Assembly (NCBI GenBank): GCA_951804945.1
Contig: OX638153.1
Coordinates: 20,584,001-20,648,000 of the forward strand
From: Podarcis cretensis
Taxonomy: Eukaryota
Length of the DNA: 64,000 nt
Direction: 5' to 3'
Shown here: positions 1 through 64,000 of the stretch, piece after piece
Layout of the letters: the number at the start of each line of letters is the position of its first letter
Position numbering within the stretch: position 1 is the first letter of the stretch
Made by a program: the position numbers and the translations under genes
Notes under the pieces: generated by a model
What the model was told of the DNA's origin: nothing
What the model saw: the letters and a program-made list of their open reading frames with translations, nothing else
Databases searched by the model: none

Positions 1-870
1 GCTATTCGGGTCATTTGGCCTCTGCTCTAATTTATTACCTATTCATTGCTCTGCAGAGATTACAGGGTACTATGTGAAAGACTTTGACTTATTGTATTTG
101 CAAAAGCCATATGCATTAGTGGGAAATGTGTGCCAAATATGTTCCATGTAAGACTTTGAAATAAATTCAAGCAACCTTCAGCTCCTGCACAATAGTTTGT
201 GAAGTTGCTGAATGAAAAACTTGTGGTTCCCAGCAAAACCACGGGTATGCAGCCATCTTTCCTAGTTTAAACAACCAATAATGCTTCCCTAAGAGTGAAA
301 AAGAACCTGACGCTTTATAGCGTTATGGTCCTGGAAAAAAAAAAGAATGAGTCTCACAGGAGCCACAAAAAACAAGCTGTCATCTGTACAGTGAGGCTTT
401 GAAGTATGTAGGGCTATTTGTTTTGCATTTACTGCTCCTCGTTGTCCATGTTCATTCTTCTCTGTGAGCTTCAGCCGCTAAGTGAAGAAAGCAGTCTGTA
501 CAAGTGAAAGCTAAAGAGCAGTAGCCAAAGTGCACCTTGTGAATGTGAAATCCAACAAGAAAGGACTGGCTTCTTAATTGTATTATCTTTAAAAACATGA
601 CTCGGAGACCACAATGCATATCCCACCTTGACATTGACCTTCATTCCTCTGTCACTACAGCACTAAGCTGCCTGATGGGATTTTGTCCTGCTCTGCCACT
701 AGTACCTGGAACTTCCTTCTAGAATACCTGTGCAGTTCACCCTTTCTTTTCCTCTTGAAAGAAAGTTGTGTATCCATCTGATCAAACTTAATTTCCGGTT
801 TATTTTTGCATTTCTGTTTCCTCTTTCTCTGTGATTTGATATGCTTCCCTCTCCTCCCACACACCTCAGT

Positions 871-968
871 TTAGATTGTAAGCTGCTCAGGGCAGGGGCC
901 TGTCCTCTGTTGTTGTTACTCAGTAAGTTCTATGAATACTGATGCCACTGCACAAATAGAAATATTAT
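871..968 (+). mobile_element. Ancient L2-type 3' tail remnant
   Basis: TTAGATTGTAAGCTGCTCAGGGCAGGG...; similar remnant at about 18840-18927. Confidence 0.45.
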
Positions 969-1421
969 CATAGAATGGTGCTGGACTATCTTTTCCTGTT
1001 TATAAACTCCCCCCTTTCCCTATTTATTAACTTGAGTTTTAGCAAAGCTTGTAGCATCCCTGATGGCTTACAGACTGCAGTCGGCGAGCTGCCAAGTGCT
1101 TTGGGCACAACCCAGTAATTTTCTTAAGGGTATGCAGAATTTGTGTATTAGTCCTATTAAGAGTTTCAGACCAGTTGCCTTTGACAAGGGCAAACAAGGA
1201 GGTTTTCATGTTAGCGGGTTTTACAGCCACCGAGAACTGAAACGGGGGATCAGCAGGTGTCAGATTTGTGGCTGAAGTGACTCACTTCAGGCGGTATGAT
1301 CTGGCAACATATAAAGTAGATGAACTGCGTTGTCATGCCCAGTGGTGCTGCCCACACCACCAAGGGGATTGTGCTGGGTGGCAATGCCCCACACAGTTTT
1401 GCTAGTCTGTGCATTTGATTA

Positions 1422-1672
1422 CAGTCATACCCGGGTTACAGCCGCTTCAGGTTGTGTCTTTTTGGATTGCGGACCGCCGAAACCCAAAAGTACCGGAACG
1501 GGTTACTTCCGGGTTTTGGTGGTCACGCATGCGCAGAAGCACTAAATTAAACTTTGTGCATGCGCAGAAGCACTGAATCACAACCCATGTGTGCGCAGAC
1601 GCGGGTTGCGAATGCTGTGGGTTGCGAACGTGTATCCCGCACGGATCATGTTCGCAACCCAAGCGTCCACTG
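1422..1672. mobile_element. Tc1/pogo (Tigger-like) MITE
   Basis: TA|CAGT...CACTG|TA termini with imperfect TIRs; CpG-rich; internal GCATGCGCAGAAGCACT duplication. Confidence 0.75.
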
Positions 1673-1940
1673 TATTTATCTCAAACATTTATTTATTTAA
1701 TCAATTTACAACATTTATATGCCACCCAATAACGTAAGTCCTTTGGACAGCTTCTAATAAAAAGTAAGACAAATATGTATAAAAAGTGATAATTGATACA
1801 TAACTGCAGTATAAAATCTGACATCAGAAAACCAGCAATAGAAACCAAAACAATGAAGCTCATAGCAGCACTCAAATATCATAGATCTTAAAATGCAAGG
1901 GAAACCTCAAAGATCTGAAACTCATTAAAATATTGTAAAG

Positions 1941-2078
1941 CAGGGCTTTTCCCCCAGTTGGAACTCACCCGAACTCTGTTCTGGCAACTCTCAGGTGTGT
2001 GCCATTCCTATTATAAGAGAACAAGGCAGGTATTCATGGTGAGTTCTGGCACCTCTTTTTCTAGAAAAAACCCCGCTG
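1941..2078. mobile_element. Short MITE-like insertion within an L2 remnant
   Basis: CAGGGCTTT...AAACCCCGCTG ends; internal GAACTCAC/GTGAGTTC inversion. Confidence 0.45.
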
Positions 2079-2870
2079 TAAGATCAAAAGCTTGGGTGCC
2101 AGGTGGGCCTCCTTGGAGAGGGCATTCCAGAGTTAGGGTGCCACCAGCTTCCAGAAGGCACTACTGGACCTCACTGGTATTCCCAACTTGTACTCAAGGT
2201 GGTTTGTGGTATGTTTCAAAGTACAATAAAAAAGAGTTACAGGGAGGATCAAAAGAGTTTATAAGCCTCCCCCACAATCTTTTCTTGTACTAACTGCCAC
2301 TCTGCTGCTGAATCCATGGGCCACAGTAGGTCTCAGAGGGAATGACCCCAGCTTTAAAATGGCTCCAGGAGCAGACAGAGATATTACAAGAGTGGCATAT
2401 TGTGAAGCCATAGGGAAGTCCTCGCTGCACTGCTAGGGTAATTTGAGATACCTGATTTGAGACTGGAGGACGAAATATGAGGACGACCTAGGACAACTGG
2501 GAGGCTGTACATCCCCTGCTGTCCACAAATGTCAATAAGGCAAGTGGGCGACCAACCAGGCCTCATCCATCAGCCAAAGAAGGAGTTCAGCTCCAACTGC
2601 TAGTTCCCTTGAAAATTCAGGAGCAAAGGCAGTGGGGGGGGGCACTCTGGCCCCACCCACATGCCAACGGAATAAGAACCTCCAACTGCTCTTCAAGCAA
2701 GAACTAAGCAAGGGAAGATCAGCCTCACCGCAGTGGAATATAATCACCCACTTGTAGTTGACCACTTTGTTTTGGCCTTGAAGAACCGATCTCCCTCCTC
2801 TGCCTCTTTCCTTCCACTCCCCTTTCCTTCTGCCACTTGCCTTTTTACTTTATAAGCCTGATGGCAGGTT

Positions 2871-3438
2871 TGTTGTTGTTGTTGTTTAGTCGTTTAGTCG
2901 TGTCCGACTCTTCGTGACCCCATGGACCAGAGAACGCCAGGCACTCCTGTCCTCCACTGCCCCCCGCAGCTTGGTCAGACTCATGCTGGTAACCTCGAAA
3001 ACACTATCCAACCATCTCGTCCTCTGTCGCCCCCTTCTCCTTGTGCCCTCCATCTTTCCCAACATCAGGGTCTTCTCCAGGGAGTCTTCTCTTCTCATGA
3101 GGTGGCCAAAGTACTGGAGCCTCAGCTTCACAATCTGTCCTTCCAGTGAGCACTCAGGGCTGATTTCCTTCAGAATGGAGAGGTTTGATCTTCTTGCAGT
3201 CCATGGGACTCTCAAGAGTCTCTTCCGGCACCATAATTCAAAAGCATCAATTCTTCGGCGATCAGCCTTCTTTATGGTCCAGCTCTCACTTCCATACATC
3301 ACTACTGGGAAAACCATAGCTTTAACTATATGGACCTTTGTTGGCAAGGTGATGTCTCTACTTCTCAAGATGCTGTCTAGGCCTGTCATTGCCCTTCTCC
3401 CAAGAAGCAGGCGTCTTTTAATTTCGTGGCTGCTGTCA
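2871..3438 (-). mobile_element. 5'-truncated RTE-BovB LINE (RT C-terminus + (CAA)n tail)
   Basis: Uninterrupted frame ...VKAMVFPVVMYGSESWTIKKADRRRIDAFELWC...LRLQYFGHLMRREDSLEKTLMLGK...; tail (CAA)n; TSD TGGCAGGTT at 2862-2870 and 3461-3469. Confidence 0.95.
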
Positions 3439-5229
3439 GGTTACCTGCTGAGAGGTAACCTGGCAGGTTACCTCTCTCTTTTTTTATGTTAGCCATTTTG
3501 GGAGGGAACAATTGCCTTAAAGTAGGGTGAAAATAGTTAGTAAATAAGCAATGTTGATTAGGGTGTTTTGAAGAAGGCTGCAGCACAGGAGACATGCGCA
3601 GAAAAGGTTTGCTACGACTCTACACTATGTTTCATCAGTCTTGGTTTAATCTGTACAATGGTCTATTATTTTATTTGAGTTTGTATTTCACGCTATCCTA
3701 GAGGATAGGTTATATAACACATTACCTAAGATGAAGAAAGAAGCAAAAAACATGAGGCCCATTTCAATGGTGAGAACCTTCAGGCAGATGATCCAGTGTT
3801 TCCACAAAACTTCATGTGTTCAGAAAGCTTCCCTGTTTTCTTTTATAAACCACTGAACAGCAAATCCCTTGTATGTGTGGCTTCTTTCTCCAGTCATAGA
3901 AGAGAATGTGAGTATTTCTAATTGTACTGTATCAGACCAAGCTAAGATGTATAAAATTTTAGAAATTACCTAGAGATTATTGAAAAATGTTTCTCTGAAC
4001 CTTGGAATTCTGTTGTGGTGAAAGCCTTTGCAGAACAATGTACATTATATATTTTTCTCTCCCTCTGCTGGACCACTGCATCCAATACACCAGTGAATTG
4101 TAATCTTCCTTGGATGAACGAATCCCCAGGTGTCTTGATAATAATTACGACATGTTGCACCATCTGTTGAGATCAAAACTCGCTTAACTCTCCTCATCCT
4201 TCTTTAGGACTGTTTAGATTTCTCTGCGATTTGTGTATTGTTTTCTTCTTTTTTGAGAGCTGCTTGACAGATCTCTTACTGTTATCTATGCCTGTGATCT
4301 TTGCAAAAGAGAGGGGGGAGAATTCCTGTCTAGGAAATGAATCTTGGGATTAATGCAGCCCCATTGCAGAGGATAATTTTTCTGGAATTCAGCTACAGGA
4401 TCTCCACTGTATGGGTAGACAAGATGGATGCGGAGATAGAACTACACATTGTTTTTAAATGGCTGAGGAGAAGTAGCTGGAGACAGGAAAAATGTGATGC
4501 CTGTCAGGCTTGTAAGAAGCAAAAGCTTGGGTGTATTAAATGGAATATTATTCTGCAGTGATTGCTTTTTCAAGAACAAATCTTAGGTAATAGGTAGATG
4601 CGGTCTATGTTAAAGGATGTAGGCACTGTCAGGGAAGTCATAGAAAGCAAGGTTCTGCCTCAGCTCATTACATCTCCTCGCTGTCTCCTGATTAAATGAA
4701 AGCACGTTTTAGATACAGTAACTTTGGCCTGGGTATTTGTGGCATTGTTGTGCATGTAATGGTTTTAATAAATTTCATTTGCCGAACCAAACAGAGGCAC
4801 TCACCAGCAGACTGAATGATGGCTGGAGTGTGTTAACTCTTCAGGAATCAACTCTCTGAAACAAGGAAGAGAGAGAGACAGAGTTGTATTAGGATGTGCA
4901 GAGTAGAAGTGGTTCCCTCTGCCCTCATATTTACACAGGATTATAATATGCGCAGTGTGCACTGGGTAACTGAGTAGTAATATTTGCACTGTTAATATGT
5001 TAATAAAAAAAAAAATCCAATTTGCATTGATTTAAACATTTTCTTGCCCATTCCCTAGCCACTTAAAGGCATTTTGAACAAAAAGATCTTACATGAAGTA
5101 ATGGGGGGAAGTGGGTGTGCAGAAAGAGAAAAGAGGTTGGCTCCACCCATTTGAGCTCTGGCCCTGCCCACTTTTACCTCCACCTCCACTGGCATGCTGT
5201 CCCCGACAGATTACCTCGCCCATGATCTA

Positions 5230-5365
5230 GGCCAGTCTTATGTATTGTGGTGGGAGAATGGGGAGGAGTTGATGCTTTAGGTATGCTGGACTCGAGCCAT
5301 TTAGTGTTTTATAGATAATCATGAGCATCTTAAATTTTGTCCAGAAAACAATAGGGAGCCAAGAG
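5230..5365 (-). mobile_element. Old L2 ORF C-terminal fragment
   Basis: WLPIVFWTKFKMLMIIYKTLNGSSPAYLKHQL resembles WLPVRFRAQFKVLVLTFKALNGLGPVYLKERL. Confidence 0.7.
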
Positions 5366-5626
5366 CCAATAACTGCCCAATCTCTAATTTCCATACTCAC
5401 ATGCCATAATTCAATGCTTTCAGTCTTCCAGCACATAATATGGGGAGGGTCTGGACCTTGCACTAGTCTCTAGTAGTCAAGAGAAAGCAGGCCAGTTGGT
5501 TTCAAGTGTCAGTGAATCAGTGTATCCCAGAAGGCCTTGTGACATCATAGAGACTGATGGGTGACACTTCTCAGATGCATGCAAGTGTGTCTGGTCCAAG
5601 GGTTAATCCCCATCATCTTTTATGAC

Positions 5627-5748
5627 AGGGATGAGGAACCTGAGGCCCTCTAGATTACAACTCCCATCATCCTGACTATTTGCAATGCTGGCTGGAGTTG
5701 ATGGGCATTTGAGTCCAGCATCTGGTGAACCATAGGTTCTCCAATCCT
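5627..5748. mobile_element. Palindromic hAT-type MITE remnant
   Basis: ACAACTCCCATCATCC...GATGGGCATTTGAGTCC; same family core as 38430-38711 and about 37410-37530. Confidence 0.5.
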
Positions 5749-6592
5749 ACTTCATGACTTGGCAAGGGATTCTGGAAATTAGTTTTTGGTGCTATAGCCA
5801 TATGAAGAAGCAGAATATTTTGGCCTGGTTCTGCCTGCCTGTTGTCTTCCAAAGGAAATGAGGGACAATGGGATGAGGCACCCACTGGATCAAATTACTT
5901 TCTGAACTGGTAGAGTTGTTTTATTAAAATGGGATCCTTAGAGTTTGCATAGCGAGAAGTTTTGATTTTCCTAAAAGGATCAAGTGCTCACTTTAGAGGA
6001 GCGGTTGTAATTTTGCAGGAGTTAAATATCTGACCCATAAATTGTTAGCACTGGGTCGCAGTTAGTGAACTCCCTTTCAAGAGTTAATTTTATTTCACAG
6101 CTCTGGGGAAAAGTACATTTATCTCAGGTTGGTTGGCCTGCTCTGTATCACTGCTTTGTTGCATTTTGCCCTTTGAGGTGAGAACCAAAGTACTTTTGGA
6201 ATGCTGTGCTGTAATTTTGAATCATATCCCCCCTTGGAATAATTGCAGCATTTATAGCTAAAACCCAAGAGATGTGCTGTTGAAAAGGAAATGAACATTT
6301 TTCTGTAGAAGAAACTGCTTAAAAGAAATCAGTAGACTATTTGCTCACATCCATACCTTGTTGCCTTTGTTCCTCCTCATTATCAAACTTTACACTGTCA
6401 GTCCTTGGGGCCACACTTATGCATCATGCTAATGGATAGTGCTGCATAAAATCATGAATACCAGTAGTCCAAAATAGTATTTCTGCAGCTCATTCTTCCC
6501 ATTATTGCAGAAGGATTAACTGATATTACTTCATTTATTTATTCACTTTCTATGCCACCCTTCACTCGAAGATCACAGGGCAGTTTACAATA

Positions 6593-6744
6593 CAGGTAAT
6601 GACCGATTTACGTGCATTAGTTTTGTGCGCGACTGCACACGCATGCATAGTAGTGATCTGGAAGTGGCCAGAAAAGAGGGCAGATTGGGAGTGGGAGCAT
6701 GGCAGGGGCATAATTTAACCGCTGTGCAAATCAGGGATTGCCTG
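6593..6744. mobile_element. Tc1/mariner-type MITE
   Basis: TA TSD; TIRs CAGGTAATGACCGATTT and AAATCAGGGATTGCCTG; inserted into an L2-like tail remnant. Confidence 0.65.
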
Positions 6745-7110
6745 TATTAAAAACATAAAAATACGTAACATAGAATCAAACAAAAATAATAACCTACATA
6801 CACACTGTATTTTATTGTATTTATTTATTTAAAGTCATTTGGTGCCAGTCTAAAAGACTCAGTTTACCTTAGTGCTATGTCTGTATTGGTATTAGGTTTG
6901 TGCTTGTGTTGGGTGCTACTGAGCCTGATCTGAAAACAGTATTGAGGGATGCTCTAGGAATAGCTTCTTCCTTAGCCTCCTTACTGCGCTACAACAGTAG
7001 CCTGCTATGAATTACCATTTCCTCTCCCTCCACGTACAGAAGTGAATGAATGTCCTGTTTTGTTCCCTGGTTCCCATGATTCTAATTAATATAAATACTT
7101 CCTCTTTCTT

Positions 7111-7134
7111 GCAGCAGCAGCAGCAGCAGCAGCA
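7111..7134. repeat. (CAG)n microsatellite
   Basis: Read directly. Confidence 0.95.
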
Positions 7135-8528
7135 ATCAGGCATCACTTTTTGCAACTTGTTTCTATCCATTTTCTTTATCAGTGGTCCTTGTTCCTTCCA
7201 TCCCATCTGCTTTTCCTTGACCATCTGTCAAGACTGAACACATGATCCTGCCTTGCACTGGGTCAGAATGTTGGCCTACCTAGCTCTCCAAGGGGAGCTC
7301 TCCAAGGTCTCAAGCATAGGTCTTTCCAGGCCTGCTATCCAAAGTTCTTTTACCGGAGGTGATGGGGATTGAAACTAAAACCTTATGCATGCGAAGAATA
7401 TGCTCTGTTACAGAGCTGCAGACCTTTCCCAAGATTCTCTCTTGACACCGTTTTAAAGTGAATCCATATGCCATTTTGGATAGGAATTAAGCTCGGTCTT
7501 ATATGGATTGCACAAACTGCAGTTCTAAACCAAGCAAAACCGACGTCCATAATCAGTATCATACATGAATATAACAAGGGGAAAAGCTGTAATAAGCCAG
7601 GAAGAGAGGAGGGAGGAAGCCTAGAAGATTTCTATATCAAATTACTGTGAATTTTCATGCCAGGATGTGAACTGAGTGCATTCAGAGTGGAGGGGATGTT
7701 CAGCTGACCTTTTCAGCTGTTTTGAAATGGACTTCGCCAGTGACAGGGAAGTACTGGAAAAATTAGCTGTGGCAAAGAGGCACACTTTGCCTGTGGGTAG
7801 GGTTAATAGGCCAGCAAAGCCAGCCTACTGCCTGTCAGAGTGGATTACAAATCAAACTGTGGCTCATGGATTCTATTTACTTCTTTTAAACCATCATTTA
7901 TAACATGCATTTTCTTTGCAGTACAGCTCAAGAGTGTGATGGTGCTGTTGGCTTGGCTGTGGTATTTTTTGACATGGGTTTGGTTGTTGCAAGCTAGAGA
8001 AAGTTTGAAAAAGTTTTGGTAGGGTCAGGAGAAAAGAGACAATCAGAGGAAAGCAAACAAGATCAACTGTAGTAGACCTGTGACCGGGGCTAGTTTGTCA
8101 AATATTAACACAGTGCATGCACCCAAACTGTGATATGCACACACACTTTAAGTTGTTGATCTAATCTGGGAGTAAAGCACCAAAGACTCAAGACCATAAC
8201 TGAGTATAACCTACTCCTTCCTAAATCAGAATCTGAGACTTTTAGAAATCTCTTCTCCCCTGGAAATCTGTTGCTGTTCAGATTTGTGATGGCTAAGACA
8301 GGCCAGCAAAATGTGGAATTCACCAAGCTAAATGTAACTCACTATTCACATATAATGTCCCACCAGGAGATGCACGAATCTGTCTGTGACTGAAAAAAAA
8401 TTGCTTTTGTTGTGTGCCTAAACACTGATGCAAAGGTGATGGTGGGGTGCATATGTAAACATGCCACCAACCTGGCAATATTCAGGTTGCTCTATCTGCA
8501 CTTCCACCTTTTCATTCCAAGCCTCCAG

Positions 8529-8852
8529 TTTAAAGGCTTTGGCCCTGTATGCCTGAAGGAGCATCTCCACCCCCATCATTCAGCCCGGACACTGAGGTCC
8601 AGCTCCGAGGGCCTTCTGGCAGTCCCTCATTGCAAGAAGTGAGGTTACAGGGAACCAGGCAGTGGGCCTTCACGCCTGCCCTGTGGAATGCCCTCCTGTC
8701 AGATGTCAAGGAAAGAAAAAACTATCTGAGGAGGTTTTTAATCTTTGATCTTTTACTGAGGTTTTATAATTTGTTGGAAGCCACCCAGAGTGGGTGGAGC
8801 AATTCAGTCAGATGGGTGGCACATAACTAACTAACGAATGAACGAACGAACG
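8529..8852 (+). mobile_element. L2 3' fragment, same family as the full-length element
   Basis: Encodes GFGPVCLKEHLHPHHSARTLRSSSEGLLAVP, matching the L2 ORF C-terminus; 3' UTR stem; AACT/AACG tail. Confidence 0.88.
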
Positions 8853-11800
8853 TCTCTAGTTATCTCCCTCCGCAACAGCTTCAGTCTTGAACTCCGTCTT
8901 CCTTTAATATGCTTTCCCCCTGGTGGAGTACACCATCGAACATGCTTCTGCTCCTGAATGCTCCTGTATTCTGCTTGCAGGATTCCCAAAGGCATCCATT
9001 TAACCAATTTTTAAGAACAGAGTGCTGGACTAGATGGCGCATTGGCCTGATCCAACAGGTACTTCTTAGATATGTAATATGTAGGGGGCTGCTCTAACCA
9101 CTTACCCTTTTCAGTTTACCAAGGTTAGCTTCAGGTAGAGGTGTGCCTGGGCAACTCAATTTTCCTTTTGTAAAGTTCTGGTCCTGGTAGATGAAAAAAG
9201 CTATAAAGAATTTTTTTTTTTTTTTGAGGCAGGCATGTATTAGATTAGTCAGAGGACTGGGTTTGATGGTTGTGTGTGTGCTTCCAGTGTAACATCTGAA
9301 GGAAGAACTCATACATCTCTGACAAAAGATGCTCACCTCTTCTCACCCCAAGATAATGGAACATGTAAACATCAGTGGGTGCATCTCTCCCTGTGAATTT
9401 GCCCTATTTTTGGGGGGGAAATGAAACAAAATCCCTGCATGTCAAAAATACTACCACATGACAGGGAGAGAGAGGTTTACTGTAGCATTTTCCTCAATTT
9501 GCCAATTTACTTCATCATGGAGCTTTTTATGTGGGGGAGCAAAATATGAACTCCCCTGCTTTCTGCATCTTTAAGTCGTACAGTCTAGGATTCTGCTATC
9601 ACAGTCTACCACCTCATTCTGAATAATGTATAGATTTGGATCTAAATGTTGATTGGGTTAAGTGTCTCCATAAAAGCCATTTTGTGTTGTCATAGCACAA
9701 TTGAGAGCATTTGCCCAAACACTAACATAAATGGTCTGGTGTTATAACTGGCACCTTATTGTGGTTAAACTTTAGTTCTTGAGAGCGGTTAAATATTTGG
9801 AGTGATATAACTAGGCTTATTAATTTAATGATGCCCCTGTGGTACGCCTTGTACAATCATCATTTATAGCAATCAGGAAATGGGTCACTGTGCAATTAGT
9901 GACATATATACAGAGACGAGCAATTCTATAAATGAAGCAGAAGTAGTAATTTCCTATCCTGAAAGGCTAGGCCTTTTGTTCGACAATTTTCTGTGCAACT
10001 GCTTTGCAGCTTATTGATATAGGAATCACTCATTGTTAATGAGAGGAAAACATGTAATTTATATTGAATCCCTGAAGAATATAATCATTAATATCTCCCA
10101 TTTCTATATTATAGCTTTAATAGCAGAGCTAAGGCTGCTGCCCGATTATACTTTTGCAGATCACTCATGTTTCGGAAGCTTGCTCTAAAATAAATACAAA
10201 GTGTATTTTGAGCACTCGTGGGCATGACAGGCTAGATATAGACACAAGTGGGAGTCCACAGGATCTGGATGGATGTCTGAGGGTGGCACACTCAGGAAGG
10301 AGCTGCAGGACCCTGGACAGCTCCAAACAGATAATTTGCTTGGTCTAGAGCTCAACTGAGGCCTTTTATTTCTATCAGTCCAAGCTATCCCACAGAAACT
10401 TCATCCTTTTCCTGGAGAATCTTGAAGGCGTAATCCTCTGGCACATCTCAGCCAGTCCTGACCAGGCTGGGTTCCTCCTCCTCTGTGTCAGAGTCATGAC
10501 AGCTGCTCAGGGTCAAGAGCATATATATTCAATGGACCCAAGTTGTGCATCTGCACAAGCAATCAACCCAGTCAGTTTCCCCCCAATATTTGTGTTTGAG
10601 GGAAGAAAGAGGGTTTTGGAGGTCATACAAAAGCAGCCACAAACACTGTATTACATATACAGGCCATTTTATGGGCAACTGGGCATTTGGGATGTGTTCA
10701 TTAGCTGAAGGGTGTGTGAATCCTGAAAGGTGCCCTGTAGCGTGGGATGGAGTTGCTGTTGTCTGGTTTCATGTTATTTTTTTGCTGGTCATTTTGGCTT
10801 TTCCCTGGCAGGAGCAAGGAGCAGTTCTCCTGGCAAGCAACATTCTGTACTGTACTTTTGTGTCTGTCTGTACTAGTGTCTGCCGATCATTGTCAAAGGC
10901 TTCACTGCTGCAAGTGTAGCACAATATAGATGCCTAAGATTATGGTGCTGCTCCCCTAAAAGCTTCAGTTTTCTTTCCCTCAGTCCCTGTGATCTCTCAG
11001 GTTATCCCTTTGAATATTCCTTCTATGCACCAAGTCTTTCCAGTGCACAGATTCTTAAAAGTCATGTCCACACTGCTTATTACTGGAGATAAGCCCTTAT
11101 TATGGTCCAGTTGATCTTGGTACAAAAACTATACATTATAAAATGTCATTTAAGGGGGAAACCCCCCCCCCCAAATTCTATTTAAGATAACCAAATTCTA
11201 TTTATAGTTGGTTATCATTTGGTATTCCTATCACATGCCTTCCAAGCAATCGCTGTTCCTAGGTCTTACGTAATTGTGCTCTAGAAACACTGTGTGCCAA
11301 TCAAAAGGTTAATAATTCTGCAAGGAGAGAGCAAGGACCAATCAAGGAAAGGCTCCAGACGTAGACTATTTTAAGTAATTGTGCTGCAACAGAGATGTAA
11401 TGAGATGGTGATTATAGAGCTGATCATTTGTAATGGTCTGAAGCTGAAGATTTGGCTGGTTGTTTCAGATCAATATGTGAACTCCAGCCTTCCTCATCAC
11501 TGCAGTTTCTAGCTGTGTGTGAGAACCTCTCCTCTCCAACCATTCTCTCTGCCAGTTTTCCTCCCCCTATCAGAGTCCACCCTCTGGCATTTTCTCCTTT
11601 CTGGCATTCATCTGTGCCACCTTTTCTTCCAATCCTCCTTTTCTAGGCTCCATTGCATTCTTCAGACCTCCCTTTTCATGGACTTCTTCCTTCTCTTTTC
11701 CTAGTGTAACAAAAGTTTCTTGGCCTATGTTTTACTTGATAAGAAGTCAATGAGATATAACTTTGTATTTCAAAGAGTTAATTATTAAAAATGCTTTTAA

Positions 11801-14800
11801 GACTTACTCATTGGAGTTAAACACAAATCGAAAGCTCCCAGTCTATTCGGATGAATAGATCAGGCACTTTTGGTTTGTGTTTTTGGTTTTGTGAGTTTGA
11901 TGGTTGAATGAGAGTGGATAATTTATTATGTAATTTATTATTTCTTAATCACAACATGATCAGCGGATATGGCTGCAACTTAGATTGTGATGAAGCCTAT
12001 TTGCAACAAAAGACACCTATGTGAATGAGTTAAAGGACAGTATGAAATAAGGAAAGGTTATTATTTTGAAGGGATCACGCTCCAGCTGAATTTATTTCAT
12101 CTTCAATGACAGCCAGTATTTCAGCATGGAATTTCTATATACAGTCAAAAGTGTCTGGCCTGGTGTTAATTGTTCTGTCTGAATTAATATGGCCAAGTTA
12201 TTTATTGGAACAGAGCAATCAGACCCAGCTGCTGACTGTAGCATGGGGGGCCCATTTCAATTAACAGGCCTATCTTCCCAAAGGAGCAATTGCATGAAAT
12301 GAGCAGCAGGCATACAATGAAAACAGAGGGGGTGGGTGACTGCCGTTTGGAGAACAAAGATAGTGTTTTGTGCAGGATAGAAGATAATCAAATACATCCT
12401 TTGCTGCACCAGCTTACCTTTTGTCAAACTGGGGATAAATTTCAATTTGAAAACCAAGTACATTTACTAGCTTCATGGAAAATCTGAAATGCTGATGGGA
12501 CAAAAGTCATCTTCTTTGTCTGAGGTCTGAAACAACTGGCTGGACAACTAACTAAATTGTGAGCATGCTCAAAAGTTATGCTCAAAAATGAATATATATT
12601 TTTTGCATAACTTTTGCTGCCTTATGCCCTGTGTTTTCTTCTTTAAGGGTCTACCCCTGGCCTTTACTCTGCTGTTTTGTAAATCTGTGTGTATTATATA
12701 TGCCAGGTTTTGCTGGTGTGGTCACATTGGCATATGCCACTATACTAGTGCTATACTGGGAGGTATGCCTGGCTGACATATTTAGCACCTGAGGTTGTGC
12801 CATTGGACTGATTTAACAGTGCTTGTATAAGATGAAGTTCAATTTTAGAACACCCCATTTGTCTTGGGGAAATGTCTACAGTCCATTAGAAGTGCTCTTG
12901 ATTCAAAGAAGTAGGCATTATTCACTCCACTATGCCTTTTGTTGTTACTTTGACTCATTGATGATATAAAATTCCCCAGGGAGCTATTAATCCTTCTGCT
13001 ACTGAAATGTTAGTAAATTTTGGTACATAGGGCATCACCTTCCTGCCTTTTATAGCACTGATAGTTTGTTGTGTCTCATCTCATAGCAGCATATTGCTTT
13101 TCTCATTAGGAGCTTCGATGTGGCCAATTTCATTGGCTTTTTCATTTGTGCTTCTTTAAAATCATGTTCTCTGGTGAATTATGAGCCAGTAAAACACTGG
13201 CTCTTTGATCAGAGCACATGTGTCTGGGTGGTTGTTCAAGAATACTGCAATATTATACATTCCAAGCAATACAAGCACACTAGGTGTCAAGATGTAATTC
13301 AAGTTGTGCCTAATCAAAAGCACTGTACAACTTCATCTCTTGTCAGTTTTGTTTTTATTGGGTTAAATAAATGGGGATTAAAATACTCAACACAGTACAG
13401 TCAAACAGGAATAACTAAGCAAAATGGAAGACAGAATGCATTATGAACTTTTTAATGGTTTCAAATATGATGGCCCTGTCTTTCTTAATAGATAGCATTA
13501 TTTGTTAAGTACTCAAAGAGCTTCACAAACACGATCCCTACAACTACGATGTAATTAAAACTGGTACAATTATCACTACATTAGGGGTTATTTTGTGTTT
13601 GCAGGTGTGAGAGAGAGACAGACAGAGAGAGACAGAGACAGAGAGAATGGCTTGCCTAAAGCCATTTAAACTACAAACATACTTGCTTTATTGGGGGTAT
13701 TTCTTATTGAATTAAATGGGACTTACTTCTGAGTACCCATTTATTTATTTTATACAGTAGAAACTGTTCTATATTCTGAGAACCAACAAGAATTTAAAAC
13801 TGCAGAAATAAAATAGACTGATTTGGATGGGCTTGGGAGCAAATAACAGTCTTCAACCAAAAAAACACCCATGTTGGGCTTGCAGAGAAATGGTGCCACA
13901 GTGCTTTCCCAGAGGAACATATGGCACCATCAACAAATCTTCATCCACAGAACTCAGCGACCAGGAAGGGGTGCAGGGGGAGAGATGACTTCTCAGATAT
14001 TATCCATATCCATTTGATTGCATTGTTGGTGAGTTTGTTGCTGAGATTTGCCATTGTTGCCACTTGCCCAGGTGAAGAGAAACCTTTGCTCTCTTTGGAC
14101 ACTAATATATTGTGTTTCGCATGCCTGATGTTTGGTAGTAGTAAACTTCCAGTAAAGGTTTGAGGGACACTGTTCTCCTGTGGCTACCGTGAGCTTGGGG
14201 AGGCAGCAACAGCAACAATAGTCTGAGGAAGAGGACTGTTTTTCCTTACTGTTCCCTCAGTGCTTCCAGCAGTGTCCTGCAGCAAGCGGTTCAGAAGCCA
14301 GGAGCTGCTGATTCCATCTGCTCAATGAGACTTGCAAGCCTTTTGAAAGAGGGTAAATGGAACTGTAATGAAAATTTTAGAATTAAGAGGTTTAAAATGT
14401 TATGATAGTTTAGACAATGTCATGGAATTGAGACAACTTCTTAGGGGGAAGAGGAAACAGGGATGATCCAGGTCACCCTATGTGCATAGCTAATATACAG
14501 TTTAAAAATAATCTCTTCCATAAGTTTAAAAAGACATGAGCAGATTCGATCCATTATAAAACGAGGCAATTGTATATTGAGTTGAATGTCGATAGAATCT
14601 AAAATTCAAGTGATTCAGTCAAGCAAATAATCAGGATCAGAAGTAGCATTATATTTAACAGATAAACACACTACTTTTGTGAACAGATTGTATGGTATTC
14701 CTCTAATTATATCCCTTTTTAAATTTCAGATATCCAAATGGCTTGCAAATACTGTTGATGTTTTGCTCTGAGACTCAGAAAAGCTTTGTAGTTCCTCTTA

Positions 14801-17404
14801 ATTCCCCACCCCCTTGCTTGTAATATGTACTGTAACTTATGAAATGGACATACTTTGACACTTTCACTTACATTAAATATTCCAGTGATTATCATTTGCA
14901 GTTAGCTGAGGCATGAATGCTTTTCTTTAGCGGATGTTTTCTTTATATTTTAATCCAACCCTCTTCTCAGTTTGTCATGTTGTAAAATATCATCAACACA
15001 GTAATAGCCCTACACTCAGAGCCATCCCATGATATCTCTATCCCTGATACAGATAAAATGTGTGACTTCCTACTCTTCTGTGAAAGGAATCGGGAATGAT
15101 AATCAACTTTGATTTCCTGCCCTTGGTCCCTCTTCTGTCTTCTTCCAGTCAGATGGGCTGGAGGCGGAACAGGAGTCAATCCATGATGGTTATCTGAGGT
15201 ACAGCAATCACTGACTGCACCACATTGGGTACCTCTGGTGTCAGAAGTTATGCTGATTGAGCAAAGGAGGCGAGGACAGCAAGCATTATCGTTTTCTGCC
15301 TTCAACTTGCTAATTGGTGAAAATGAAATCCAACTGATCCTTTCTGAAAATGATGTGAAATATTTGTCATTTGGAAGCATAAGCTCTTGCATACTTTCAC
15401 AGAAAACACATCAGTAGTTCTGAAACAGTTTTAAGCTGAGATTACAAGTTGAAACTGGGACTTGGTAGCAATTAAAATCCTCTTTGTCAGAGGCTACCTT
15501 GAAAATGTATTAATTGGCACATGGCATTAACTGATACCTTGACATTAGAATAAAGTGAATAATTAGGAGACAACTGAATTGCTTATGACCTTATTGTGAA
15601 ATTACCCAATTGTTTTCTCATTGGAGAACTCTTAGTTCACTGTGCATTGAACTATATCAGTATTAAAATTTAATCTTTCCCTTTTCTATCAGAAGTGACC
15701 TGCAACAATTAAGCTACTGTGTGCATCTCTGAGGAGGGGACTGATTTAAATATTGTAAATTTGACCATCTCTGTTTACTTTCTCTGCTGCTTGCTACCAG
15801 AATGGAAAGGAAGGTGGCAAAAAACCAGCAAGAATTTGGTATAATACCATTATTTGGGATGTACCGCTTTTCGAAATTGACTTAACCTCTGCCTCTGTTG
15901 CTAGGACAACTAATGGATATAATTGGAAAAATCTATGTTAAAGAGACACAGGGTGTGAATGAGTAGAGGAGCTGAAGAATTTCTGAAGTGTTATGGTATA
16001 ATGATGAAATTAATGGACTGAAATGCTATATGACCAAATTGTATTCCCTCATCACTTCATATTTTAACTCCCAAACCTGCATTCCCCCCTCAAATTGTTG
16101 CTCCTGTATCTCAAGCTTATAAATACTCCTTGAAAAGTTCCTATAAAAACACAGGTTCATTTAACACACCAATGCAATGCTTAATAACCTGCTATATAAT
16201 CTGAAAATTGCAACACATTCTCCTGGGATTAAAAATAATGCCTCTAATGGCATTTTCACATGGATTCATATTGACCCACAAAAGAGTTAAGAATTAGATC
16301 ATACCATATAACTCTATCGAATTTTTAGACAGGGTCCATGGCAATCATGCCTTCTTTGACTCTCTGTTCATTATGTTTCAAGATATTTAACTGACCTGAA
16401 ATCAATGAAGCTGTGTTGGATTTCTTGAAAAGATATAACGGTAAAAAGAGAAAGAAGATCTCAAAAAAAGGTTTTTGGTCTGCAGTCCCAGTCATGCCAA
16501 AATCTGAAATGTTGACTACTCTTAAATAACGCTTAAGGAAAAGTGTTTCTTCCTACCCATTATCACCCCAACATTAATCTAGCTGTTTGTCACTTGATAG
16601 CAGTACCAGGACATGTTTGTGGGTTTTATTTGGGGATCCTAGGATTACTGACCAAACACTTGTTTATTTGTGGAGAAATATTTGTACCTGAGTCCAGTGT
16701 GACTTGTGAACAGATCTATTAATGATGACTAGGGCTATCTTTTTGATGGAAGGCTTATTTTGCAATGCTTATTTATGAGTGCTGGTGCTGGCCAGTAGAT
16801 TTGAAGTTTTGCTGCAGACTTTCCCCTCACTATATTTTGCTGCTTCCTTCAGGATTCAGATAAGGAAAATAGCAGTGTCTCTTCTTTCTGTTACCTAGCC
16901 TGAGAAATACTTGTATCCGAATGGTTAATAAATCACTTCTTGTACCTGAGCATTAGCGTGGAAAGATAAGTGGTACAAATATTCTTATGTTTTCTGGGCT
17001 AGCAAAGACACGCTCCCTAGAAATACAGCTGATAGCGGTGGATCATATGAGATAGCAGGCTAGCACAAAAATAGTCCTTTATAATAAGAATAATAAAAAG
17101 CATGTAATGGCTTAGAAAATGAGACAAAAGTGCTAATTTGTTTGCAGAGCAAGCTGAAGCAAAATCCACAAGAGAGAGAGAGAGGAAACAATGTGAAAAA
17201 TTAGAATGTAGGAAAAGTAATATTACAAAGTGTGTCAAAGCACCCACAGATACGGTCAGTACAAATGAATAAAAGAGGAAATGAATGGTTTTCTATGTTT
17301 GCCATTGGTAGGCAATATGTTTGGTGTGTTGGGTTGTTGCTAGTATGGTTTCTTGCTTTAAACCATGTAAGAATCATATCATAAAGCCATTAAAAATATA
17401 TATG

Positions 17405-17945
17405 GTGGCATTGCTCTTGGAGCACAGTGTACAGTTCTGGTTGCTGCCCCTCAAAAAGGGTATTAGAGAGCTGAAAATAGTTAAGAAAATGCTTAAGAAA
17501 TACTTAAGAAAATGATCATGGGGCTGGAACAACTCCCTTATAAGGAAAGGCTACATTTTAGTTTAGGGGGAAATGAACGAGAGGGAGATGATGATGATGA
17601 TGATGATGATGATACTGGCTGGGTTTCCCCAGCCATTCTGGGCAGCTTCCAACAAAATATTAAAATACAATAATTCATCAAATATTAAAAGCTTCCCTAA
17701 ACAGAGATGTATAAAATAAAGCACAATGTAGAGACAGTAGTTGGGGAGAGATTTTTTTCTCCATCTCTCATAATGCCAGCACTTGGGGTCATCCACTGAA
17801 GCTGAATGGTGTTGGATTCAGGACAGACAGAAGTTCTTTTTCACCCACTGGACAGTGATGGCTGCTAATGTGGACCGATTTAGAGGGGAGTCAGACAGCT
17901 TCATGGCAGATCAGGCTGCCAATGGTTGCTAGTCATGATGGCTAT
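17405..17945 (+). mobile_element. Degenerate CR1 LINE 3' fragment
   Basis: Peptide LLEHSVQFWLLPLKKGIRELKIV resembles the CR1 ORF2 C-terminal LEYCVQFW motif. Confidence 0.7.
17587..17705 (-). mobile_element. L2 3' tail with (GAT)n, nested in a CR1 fragment
   Basis: CTGGCTGGGTTTCCCCAGCCATTCTGGGCAGCTTCC...AAAAGCTTCCCTAAACAG matches the L2 3' end. Confidence 0.8.
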
Positions 17946-18226
17946 GTAATGCTTCTATTATCAGAGGCTTCTGAATACCAATTGCTGCAGATCATGAGCT
18001 AGAAAGGAATACTGCATACATGTCCAGTTTGAAGGATTTGACTAGGTGCATCTTTGATGCAGCTGGGCTCTTCTTAATGGTTGTGCGCTTTGCTATTGGA
18101 GTAAATGGACAGTAGCCACGTACCAGGCCACTGTGGTTAAATGAGATGAGTAGTAGCAGGCCCATGGCCTGTCAAAAGGCTAAAAACAATAGCTTTTTTA
18201 TGAGGAAGTGGGTTAGGTAGGATATA

Positions 18227-18435
18227 CAGTGGTACCTCAGGTTACATACGCTTCAGGTTACAGACTCCGCTAACCCAGAAATAGTACCTCGGGTTAAGAA
18301 CTTTGCTTCAGGATGAGAACAGAAATCATGCTTTAGTGGTGCGGCGGCAGCGGGAGGCCCCATTAGCTAAAGTGGTGCTTCAGGTTAAGAACAGACCTCC
18401 AGAATGAATTAAGTTCTTAACCCGAGGTACCACTG
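18227..18435. mobile_element. Tigger/pogo-like MITE (copy 1 of 3)
   Basis: TIR CAGTGGTACCTC(A/G)GGTTA; TA TSD. Confidence 0.88.
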
Positions 18436-20848
18436 TAACAGAGGAAAGAGGACAAATGTAGGAGGCAAGCAGATGAATGGGTAACAATGGTTCTTAACTG
18501 GCCCCACACCCGTAAACTACTGTAAGTGATGATGGACCACTTAATAAATTAATTTTCTTCACTGCCAGCACCATTATCAAAACCAGGGCTATGTTATGAG
18601 TATCTTGGTCCCTAGGCTACTAAGGCAGGTTCCTTTAACTGATTCATTTTTAGGGAATAGATAGTAGATTGCAGAAGCACTGTGTTATTCTGTTGCATAA
18701 CCCCAGCCCTGGTCAAAACAGACTTGATCTTCATTGTCAGAAGAAATAAACCAGGTGCAAATCCCAACTGTTCTGTGGACCACAGTTTGAGGAATATTGT
18801 ACCCGAGAATCTGCGGAAGTGAAATATACCACTTACAATGGTAAGTGTCTAAAGACAGGGACCTGTCTTTAGTTTACCTTGCTCAGTAAAGCACCATATA
18901 TACACTGAAGGTGCAATATAAATAATACTAAATGCTTCTGCAACAACTTGAATGAATGCTCATCTTAATTTCTTCTTGCTGGTATCCTTGACATTTTCAG
19001 TTTTCAAAAAAAGATGCACCAAATTTAATTTATATTAATCTGTCCAATGAAGATTTCATGGGTAAGTTTAAACAAGCTTGAGTCAGTGGTGCATTCTGCT
19101 GTTTGCATCATGGCAGCTGCTGATGCTATTTCATGGAGCTAAAGCACACCTGTTGCTCCAGGACTTTTCTTCCTGGGTTAAATGACAGCCATCCCATACT
19201 GCCACAACTTACAAGCCACCCCCTACACAAAGGGTAGGTAAAATACCACAAAGACCCCAATACTGCCTGCAAAGCACCCAGAGAAAGGACCTATCATTAA
19301 GTAATTCAGACTCAGAATAGTCTGGAAAATGAACATCATGTTACAAGAAGCAGCTGCTTACGAGAAGACCAAGTTTTGGCTTAATTCCAGTTCTCAATAT
19401 TTGTTGCTTAAGGGTTTCAAGGTTAAATGGGACCAGAAAATCAGGAAAACAGTTCCTGAATTTTAATTGGATGGCTACTTCACTCCATAGTTGGCCTGCC
19501 ATCCAAAAGGAAAAAAGAAATGGATAAAATGAACCTAGTAACAGATGTACACATGAGATCTATAAGATCTCTGTATAACTGAAAGATATATGTATTACCA
19601 TATGACTTACTGTATATGTACGCATTACTGAATACAAAATGAATGTATTACTGAGAAATAAATATCTAATATAACTACAACTTTCCTTTATTTTGCCTCC
19701 CACTAGGTTTTAGTAAAGACTTTGAATAATATTTTAATAATAAGATTTATAGACTCATTGCAAATGGGACAGGACAAACTGTTATGAAGTGTTGGGCAAA
19801 TTTAAACTTTACAAGAAGTCTTGCGGGGTTTCTTTCTTTTAATAATATGAAGCAGCAATGTTTTCACATGAAAGCTTACCAATGGGAAAACAGTTTTGTG
19901 TAGATGTCCAAATCCATTGCTAGATTTTAAGTGTTTCCTCTTCTCTTTAAGTACAGCTACATCTGTATTGAAAATTTAAGAGGATGGCTGAAGTTGATGA
20001 TTTTAGCTGTTATTGTACTTCATTTTATTAAGGGAGGTTTTATTATTATAGTATACTTCTGATAGTGCAAGCTGCCCTGAGGGCTTTGTTGAGCAATGTG
20101 GCAGAGTTCTTTTTAACAACAAACACAAATATGCATAAAGGCATGTGTTGATGCAGATAATTTTTTAAAAAATTCATATATGATTAATAAACTGCCATAT
20201 TGGGTCTCCTTTGTTAGGCAAAAATAAGAATAAAATTCCAAATGTATCTAACACTAAAAACTGATTTGCTGGATATTTCTGTAAAAACATGGTCTGGCAT
20301 ATTTTCAAATAACTAAAAAAGCAATTTAAGAGGCGCTCTGTTTTTCAAAATTTTGCATATTAGGCAGAAAAATAAGAGTATAGAAATGGATAGAATAGTC
20401 TAGCCTTCAGGAGTCAGCTGTGGTGGCTGCATGAGGCATCTCTCATAGCTTTTCTAGCAAGTGCAAGAATTAATTAATGCCATCTATCCTTCTGCTTCTG
20501 ACCTCAGGTTGTCATATTCCGTTTTCCCACTCATTGATCTGTAATATAACCTTCCATTTCCTGCAAGAGCTGTTAAGTAAAAGAAAATGCATAATGGTTG
20601 TGCTCCTGAACCACCATAACACCTGCACAGTGCTGGGGGTGGCAGCACATGGGAAGACTAGAAAGAGCATCAGCAACTTGCACAGTTGAAATGATGCACA
20701 ATTTCAACACAGTTGAAATGATGCACAAACCAAAATTTTCGGTTACAATTTCACATTGAGAAAAATGTGGAATATTTAATAACCAGCTGTTTGAATAGTA
20801 TTTTTCCCATTGTTCAAAACCAACACCAAAAACAGGGTCCCTCTCTAC

Positions 20849-20906
20849 CTTCTTCTTCTTCTTCTTCTTCTTCTTCTTCTTCTTCTTCTTCTTCTTCTTC
20901 TTCTTC
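20849..20906. repeat. (CTT)n microsatellite, about 19 units
   Basis: Read directly. Confidence 0.97.
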
Positions 20907-22283
20907 ATAAAATGCTCTCTCTATTAGCACCTAAGTGCATTGTCATCCCAAGGGCAAGCATGAAAAGTATTCATTAAACTGAAACTAATTAATCTCCTCT
21001 GTCTCCTTTAAAAAAAAAAATGATGCCAAAAGCAATATATTTTTGTATGGTTAGGCTAAAACAGCAGCTGCTGATGGCTCCCTACAAAACAAAATGAGCC
21101 AAATTATCAATTTCCGTAACTCTCCTTATCTAGGACCAGAGGAAGCTGCTGCTCATTATGACCTGAATGTTTTGTTTATACGAATATTTTGTTACAACAG
21201 CCCTTGGTTGCTGTATGATCTGTGTCTTTTTGAAGATTCAAGAACCTGAAGCTGGCCATGCAACCTAGTGCAGCACCTTCATGAGAGTAATAACGGACGT
21301 GCAATTTCACAAACTTGAATGAAGCATAGGTGTCTCTCTAGAAAGTCTGGAAGGCACAAGCAGACTCGGCCCCGGAAGTTGGTCAACAAGACCCAAACAT
21401 ATGGCTCCTAACCGCTACATGGTAGTTTTCTGGAAGCGGCAGCTACCGGCCTCATTATGTACCTCCACTGTGGATGGCCAAAGGGTGATACTACAATTCA
21501 GCAGGGATCTGGGGTCAATTGCATTCCACCTGGTCTGATAAAGCTACTGATTCTGCCCTGACATTTTAGTCTCAGCAACTTGTGGTTAAGGTGTGGACAG
21601 GAGTATTTTGAAGAGCTGCTCCAGGTATCCTGTTTGTTGAGTATTCTTCCTGATTCGCTTGGTTTAAATAGAATTTTAAGGTAGGCAAATGGTCCATTGC
21701 TTAGTTGCAGTTGTGTAGTGAGGTATACACATATTTCTAAGGCAATCTACATATGCAGTGGGTTTATATCCCAGCGAACCTCAGGCAACATACATGTAGT
21801 TCCCAGGCACTCACCCATCGAAGCACTGACCAGACCTACAGTACAGACCTGCTTACCTTCAGTAAGGTGGCAACCTCCTGTCAAATCTTTTCCAGGCTTT
21901 ACCATTTCTGACTGCATTTTTAGGGTTGGACATATGAATGTGCTTCCAACAGAGATATGGGTAGGAGAAGCAATCCTTTCTGCACATAGAAAATTAGCAT
22001 GCTAAGATTCCTTTGTCTTGCCATGGTAAAAATATATATAGATTACCTGTTGTTGTTTTCTTTTAATGCATGCTAAGAGTCTTTCTTTAATGTAATGTAA
22101 GCTTATGTTCAAATTATTTAACACAAACTTACCCATTCGCAGAGAAGAATGTTATCATTCTAAGCTGTTTAGTCAATCTGATTTTTAGTCTTATTTCTAA
22201 CCTTTAGGTATGACAGTGTCACTGCCCAAAACCAGCAATTTTTTACCTGGTTTCCTAACCCATTAACCCTTTTCCCCTTTCAG

Positions 22284-22360
22284 ATTTTCTCTCACCATCA
22301 TGGTTTTTCTGAACTGTGGAGGCGGGGGCTACTGGTTCTTTGAGCATGCTGCGTGGAATG
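22284..22360 (+). CDS. HGSNAT: HGSNAT-like exon (equivalent to human exon 8)
   Basis: ccctttcag|...|gtagg, 77 bp. Encodes (G)FSLTIMVFLNCGGGGYWFFEHAAWNG, matching human [27 protein letters not shown] including the N258 and H269 equivalents. Symbol denotes the family; likely a paralog. Confidence 0.93.
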
Positions 22361-23261
22361 GTAGGGGACAACTTCCCATTGCATTTGCTGCATCCCTAAG
22401 CACTTTATACAAATCAGCAAACTCATTATTGATCTCCAAAAGAAACAGGAATTAATATGGCCTACCATATCCTCTGTAGGTAAAGAGTATTTAACAATGA
22501 ACTCTGCTTAAACTTCATAAAAGCCTCTTCAGCAAATCAGCAGGAAAAAATATTGATCTTAAAATAAGCATGTGAATGCTAATTGTATTTTGCCTTTCCA
22601 CTGGAGGACCATTACTTTATTTAGCTGGAGTTCATCCTTTAATTTTATTGTCTCAGTGCATTGTCTATGAGGCCATTTTCTTTAGGTTTAAGCAAGGTCT
22701 GTAACAGCTCCGTTTTGCTGACCCTTCCTTTTTTGCAAGGAGTATATTGACTTCTGAGAGCTAGAGAAGCTTTTAAGATCATGTTACAGTAGCCCCAATC
22801 TGAGTTACATATTGTGTAACAATGGTTTCCTGTTATTGGGCTCTCAGTTAAATGGATTAGCATGATGCCAAGTACAATAATTGCCTCGCTCTGTATTTTA
22901 GCTCAGAAATCAATTGGCGGTACTTCTGAACTGCCATCTTCATAACACAGGCTTTAATTACATGCACAGTTTAATCTGGGAAAACCACACGTCTTTTCCA
23001 GTCCTGCTTCAGTCACGAGAGTATTGGTTTGGTGGATCTCCTCTTACAACTTGTCAACGCTCAACAAATGTTTCTTGAAATATTCCTCTGTCCCTGCCAA
23101 TTGGCACTGGCCCACTGACTCTGTGAAACAAAGTTAGATATATCTTCATCACTTTTGTGTTGTGAAGTTACTGAACAGGGAAAAGAGCATACTAGAAATG
23201 AAGGGTCATTCATTTCATATTATGTTGTCCTCACTTACTAATGTGTATGTGGACTGTGGTA

Positions 23262-23503
23262 CAGTGGTACCTCGGGTTACATACACTTCAGGTTACATAC
23301 GCTTCAGGTTACAGACTCCGCTAACCCAGAAATATTACCTTGGGTTAAGAACTTTGCTTCAGGATGAGAATAGAAATTGTGCAGCAGCGGCGCAGGGGCA
23401 GCAGGAGACCCCATTAGCTAAAGTGGTGCTTCAGGTTAAGAACAGTTTCAGGTTAAGAACGGACCTCCAGAACGAATTAAGTTCTTAACCTGAGGTACCA
23501 CTG
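23262..23503. mobile_element. Tigger/pogo-like MITE (copy 2 of 3)
   Basis: Same TIR and TA TSD; extra internal CTTCAGGTTACA and CAGGTTAAGAAC duplications. Confidence 0.88.
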
Positions 23504-24171
23504 TATACACTTGCATGGCCATTCACATGTTACATAAAGTCTGACCAGCTGGAGCTTCCAAGCCAGGCACAATCTACCAGCCATTCATAGTGGCTTGCCA
23601 AGTCCTTGACAACTCTTCTGTTTTTGAGGTCCAGGCAGCAAAATTAGAGTTATAAGGCTCTGGATTGCTTGCCATACATTACTGTGTTTGACTTGGTGTG
23701 CCATAACCTGGGCAGGGTCTGTGTTTTAAGACATGGGACCCATCTGCACTATACATTTAAAGCAGGATTATATCACTTTGAACAATCACAAGATTTCCCC
23801 AAAGACTCTTGGGTTGTTAAGCCTACTGACAGTTGTTAAGAGAACTGCACTTCCCTAAATCCGGTGCTGTTGTGAGGCATTGACCTTCACGGAAATGTTT
23901 CTTTGCACATTATTTTGAAAAATGATTAGGCAAATTAAAGATATGAGGAGCAAAGGAGGAAGTTACTATGTGCGGGGACAGAACCTGAAGACATACACTT
24001 AAAAATAAGCAACCTGTTTTATTAGCTCTGCCTGGTAAATAGTACCTCCTTCTATAGCAGCAATATATCTCTCAATATCACATTCTGGGAACAATAAGAG
24101 GGTGGGAATCACATTTGACCTCTGATTGTGAGGTTCTGACTCATATCTACTAGTGGAATGGTCTCCCTTAC

Positions 24172-24311
24172 CAGGTTGTGGTCTCTCCTTCCTTGGAGGT
24201 TTTTAAGTAGAGGTTGGATGACTATCTGTCATGGATGCTTTAGTTGATATTTCTGCATTGCAGGGGGTGGACAAGATGGCCCTTGGGTCCCTCCCAACTC
24301 TACAATTCTAT
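24172..24311 (+). mobile_element. CR1 3' end fragment
   Basis: CTCTCCTTCCTTGGAGGTTTTTAAG...AGGTTGGATG...CTGCATTGCAGGGG...CCAACTCTACAATTCTAT. Confidence 0.8.
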
Positions 24312-25062
24312 TAGAAACAAAATGTTGAGTCAAAAGTACTAAATACGTAAAATAACGGAGTAGATGAACTCTGGTCAGTGAAAGCCCAAAACTTTTTGCT
24401 ACCTGAATTGGAGACCTTTAAAAATAACAACCAGTTTCTGTACCATTTAATCTTATGTCTCTATCTGTCCACCCCCTCATGGTGCCTCTTGAAACAGGTC
24501 TTCATCATGGCAGATGGCAGGGCTAGCCATGACTGGGGTGTGACCCAGCAAGAAAATTATGCTGCTTTTATCTGGGCATTGATCTTGGTTTTCAGTGCTT
24601 TGCCATATCTGAATCTGGGTTATACGAGCCAACTCAGCAACACTCTGCTGTGAAAAATCCCCTTGCCCTTTGAAGTAAGAAAATTCAAATTCGGAACTCA
24701 GAACAAATGAAAGAAGTAAAGAAAACTTACACAAATATGCTTACTCTGCATAAAAGGTGTGGCATATTTGCCTTATTCAGAAACCAAAAATAATTTGTGT
24801 AAGAGTCAGAATATTTTTGCAAGGGTTATTGTGGTAGCAGGAGGCAATCATAATGACTGGAGGATGTGTAAACTTACAAATGCTGTAGTATTTGCAAACA
24901 ATTCTAGTATGCTTCCAAATGTATTCATAGGGCCATGAGGAGTAGCAAGATGCTGTGTCAGACATCAGATCCATTTTGTTGTTCTTATCTACCACATGAA
25001 TTGGTAAACTGTATTGTTAAACAATCAGCATTTTAAAATCATTGTTGTGTTTTCATCCATAG

Positions 25063-25093
25063 GACTGACAGTTGCCGATCTGGTCATGCCCTG
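25063..25093 (+). CDS. HGSNAT: HGSNAT-like exon (equivalent to exon 9)
   Basis: ccatag|...|gtaag, 31 bp. Encodes GLTVADLVMPW (human GLTVADLVFPW); phase-compatible with both neighbours. Confidence 0.93.
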
Positions 25094-28000
25094 GTAAGCT
25101 ATCAAAAACTGCTCAGCAATATCATTTCTTTCGGCTCTGAAAAATTCTTTGAACTTGTTCACACATGCATGGATATCACTTGGTTATTTTAACCTTAATG
25201 CCTTGTAGTTAAATATATGAATGGATTTAAATGACTAGCAGGTTATGTGAAAAGGCCAACTTTCTTACCTTCCTGGTCACCTTAAGGGATTTCGCTTTGC
25301 TATTTGCTTTAGTCTCACACTTAGGACTTTGCCAAACTGAACAGTAAGCCCATAATTTACCCAGTATGATCCAGGGATCGTGCCTAAAGCCAAAACCACG
25401 TACAATCAAAGCCCATTGGGTTCAGTGACAGGTGGAATTGCCAGTCATTTTTCCTGGAACCCTGCCCTCTTTCCACTTCTTAAAATAATAATATTGCCAC
25501 ACAAAAATAAAACTGAATGCACACAACTTAAATGTGCATAAATTACGAACTTACTGTATTGGCAAAACTATAATTTGACACTCATAATCTGCATAGACCT
25601 GACAAGTGATGGAACAGAATCCCTTAACTTCCTCATAACAGCCATTTTCTTGATCAATAACCCACTCAGACTAGTAGCCTTTTTCTAACATGAAAGTTCC
25701 TTTTCAAACTATTTTTTCCTGTTCAAATCAGCCTTCAAACTTAACACTGAATAGAATGACAGTATCTTGGTCATGTTTCTTAGGTTAACGGTCAATGTAA
25801 CCTTACATAATTTTGCTTTCTATTACAGCCAGAGATATATGATGGGCAAATTATTAATACTTCTGAATTCTGTGATTAATAATAACATATAATGTTAGTC
25901 TTTGTTCCAAGATGGGTGCATATAGAGCTTTCTCGGCAACACAGATGCAATTAAAAATTCCAAGCGATGCATTCTGTTCCAAGTCAGAGTCTCTGTATCC
26001 TAAATCCTAGTAACGACATTCGAGATATTTGAGCTTCCTCTGTGCCATATTTTCCCCATCTGTATCAGTTTGTCAAGGCAAAAGCTATCCAAACAGTCAT
26101 TCTCTCCAACATCTATATATGACTGTCAAAATACCCTAACTCAGCAAGCATCCTATCAGCAGCATATCCCCTTCCCCATTTTGGTCCAGTCACCAGGGGG
26201 GTATTCATTTTTGCTTCAGCAATAAAAAAACAACAACCAAACCCCAACAAATGTAATGGAGTTTATTTAGACCCCCTTGCTTTAAGTAAGCAAGTTTTAA
26301 ATCTATCGTGTGCATTCCTGTAATGTAAGGTTGATGTTAATGGGTTGTAAAGTGGGTAATAATTTTCTTACTGGCCCCTTCAATCAGATTAGATCATGTT
26401 ATTGACCATGCTGTTCGTTTTATAACCACAATCATATTGTGGAGGAAGATCTTTGGCAAGTTGCACATTTATAAGTGTCCATTAAGGCAAAGAATGACAG
26501 ATTTGCACATTTGGCATTTTTTAAAAAAATGTCCTTTCCCTGAAGACTGTTTTCCTCTCCACATCCTGAATTAGCATCTTTACATCCGTCTCAGGTTTTC
26601 ATGCTGTTCAATAGCTGATTGTTCAGAATACTTATTTTATAAGGCAAAGTTATTAGTCACATTTTAAAAATATATATCCTCTTTGAGCCATTTTGCTTAT
26701 GTTCATCTTCTTGCTCTTTATTTCCCCTTTCAGTTGAACTGTGTCTTTACTTTTGTTTAGATAATGCTGCCGTATTTGTTTAAATGTTCTCTTAAAATAG
26801 CTCCCCTGCACCCCAAATTATATACAATCCTATTCTCTCTGTGACTTCCCTTTTTCATTATATTGAAAATAGTTACCAATTACTTCATTAATTATTTCCA
26901 TTTCATGTTCACTTCAAAGTAATGGTGTATTTAATTTAATAGTGTATTCAATTATGATTTCAACCATGTTTCAATCTCTATATTGAGGTTTTAGTTTAAA
27001 CTCAAATAAATTCTCCAATAATTTGTCTAATCAACTTTTAAAGCTATGTAAGCCGGTAGTTATCTCCACATCTTGTAGTACTGAATTCTACCAGTTGGTT
27101 TATTAGGAATTTTGTGCCTATTAAACTGCAAACTATTTAAAAAAGAACTTTTAGTTGATTAATCTGTGTTTTGACTGAATTAATTGATTAGATGTAAATC
27201 AATTTATAGATTATTTACAACATTTCCTCTGTCCTCTGGGCAGTTTACAAAACTCAGTAATAAAATAAAAAATGCAAGCAAAATAAATTTAAAAGCAATG
27301 AAAAACAATAGTACGTAACCAACAATGTAAAAATAAACACAAAGCTAGCATAAATCAATATGGCAAAGTTACCATTCATTAGAACTAAATGCAACCTTTG
27401 TTCTTTGTATGTGCAAACTTGTATTGGTTTTATAACTAGTTTACAATAAAACCATTACCACGCACCAAAACCTGTCCCTTTATTTTGGACACATCAGCTG
27501 CTCCCATCTATTCACTCCACAGCTCTCAAAAACAGACTTCTTCTCTTTATACATGATTGGTTTAGACCTAGTCTTCTGCCATCATCTCTGATTTGGCCCT
27601 TTGCCATTCCTGATATTAAAAGTAAATTTAAAAGAATGACTCTCCAACTGATGAATGTTGGGTTACTGGTTGCTGAAATGGATATACCCAAGGAAGACTA
27701 GTTGGAACAGTTCTTTCACTGAATCCTTTGCCCTAATACTGACTTTCTCTTGCATAAAGAGCAGGAGGCTGCTAGCATGTTACTATAGCTCCCAAACTCT
27801 AGGAGACAATCTAAGGGCATTTCCAAAAGGGCCATTTCCTCTACCACAGCCCTCTTAGCCAACAAGGCAAGCTGCTTTTAAATCTGAGTTGTAGTTTGTC
27901 TCATTTACTAGGAAAGGTGGTTTCTTTTCTAGAAAATAATTTTATTTACTTCAGGAACACTCATTTGGGAAGTGTGAGATGAAAATATATCCCCAAACAA

Positions 28001-28136
28001 ATGCCCATTCATCCTTACCTTCCTTGTCAATGGAGATTTTACTTAGACGAATGGAGTCCAATAGATTTGAATCAAAAGGAAAATCAATGAATGTATGGTT
28101 GGTGTTGGGTTGTTGACAAATCCTTGATGTTTATAG

Positions 28137-28297
28137 GTTTGTTTTCATCATTGGCACATCAGTAGCACTGGCTTTCCATGTGATGATGAAAAGAGGAGTG
28201 AGCCGTATCCAGCTCTTGCGTAAATTGACCTGGAGGACTGTGATCTTACTCTTGATGGGACTCTGCTTCCTTAACTATGGACCAAGAGATGGTCCAT
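28137..28297 (+). CDS. HGSNAT: HGSNAT-like exon (equivalent to exon 10)
   Basis: ttatag|...|gtaag, 161 bp. Encodes FVFIIGTSVALAFHVMMKRGVSRIQLLRKLTWRTVILLLMGLCFLNYGPRDGP. Confidence 0.92.
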
Positions 28298-28486
28298 GTA
28301 AGTATAATTGCCTTTCGGTCGTTAGTGTTTTTATCATACAATCACGTACAATATCCACACTTATCTTTCCTCCGTGCTTTCCAGGCATGGCTTGTGCTTT
28401 AAATCTCTATGGCCAAGTGCCCCCTGCTCCCCCCTTTTTTTGCTGTGGGGCATTGCTGGCCCTGCCCCCAGTGTCTCTGTGCAGTT

Positions 28487-28928
28487 CTGGGATATTCTGT
28501 CCAGTTCTGGTTGCTGCAATTTAAGAAGGATATTGACAAGCTGCAACATGTGCAGACGAGAGCCACCAAGATGATAAGAGTCTGGAAACCAAACCTTATA
28601 AGGAATGGTTGAGGGAACTGGGTACGTTTAGCCTGGAAAAGAGGAGACAGAGAGGAGATATCCATCTTCAAATATCTGAAGGAGTGATACACGAAGGATG
28701 GTACATGCTTGATTTCTGCTGCTCCAGAGGGTGGGACCCGAACCAATGGCTTCAAGTTACAATAAAGAAGATTCCAACTAAACACCAGGAAGAACTTTCT
28801 GACAATAGGTGATGCTTTGCAATGGAACGGACTCCCTCAGGAAGTTTTGGAGACTCTGTTTCATTGGAGGTTTTTAAGCAGAGGTTGGATGGTCATGGAT
28901 GATTTAGTTGAGATTCCTGCATTTCGCG

Positions 28929-28962
<34 letters not shown>

Positions 28963-28989
28963 ACTAAATGACCTCTACAATCCTATGAT
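28487..28989 (+). mobile_element. CR1 LINE 3' fragment
   Basis: YSVQFWLLQFKKDIDKLQHVQTRATKMIR and LRELGTFSLEKRR, followed by the CR1 3' UTR; (GT)n inserted at about 28930-28960. Confidence 0.88.
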
Positions 28990-29805
28990 GCCTGCTCCCT
29001 CCCCAATCTTCTTGTGTTTAGAGAGAAGGTTTATGGGGCCTCATGAGCACATATGACTGAGTTCCTCATAGCAAGGAGACTTGTAACATGTTTGCAACCC
29101 ACTTCAGATCGTCCTGCTCAGAAGGGGAAAGTGAAGAGCCTCCATGTGGCCTTTTGAATTCACGAATAGGACTATTATTTTCCCCAATGGTGCATTATTA
29201 TCTCCATCTGCAGACAGAAGATCTAGGCTTTAAAAATAACAAATGGTTAAAACCATTTATTGAGTGGGGGACCCTACTATGCTTTCTAAAAAGAAGTCCC
29301 TGGTGGTTTTTTTTTTTTTTTTGGCCTTTTGAGCAATAGTTGCTATAGTTTTATTTGCTTGTTTTGCTAAATACACAACAGTCTGCAACAGCAAATTACA
29401 ACTTTGCATTCACCAGCAGAACATATCTAGTTATTGCCTATTAAAGTCCCAGCAGCTGGTGCTGGGCATGTCAACTGTTAACACTTTTCTGCTTTCAGCA
29501 AAAATGGCTTGCTAATTTAGTTTGGCAAAACAGAGAGGTACTTTTAGTGACAATAATCTGATCTGGAGACTTTTAGAAACAACAATTACCAGACCGGAGG
29601 TGTCTCATTTCTGCTGCCCCCAATGGCAAATCCTGTAAGCACTGGAAGTATTTGGGAAAGGCAGCAACAGTCATGGTGGCATAACACCCTGTGTGGATCA
29701 TTTATTTATCAGAATGCTTTCTCCTCCCTCCCTCCCTCCCTCCCTCTCTCTTTTGGCTGTTACATGCAGCATCCATTTTCCAGCAGAAACCAAAGACAGC
29801 TCTTT

Positions 29806-29844
<39 letters not shown>

Positions 29845-29928
29845 TTATTATTTATACCCCGCCCATCTGGCTGGGCCTCCCCAGCCACTCTGGGCGGCTT
29901 CCATAAAAAGCAAAAATACAATAAAATA

Positions 29929-32900
29929 TCACACGTTAAAAACTTCCCTGAACAGGGCTGCCTTAAGATGTCTTCTGAATGTCAGGTAGTTGTTAATCGC
30001 TTTGACATCTGCTGGAAGGGCGTTCCACAGGGCGGGCGCCACTACCGAGAAGGCCCTCTGCCTGGTTCCCTGTAGCTTTACTTCTCGCAGTGAGGGAACC
30101 GCCAGAAGGCCCTCGGCGCTAGACCTCAGCGTCCGGGCAGAATGATGGGGGTGGAGACGCTCCTTCAGGTATACTGGACCGAGGCCGTTTAGGGCTTTAA
30201 AGGTCAGCACCAACACTTTGAATTGTGCTCGGAAACGTACTGGGAGCCAATGTAGGTCTTTCAAGACCGGTGTTATATGGTCTCGGCGGCCGCTCCCAGT
30301 CACCAGTCTAGCTGCCGCATTCTGGATTAGTTGTAGTTTCCGAGTCACCTTCAAAGGTAGCCCCACGTAGAGTGCATTGCAGTAGTCCAAGCGGGAGATA
30401 ACCAGAGCATGCACCACTCTGGCGAGACAGTCCACAGGCAGATAGGGTCTCAGCCTACGTACCAGATGGAGCTGGTAAACAGCTGCCCTGGACACAGATT
30501 TGATCTGTGCCTCCATGGACAGCTGTGAGTCCAAAATGACTCCCAGGCTGCGCACCTGGTCCTTCAGGGGCACAGTTACCCCATTCAGGACCAGGGAATT
30601 CTCCACACCTGCCCGCCCCCTGTCCCCCAAAAACAGCACTTCTGTCTTGTCAGGATTCAACCTCAATCTGTTAGCCGCCATCCATCCTCCAACCGTCTCC
30701 AGACACTCACACAGGACCTCCACCGCCTTCACTGGTTCTGATTTAAAGGAGAGGTAGAGCTGGGTATCATCCGCATACTGATGAACACCCAGCCCAAACC
30801 TCCTGATGATCTCTCCCAGCGGCTGCATGTAAATGTTGAAAAGCATGGGGGAGAGGACAGAACCCTGAGGCACCCCACAAGTGAGAGCCCAGGGGTCTGA
30901 ACACTCATCCCCCACCACCACTTTCTGAACACGGCCCAGGAGGAAGGAGCGGAACCACTGTATGACAGTGCCCCTAGCTCCCAGCCCCTCAAGACGGTCC
31001 AGAAGGATGTTATGGTCGATGGTATCAAACGCCGCTGAGAGATCCAGCAGAACTAGGAAACAGCTCTCACCTTTGTCCCTAGCCCGCCGAAGATCATCAA
31101 CCAGTGCGACCAAGGCAGTTTCAGTCCCATGATGAGGCCTGAATCCCGACTGGAAGGGATCCAAATGGTCCGCTTCTTCCAGGCGTGCCTGGAGTTGTTC
31201 GGCCACCGCTCGCTCAATCACCTTGCCCAAGAATGGAAGATTTGAAACTGGGCGATAGTTGGCCATCGTGGCCGCATCTAAAGATGGTTTTTTAAGAAGC
31301 GGTTTAATAACCGCCTCTTTCAGCGGGTCTGGGAAGGCTCCCTCACGGAGGGAAGCATTCACCACCCCACGAAGCCCATCGCCCAGTCCTTCCCGGCTAG
31401 CTTTTATAAGCCAGGATGGGCAAGGATCCAGGAGACAGGTGGTTGGCTTCACTCGTCCAAGCAGCCTGTCCACATCCTCGGAGGTAACAGATTGGAATTG
31501 ATCCCACTCAACTTGACTAGACAGAACTCTAGCACTCTCCCGCCCCGGCCCTGCTCCCACGGTGGAGTCTACTTCTTCCCGAATCTGAGCGATTTTATCT
31601 GCAAAAAACTTTGCAAAATCATTGCAGGAGAACATGTGGCCCGTACTGGGCCCCGATGTTGCAGGTGGTTCCACTAAATTGTGAACCACCTGAAAAAGTC
31701 TCCTGCTGCTGTTTTCTGCAGATGCAATAGAGGCGGTGAAGAAATTCTTCTTCGCCGTCGCTATCGCCACTTGGTAGGCTCGACGTTGAGCTCTAACCTG
31801 TGTCCGGTCAGATTCGGAATGAGTTATCCGCCACCGGCGCTCTAGCCGTCTCAACGATTGTTTCATTGCCCTCAGATCCGTGGAAAACCACGGGGCTGTC
31901 CGGGCTCCATGCAATCGGAGAGGGCGCTTCGGAGCCAAACAGTCAATAGCCCTGGTTAACTCCACATTCCAGCGGGCCACCAGGGAATCGGCTGAAAGGC
32001 CATCAACATGGGATAAAGCATCCCCTACCACTCTCTGGAAACCATTTGGATCCATTAAGTGGCGGGGGCGGACCATCCGAATTGGTCCCACCTCCCTGCA
32101 GAGGGGATGGGTCGCAGAGAAGTCCAGTTGCACCAGGAAGTGATCTGACCATGGCACTTCTTTCGTTTCGCTTTTACTTAGTGTCAGATCACCAACATCC
32201 ATAGAGGTAAACACCAGGTCCAAGGCATGTCCGCGACTATGGGTTGGGCCAGACTTATTCAGGGACAGCCCCATGGAGGCCATGCTTTCCACGAAGTCCC
32301 GAGCAGCCCCTTGTAAGGTCGTGTCGGCATGGATGTTAAAATCCCCTAGGACGACCAAGCTAGGTGTCTCCAGGAGAACATCCGCCACGACCTGAAGCAG
32401 CTCGGGCAGGGAATCCTTGGTGCAGCGGGGAGGTCGGTACACCAAAAGGAATCCTGTACTGCCCCTATTGCCCAACTTCCAGAACATGCACTCGGAAAAC
32501 TGGGTCTTCCCAATAGGACGCCTGGTGCAAACTAATGACTTCCTAAAAATCACTGCAACCCCCCCTCCCCGCCCACATGACCTGGGTTGCTGTGCGTAAG
32601 AGAAACCTGGTGGACAAGCAGCGGCAAGGACAGGCCCATCTGCTTCATCCAACCAAGTCTCTGTTACACATGCCAGGTCAAGTCCTCCATCCATGATCAA
32701 GTCATGGATGGCAGTAGTCTTATGAATCATTGACCTGGCATTGCACAGCAGCACCTTCAGGTCATGTGGGTATCCCTTGCTGATTCTAGTATCCATCCGG
32801 TCAGGACCAGACCCGGAGGCAGGGATAGTCCTCAGACAACGATTAAACCTGCCTCCTCTGTAATGACATGGTCTGGTCTTAGCGTAACTCCTCCTCCTAC

Positions 32901-32961
32901 CCGTGATCACTGAGATCGGTTGTCCCAGTGCATCCCCCCCTGTGGAACATGCCCCAGCCAT
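29929..32961 (-). CDS. L2 LINE ORF: apurinic-type endonuclease + reverse transcriptase (about 1010 aa from the first ATG)
   Basis: APE motifs LLCNARS, VTETWL, GDFNIH, SDH; RT motifs NYRPVSNL, LLDLSAAFDTI, GVPQGSVLSP, YADD; L2-type C-terminus SRLDYCNAL...LQLIQNAAARL...HITPVL..LHWLP. ATG at 32961 in strong context CAAAATGG; frame open back to 33015. Confidence 0.95.
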   Translation of the reverse strand: MAGACSTGGDALGQPISVITGRRRSYAKTRPCHYRGGRFNRCLRTIPASGSGPDRMDTRISKGYPHDLKVLLCNARSMIHKTTAIHDLIMDGGLDLACVTETWLDEADGPVLAAACPPGFSYAQQPRSCGRGGGVAVIFRKSLVCTRRPIGKTQFSECMFWKLGNRGSTGFLLVYRPPRCTKDSLPELLQVVADVLLETPSLVVLGDFNIHADTTLQGAARDFVESMASMGLSLNKSGPTHSRGHALDLVFTSMDVGDLTLSKSETKEVPWSDHFLVQLDFSATHPLCREVGPIRMVRPRHLMDPNGFQRVVGDALSHVDGLSADSLVARWNVELTRAIDCLAPKRPLRLHGARTAPWFSTDLRAMKQSLRRLERRWRITHSESDRTQVRAQRRAYQVAIATAKKNFFTASIASAENSSRRLFQVVHNLVEPPATSGPSTGHMFSCNDFAKFFADKIAQIREEVDSTVGAGPGRESARVLSSQVEWDQFQSVTSEDVDRLLGRVKPTTCLLDPCPSWLIKASREGLGDGLRGVVNASLREGAFPDPLKEAVIKPLLKKPSLDAATMANYRPVSNLPFLGKVIERAVAEQLQARLEEADHLDPFQSGFRPHHGTETALVALVDDLRRARDKGESCFLVLLDLSAAFDTIDHNILLDRLEGLGARGTVIQWFRSFLLGRVQKVVVGDECSDPWALTCGVPQGSVLSPMLFNIYMQPLGEIIRRFGLGVHQYADDTQLYLSFKSEPVKAVEVLCECLETVGGWMAANRLRLNPDKTEVLFLGDRGRAGVENSLVLNGVTVPLKDQVRSLGVILDSQLSMEAQIKSVSRAAVYQLHLVRRLRPYLPVDCLARVVHALVISRLDYCNALYVGLPLKVTRKLQLIQNAAARLVTGSGRRDHITPVLKDLHWLPVRFRAQFKVLVLTFKALNGLGPVYLKERLHPHHSARTLRSSAEGLLAVPSLREVKLQGTRQRAFSVVAPALWNALPADVKAINNYLTFRRHLKAALFREVFNV

Positions 32962-33212
32962 TTTGTGGGCTGGGGCCCACTCCCCGGCAGCCCTGAACCC
33001 TCCCCCTAAGAACAAAATAACACCTTAAACAAACAAAACCAATAAAACAATACAAACAAAAAATGTAAAAATTACAAAACATCAAAAAAATAATTAAAAA
33101 ATAATAATCCCCAAACCCAACCAAACATCCATCCCACCCCCACCCCCCACATGTAAAATTTTTTTTAAAAACATTTTAAAAACACTTTGCGCCTCCGGCA
33201 GTAACAACAACT

Positions 33213-33993
33213 GTCCTAGTGAGGCCTGTCAGGCCCCGCCCTGGGCCAGGTGGTAAGTGGCAGGAAGGAGCAGGACCCTCAGGCACTCAGGGGAGTCCTC
33301 CTGGGCAGCAGGCAGCAAGCAGCAAGCAGTCCTTGTGAGGCTTCAGGCCCCGCCCCAGGCCAGATGGTAAGTGGCAAGAGCAGGGCCCTCAAGCACTCAC
33401 TCAGGGGAGTCCTCCTGGGCAGCAGGCAGCAAGCAGCAAGCAGTCCTTGTGAGGCTTCAGGCCCCACCCCAGGCCAGATGGTAAGTGGCAAGAGCAGGGC
33501 CCTCAAGCACTCACTCAGGGGAGTCCTCCTGGGCAGCAGGCAGCAAGCAGCAAGCAGTCCTTGTGAGGCTTCAGGCCCCACCCCAGGCCAGATGGTAAGT
33601 GGCAAGAGCAGGGCCCTCAAGCACTCACTCAGGGGAGTCCTCCTGGGCAGCAGGCAGCAAGCAGCAAGCAGTCCTTGTGAGGCTTCAGGCCCCGCCCCAG
33701 GCCAGATGGTAAGTGGCAAGAGCAGGGCCCTCAAGCACTCACTCAGGGGAGTCCTCCTGGGCAGCAGGCAGCAAGCAGCAAGCAGTCCTTGTGAGGCTTC
33801 AGGCCCCACCCCAGGCCAGATGGTAAGTGGCAAGAGCAGGGCCCTCAAGCACTCACTCAGGGGAGTCCTCCTGGGCAGCAGGCAGCAAGCAGCAAGCAGT
33901 CCTTGTGAGGCTTCAGGCCCCGCCCCAGGCCAGATGGTAAGTGGCAAGAGCAGGGCCCTCAGGCACTCACTCAGGGGAGTCCTCCTGGGCAGC
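33213..33993. repeat. 114-bp tandem repeat, about 6.8 copies (L2 5' monomer array)
   Basis: Period 114 (ATGGTAAGT at 33364, 33478, 33592, 33706, 33820, 33934). Near-identical units with a CCCGCCCC/CCCACCCC variant; the ORF-proximal unit is degenerate. Confidence 0.97.
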
Positions 33994-35277
33994 CCAAGGG
34001 AAGGGAGAGAAATGAGAAGGAACTAAGAACTTGGCACTTAGATTAGATATGTTTGTGACTTTTTTATTTTTATTTTTTTGCAAATCTCTGCACTTCAGTA
34101 CTGCAGGATAGCCAGTTCCAAGTGCTGAGTACTTATGGAGCCATTGTGGTATCAGCTTTCAAATCCGATCTCCACCCCCGAAATGCATTATGTTCTTGAC
34201 AGTTGCCCTTTTAAATCCACAGTGCAGTGCAGTTGGGGTCACACATATTTCTTCCTAACCACGAGTTTCTGCTTTCTTTAAAGGAAGAGCTTAATAATGG
34301 AAGCCTTAATAAAGTTCTGTATTTGCAGGATTCTGAAGCTGGATAGATGTATGGTTTCCTCTGTAGAGGACGGCACTGTGGGAGGGTGGTACTGTATTCA
34401 GATAGGTTTTCTTCAGAGTGTTGGCATCCATCTGTCTTGGGAGGAGCGCGCCTCTGTATAGCAGGGCAGGATATAAGAGACAATGGCTGTCTTAAAACCC
34501 CCAGTCCAACTCAAAATATTCAATTAAATATATTTTCCTTCAGCTTCTAGCATAGACATTTCATCCATAGCAATGCTAACTGCAATGCTTCTTCTTCTTC
34601 TTCTTCATCATCATCATCCTTGCGTTCCTTTTACAGGATTTACAGAGCAAACTCAGGCCTGTTTGCTTAGAAGTACTACGGTGTTTAGAGGACTATGTTT
34701 CCCAAAGGTGTGCAGAAGACTATAACGAAAGTCACTCCCATTGCTCTAAAAAGCACCCTACTTCAATAAGATTATCAACAGCTGACAGTCCTAAACCTAA
34801 AAGAAGCTTTAGTCTAGTGAATAAGATTAGGAAAGGGACGTGAATAATTTCTGGCAGAACAAACAACGTTGAACATCACCTTAAGTAGAGTATAAATGGA
34901 CTGCATTTCTGAAATGTAAAAGTATTTGGGCATACCAGCAGGTTCCAGTGTTAAAAAGAATTTACTGTAGCTAACAATGAATTCAGTGTTTGAGAAAGAT
35001 ACTTGGGCCTGGGAAAGTTTTGTCTGCTTGCAGTTTTAGCAGAGGACACTAATGGGTTTGAGACAGCATTGAGACAGCATTTAAAAGGGTGTTTGGATGA
35101 ATACCTTGCCTTATGATTTGTGTTGCCAAGGAAACAGGGTGTGGAATTGCCTCCATCAGACCCTAGGCCTTATTCCATCTGAATAGGGCCTAGGGTTTGA
35201 TGTATCCACATCTCAGTTTCTTACCTGTAAAATTCATGTCATTGTGACTTACTTCAAAGGGATAATGGATTGTACAG

Positions 35278-35844
35278 CATATCCTCCAAGTGCCCCTATT
35301 GTTCAGTCACAGTCCTGGAATTATGAAAGCTGTCCTGGCTTCTGATTTGATCCTGGAATGTCCCTATTTCCCCTGCCACTGCTGCCACTGCTGAGGTCGA
35401 GGAGGAGGATGAGCTGGCCCTTGTCCCAAGAAACGGTGGTGATGGCAGTGGTGTCTGCTAGGGCGTATCCCATTGCCTCTCCGTGGCCATCACTAACTAG
35501 CCTTCTCCCTTGGGCAGTTTGCAGCAATTGCTGGGGAGCAATTCAGGAGAAAAGGCTGCTCAGACCCAGCTCTGCGTGATATGTTGGCCGTGAGGTGCAG
35601 GCAGAGGGCAGGGCTGCCCCAGGTGGGAAGAAAGAGGAAATGGAGCGCAGCGCAAGGAGTCTTGATTTATTATTATTATTTTAAAAAAGCTTTGTGCATC
35701 TGCGTCTAATCTTGCCCCTTCTTCTGACAGAAAAGTCTCTGTGGGGGACAATGACCAAAAAATTGGGGGGGGCAGTTGATGAAGGCCAGTTGGAGGGGAG
35801 TGAGAAATGTCCCTATTTTCATCTGAGGAATGTTGGAGGGTATG
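35278..35844. mobile_element. hAT-like non-autonomous element
   Basis: TIRs CATATCCTCCAAG and GTTGGAGGGTATG; subterminal TGTCCCTATTT motifs as in the 42242 element; TSD not evident. Confidence 0.6.
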
Positions 35845-36803
35845 CTATAGTACTTAAAATAATTTGAAAGCAGCGAAAACATTAGTAAAGAAAAACATTT
35901 AACAGTTAAGAATTTGCAGGATAAGCTTTATTATATGCTCCAGATATTGCTATTTATGCTAGACAACAAGGCAGCTACCCCTGCAGTAGCATAATTTGCC
36001 TTCACCTGAGCCAAATTCAGAATTTTAAGCGTGAGCAACAGGAAAATAATCTTAAGTGTAGGAAGTTTCTCTTTTGAAAAACTTTGCATCTGAGCCCTAC
36101 AGATCTAGAATTATGAATTTTAAGCCTCCATATTATATTTTATTATCTTCCTGATCCACTACCTCCCTTTTTCATTGGCTTTTGTGCTCAGATGTGTTTT
36201 GTACCGAGACTCCAAAAGAAATCTTGGAAATAATTGAACCAATTCATATGGCTGATTGTGTCTCATATTCAAATATGGAATGAAGAGAGGAAATGTAATA
36301 AAAGATTATATTTAATACCAGTACCTTAGTCTATGCCTGGCTGATTGGCATGATGCAAATTTTATCATACCTGACTATTTTAGGGTTCTGAAAATACAAA
36401 AATATAATAATTTAATAAATAACTAAATGTGATTGAAAATGAGCTAAATGATACGTTGCGAATTTGTGACTTGAGTTTTCAGTATCTGCCAGCTGGCTTT
36501 GTAGTTTCCCAAGAGTAATGTGAAGGGTTTCTACCATGTATCATATGATCAAAAAACCTAATACTAACCCAATCACACCCCAGTACAATCTAACATTTTT
36601 TCATAATGTGATGGAAAACGGGTAATATTATACCACACTTTTCCATTATCTGAATCAGAATGGACTTTCTCAGCAACGTTTCAGTTCTAGCATTCTTTAC
36701 ACTCATCCCATTAGTCAAAGGGTCTTTGGTTGCCCACCCCCATTCATGCCAACATTTGTGTGTTTGAAAGGCAAGACAGGATTATATATTTAGCAACACA
36801 GCG

Positions 36804-36808
<5 letters not shown>

Positions 36809-36840
<32 letters not shown>
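36809..36840. repeat. (AT)n microsatellite
   Basis: Read directly. Confidence 0.95.
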
Positions 36841-36843
<3 letters not shown>

Positions 36844-38429
36844 ATTTCAGTCCTCTCTGAAATGATTCCACACAAATACCTGTGAGAGCATAAAAGTTAG
36901 AAAAAGATTGGTATGTCTAGAAGGCTGTGGGAAACCAGCAAGCAGGGTGGGAGCACAACAGCCCTCTCCTCTTCTGTGGTTTCCAGCAACTGGTATTCAG
37001 AACTGTTGCTACCTCCAACTGTGGCAGCAAAGCATAGTCACTGTGGCTAGCAGTCATCAATAGTCGTGTCATAGCTAGTAGCCTTTGAAGGAGGAACACC
37101 TTCATATCAAAAGGTCAAAATTATAAATCTCCTCATTCCAGCACTAGCAAGCCAAGCTACATCCAGGACAAAATGTCAGGACTGTGCAGACTCTGTTATC
37201 TTTTCACAATTGAGTAAGGCTTAGCTGCAGGGCTAAGAGGAGCTGCTAGCAATAGTTCGCTAAATTTACAGAATGCCAAGATTTGCTAGTATCTTATAGT
37301 GAGCTAGCCTATTGGTCTGTCAGTCCCAATATGGTCTATCCTGAGTGGCAGTATCTCTCCAGAGTTTCAGGCTCAGAGATTTTTTTCCAGCCCCATTGGG
37401 GGCAGCCAGTGTAAAGCCCTCCAGAAGTTGTTAGACTATAGTTCCCATCATCCCCAGCCGGGAGCCCCATCATCCCGGCTAGTGTTGAGTCCAGCAACAT
37501 ATGGAAGTCACCACATTGGCAACCCCTGATGTAAATAATCAGATAAGTCTCCAGTGCTTACTCACCACAAGGAAAATGGACTGTAAAATACTGCCCCCTA
37601 CTCCAAAATATCCTACAGCTTGAAATGGAGAGCATAAAACAAAATGATTGCCTTAGACAAATGACATTCCCATAAAATTTGACTTTAGTTCCTTGTCCTT
37701 TTGTTCGGAATGGCCAAGTTCCGCCTCCTTGAGAGCAAATGAGAAAGCCAAGCACTCTTCAGCAGCCTCCTCTTCTGTCTTTGTCCCCTTTGTGCTTGCA
37801 CAACAAAAGAGCAGTACATTAAGAATAAATGGCAGTAATGGACTGATGGGAATACTTCCCCTTTAAGTGGACAGCACAAGCTGGATGGAGCCCAGAGCTT
37901 TAAAAGTATGAAACCTGCTGATTAATCCTCAGATTCACAATTGTAAATGTAAGCACTTTAAGTTGCTGGGTGGCTTTGTGGAAAGGACAGTATTTTAGAA
38001 TAGAGAACAGACAGCTTGATTGGGAGAGAGTTGAGACATATCTGAAACTGTCAGAAATTGTCAAAATGTCTGGGCACCTCTAAGGAGACTAGCTAACTTT
38101 CATCTCTTGGTAGTGGTGGGCTGACAGGGAGGCAAAGACATTGATGCGCACGGGCGCAATGAAGGTTGCATAGAGGAACTTTCTCCAAATGTTCTGTAGT
38201 TCATTGAGCGCATTTTCAAAGTGAGGCTGTTGATGTGAACAGCTATACCCAATTCCAGACCCTTTTTTTTTTTGCAATCCAGGATCCAGGGGTTCTGCTG
38301 TTCTTGGCTGGAGGCGACACTGGGGAGTTGAGTTGAAGCCTGATGTGCAATAGGCTCAGAATGCTACTTCAAAGAGTTGGTCAATGAAAGGCAAAAGGTC
38401 AGCTCCTAGGATCTATGGTGAATCTAGAA

Positions 38430-38711
38430 TAGCCTTCACCATCCTAGTGCCCTCCGGAAATTTTAAAATGCCACTCCCACTAGCCTCAGTCAACATGATA
38501 GCTCAGTTGGTGGAGCATGAGACTCCTTAATATCAGGGTCGTGGGTTCGAGCCCACGTTGGGCAAAAGATTCCTGCATTGCAGGGGTTGGACTAGATGAC
38601 CCTTGCTGTCCTGTCCAACCCCACAGTTCTATGACTCTATGACTGTTCTGGCTGGGACTGATGTGAGTGGTAGTCCAAAACATCTGGAGGGCACCAGGAT
38701 GGTGCATACTG
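38430..38711. mobile_element. Palindromic hAT-type MITE interrupted by the tRNA-Lys SINE
   Basis: 8-bp TSD ATCTAGAA at 38422-38429 and 38712-38719; inverted GTGCCCTCC/GGAGGGCAC arms. Confidence 0.7.
38492..38642 (+). mobile_element. tRNA-Lys-derived SINE with a CR1 3' tail
   Basis: Head TAGCTCAGTTGGTGGAGCATGAGACTCCTTAATATCAGGGTCGTGGGTTCGAGCCCACGTTGGGC resembles tRNA-Lys(CTT) with A and B boxes; tail GATTCCTGCATTGCAGGGG...TTCTATGACTCTATGA is shared with the CR1 ends at 24250-24311 and 28910-28989. Confidence 0.85.
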
Positions 38712-38996
38712 ATCTAGAAGTCTCATACTGCCTGTCAACTGCAAAGGCTATTCTTGCACCCATGTATTCTTTACTATGCCTGAAGAGGCTTCTGGGACCT
38801 GAATGCACACAATTACTGGACTCCAAGCCTTAATCCATAAGTTTCTTGGTATTGGAACCAAATCCTTGATGCATCTGATTACTCAGTAATTTTGGGCCAA
38901 ATAGAAAAATATGTAACATGCATGATTGCAAATCATGTACTGGAATTTTTTTCTCAGATTAGGTATTATATGTAACATTCTGCTTTGTACTTACAG

Positions 38997-39109
38997 TGTC
39001 GTGGAGCTGGGCAAGGATTCCAGGTGTTCTGCAGCGTCTTGGATTTACTTACTTCATTTTGGCTTTGATGGAGACCTTCTTTTGCTTAAAAGACCTTGGC
39101 AGATATCAG
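38997..39109 (+). CDS. HGSNAT: HGSNAT-like exon (equivalent to exon 11)
   Basis: ttacag|...|gtgag, 113 bp. Encodes LSWSWARIPGVLQRLGFTYFILALMETFFCLKDLGRYQ with the family motif RIPGVLQRL. Confidence 0.93.
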
Positions 39110-39837
39110 GTGAGATGCAATGGGACTGACCTTGGAAAAACATACCCTTGCTCACTTTTTAGGCCCCAACAGATCCATTTGGTAGTATGTGTGTGGCATC
39201 CAGCTAGCCTCATGTTATTGGTGTCTTATATTTTACCAGTTTCCAGGACTGCTGACTTTCTTACCTATAATCTCACTCTCTGGCACCACTAAATTTCAAT
39301 CAGAAATAATCTCGATTGTCCCTTTACTTGGCTACACTGTAACCAATGCCCTTGCTTACTCTCCTTTCTTGGGAGGTATATTGTGCTCAAAGGTTTCACA
39401 AACTGAATCTCCACACAAGTTTTACAAGTAAGATAAATACCATTCTCACAATAGCTTAAAAACAGGATACCATCATCATCATTATTAAATTACTGCAGCC
39501 TTGTTGATGCCCTTGCATTGAGTCAGTCACGTTTTCAGCAGAAGCAGTACACTGGTAGCACAGTAAGTAAGATACCAGGCCTTGGCTACTGTTGGGTTCC
39601 CTGCCCCTTATAAGAGTCTGGTATTTAGTAGGTTTTCAAATTAAATACTTACCTAATTAATATGCACCTATCCACTGCATCAAAAGCAAATGGATAATGC
39701 ATCAACAAATTTGGTAGCAGAGAAACATTAAAGGTGTAATTTTGAAAAATGTTGAAAGAGAGAGACTTCACATTAATCCCAACAACACTATAATGCAAGT
39801 ATATTATTGTTATTATTATTTATTCAATTCATATACC

Positions 39838-40098
39838 CACTGGAGGAGGAATGGGAGTGCGGAGGGAACGGACCGCCCCTGGCACCACTATTCCAGTAAG
39901 GTGCCATCACGGTGGCCTTCCCTGGACATGTGCTGCGCACCCCCTGCTCGCCGGGCATCATGCCCCCAGATGCACACCACGCCCTCTGCGGGCAGTGTGC
40001 CATGCCACCGGGATGCATGTCATGCCCCTGAGGGGGCACCAGCCACACCCCCACCTGCTCTCTGCCCCTGGTAGCAGAGCATGCAGCTTTTGCCACGG
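39838..40098. mobile_element. GC-rich hAT MITE inserted in an L2 tail
   Basis: 8-bp TSD CATATACC at 39830-39837 and 40099-40106; ends shared with 59194-59597. Confidence 0.7.
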
Positions 40099-41661
40099 CA
40101 TATACCACCCTTTACCAGAAGATTCTAGGATGGTGTACAACATTAAAAACACATTATAGAACATCAGTGATAAAAACATAATAAAAAACATAATGACAGA
40201 CAGCCCAATAGTAAAATAATCATCGTAGTGACATTCCACTCCCCCACACTTTCACATGCCATAGATTACTTAATGGCCATAGGCCTGGGTAAAGAGGAAT
40301 ACTTCTGCTTGGCACCTGTAGGCATGTAGTGATGGCACCAGGTGAGCTTCTCTGGGGGGAGCATTCCGTAATCAGGGAGCCACCACAGAAAAGGCCTGTT
40401 CTCTTGTATACCACCCACCCACCCACCCACCCACCCACACCCTACTGAAGCTGTTTTCCTTAGGAAAAACACATCAAGATTTTATTACATGCACCTTCTA
40501 TCAAGGTTTTCTTGTGTACATGTTTGGGTTTCACAGGTTGAAGACAGAAGTAACATGTTAAGACGAGTGAGGCCACTTTGAAAGCACCCTCACTATGTTC
40601 AGTAGAAACAGACATTTTCTTTCCCGGGATGAGCTCTGCATATTTTCAGTGCAGTTCAGTGTGAAGAATTACTAGGAGAAAATGGAAGGAATGTATTGGC
40701 TAGCACCTTCTGCATTACCAACTCACACAGCCCAATCCAATAGCTGTTTTTGCAAATTCCATTCAATAAAGGTGAATAATGAACATACAATATGCATTTT
40801 ATTTTAAATATATATATTTAAAATGGATAGCTTGCCCGGAGACTGAGGGGAGGAGCTAAACCAGTGTTTGACTTTCTGGTATTGTGCTTATGTGTATGTA
40901 AGGCAAATCAGAAATCTGGAATTGCACTGGGGGTGCAGGGCCATTTGTGATGTTTTGTTTCTGTCTTCACCCTCTAAAAAAAGGGGATGCTTCCATTGGC
41001 TTCCAGTCTGACAAGATCAAGACATAAATTAGAGGGAATGTTACAAATAATATTTCTTCATTGGCAAGCAAGTGAACTGAGTGACCTCATTCCTCCCTCC
41101 CTCCCTCCATTTCCTTTTATCTCTGACTTGGACGATCCTGTTTTAAATTTGGTTTAAATACGTATTTATAGACCAGACTCTAGTGTCTTCTCCTAGTGAT
41201 AATGATCAGCTAATAATGATAAATACTTTGCTGATGAGCTAAGTATGTAATTACACAACAGGCTGCAGTCACTCAATAGAGCTTTTACAAGCTGCTGGGT
41301 AACTGTCTTTTAATAACTGCCTACATATATGTTTGCATTAGAGATGGCAACGGGTGTCGTGGCACAGGCTCCAAATTAAAACGATGCGTGCATTAACGTG
41401 GGGTAGATTTTATCCTTCCTGTTTTATTTGATGCTTCTTGGATCAGATGCTTGCACAAGAACCCTCAGGAGCCACCTTTGAAAACCTGGCACCAAAGGCA
41501 CACACTTAAAGATGGCTGTTCTCTTGCACATTCATGTTTGAAAAGATGCCTTCCAGTCCCATTTCATGCACAGACCAGACATCTCTCAGCATTTAGCAGG
41601 GGAAAGGGCTCCTTGGAAGTGAGCATCAAAGCAACACTTCAGTAGTCCTAGCAGTTTTCCT

Positions 41662-41665
<4 letters not shown>

Positions 41666-41695
<30 letters not shown>
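41666..41695. repeat. (AT)n microsatellite
   Basis: Read directly. Confidence 0.95.
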
Positions 41696-41697
<2 letters not shown>

Positions 41698-41998
41698 CCA
41701 ATTTATGTTTCCCAATTCCTGTGTCAGGAATGAATTTGGGTGACCACACCAAGCATAAAATACTCAGCTAATAAAGATCCAGTGACAAAGGATGGCATAA
41801 AAAATGAATTGAACCATTAGTTGGCTAGAGAAATATATTGCATAACTTGGAAAAAGTGCAAGTATGTTTTGGTTTGCATCTTCTTCTTAGAAAATGCCAG
41901 TTAGCTAAGGCCACCTTTAAATGCAGACTGAACTAAATCCCCCCCATCTGTACCCACCATCCTCAGGGCTATATTGTCAGGAGCTGGAGTCAGGAGTA

Positions 41999-42940
41999 AA
42001 AGGTAAAGGTAAAGGGACCCCTGACCATTAGGTCCAGTCGTGGCCGACTCTGGGGTTGCGGCGCTCATCTCACTTTATTGGCCGAGGGTGCCGGCATACA
42101 GCTTCTGGGTCATGTGGCCAGCATGACTAAGCCACTTCTGGCGAACCAGAGCAGCGCACGGAAACTCCGTTTACCTTCCCGCCGGAGCAGTACCTATTTA
42201 TCTACTTGCACTTTGATGTGCTTTCAAACTGCTAGGTTGACCATAGCTATCAAGTGTCCCTTATTTGAAGGGACAGTCCCTTATTCCAGCGCCATGTCCC
42301 GCTGCTGTTCCTTATTGATGGATGTCCCTTAAATGTCCCTTAAATGATGCCCCTTAAATTTCAAAGGAAGCAGCTCCTCTCCCTCCCTCCCTGCCGGCCA
42401 GGGAGGCTCCAACTGTGTTGCTTCGCTGTGTTGCTCACCCAATAAGAAGTCTAAGAACGACTGGGGGGTGGAGCTTGCATGCCTTGTGTGTGGCTAGTTA
42501 ATGCAAGCTGAGGGTTTTTTTGAATGCTGGACGCCATTTTGTTGCACGTGCTGCTGCAAACTTTGCAGTGCAAAGCCAGGCCGGGGAGCCATCTTAAGTT
42601 GAGGCTGCATAGGCCTTGTGGTGCATGTGATTCAGATTCTATTCAGTTGAACCTCTGATTACAAAGTTGGTTGGACAGTGTTCTCGAAGCTACCAGCATG
42701 AGTTTGACCAGACTGCAGGAGGACAGGAAGACTGGAGTGCCTGGAACAGGTGAGGCTGCAGGTCGCTTATTTTGGCTGCTGGTCCCTTATTTTCAAATCA
42801 GTAAGTTGACAGCTATGAGGTTGACAGGAGCTGGGACCGAGCAATAGGAGCTCACCCCGTCGCGGGGATTCAAACCGCCGACCTTCTGATCGGCAAGCCC
42901 TAGGCTCTGTGGTTTCACCCACAGTGCCACCCGTGTCCCA
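41999..42940 (-). mobile_element. Sauria SINE (subfamily A) interrupted by a hAT MITE
   Basis: (AGGTAA)n tail and Sauria SINE body; 13-bp TSD GGAGTCAGGAGTA at 41986-41998 and 42941-42953. Confidence 0.9.
42242..42817. mobile_element. Non-autonomous hAT element carrying a BovB fragment
   Basis: TIRs CATAGCTATCAAG and GTTGACAGCTATG; 8-bp TSD AGGTTGAC at 42234-42241 and 42818-42825; BovB-like segment at about 42668-42744. Confidence 0.85.
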
Positions 42941-44023
42941 GGAGTCAGGAGTAGGTAACTATAAAACACCTGGTGTCAGTAAAGTCAATTCTTTATTCAA
43001 AGAAACCAAAACAGTGCAGGCCTAGTGATCCCAGCAACTGTTCCCAATCGGTCTTTCTTGCCTCTGTGAGGCAGTTGTGAGGACTGATGTCCCCAACATC
43101 CCACCACTCTCCAAGACTCCTCCCCTGGTTGCTTCCCTATCAGCCTAAGGACCTTTTTATTGTCTCTCATTGCTTTGCCCTCTTCATTCCTCTCTGTGTT
43201 CTGGGAGACCAGCAGGCAAGGGAGCTGGTCACAGCAGGAGAGGGAGAATCTCTGGCTTCTTCAGCAGCCTGCCTCCACTCTGCTTCTTGACCCACCTCTG
43301 TTTCTGCTTTTGAGCTGCTCTCTGCTACAGCCTCTTCCTGCTCACTCAACCCTGTTGCCTTTTCATCTTCCAACACCTTCTCCTCCCGGTCTACTACTTC
43401 TTCTCCCTCTGACCACTCACCATCATGCCTCCCATCACTCCCCTGGCTCTGAGCCTTCATCCTCTGGGAGTTCCTCTGGGAGTTCTCCTGCTGGTGCTTC
43501 CCACCACTCATCTGCATCCAGCCAGTCCATGACACATACTGAGAGCATAGTAGATTGCATTGCCTATTGTCTGCACAACAAACTTTCCCCTGGTTAGCAC
43601 ATGGGAGATGAGATGAATAAATTTCTCTCTTTTTTTGAGGGCATATTGCACACAGCCTGAACACATGCAAAATCACTGACCTAGTAGCTGGACAACTGCT
43701 TGATAAAAATGACCTTATGGCTTTTTATGAGCACTCAGCATGCTCACTCACCCTCTCTCCGTAGGTATGCGTAGGATTTGATGGATTTTCTTCAGGGTTT
43801 TTTGCATGTGAATCAAGTGACGGAGACAGGAAGTGGCTAACATTCTAATTGCTGCTTTCACTTTCATGTAGTTAAGAGAGCAATTTCCTACTGATGTATA
43901 TAAAGGTGGGGGAAGAAAACCTTTGGGGGTTAAAGAGTGGTTCTGACCCACATTCTTCTGGAAGTGGCCATATTTAATTTCTTGACCGTATCTCTGATCT
44001 TGTAAATTTCCTTCTCTTTTAAG

Positions 44024-44148
44024 TTTGATAACCGGTGGGCTCCACTAAGGGATATTGTTCTCTACTGGCCGGAGTGGGTAATCATGGTGATCCTGGAGAC
44101 CCTTTGGCTGTGCCTCACATTCCTGCTACCTGTCCCTGGATGCCCCAG
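44024..44148 (+). CDS. HGSNAT: HGSNAT-like exon (equivalent to exon 12)
   Basis: cttttaag|...|gtaag, 125 bp. Encodes [41 protein letters not shown](R). Confidence 0.92.
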
Positions 44149-45579
44149 GTAAGCAAGTCTGAATGCACAGTAGAGTAGAATTTTCGTAATGGAAAAAAGG
44201 GCATTCTATAAATGTATTTGTAAAGGTCTTATTCACTATCATGAAAGGTCATTTTCTAAACAACCTATTGTATGAAGGGTACATAACTCCAAAAAGAGGC
44301 CAATGGTTTTACCCATTTCCCAGGTGATAGGATATTCTCTGTGTACTCCCCCCCCCAACAGGATCTTTTTCTTTGCAGTGAGAGAGAAAGCACCGGAGGC
44401 TCATAGCATCTTTGTAACATCTGTTAATTTGCAAGCACACAATTATAGCTTATTGAAAACAAGCAGATTCAGAGAGCGGGCAGCAAGTGCCAATCCTGAA
44501 TCCCAAAGTGTGACATCTGCATCCTACTTCTGCCAACGCCAGCAAAAAAACTCCCATCTTTCCATCTGTCTCAGTTTAAATGGCAATTGCTGTATTTTCT
44601 GCCACACACAAACACCACTTGTCAGGTAGATCTTCCGTTAAGGAAATATATTCCAGTTATTATCTCCAATTGAGAAAATATCAGCTGGTTAGCAAGCCCT
44701 GACCACTGGTCAGGTGACAGAAGGGGGCCAATGGAGTTGCAACTGGTGCTCAAAAGCTTTTAATTCTGAGTGGGCTGCTCAGATTCAGTGCAAACTGCAC
44801 CCTGAGTGTCTGCCCCCTGACTATCCATGTTCCTCTTTCCAAGCCCATTTGCTTTCCAGTTTGATTGTTCGGTCAATATCTACTTGAGTTCAGACAGCCA
44901 GACCTGGTAGAAACATACCTTTGCATTAGACTTGCTTCCATTTACAATCCATGTTGGAAATAATTGGACCCTAAAGAACCCTCCACTCCCATTCTAAGTG
45001 ACACCTGCCAGGCAGTCATTTTTAATGCCCAAGTGTATTATTCTCCAGTACACTGAGCCCTTTCCCCAAGTCCAGTTAAAAAACATTTGAGAGCTCTTCT
45101 GTCCCAGATTCAAGTCAGAATCTCACCTCTCACTGTCCTTAGGGTTGTGCTGTCAGTTCTCATTTCTTTGGACAGAAAATTGAAGGGCAGTGTCGGTGGT
45201 GTTAAATTTCAAATCCCAATTTTGGAAATGAGTGAATTTAGCCCCCTTAAAACCCTATTCTTTGGGAATTGCAGAAGAGGGAACAGGGCTGGCTTGCTGT
45301 GACTGATACATAACTAGTAATATACGCTGTCGGGTTTTTTTGGCTGTGGTTCCCAAGCTCTTTCATGTACCCCAGGACATGCATCCTTTAAAAAGGCACT
45401 GGCAAGGCAAGGCTGTCATATGCTATGTGTCCTGCTGTTTTATCATTTAAAATAATGATCTAGCCATCAGCAGACACAGCTTGAGGTGCATGCAAGGGAT
45501 TGCAGAAGAGCTGTGTGAAATAGATGTATCAGTTTGTGTTTTAGCATGGGAACATTTGCATGTCTTAGTGAATAAGGCA

Positions 45580-45674
45580 AAGCTGCGGGGGGCAGTGGAG
45601 GACAGGAGTGCCTGGCGTTCTCTGGTCCATGGGGTCACGAAGAGTCGGACATGACTAAACGAGTAAACAACAAC
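45580..45674 (+). mobile_element. BovB 3' terminal fragment
   Basis: Near-identical to the reverse complement of about 2878-2972; ends in AAACAACAAC. Confidence 0.9.
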
Positions 45675-46837
45675 ATATTGCTACCTCTTAACAATTCCCC
45701 CTCCCGTTACTTAAAACGAAGCAGAATAATTTTCCCCCCTTGCAGATAAATGCTGCTGTTATCTTAAAACAACAGAAGTGAAAAAGAAGCCAATCTTCTC
45801 TTTCGTGGCATGTGAAGAGAGAGGAAAAAAACTGTGTAGGAAGAGTTATTTATGGGAAACAATAACGTCCCCCTACGCCATTACTGGTACTATGACAGTA
45901 ATTTAGATTTTGCATCAGAATCTTACAAGTTTTGCACTAAGGGGAGGTTGAAGAAACTTTGGGTTGTTTCCCCATTTCTTAGTACCACACAAGTCAATGG
46001 AATGATAAAGTTGACTAGATTATGCTAGAAATAATATTAGGTCTCACACAAATTTTGCTGTTTTTTTTTTTGGGGGGGGGGAATTATCTAATAGTTCAGA
46101 GGGAAGGATTTTTTTAAAAAAAAGGTCTACCAGAGCACTTTCAATTATGTGGCTTTGAACCTGCCCATTTACATAATAAAAAGTGAAATGATAATTAAAA
46201 ATACATGCAAAACTGCTCCAGGCATAGAGGTGGCGGGGCGGGGGGAGGAAGAGGAGAAAGGAAACAAAGAACATGTTATAGGTACTCAGGGGCACTATAG
46301 GTGCCTATACTAATCATACCAAGACATACACATTTCTGTAACAATCCCACTTTTTGCATCTGGCGTTGAGCTTTCTAAGATGCAGCTTGGAACTGAGAAT
46401 TATGAAAGACCAAAGTCTGTCCCCGAGAGGAGAAGAAAGCAATGGTGTGTGCTTGAGGAATCTTACACGGGCGTGGGGCGTGGGGCGTGGGGCTCCCATA
46501 TGCCTTTCCTAACCATAGGAACAACTAATGAAAAGGTTCTCTCTAATACACAGCAAAGGGTCCTGGAGAAATCAGTTGCTGGTTGACCAATCCTCTCCAT
46601 TTGCACTTTCCCCTATTTCCATGTTTGGAAACCCTGAGTTAACCACTGCAAACTGGACGATGCTGTAGATTTCAAAATGTTGCCAGATCAACACAGCTCT
46701 TTGCCTCCCCATTTGCAAGGAGGCAGGATCACATCCTCACATCGACTGAACTCCCTGCCTGCATATTATGCAAAGTTCCTCCCAATTTAACTCATATTTC
46801 ATCTTTCTCTACTCAACACCATCATCTAGTTACCCCA

Positions 46838-47056
46838 GTTACAGATAGGTAGCCGTGTTGGTCTGCCATAGTCAAAACAAAATAAAAAAATTCCTTCCAG
46901 TAGCACCTTAAAGACCAACTAAGTTAGTTCTTGGTATGAGCTTTCGTGTGCATGCATGGTATCTGAAGAAGTGTGCATGCACACGAAAGCTCATACCAAG
47001 AACTAACTTTGTTGGTCTTTAAGGTGCTACTGGAAGGAATTTTTTTATTTTGTTTT
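46838..47056. mobile_element. Palindromic Penelope-like (PLE) non-autonomous insertion
   Basis: 83-bp inverted arms (46874-46956 and 46974-47056, 1 mismatch); GGTAGCCGTGTTGGTC leader typical of squamate Penelope ends; 14-bp TSD ATCTAGTTACCCCA at 46824-46837 and 47057-47070. Confidence 0.8.
46957..46998 (+). ncRNA. Minimal type I hammerhead ribozyme motif (Penelope-type)
   Basis: UGGUAU-CUGAAGA-A-GUGUG(CAUG)CACAC-GAAA-GC-UC^AUACCA: helix I 6 bp, helix II 5 bp, palindromic AGCU helix III. Predicted cleavage after C46992. Confidence 0.75.
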
Positions 47057-48553
47057 ATCTAGTTACCCCATTAGAAAATGAAGTATTTTGAAGCACATTA
47101 GATTCTTTGAAACTTTTCTTCTTTCTCTGGGTAAACTTTGTAGAGTTTCTCTACTGCTTGCACCTGCATGTTAGCAAAGATTTTTAATATGAGATACAGA
47201 GAAAGTCAATAGTTATTTGTTTATACATTTCATTGTACACACCATACTTCTGCTGCAGAATTGATTTAAAGCTGGTGGTGATTGGTTGTCTATGAATGGT
47301 AGAGAGAATTTTTGCAAAATTGCTTGCAACAGGAAGTTAGCGTTCAGGTTCTTCTGATGCACCCGAAGTGCAATAAAAAGGACTTGTGACACCTTGATTT
47401 CAGTTGATTGGGAGGAAATGATATGCCACAGAAATACAATAGATAGAAAGAAGTGTTCTTGAAAGTGTAAAAAGATGGATGCAGCTTGTTCCTCCATCTC
47501 AGATTGCTCATGACAGAGTGTGATTCTTTAATCTCTTTCACTCCGTGGAAGCTAATATGTGGCCATAAATCACACACATCAACTTCTCGAGGAATAAAAC
47601 ACTCTTTTTCCCAATGAACATTGGACCACGACCCTGAACTATTTAAGAAGAAATGCATGCTTTCATACACAGAGGTTTAACATGGCCATGTTGGCCGTGA
47701 CTCATTCTTCATTTAAGGCTATGATCCTGACCCATTCTTCATTTTGCATCATTTGTTGAAATGGTGTACCTGCCACCTTTTAAAAAGTTAAATTAGGAGA
47801 AGCCTAGCTGAATGAATTTTCAATACCCAGAACTCCTATGTTTTCCACTCTAAGCACTGACAATCTGGTACCAATTTCATGCACATATGTGCAGTTGTAT
47901 TAGTGGAATCAGCTTAGCATAAAGTGAGTGATGGAATATGCATTCTACACGCTCTTAGAAGCTGTGCAGAAACTGCAGCTGGGGAGATGTGTGAAAAACT
48001 AGCTCCATGTTTTCAGATTAAGTTTTCTATAGCGCCAGTCATAGGCAAATGGAATTAAGTTGATTTGTTAAGTTTGTAGGATTCTAGGGAGGGTGTTCAT
48101 TCTCACAAGAGTTGGTGAACCACATTAGTGGTTTTTTGCAGCGAGCCTTAAGGAGTGGCTCATCCTCCTGATGACTTTATGAAATGCACCTGCAATTTAG
48201 ACACAACATGCAGAATTTGCAAACATACTAACTATAATGTTTGCTAAGTCTACTGTGTGCCTCACAAGGCAAGGTCCTGCATTTTCCAAGTAATGCTGGA
48301 GACAGATTTGAGTAACTGCTGGTTTGCAGTTTGCTAAGGGTGAGTAACCATTGCCTCTTTGCTCTAGTATTTCTTACTGCAACCCAAGATCGTTTTGCTG
48401 CAGGCAGAGTCTAATTTAGTTAAGTGAGCATAAAATCTCCCATGTTCCATTTTAAGAGTGTTAGAAGCAGCAGGCTAGGCTTCCCCATTGCCCAGCAACA
48501 CATTTTTCTTAACCATTTCTTGCATAAGAACCAGCTAGAGGATGGGTTCACAT

Positions 48554-48690
48554 TAGGGTTGCCATACGTCCTCTGCTTCCAGGACACATCCTCTTTATCA
48601 TGGGCAGAGTCATCATCACAATCCATAGCTAAAAGTAGAAGTTGGCAAATGTCTCCTCTTTTTTTTGCTCTTCAAAATATGGCAAACCCA
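48554..48690. mobile_element. hAT-Tip100-like MITE remnant
   Basis: TAGGGTTGCCATA...TATGGCAAACCCA inverted ends. Confidence 0.5.
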
Positions 48691-49411
48691 GAGATGAACA
48701 CAAATGCCTGCTCACTACCATGTGGGTTTTAGTTTGTCTTTAAAAATGCTATTATACCTCTATTGCCACCCACAGCTATATAGTGCAGTTGCAGCCCTGC
48801 CAACAGGTAAACAATACCTGTTTTCTGCTTACTAAGCAATATTTGAAATTTGAGGGTTACATTCTGAGTGTATATACTTTCAGTGAGTAAAAGCTAAAAT
48901 TTTGTTTTGTGGAAAAATGCAGCTTTGTTGGGGATGAATCCGCACAGTAAATATTGACACAATAGAACCGGTTTTATATTCTAATCATGATATCATCCTC
49001 CACTGTTTTCAGAGACGGAAAAAGCAAAGACACATCAAACATTTGAATTAGTAGAGATGTGTTTTGTAGATATTTTGCGGCAGATGGTACATCTCAATTA
49101 GGGAAGCATGTTTTCAGATTGCCGTATTCTAATGCATTTTAAAAATTATATCCCATTCTGGGGGAAGATCAGAGAGGCAACAAAAACCGTGATTGCCAGA
49201 ATTAACAGGGCTTTTTGGCTTTCAGAGATCAAAAGGATCATTACACTTAATGGTGCATGTGTAGTAAATGCTATTCAGGAGTTGAAAATAAGCTCACTAA
49301 TTCGTTTTCAAATTCTTGTCATATCAGACTGGTCTTGTGACGAAAAATAAAATCAGTTCCGGTGCTTGGAAAACTGACAGCTGCAATTAATATTGTGTGT
49401 TCTCTCTGCAG

Positions 49412-49538
49412 AGGTTACCTGGGCCCTGGGGGGATAGGAGATGATGGAAAATACCCCAACTGTACTGGCGGTGCAGCAGGGTACATTGATAAGTTGGTGC
49501 TTGGAGAGGACCACATATATCGCTACCCTACATGTAAG
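49412..49538 (+). CDS. HGSNAT: HGSNAT-like exon (equivalent to exon 13)
   Basis: tctctgcag|...|gtaat, 127 bp. Encodes [42 protein letters not shown]. Confidence 0.95.
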
Positions 49539-49998
49539 GTAATTGATTATCTGCAGGGCTGGCTTGGTGAAGTGTTTGTAAGTGCTGGGCTTATCTGGCC
49601 TTTGGCTTTTATATGATAACATCGCTTAGCCATTGCCTTCCTTCTCCTGTCAGACATTAGCCAGGTGCAGCCAAACAAAAGGAAGACTTATTGTGGCACC
49701 GTTATCATACTGATTTCCCCCCCTCACCCCCAGAGGATAGAAGAAATCTAGTGTGAAAGCAGTGTTAAGGTTTGACAGCCAGGAGTTTCAGAGTCAAGTT
49801 CACAAGCAATCTCAGCTCTTTGGGATTTATCTTTGCATATAATAGTATAAGAAACACCACAATTTAGCTGGACAAATGCTCTCAGTCTGTCCTGTCTCTA
49901 ATCCAGATGTTTCAGGAAGTGTTAATACCTCTGTGTATTAAGAACATTTTGACAGAGCATTAATTCCTGGTTTCTAGAAAAGGATCTCCTTTTAAATA

Positions 49999-50229
49999 CA
50001 CTGGTACCTCGGGTTAAGAACTTAATTCGTTCTGGAGGTCTGTTCTTAACCTGAAACAGTTCTTAACCTGAGGTACCACTTTAGCTAATGGGGCCTCCCG
50101 TTGCTGCTGTGCGATTTCTGTTCTCATCCTGAAGCAAAGTTCTTAACACGAGGTACTATTTCTGGGTTAGTGAAGTCTGTAACCTAAAGCGTCTGTAACA
50201 TGAAGCATCTGTAACCCGAGGTACCACTG
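49999..50229. mobile_element. Tigger/pogo-like MITE (copy 3 of 3, opposite orientation)
   Basis: Same TIR and TA TSD; body is the reverse complement of copies 1 and 2. Confidence 0.88.
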
Positions 50230-50559
50230 TATAATTTTCAAGTTGCTGGATATATAGATCAGGCGTTTCTAATTTCTGTATCCTTGAAGGGCCTCTGTAA
50301 TCTTCAGAGAGTCACCCAGTGTCTAAAAGTGTATTTTGTTGCACGAAGCAACTTACCATACTTAACAGCAGTTCTGTGCTCCATAGTAAGAAGCTGGCAT
50401 CATCTAGCACCTTCCAGTGTTCAGCATTTTATATACATTTGCACATGACATACAAAATCCAAAAGGGAGCTGGGACATTGAAAAGTGGAGCACCTGCCTT
50501 GCAAACATTTATCTTTTTCTGAAAAGTGAAGTTGTGCGTGAGCTTTTTGCTTTCCCCCC

Positions 50560-50738
50560 TTCAGTGATAGAACATCTGCTTTGCATGCAGAATGTCCTCG
50601 ATTGAATCCGCGGCATCTCCAGGTGGTGGTCAGAATGTCCTCTGTCTGAACCCTGGATTGCTGCTGCCATTCAATTTAAGTAATGGTGTGCTAGATGGAC
50701 CCATAGCCTAACTCAGTATAAGACAGTTTCCTATGTCT
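50560..50738 (+). mobile_element. Degenerate tRNA-derived squamate SINE (Squam3-like)
   Basis: CAGTGATAGAACATCTGCTTTGCATGCAGAA...GCTAGATGGACC...CTCAGTATAAGACAGTTTCCTATG; related minus-strand copies at about 7270-7425, 37300-37400 and 55960-56110. Confidence 0.5.
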
Positions 50739-50763
50739 TGCTTAGAATTTAGGAGGACTGTTA

Positions 50764-51132
50764 AAGGTAAAGGTAAAGGTACCCCTGCCCGTACGGGCCA
50801 GTCTTGACAGACTCTGGGGTTGTGCGCCCATCTCACTTAAGAGGCCAGGTGTCAGCGCTGTCCGGAGACACTTCCGGGTCACGTGGCCAGTGTGACATCG
50901 CTGCTCTGGCAAGCCAGAGCCGCACACGGAAACGCCGTTTACCTTCCCGCTGGTAAGCGGTCCCTATTTATCTACTTGCACCCGGAGGTGCTTTCGAACT
51001 GCTAGGTTGGCAGGCACTGGGACCGAGCAGCGGGAGCGCACCCCGCCGCAGGGATTCGAACCGCCGACCTTTCGATTGGCAAGTCCTAGGCGCTGAGGCT
51101 TTAACCCACAGCGCCACCTGCGTCCCCCATGG
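50764..51132 (-). mobile_element. Sauria SINE (subfamily B)
   Basis: (AGGTAA)n tail; 13-bp TSD AGGAGGACTGTTA at 50751-50763 and 51133-51145. Confidence 0.92.
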
Positions 51133-53432
51133 AGGAGGACTGTTAGAGGCCCGTTAAAATCCTCTTGATGGCTGTATGTGGCTTAGCAGTCTACCAGCTG
51201 GCCATTTTTGAATAGACAGAAGAAGAAAGCAAACTAGCATGTCAAACACAGTGGTGTTTAGATCTGTCATTGGGTGCCTTGTCTACAAACAGAACTACTG
51301 GCACTGGCAATAAAATGCTTTCTATCTGATACTTTGGAGGCCTTAGACAGCAACTAGTTTTCTTAAGAGGGTCAGGGCGCAGGCTAATGAGTTACCAGTT
51401 TTCCCATAAAGTGGCTGCAGTAAGCCCATCCCTTCCTCTGCCGTTCTGATGAGGCAGTTGGCTTCTGGAATGCTGAAGGAACGCCGTTGCTGCGGTGATG
51501 CTAGGAACAGGAGTGGCAGACGGACAGAAGTAAAGACAGTTGTGGGAAGAAAGCAGGCAGTGAAAGGAGGCTGAGTGGCAGCGTGGGACTAAGAGCCTAA
51601 CCCGGTGACAATGCTATGCTGGCAACTCTCACAAACTACATTGGCTGCTCTCTCCATGTTCCTTTTTAACCTCTGGATTGGCAAGTCAGAGAGGCTAGGT
51701 TCGCCTCAAGGACAGCTATTCAACAGTTCTTACTGTCAGAAAATTGTAGATTTTTAGTTCTGTATACATTTTTGCTCAATTGCTCTGTGGAATGATTTAG
51801 ATGGCTATGCACTAAAAGGCAGCGAAGTACAGTAAAATTCTAGGTATATAAGGATCAGGGAGCAATAGGAAGCTCTGGGAAGTTTGTTGGTCTTGAATCT
51901 CCAAGCGGGCTGACTTTTCACAACCCTGTATCAGAACAGTGGCCCATCTAGTTCAGAATATTTATTAATCCTGGCTAGCAGTGGGTCCCAAAATTGTCCC
52001 CCCCATCTGATATCCTTTAACTGCCAGTGCCACAGAATTGGCCAAGGACCCAATATCAGGCAAGGATGTGCTCTTGGTGAAAATCAATCAGTATTTTAGT
52101 GCAAAATTTTTCTCTCTCTTTGCAATTTTGCTTAATATGCAGATTTTTGCAAAGCAATTTCCCTAATATAGTGCACCCACCCTGTTATTTTCACTAATAC
52201 ATGTATCTTATGCACACTTTTCTGGCGTACATGTGTTTTTATACATGTTACTTGCATGTGTGCAATGATTTGAGATCAGTAAAGCTGGAAAGACTTGAGA
52301 GGGGACCTCTTTTTCCTCATTCCCTGCTTTTAGTTGACACTTCTCCCCGCCAAAAACCCCCCATAACTGGTATTGTCAAAATTTCTGCAAAAGTAGATAC
52401 ACAATCTTAGTTTGAAATCTTACTGAATTCTGAATATTCATGGCATCTCTACGAGCTGGTGATCTGTAGTGTCCAGCAGTAGCATAAGGCAAATTTTGCT
52501 GTGTCCAATAAATATATAATGAAGTTGAAATATATAATAGTAGAGTGTTCCCTCATTATGGATGGATGGATGCTGCAGATTGTCAGCTTCCCATATAGCT
52601 GCTGTAAACCTCCCAAGAGTTTAAAAACACTTTGTGAAAAAAGCTGACTGGTAACCACCACATGTCTCAAATCTGTAACTAGCCTGCCATTTCTATGGGC
52701 AACTTGTTGAGGCTTCTGTGATTATTATTATTATTATTATTCACATAATTTCTATACCGTTTTATATGTTATGTTCTTAACCACAATGCTATATGAACTG
52801 CTATCAGTGTTACAGATTTATGTGATGCCTGCTTATTCCTAATGTTATTGTTTTTGTTATTGCTTCAAAATAAATCGGGGGAGGGGGGATGAAATGAAGT
52901 GAACAATTATATAACATCTGTATTTGTATAATCGCTTCAGAGAAAAGATTTGGATCAGCAGCGAACATTGGGGTCTCAAATTTCAGGGGTGCGCTGTGCC
53001 ACACCAAAATTCATCCACCGCCCACCTCTCATACCCCATTTTAAATCATAGTTGTGGTGTCCCTTGCAGCCCCCCCCCCAGGGCCCAGGCCCAGTGCAAC
53101 CAAACTGGTTGCGCTTCCCTAAATCTGCCTCTGTTTGGATGTCTTTGGTATAGAAATGGTAATTTATTTTAAAAAGGGAGTTACATTTTTCTGGCACAGG
53201 ATAAATGAACAAATGAGCCGGCTGCCTCTGAACTTCTTGCATTAATGACTGTGTTTGATTCAATGAATAGATATGCATATTTAAGGAAGTGAGACAATTT
53301 GGATGTATGCCACATTGTCTTATGTGGCCAACATTTATTTTGTGACCTGTAATATTGTAAATTGAGAGGCTGCCTGCTGTTTTAGATCTTGGGAGTTTTG
53401 AGTAACCAAAGCAATGTTTTCTTTCCTGTTAG

Positions 53433-53519
53433 GAGCTGTACAAAACCACTCAACCTTTTGATCCTGAAGGCATTTTGGGTACAATCAACTCCATTCTGAT
53501 GGCTTTCTTTGGACTTCAG
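53433..53519 (+). CDS. HGSNAT: HGSNAT-like exon (equivalent to exon 14)
   Basis: cctgttag|...|gtaat, 87 bp. Encodes [29 protein letters not shown] (DPEG motif). Confidence 0.94.
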
Positions 53520-54386
53520 GTAATTTGACGTGTTAAAAGTGCTGTGGTCAATGCACTGTACACACGAGGTTCTTTTGGATTCACATGACCAGATTTTCCT
53601 CATCTCACACAGTAGCAGCCATGGGCAGCTGGGTTGTGAGAAGGTACACTCTACACTGTAGAATGGATGCCTCCCTTAGCTTTGTTGGTGTGTGTGATGG
53701 GCAAGGGACAGTAATAGGACCAGTTTGCAGAGCTATTTGAAGCCACCAGCTGGTTATGGAACAATGGAGGAAGGGCAGGTACATGGAACAATATTGTTCA
53801 CCAGAGACAAACTGCACATGATGGATGTGCAGTCAGGTGGATGTGACCCCTACGTTTTTACTCATAGCCACAGTAAAAAGCAGCAGTCTGTTCCAGATGT
53901 TCATGCTGAGAGGAAGGGGCTGCTTATCCCGTTACCTGTGGGTGTTTGATCTCATTAAAATTATCCTGTCTTGAACTGTCCCCCACCCCCCATTGGATGG
54001 ATACTCATCTCTTCCCTGCATGGAGCAAAAGGCAATTCAGATGGGGGAAAGTAACAAATTCCACCATCCTGCTAGCCCTCCACACTCATGTACTTCCCAC
54101 AGCTGCTTCGGGTATTTTTAAAAAAATACATTTGGGAAAAAAACAATTACTTGGCTGAGCATCATATGTAGCTTGACGCTTGAAAAGCATATCCCCCAGT
54201 GAAGAGATGATGGTACACTCTGTTCCCGCTATTGCATTCCCTAGGAATGAAATCTGTCTCAATGTTGTGTCAGAACCAGACCAGAGGCCAAAGGGATTTA
54301 TCTATTAGTCTGATGTCGGAAAGTGGTTCTGAAAGGGGATCATCCTCAGGCACATCAGTAGAACTTTATGTGGGGGACAGTTATGA

Positions 54387-54420
<34 letters not shown>

Positions 54421-54612
54421 GTAGTAGTAGTAGTAGTAGTAGTAATAGTAATACCCTACCCATCTAGCTGGGTTGCCCCAGCCGCTCTCGGTGGCTTCCA
54501 ACACATATAAAAACGTCAAACATTAAAAACTTTCTGATACAGATACCTTCAGATGTGTTCAGATGTGTTCTGAAAGTTTTGTAGTTCTTTATCTCCTTGA
54601 CTTCTGATAGGA
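54387..54612 (-). mobile_element. L2 3' tail fragment with a compound (ATA)n(GTA)n tail
   Basis: CCCATCTAGCTGGGTTGCCCCAGCCGCTCTCGGTGGCTTCC matches 29862-29902. Confidence 0.8.
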
Positions 54613-54941
54613 TGGCAACACTTTTCCTCTATAGGAGTGGTGTTTTTTAATGTACCCTAAATATGTTTCTTTGTTTTTCTGTCCCATCTTTCCTCAAATA
54701 GAGAGCAGCTCCCATGGAATTTCCTAGTAGACCCCCATCTGTATACTACTAGCCAGATTCAGACTTGTGGTGTTGAACTTCAACAATGGAATACCGCATG
54801 TTATTCTTTGGGTCCAGAAATGTTGATGTTGAAAGAAAGATCTGCAGGCAGGAATCTGCAATTATTTAGCATCCTGCTTTTGAGTCTTTCCTGCATAATC
54901 CTTGTGGATTTTTTCACTGCAGGGCAACATTTTCCATATGG

Positions 54942-55102
54942 CAAAAGCAACCAAGAGTCCTGCAGCTCTGTAAAGACCGACCAATTGATGGTGGCATAAG
55001 CTTTCCTGGACCAGAGTCCATTTCATCAGATGCCACAATCAATTTGTTCATCTCTAAGGTGCTGCAAGACTCTTGGTTGCTTTTGTTGCGATGGACTAAC
55101 AC
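54942..55102 (-). mobile_element. Older palindromic Penelope-like remnant with a degenerate hammerhead motif
   Basis: Imperfect arms CAAAAGCAACCAAGAGTC...GACTCTTGGTTGCTTTTG; minus strand 55036-54991 reads GUGGCAU-CUGAUGA-AA-UGGAC(UCUG)GUCCA-G-GAAA-GC-UU-AUGCCAC. Confidence 0.7.
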
Positions 55103-57391
55103 AATTAGTCCCTCTAGAAATATTTTATATGTCCAGTTCTCTGTGTAAGACACAAAGTTGCATCAGAAACAGCTTGTGTGGACCTTTTCACTTTGTGACC
55201 CTCCTGTCCCTTAATATTGCCTGTGAAGTGACTTTATGAGAAAAAAGAGGCCCAGCCATTTTGTGTATAAGCCCATAATGGATCAATAACAGAGAGTTGT
55301 TTTTTTGTTTTGTTTTTTTAAAAAAGGAGAGCAAGAAATCTTGTTTCTTTTTAGCATTTTTAAAAAAGATATTAATTTGTTTAGCAGATGCTGCACATCA
55401 TGAGAACATGAAGTAAACCGAGTAAAAAGCACGGCCTCTTTTGTATGAGATGTTTAAGAAAATTGGGTGTTTCGTAAATACATGGAAAAGCTGCTTTTTA
55501 AAGGCGTCTTTTATGGCTCCCTTGGTCAGAGGATAGTTACCCGTAGAATTTTGAAACCCAAAGCTCATTACAACTTTATGGGACTCTTGTTTCCTAATTT
55601 TATGAGCACAGTTAATTCTCAGGCTTCTATGAGGTGTCAGGTCTGTCAGCTGGGAGAGGCAGAGGGAGGATTACCAAACAAGTCTGAGAGGCTCGTTCCC
55701 CCACAATGTTCCTCACTGGCTCTCAGGACCCTTTCAGCGGAGTCCTCCTTCAGGACAGCTGCTGCCTGACATCATGGTGCAGGCTAGAATTCCCTGCAGA
55801 TGTTTGCTGTGTAATTTGCTGAGAGTGGTTTTTGAAACCAGCCGGGTATTGAGACTTCGGTCTTAACCAATTATTGCTCTTAAAGGAAGAGCTTTTCAAA
55901 GCTGATCAGCTTCCATGAGTCAAGTGAGGGAAAGGTACATATGAGATCTGCAGGAATGAAAAATAGTGACATACACAATGTGGGACCATTTGTCTGTTTT
56001 TGGCTCTTCGTAATTTCTACTCTGACTGGCAGTGGCTCTTCAGAGTTTGAAACAGAGTCATTCTCTGGAGTCATTCTGAGCCTGCCAAACTTTTGCCCTG
56101 ATCCTGCTATGTTTGTGTACAATAGGTTGTGTGCCTGTAACTCACAGATCATTGTTATGGTGCTGATCAGCTATTCAGGGTTGTAAGTCACTGTGGGTTG
56201 ACCAGGGCAAGATAAAATGACTAACAAATTTAATAAATAATAATAATAATAATTCAGGGAAGGAGCAGGCAGAGTGACAGTAACCAAGCCTCCACTTTCA
56301 AACAGCTTATTGAATCTCTCCCCAGTTTTCTGATTAGAGTTGGTTCAGAAAAGAAACCTTACATGTAACTGGTTTCACGCTTCTCCTTTGCCTACTTCTG
56401 TACTACACACGCTCTATAGATGTCTCTAGGTCTGCATGACTGATACAGTGCAAATGCTTATTTAGTGCTCCTGAGGAATATTTTTTATCTAATAATGGTG
56501 AGATTTTTTCCATTTGGTGGTTGTACTGATTTCTCCTTCTTTCTGAAGGTAATTAGGCCCTTTTTATTCTGCCTGCACTCAGTTCTCTGACTGTTATGGC
56601 TGAACTGTTAAGAATCTGCTCTTGATATTTGCAAATTTTGTAGTGCAGCAAATTTCTGCAATCCCTATTCAGTGATAAAGATGGTGAGATGTGTTGAAAA
56701 CTCTCTAATGGATAGCACTCACTTAGCCAATGCTTGTGGGGTGGCTCTGTGGGACATTTCCCTTATTTAGCCGTTTAAGTTATCTGGGGAGTATTCCATA
56801 GTAACGCTTATATTTTTTGTGCTTTGGCTGGGCCTCTATAAAGCATTGTAAAGTGTTAATGGTGAAAACATGTGCATTAAACATCCCAGTTTAGGTGTTT
56901 TATTTTTGTTCTCCTACATGTCATGCCTTCTTTCCAATGTTTTAGCTCCTGCTGGAATCAGTAAGGTAAAATAAGCTTCACTTTGACTGCTTAAATCCTC
57001 TTATTCCTAAAGAAACAGCTGCACAGTTGGTGATCATGTCCTGACCTACTGTGGCAGCAAACCTCACTGTTAATGACAGAGACCACCTCCTGGTGATAAT
57101 CATTACTAGTGCAGCACAGTTATTTGCTCTCTATTCCAGCAGAAGACTGTGGGCAGGCACAGATGTAGCGTTAGGGCTCTCTTAACAGCTTCCCTGCTGC
57201 ATTAGAGGGGCAAGATGTGTGCTTTGTATGTTGGTGTTAGTATTCTGTTCCACTAGCCCCCACCCCAACAGTATTCATGTATTGGCGATGCTGTTCTATG
57301 GTATCTCCATTGCCACTTGTAGGGTCACCTGCCTCAGTCTCACCTGCCTCAGATGTAATGGAGATATAGAGTTGGGTACCATCTCCATTAC

Positions 57392-57741
57392 GGGATGCGG
57401 GTGGCACTGTGGGTTAAACCACAGAGCCTAGGACTTGCCGATCAGAAGGTTGGCAGTTCAAATCCCCATGACGGGGTGAGCTCCCGTTGCTCGGCCCCTG
57501 CTCCTGCCAACCTAGCAGTTCGAAAGCACATCAGAGCGCAAGTAGATAAATAGGTACCACTCTGGCAGGAAGGTAAACAGCGTTTCTGTGTGCTGCTCTG
57601 GTTCACCAGAAGTGGCTTGGTCATGCTGGCCACATGACCTGGAAGCTGTACGCCGGCTCCCTCGGCCAATAAAGCGAGATGAGCACCACAACCCCAGAGT
57701 CAGTCACGACTGGACCTAATGGTCAGGGGTCCCTTTACCTT
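57392..57741 (+). mobile_element. Sauria SINE (subfamily A)
   Basis: Full head to CCTTTACCTT tail; 15-bp TSD TACCATCTCCATTAC at 57377-57391 and 57742-57756. Confidence 0.92.
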
Positions 57742-57745
57742 TACC

Positions 57746-57975
57746 ATCTCCATTACATCTGAGGCAGGTGAGGCTGTGCAAGCCCTGGGCTGGAGTCTGG
57801 GTACCATGGTGGGCTGGATGAGGGTGAGTAAATTGAGCTTGAATCCTGGAAAGATGGAGGCCCTGTGGTGGTGGTTCCTATGTCTGGGAAATAAGCCAAT
57901 TGCACTCCCTCTGAAGGAGCAGGTCTGTTGCTTGGGGATGCTCCTTGATCCATCTTTGACAACCAGGGGCCCAAG
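57746..57975 (+). mobile_element. Old L2 RT fragment
   Basis: ISITSEAGEAVQALGWSLGTMVGWMRVSKLSLNPGKMEAL...LPLKEQVCCLGMLLDPSL aligns with the post-YADD region of the L2 ORF. Confidence 0.8.
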
Positions 57976-57993
57976 TGACCTCTATGAATAGGA

Positions 57994-58360
57994 GTAAAGG
58001 TAAAGGTAAAGGGACCCCTGACCATTAGGTCCAGTCACGGATGACTCTGGGGTTGCGTGCTCATCTAGCTCTATAGGCCGAGGGAGCCAGCGTTTGTCCA
58101 CAGACAGCTTCCGGGTCATGTGGCCAGCATGACTAAGCCACTTCTGGTGAACCAGAGCAGTGCACAGAAATGCCGTTTACCTTCCCACCGGAGCGGTACA
58201 CCTATTTATCTATTTGCACTTTGATGTGCTTTTGAACTGCTAGGTGGGCAGGAGCAGGGACTGAACAATGGGAGCTCACCCCATCACGGGGATTCGAACC
58301 GCTGACCTTCTGATTGGCAAGCCCTAGGCTCTATGGTTTACGCCACAGCACCACCCACGT
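57994..58360 (-). mobile_element. Sauria SINE (subfamily A)
   Basis: (GTAAAG)n tail; body matches the reverse complement of 57392-57741. Confidence 0.88.
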
Positions 58361-59193
58361 GCACCTTCTTTAAAAACCTCACTAGCTGATAGGGAAGTAC
58401 TTATGGGTTCAGCAGCATTGTGATCATGCAAGTCAACTTTCAGTTCACTACAGCACGCTAGTATTAATTTGATACCTTGTTGTTTCCAGAGAGATGAAAT
58501 CTCAATTTTTAGCTAAATCTGCAGCCTTCAAATCCATTTCTTTTCCAGAGAAGCTGTCCTGATGTCAGTAGGAAATATTCAGGAATAATGAAGTTGGATG
58601 AATTTGTTCCTCTAGGAAATATTTTTTTAAAAATGTATGCCCCCATCAGCTGCAGTCAAGTGGCATTTGTTCTGCCAATATTATTTAGATGGTGGTATAA
58701 TTTTTCGACAACTAAGCAGGCAGAAACTTTCACTCACACTCCCCAAGCATAAAAATTGGGGTTGTTATTAATGCATATGGAAAATTAGTTTTGGAAAGGA
58801 GAATTTTCCCACACTTCTGAATAGCTGTTGAGTGAAAACTGCTGATTAACAGAACACAGCCTCATTGCCACTTCAGCTTTGCCAATTGCCATGACTGTAA
58901 TATTGTCTTCCCACCAACAGTAAAATAAAATTCCCATCAGCTACAGCCAGGGCAATGTTTGGTCCCATATGCTGTGCTCTTCAATAAGCAGAAATCTGCC
59001 TTCATAAAAACAGTAAGGCAGTCCAAATCCAGGCCTGGATCACATCATTCACTCAGGACAAAATAGTCAATCTAATCAGTTTTGCCTCTGATACCCAAAC
59101 TAGTTGAATGATGATTTTCAGTTCTACAAATCCTACTGCAAGTCATAAATTGTGGGGAAAGGTTTCTACTAGTGAGAAACATACTGGGCTGGA

Positions 59194-59597
59194 CAGTGGC
59201 AGAGTAAGCTGCATGGGTGCCCAGAGCGGCAGCCATGCAGTGCACCCAGGGGTGGCCGATCCGCCGCACAGGGGGCGGGGCAACCTTCCGCTGCAGCAGT
59301 GTTTGTGCAATACTCTGCTTGCGGTGGGATCCTCCGCTCGCGGCTGCATCAGTGGCGGGATCCTCCACTTGTGGTGGCAGGATCCTTCACTCGTGGTGGT
59401 GGCGGCGGGATCCTCTGCCCACAGCTGCAGCAGTGATGGGATCTTCTGCATGAGGCTGTGGCGGTGCGATGGCGCTGGCTAGCGATGGCGGCGGCTAGTG
59501 CCACCACACCCAGGGGCAGCAGGTGAGCCATTTTGTCATCCCCCTCAGAGTTGGCACCCGGGGCAGACGGCCCTGCCGCCCTCTTCCTCCGCCAGTG
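59194..59597. mobile_element. GC-rich hAT MITE with an internal GGATCC minisatellite
   Basis: CAGTGGCAGAG...CTCCGCCAGTG termini; 8-bp TSD GGGCTGGA at 59186-59193 and 59598-59605. Confidence 0.8.
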
Positions 59598-60235
59598 GGG
59601 CTGGATGCAGAGGTGCTCCTGTGCAACTCCACTTGTACAGTGGTATTTTCCAGACTCCTGACTTCCCTACATACCCTTTCAACACCCCCAAAAGCTGCTC
59701 CTGAGAGTTGATGCACCTTCTGGGGGAAGCTGTAGAGGGATGGGGGATTCAGTAGAGCTATAGTGCACAAGCAGAAATATCTTTGGATCCAAGTCATGGG
59801 TTATCCAAGAAATCTCAGAGCCTATATTGCCTTTCCTTTTTGTTACAGGAATGATTCGCACACAGCTGATATACTGGGAAAACAGAATGCGAAGGATAGG
59901 TCTGTCAATAGCTATACGGAATGTTACGTAAACTGAGCCTTCGTTTTTCACCTCAGTTTACTAATGTGTACCAGGTGCTGGGGACAAGCCACAGGTGATA
60001 GTCATCGCCTTTATGCCTTGCTTGCAAACTTCAAGGGGCTTCTGGTTGCCTTCAGAGTGACCAGGGAGTCCCAATCTGCTGTGAGGTGTGTTCCTCTTGA
60101 CTTTGATCAGAATGCTGTATTGGAATATAAGATGTGTGGAACGTGAGGATTAATAAATGGATAGAGAAGGGTGATGGGAGAAGGAAGCGCAAATGAAGGA
60201 ATGGATAGAATGTGTAGTTTAACGAAGGGGGTGGA

Positions 60236-60271
60236 GGTTTGGTTTGGTTTGGTTTGGTTTGGTTTGGTTTG
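60236..60271. repeat. (GGTTT)n pentanucleotide microsatellite
   Basis: Read directly. Confidence 0.95.
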
Positions 60272-61419
60272 GGGCTCATCCACAGATGGCCTCATCTCAG
60301 CCCACCACTGATATATGTCCCCTGACAGATTACTGCAGAGGCAATGTGGTTTTTGACATAAAAAAGTTTGCCAACCCCCAGACTGGATGGACATTGGCCT
60401 CATCCACCAAAACAGTTCCTCTTTTCTTAAGTGACTCTATATCCAGAGGTATAATGGGGGTAATGTGAAGCAGTGTGTGGTTCAGATCTTAACTGTTTTG
60501 AAAAGTATATAATATTCCTCAGCAGTGGGTTTACTTCATGATACATGATTTAATGTTTATAACGTTTTGTTATAATTGGAAATCGGAAATGTAATAACTA
60601 CAGGACCCACCCTTAAAGCATAAGGGAGAATTTTCATGTGAGTGGACTGAAACGACTATGAGGCAATAGGTTTTCAGCTTTGTTTCTTTAAAAAACAGTC
60701 TTTATGTTTATTTCATGTGTTATAATCTTTAAAACACATGCATAGTAAACAAAGATTATTATTATTATTGGTTTGATTTTTTTTTTTAAAAAAAATATTT
60801 TTATTGAAAGGCAGTGGCTGACAACATCAGTCCTTTTTTTCTTTTCCTTTGCAGAACAATAAAACAAATACATTTCCTAAATTGAGATAAAGCCTTGATG
60901 AATTGGGAAGTGGAGATGATAAGCTATGCTTCTTGTGGTCTCTTTAATTGTATTCATTCGAAGTTCTCATTGGCAGGAAATTACATCAACCACTAACTCC
61001 TTTTACAGAAGGACTATATCTGATAAAACAGGAGGAAAGGGGGGGGGGAAATCTGGCAGGCACCTTTGAAAGTAACTTTACTCCTCTTTCAAATGCCTTT
61101 CAAATGCACTCTGACGGAAAGATAGGCATGTAATTTTATGAAAGAACATTCAGACAGCTGTGAGCCTGAATGCTCACGTGCTTGTCCTCAGAAAATCAGA
61201 GGACTTAGTCATGTCCTAAGAATATTCCTTGCAATGAGGAAGGACTATTGGTAAAGCCAATAGCCTTCCTTGGAAATTGCTTTAGAATTCATTGCCTTTA
61301 TGAACATAATTACCACGTATTCTTGTTCTTACTCAAATTTCTGGTAGGCAAGTTATTGAGTGGCCTGACCTATTCCAATGGGGTGCAGCCCATGAGGCAT
61401 GCTAGGCAAGCGGACCAAC

Positions 61420-61589
61420 CTGGAAGGAAAAGGTGCCCAGTAGTAGCACATGGTAGCAATGAATAGCTGGTATTCGTAAACAAGGTAACAGGTTGCAAAG
61501 AAGTAAGTGATCACAGCGCTCAGGATCAACAGGACCAGGGACAGAGCCAAGATAGTGGCGACATTGCTCCTATAAGGGGCTAAGTTCAC
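61420..61589 (-). other. Candidate antisense coding exon with a transmembrane segment (unidentified)
   Basis: ctcag|GTG...TCCAG|gttggt. Encodes VNLAPYRSNVATILALSLVLLILSAVITYFFATCYLVYEYQLFIATMCYYWAPFPS with many C/G-ending codons; no homolog recognised. Confidence 0.4.
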
Positions 61590-62071
61590 CTGAGCTGTTA
61601 TATCCTGGCACAGGCTTCATGATGGCCCAGGCCTTGCTGGGAATGGAAAGGAACTCATGGGGCTTATGCTCTGGCAAAGAGCATTACATGTATTTATTTG
61701 CTTTTATTTTCTTCTAACTCGGCACACTTGCACATGTAGAGCAAAGCAAAAGTTAACATTGTGCACATTCTTCATAACGTTTATGGTATTTAAGTACAGC
61801 ATTCATCAGTTGCACTTTTTGCCCCTTGGGAAACTTCAGATGCATCTTTTGGCAGTTCAGGTGGTTGTTTACAGGGATCTCAAGGAGTTCTGAATCAGAA
61901 AGCAGTGTTGCCTACCTGAGTAGATCTTCATGAGTCTTCCCCTACCTGGGGATTCACATGGCAGAATCCTCCTCCACAAACAATTTTCCTGCAGACAGAA
62001 AATTAGTATGCCAGAGATAAGGCTAGGCTTCAGTTCTATACCCTGACATCCTAGTTTTCTGTCTACAGGAA

Positions 62072-62075
<4 letters not shown>

Positions 62076-62146
<71 letters not shown>
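62076..62146. repeat. Compound (GT)n-(GA)n microsatellite
   Basis: Read directly. Confidence 0.95.
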
Positions 62147-62147
<1 letters not shown>

Positions 62148-62578
62148 TGCCCCCAGTGGCTGTTTGAAGCAGGCACGGTTTTCCCCGCACAGTGAGAATA
62201 TGGCTCCCAAGGATCAATTTCTGCTTCAGGGGCAATTAAGGAAAGTCATTTCCAAATTAGTAGGTTTATATGCCGAGGGTGGGGTGTCTGGTGGTCCCCC
62301 AAATATGGATAGTGTCAGACTGCAATTCAGGATTTTAAAAATGCAGACAGAGGAATGTTTTGTCCCAAGATAGAATATTTGGGAGCAGGACTTGGACAGT
62401 GAATATATTCTTCCCCTGCCTACCAATTTGCTTAGACCACTTTACTTCCACCATGAGAACACTAATTTTAAAAGTTAATGTTTGAAAAAATGTGAGGAAC
62501 ATGATGTAGAGCTTGGTTGGAAAGAATTCTTTCCCATTCCATGTTGGTTGGGCTTATTTATGTATTTAATTGTATAAA

Positions 62579-62912
62579 GCCTCAGCGCCTAGGACTTGCC
62601 GATCGAAAGGTCGGCGGTTTGAATCCCTGCGGCGGGGTGCGCTCCCGCTGCTCGGTCCCAGCGCCTGCCAACCTAGCAGTTCGAAAGCACCTCCGGGTGC
62701 AAGTAGATAAATAGGGACCGCTTACCAGCGGGAAGGTAAACGGCGTTTCCGTGTGCGGCTCTGGCTCGCCAGAGCAGCGATGTCACGCTGGCCACGTGAC
62801 CCGGAAGTGTCTCCGGACAGCGCTGGCCCCTGGCCTCTTAAGTGAGATGGGCGCACAACCCCAGAGTCTGTCAAGACTGGCCCGTACGGGCAGGGGTACC
62901 TTTACCTTTACC
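62579..62912 (+). mobile_element. Sauria SINE (subfamily B), slightly 5'-truncated
   Basis: Nearly identical to the reverse complement of the 50764 copy; 14-bp TSD TTTAATTGTATAAA at 62565-62578 and 62913-62926. Confidence 0.92.
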
Positions 62913-63297
62913 TTTAATTGTATAAATGACATGAAATACTAATTCTGCATTTATGTGTTCAAAGCATTCTGTTTTTTCCATCAGAAATTGTGTTTTCTGC
63001 TCCCTCCTTTTTAACCTCTCGGATGTTTACACTGAGTTATGTCTCAGTTGAATACTTATGACCCATATTTTCCATTTGTTTCTAATTTTCCTCCATCTGG
63101 ATTTATCCTAACAATGACAGGTATAAAAATCCACAATGCAATATAAGCTATTTGCTTAATAATAAAAAACCTTGCAAATTCAATTGGGATTTCTTGAGGT
63201 TCTCCACTTGTATTTTAAGGAACCCTAGGAGATTATTTTTGTTGATCTTTTTTTAAAAATTGGCATTTTATGAGTCTGGACAACAATTTATATATAA

Positions 63298-63516
63298 CAG
63301 GCAGGCATGTCCAACAGGCTGATCATGATCCAGGCTTTGTGTTCCCACTCTGGGCAACCCCCCCCCCCCCAAAAAAAAGCTCAACAGTTTTGTTCAATTC
63401 CCCCCTAAAAAAAGCTCAATAACTGGTCAGTGGTCAATCCTTCCCTAAAGAAAGCTCAACATCTCCTGGCAATGACAATGGGTAGATCACAGCCTTTTGG
63501 GAGTTGGACGTGCCTG
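63298..63516. mobile_element. hAT-Charlie-like MITE
   Basis: TIRs CAGGCATGTCCAAC and GTTGGACGTGCCTG; near-TSD ATATATAA/ATACATAA; internal AAAGCTCAAC repeats. Confidence 0.7.
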
Positions 63517-64000
63517 ATACATAACAATTGTGTAATGCTAGAATCAGAATTGTTGAATATATGTGGCAATTCCAGCATTGTGAGTTCTGAATAACTTTAG
63601 ACTGCAGAGGAGGACTTATGTGACTGAATGCATGTCATGGAGAAAGCTAGCCTTTCACCATGATGTGCTTATTTTCTATGTACAGGATTTTTTTGTATGA
63701 GGGATCCCAAAATCAAGTGAGCCCAATCACCCGCAGTCTGCAGTGGTGCCAGTCAGACACAGGTTTGTCAATTTCGGTTCTTTTATTTTCTTATTTTCCC
63801 AATCTTTAATTCAGCTCTCCCAATTTGCAGCAATTCACTTTTAAAAAAGCAACTCGTGAAATTTTGTCTGGATTTCTCCTAATGAATTTTTATGTGCACT
63901 TTTGACCAAAGTACATATTTCTGCAAGCAGTTTTCCAAATATAAATACATTTTAATGTTGTTTTCACTACTATCTTCCTTTTCAATGCACACTTTCCATT

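What the first reader, a model, noticed from the sequence alone, without database searches (positions are those of the whole stretch)
46824..47070. 219-bp palindromic Penelope-type mini-element with an intact minimal hammerhead on the host pre-mRNA strand and its own antisense arm
Seen: a clean insertion (14-bp TSD ATCTAGTTACCCCA) with 83-bp inverted arms (1 mismatch). Spanning the centre on the + strand is UGGUAU-CUGAAGA-A-GUGUG(CAUG)CACAC-GAAA-GC-UC^AUACCA, which has the complete hammerhead core and a palindromic AGCU helix III. Established: Penelope-like elements carry minimal hammerheads proposed to act as dimers through that palindromic helix III. Inference: the ribozyme is transcribed within HGSNAT-like intron 12. 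The upstream arm is complementary to helix II, GAAA and the cleavage site, so the RNA has two mutually exclusive folds (long hairpin = off, hammerhead = on). This could be a self-silencing ribozyme retro-element that a host intron tolerates.
Basis: partly seen in the sequence, partly recalled or inferred. Interest (0 to 1): 0.8.

Follow-up and report, generated by a model that had tools for sequence, protein, structure and literature searches.

The report
Young Penelope-type fold-back insertion
This is a recent 219-bp insertion of a very abundant lizard Penelope-like retrotransposon, laid down as two inverted copies in an intron of the HGSNAT-like gene. It carries that family's usual minimal hammerhead motif, so it is an ordinary member of a known kind and not a new self-regulating ribozyme.

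Summary
There is a 219-bp element (46838-47056) between perfect 14-bp target duplications, with 83-bp inverted arms (1 mismatch). A complete minimal hammerhead motif lies on the + strand (46957-46998), which is the sense strand of an HGSNAT-like gene, and the element sits in an intron.

New evidence: contigs of three related organisms run straight from 46823 to 47057 with one copy of the 14-mer. This empty site shows the insertion is real and young. Thousands of contigs per run match the element alone, so the family is very high-copy. Those contigs end at the element's own boundaries: one outer end with an extra 36 nt "tail" and one without.

An inverted 5'-truncated copy, a 30-40 nt tail at one end only, a variable target duplication and a minimal hammerhead together form the published signature of Penelope-like elements. 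In vitro, the Anolis Penelope-like enzyme cuts and extends both target strands from two internal start sites, which explains this anatomy.

The "switch" is not supported. Forcing the hammerhead fold costs about 37.5 kcal/mol against the hairpin, no partner for a dimer lies nearby, and cleavage is untested.

The scan has reported this kind of element before, elsewhere in this genome.

The parts
46824..46837 (.). Left copy of the 14-bp target-site duplication (ATCTAGTTACCCCA)
   Evidence: Perfect direct repeat. Present once in the empty site of three related organisms (joint 46823->47057, 14 bases fit both sides).
46838..46873 (-). 36-nt 'tail': an extra 3'-terminal extension, present only on the inverted copy
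   Evidence: Has no partner in the right arm. Family contigs end at 46837 (61-72 per DNA run) and, alternatively, at 46875 or 47055/47057. This matches the optional 30-40 nt tail of Penelope-like elements (PMC8557442, PMC11167929).
46874..46956 (-). Inverted, 5'-truncated copy (left arm). Its sense strand is the - strand, and it breaks off inside the helix II palindrome of the hammerhead.
   Evidence: 83 nt complementary to 46974-47056 with 1 mismatch.
46957..47056 (+). Sense copy (100 nt), running from the hammerhead to the tail-less 3' end. Its first 17 nt (46957-46973) form the unpaired centre.
   Evidence: In other family copies the sequence upstream of 46959 differs from this window (52-61 contigs per DNA run with loose letters before 46959), so this copy is itself 5'-truncated at about 46957-46959.
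46957..46998 (+). Minimal type I hammerhead motif: helix I 46957-62/46993-98, core CUGAAGA 46963-69, bulged A 46970, helix II 46971-75/46980-84, GAAA 46985-88, palindromic AGCU 46988-91. Predicted cut after C46992.
   Evidence: Direct reading. Only descriptor hit in 64 kb. The 42-mer alone folds into helices I and II at -11.7 kcal/mol. The features match the Penelope minimal-hammerhead consensus (PMC4209133). No Rfam model matches. Cleavage not tested.
47057..47070 (.). Right copy of the 14-bp target-site duplication
44018..44149 (+). Upstream HGSNAT-like coding exon
   Evidence: tblastn of homologues found. Matches residues 410-444 of the solved human HGSNAT, E = 1e-10.
49410..49538 (+). Downstream HGSNAT-like coding exon
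   Evidence: Matches residues 446-485 of the solved human HGSNAT, E = 1e-18.

Best explanation
This is a young insertion of a very high-copy Penelope-like (PLE) retroelement family into an intron of the HGSNAT-like gene. It consists of two head-to-head cDNA copies of the same 3'-terminal RNA segment.

Inferred mechanism: the PLE endonuclease made nicks 14 bp apart on the two strands, and each exposed 3'-OH primed reverse transcription of PLE RNA. The + strand primer started at the outer initiation site, giving the arm with the 36-nt tail. The - strand primer started at the inner site, giving the tail-less arm. Both cDNAs stopped early, one inside hammerhead helix II at 46956 and the other at the 5' edge of helix I at 46957. 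Host repair then joined them.

The hammerhead is inherited baggage of the family. In a pre-mRNA it would be locked inside an 83-bp hairpin and is predicted to be inactive. Neither the hairpin nor the motif needs a host function.

Shown here: the insertion, its youth, the family's abundance and its two classes of 3' end, the strand and intron context, and the energetics. Inferred: the two independent priming events and the inactivity.
For: 1. Empty site. Single contigs of organisms B, C and E join 46823 to 47057 with one 14-mer, and their flanks differ from the window by only about 0.9-2.1%. Runs of organism A hold 95-98% of the sampled words.

2. Family. 8,500-13,300 contigs per DNA run lie on the element only. 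Summed depth is up to about 3 million there, against 16-47 on the flanks.

3. Two classes of 3' end. Contigs end at 46837 (with tail) and at 46875 or 47055/47057 (without tail). These are exactly this element's two outer ends.

4. Polarity. At both junctions, the strand that runs 5'->3' from flank into element is the antisense (cDNA) strand. That is what priming from both target strands requires.

5. Published signature of PLE insertions: an adjacent inverted 5'-truncated copy and a 30-40 bp tail, often at one end only (PMC8557442). The Anolis PLE enzyme cleaves and extends both strands in vitro and starts reverse transcription at two internal sites about 34 nt apart. The tail spans about nt 85-119, with the expected hammerhead cut at position 30 on the numbering of that paper's Fig. 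S2 (PMC11167929). Here the two ends lie 64 and 100 nt past the predicted cut.

6. The motif has the traits of the PLE minimal hammerhead: a base between A9 and 10.1, a G10.1-C11.1 pair, and palindromic 15.2/16.2 (PMC4209133).

7. A second, older fold-back of a related family lies at 54919-55176 with the same layout, the tail on the inverted arm only and a different inner junction. Its hammerhead keeps 11 of 12 pairs, with 3 compensatory double changes.

8. Forcing the hammerhead fold costs +37.5 kcal/mol against the hairpin.
Against: No autonomous RT/GIY-YIG partner of this family was seen. Only this window of the genome can be read, and the published Anolis Poseidon consensus is not alike in sequence on visual comparison, so the PLE assignment rests on architecture and motif.

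The step 'two independent primings' is inferred from end geometry and from in vitro work on another PLE.

All runs laid were assembled contigs, so copy number, RNA ends and expression could not be measured.

A crude variation count does not show the hammerhead to be better conserved than the rest of the unit: 2 of about 40 sites against 7 of about 94 carry variants in at least 10% of depth in at least one of the four runs.

Thermodynamic prediction ignores helicases, proteins and folding kinetics.
Confidence: 0.8

Rival explanations
1. One reading: the inverted arm is a selected feature of a self-silencing ribozyme element. The RNA toggles between a hairpin (off) and a hammerhead (on), and this makes sense-strand insertion in introns tolerable.
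For: The left arm is complementary to helix II, GAAA and the cleavage site, so the two folds exclude each other. The element sits on the sense strand of an intron. A preprint reports that hammerhead retrozymes are depleted from introns in Xenopus (bioRxiv 10.64898/2026.07.22.740005), so some cost of genic insertion is plausible.
Against: The gap of 37.5 kcal/mol leaves no accessible 'on' state, and no hammerhead pair forms in the minimum-energy fold at any transcript length. The inverted arm is a general by-product of PLE integration (PMC8557442). In other copies it is joined at many positions, and the old copy differs too. The insertion is too young for selection at this locus. PLE minimal hammerheads cleave poorly, or only as dimers or with protein (PMC4209133, PMC11167929). 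No second motif lies in the 64 kb to pair with.
Confidence: 0.05
2. Snap-back origin: a single cDNA folded back on the 14-nt helix II palindrome and primed its own copy, so the two arms come from one priming event.
For: The inner end of the left arm lies within the perfect palindrome GTGTGCATGCACAC. The arms differ at only one base.
Against: A self-copied hairpin should have equal outer ends and no unique centre. Here one arm has a 36-nt tail that ends at a family-wide alternative terminus, and the other arm ends at the second family-wide terminus. Also, 17 bases in the centre occur in one arm only.
Confidence: 0.1
3. A retrozyme-type unit that is cut out at hammerheads and circularised into a small RNA.
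For: It is a short non-coding unit with a type I hammerhead, and retrozymes are held to be non-autonomous PLE derivatives (PMC7229834, from its abstract in the list).
Against: Excision needs two hammerheads in direct orientation. Here there is one complete motif, and the other arm is inverted and lacks the 5' half.
Confidence: 0.03
4. A miniature DNA transposon (MITE) with 83-bp terminal inverted repeats, or an assembly artefact.
For: Long inverted arms and a target duplication. Palindromes are a known type of assembly error.
Against: The outer ends are unequal by 36 nt, and the 14-bp duplication is longer than DNA transposons usually make (from general knowledge). Family contigs mostly hold single arms, or arms joined at varied points. 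Runs from three samples of organism A, all from one study, hold 95-98% of the words across the region, though one of them may be the source of the assembly.
Confidence: 0.02

Closest known systems
Penelope-like element insertions with an adjacent inverted 5'-truncated copy and a one-sided 30-40 bp tail (Evgen'ev & Arkhipova 2005 and Arkhipova 2006, as summarised in Craig et al. 2021, PMC8557442)
   Same: Inverted 5'-truncated copy next to the sense copy. A tail of 36 nt at one end only. A target-site duplication. A hammerhead motif in the terminal region. Heavy 5' truncation.
   Different: Both copies are extremely short (119 and 100 nt), so the whole insertion is a 219-bp near-palindrome with no coding part. 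No RT/GIY-YIG gene of this family was seen in the window.
Poseidon_Ac (PAc) of Anolis carolinensis, studied in vitro by Frangieh et al. 2024 (PMC11167929)
   Same: The layout is a hammerhead, then about 55-64 nt, then two alternative 3' ends 34-36 nt apart. Both target strands are cut and extended in vitro, which predicts head-to-head insertions like this one.
   Different: I saw no sequence similarity to the published consensus, by eye only. In PAc the ORF starts at helix II. Here the ATG in loop II is followed by a stop after 9 codons. PAc prefers AT-rich ATT sites, which is not evident here.
Minimal hammerheads of metazoan Penelope-like elements (Cervera & de la Pena 2014, PMC4209133)
   Same: Full catalytic core, an unpaired base between A9 and 10.1, a G10.1-C11.1 pair, a one-pair helix III with palindromic AGCU, an open helix I, and no loop-loop contacts. 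That paper also reports paired motifs on opposite strands 100-700 bp apart, single truncated copies, and the motif's presence in reptiles.
   Different: Only one arm holds a complete motif. Helix I reaches 6 bp here partly because of the two bases at the junction (46957-58), which differ from the bases other family copies have there.
Non-LTR retrozymes (Cervera & de la Pena 2020, PMC7229834; Li et al. 2026, bioRxiv 10.64898/2026.07.22.740005)
   Same: Short non-coding repeats with a type I hammerhead, related to PLE terminal regions.
   Different: Retrozymes are direct tandem repeats that release circular RNAs. This is an inverted pair with one complete ribozyme motif.

Membership tests
Penelope-like element (PLE) insertion | Insertion flanked by a target-site duplication, shown by an empty site | tested here: met
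   14-bp perfect duplication. Empty site in contigs of three related organisms.
Penelope-like element (PLE) insertion | Inverted 5'-truncated copy directly next to the sense copy | tested here: met
   Arms 46874-46956 and 46974-47056, with the inverted copy truncated inside helix II. The feature is described in PMC8557442.
Penelope-like element (PLE) insertion | Optional 30-40 bp tail at one end, reflecting two alternative reverse-transcription start sites | tested here: met
   36 nt on the left arm only. Family contigs end at both sites (46837, and 46875 or 47055-57). PMC11167929.
Penelope-like element (PLE) insertion | Mobilised by a reverse transcriptase fused to a GIY-YIG endonuclease of the same family | not testable with these tools
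   Only this 64-kb window of the genome can be read, and I did not search it for an RT/GIY-YIG ORF. The earlier-findings search for such a gene was blank. The published Poseidon_Ac consensus is not alike in sequence on visual comparison.
Hammerhead ribozyme, PLE minimal type I | Conserved core C3 U4 G5 A6 N7 G8 A9, G12 A13 A14, A15.1-U16.1 and H17 | tested here: met
   CUGAAGA 46963-69, GAAA 46985-88, U46991, C46992. Descriptor scan.
Hammerhead ribozyme, PLE minimal type I | Helices I and II, a bulged base before 10.1, a G10.1-C11.1 pair, and palindromic 15.2/16.2 | tested here: met
   The 42-mer folds into a 6-bp helix I and a 5-bp helix II. A46970, G46971-C46984 and AGCU 46988-91. The criteria are those of PMC4209133. 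Against the old copy in the window, 23 of 24 pair cells are kept, with 3 compensatory changes, from only 2 sequences.
Hammerhead ribozyme, PLE minimal type I | Match to a curated hammerhead covariance model | tested here: not met
   No Rfam hammerhead hit at the gathering score or up to E = 10, even on the 56-nt stretch alone. This is probably because the Rfam models expect a real helix III (my inference).
Hammerhead ribozyme, PLE minimal type I | Self-cleavage after position 17 | not testable with these tools
   Only contigs were available, so RNA ends cannot be seen. For the Anolis PLE, published RNA-seq showed no ends at the site, and cleavage needed the protein.
Non-LTR retrozyme | Two or more hammerhead units in direct tandem, so that a monomer can be excised | tested here: not met
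   One complete motif in 64 kb. The second arm is inverted and lacks the 5' half.
MITE / DNA transposon | Equal terminal inverted repeats reaching both ends, and one fixed structure across copies | tested here: not met
   The outer ends differ by 36 nt. Family contigs show arms joined at many different points.

The most novel reading that the evidence does not exclude
Fold-back insertion could be more than debris. By burying the hammerhead (and a sense-strand AATAAA) in a perfect 83-bp hairpin, it might make sense-oriented intronic copies harmless. Alternatively the hairpin might be edited or diced into small RNAs that act on the family or on HGSNAT.
Probability: 0.05. Interest if true: 0.6.

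Novelty: new member of a known kind. Interest (0 to 1): 0.2.

Why it matters
This is a clean natural example, dated by an empty site, of what the 2024 in vitro work on the Anolis Penelope-like enzyme predicts. Both target strands appear to have been used as primers, and one event used both alternative reverse-transcription start sites. It also shows that the family was active after this lizard split from its closest sequenced relatives, and that it is present in very high copy number. It opens no new question about ribozymes: the hammerhead is the family's known motif, and here it is predicted to be locked in a hairpin.

Tried and rejected
1. Rfam. Nothing in the whole window reached a gathering score. 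Up to E = 10, the 501-nt stretch gave no hammerhead match, only generic long-hairpin matches to microRNA models far below their thresholds, and the 56-nt stretch gave nothing at all.

2. Other copies of the family in the window. None by blastn or pattern search. Only the older, diverged fold-back at 54919-55176 turned up.

3. Copies in public collections. An 18-mer from outside the hammerhead gave 22 metagenome and 2 viral loci, all chance matches of 19-24 nt. A proper family alignment and covariation test could therefore not be made.

4. Testing whether the arm mismatch at 47010 shows two different RNA templates. I rejected this. The laying tool sends most family contigs to the better-fitting left arm, so variant shares on the right arm are not family frequencies, and the right-arm T looks rare.

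5. Preferential conservation of the hammerhead from the variant table. Inconclusive: 2 of about 40 sites against 7 of about 94 have variants in at least 10% of depth in at least one run. The CpG at 46984/85 decays in 4-16% of depth on the mirrored arm, and C46992>U in 3-26% of depth (10-26% in the three DNA runs).

6. RNA evidence. No listed holder is on record as RNA. The run guessed to be RNA (X17, organism F) holds family copies inside longer contigs but none of the flanks, and contigs show no ends.

7. Earlier findings by sequence, and by the words GIY-YIG or HGSNAT: blank.

8. Exon numbering ('intron 12') was not verified. The exons were searched one by one by reference and were not joined into a spliced model.
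Full report
**1. What is there**

- ATCTAGTTACCCCA occurs at 46824-46837 and again at 47057-47070.
- Between the two copies lie 219 bases (46838-47056).
- Bases 46874-46956 are the reverse complement of 46974-47056, 83 bases with one mismatch at 46920/47010.
- The palindrome is not symmetrical. The left arm carries 36 further bases at its outer end (46838-46873) that the right arm lacks. In the centre, 17 bases (46957-46973) occur only once.
- On the + strand, 46957-46998 reads UGGUAU CUGAAGA A GUGUG CAUG CACAC GAAA GC UC AUACCA. This holds every conserved hammerhead base, a 6-bp helix I, a 5-bp helix II and a palindromic AGCU in place of helix III.
- A descriptor for such minimal hammerheads finds this one site on both strands of the 64 kb. 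Shuffled sequence gave 0.01 hits on average.
- No Rfam hammerhead model matches, whether on the whole window, on 501 nt or on 56 nt. On the 501-nt stretch, only sub-threshold matches of the long hairpin to microRNA models appear.

**2. It is a real and recent insertion**

Public runs of four further organism labels hold much of the region 46300-47600. I laid contigs of three of them on 46500-47400.
- In each, one contig (4,931, 4,832 and 2,324 nt) covers 46500-46823 and continues at 47057-47400, skipping 233 bases, with 14 bases that fit either side. This is the empty target site with a single copy of the 14-mer.
- The flanks of those contigs differ from the window at about 0.9% (organisms B and C) and 2.1% (organism E) of positions.
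- Runs labelled as organism A hold 95-98% of the sampled words. One of them may be the sample the window was assembled from, so this is not fully independent.
- The insertion is therefore younger than the split from these relatives. An intact motif needs no selection at this locus to explain it.

**3. It belongs to a very large family with two kinds of 3' end**

- In the same call, 8,500-13,300 contigs per DNA run lay on the element and nowhere on the flanks. Summed word depth reached 1-3 million on the element, against 16-47 on the flanks. The tool warns that this is not a copy number, so I use it only to say that the family is very abundant.
- Contigs break away from the window at a few sharp places:
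  - 46837, the outer end with the extra 36 nt (61-72 contigs per DNA run);
  - 46875 and 47055/47057, the end without it (14-39 contigs);
  - 46959, the start of the sense copy (52-61 contigs).
- The letters before 46959 resemble one another across runs over the last dozen bases. The family therefore continues upstream in longer members, and the sense copy here is itself 5'-truncated.
- Many contigs join points between 46860 and 46940 directly to about 46959. These are other fold-backs whose inverted arm has a different length.

**4. What this anatomy is**

Reviews of Penelope-like elements (PLEs) describe heavy 5' truncation, an inverted 5'-truncated copy directly next to the sense copy, and a 30-40 bp 'tail' often present at one end only (PMC8557442). 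PLE terminal regions carry minimal hammerheads. Their features are a bulged base before helix II, a G10.1-C11.1 pair and a palindromic 15.2/16.2, and they are proposed to act as dimers. They have been reported on opposite strands 100-700 bp apart, as single truncated copies, and in reptiles (PMC4209133). The motif here has all of these features.

Frangieh et al. 2024 (PMC11167929) studied the purified Anolis Poseidon protein and reported three things:
- it cleaves and extends both strands of the target;
- reverse transcription starts at two internal sites of the RNA, and the roughly 34 nt between them is the tail;
- the tail lies some 55-89 nt past the expected hammerhead cut.

Here the two outer ends lie 64 and 100 nt past the predicted cut after C46992. 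At both junctions, the strand that runs 5'->3' from flank into element is the antisense strand, as expected for a cDNA primed by the target's own 3'-OH. Nicks 14 bp apart account for the duplication.

My reading is therefore two cDNAs, one from each target strand. One started at the outer site and the other at the inner site. Both were truncated early (at 46956 inside helix II, and at 46957 at the edge of helix I) and were then joined head to head. The unequal outer ends and the unique 17-nt centre argue against a single cDNA that snapped back on the helix II palindrome. The two-priming step remains an inference. So does the family assignment, in that no RT/GIY-YIG gene of this family could be looked for outside the window, and the published Poseidon_Ac consensus is not alike in sequence on visual comparison.

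**5. A second, older example in the same window**

- At 54919-55176, with the sense strand on the - strand, lies a 258-bp fold-back of a related family.
- It has a decayed 16-bp duplication (54903-18 and 55177-92, 88% identical) and arms of 56 nt that are 82% complementary.
- A tail-like extension sits on the inverted arm only.
- A hammerhead-like motif runs from 55035 down to 54992.
- Its inner junction lies at helix I, not helix II, so the junction is not a fixed feature of these elements.
- Aligned with the young motif, 23 of 24 pair cells are standard pairs and three pairs changed on both sides. The core differs only at N7. The old copy also has an A/G mismatch at 10.1/11.1.
- With two sequences this is weak evidence (62 of 500 shuffles do as well), but it agrees with published covariation in PLE hammerheads.

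**6. Gene context**

- Homologues found with one translated exon map by tblastn to six + strand exons: 22285-22362, 28138-28329, 38996-39109, 44018-44149, 49410-49538 and 53424-53525.
- Three of these exons were searched one by one by reference. They match solved human heparan-alpha-glucosaminide N-acetyltransferase at residues 365-395, 410-444 and 446-485.
- The element lies between two consecutive coding exons, and its complete hammerhead is on the gene's sense strand.

**7. Does it work as a switch?**

- The full 219-nt RNA folds into the long hairpin at -150.7 kcal/mol.
- Forcing helices I and II with an open core gives -113.2 kcal/mol, which is 37.5 kcal/mol worse.
- With the left arm present, the minimum-energy fold contains no hammerhead pair at any of ten transcript lengths.
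- Without the left arm, the sense copy does fold into the hammerhead helices.
- No second motif lies in the 64 kb to form a dimer in cis.
- Published PLE minimal hammerheads cleave poorly alone. The Anolis one needed its protein, and no RNA-seq reads ended at its site.
- All runs I could lay were contigs, so RNA ends and expression at this locus remain untested.

**8. Conservation in the family**

- From the variant table, positions 46959-46991 show no variant at 10% of depth or more in any run.
- C46992>U reaches 10-26% in the three DNA runs (about 3% in X17). U is allowed at position 17.
- 46998 varies.
- The CpG at 46984/85 decays in 4-16% of depth on the mirrored arm.
- Outside the motif, seven sites vary, some at 20-64%.
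- Two of about 40 sites against seven of about 94 is no difference.
- The tool also places most contigs on the better-fitting arm, which biases the shares.
A census of the assembly would settle it.

**9. Verdict**

The element is an ordinary, young, very short fold-back insertion of a high-copy Penelope-like family that carries the family's known minimal hammerhead. The self-silencing idea is not supported.

Earlier notes of this scan describe the same kind of fold-back elsewhere in this genome, and two follow-ups reached the same verdict. I took those as leads only.

It is of modest interest as a natural illustration of priming on both strands from two start sites.

Noticed in passing
window 54903-55192 (element 54919-55176, sense on the - strand): An older, diverged Penelope-type fold-back. 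It has a decayed 16-bp target duplication, 56-nt arms that are 82% complementary, a tail-like extension on the inverted arm only, and a hammerhead-like motif (55035 down to 54992) with an A/G mismatch at 10.1/11.1. A further CTGATG-containing fragment lies near 55158-55167. It sits antisense to the HGSNAT-like gene, in the next intron but one.
   Followed up: partly
window 46971-46984: Helix II plus its loop (GUGUGCAUGCACAC) is a perfect 14-nt palindrome. Two 42-nt motifs are predicted to pair along their whole length as a symmetric duplex dimer (-40.4 kcal/mol) rather than through the AGCU of helix III.
   Followed up: partly
window 46857-46864, 46912-46919 and 47011-47018: In the sense RNA with tail, GUUGGUCU is predicted to pair with AGACCAAC of the AC-rich tail (8 bp), bracketing the inner reverse-transcription start site. 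It may correspond to the 'AC-rich stem-loop' start site reported for the Anolis PLE. Not tested for covariation.
   Followed up: partly
window 46881-46886: The left arm puts a canonical AATAAA on the sense strand of the HGSNAT-like intron. It would be buried in the hairpin. No evidence of use.
   Followed up: no
window 33223-34023: Long open frames on both strands with a repeated peptide pattern, pointing to a tandem array of roughly 114-bp units. Another note of this scan calls it the 5' monomer array of an L2 LINE.
   Followed up: no
window 54380-54470 and 62060-62140: Simple-sequence runs, seen as homopolymeric or alternating peptides in the translations (runs of I/V/L/Y, and HT/VC/RE repeats).
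   Followed up: no
run X17 (organism F, guessed to be RNA), laid on 46837-47057: 1,023 contigs of a sixth organism label hold copies of this family inside longer contigs (up to 2,456 nt among the listed pieces) and none of the flanks. The family therefore extends beyond the closest relatives and may be carried in transcripts there.
   Followed up: no
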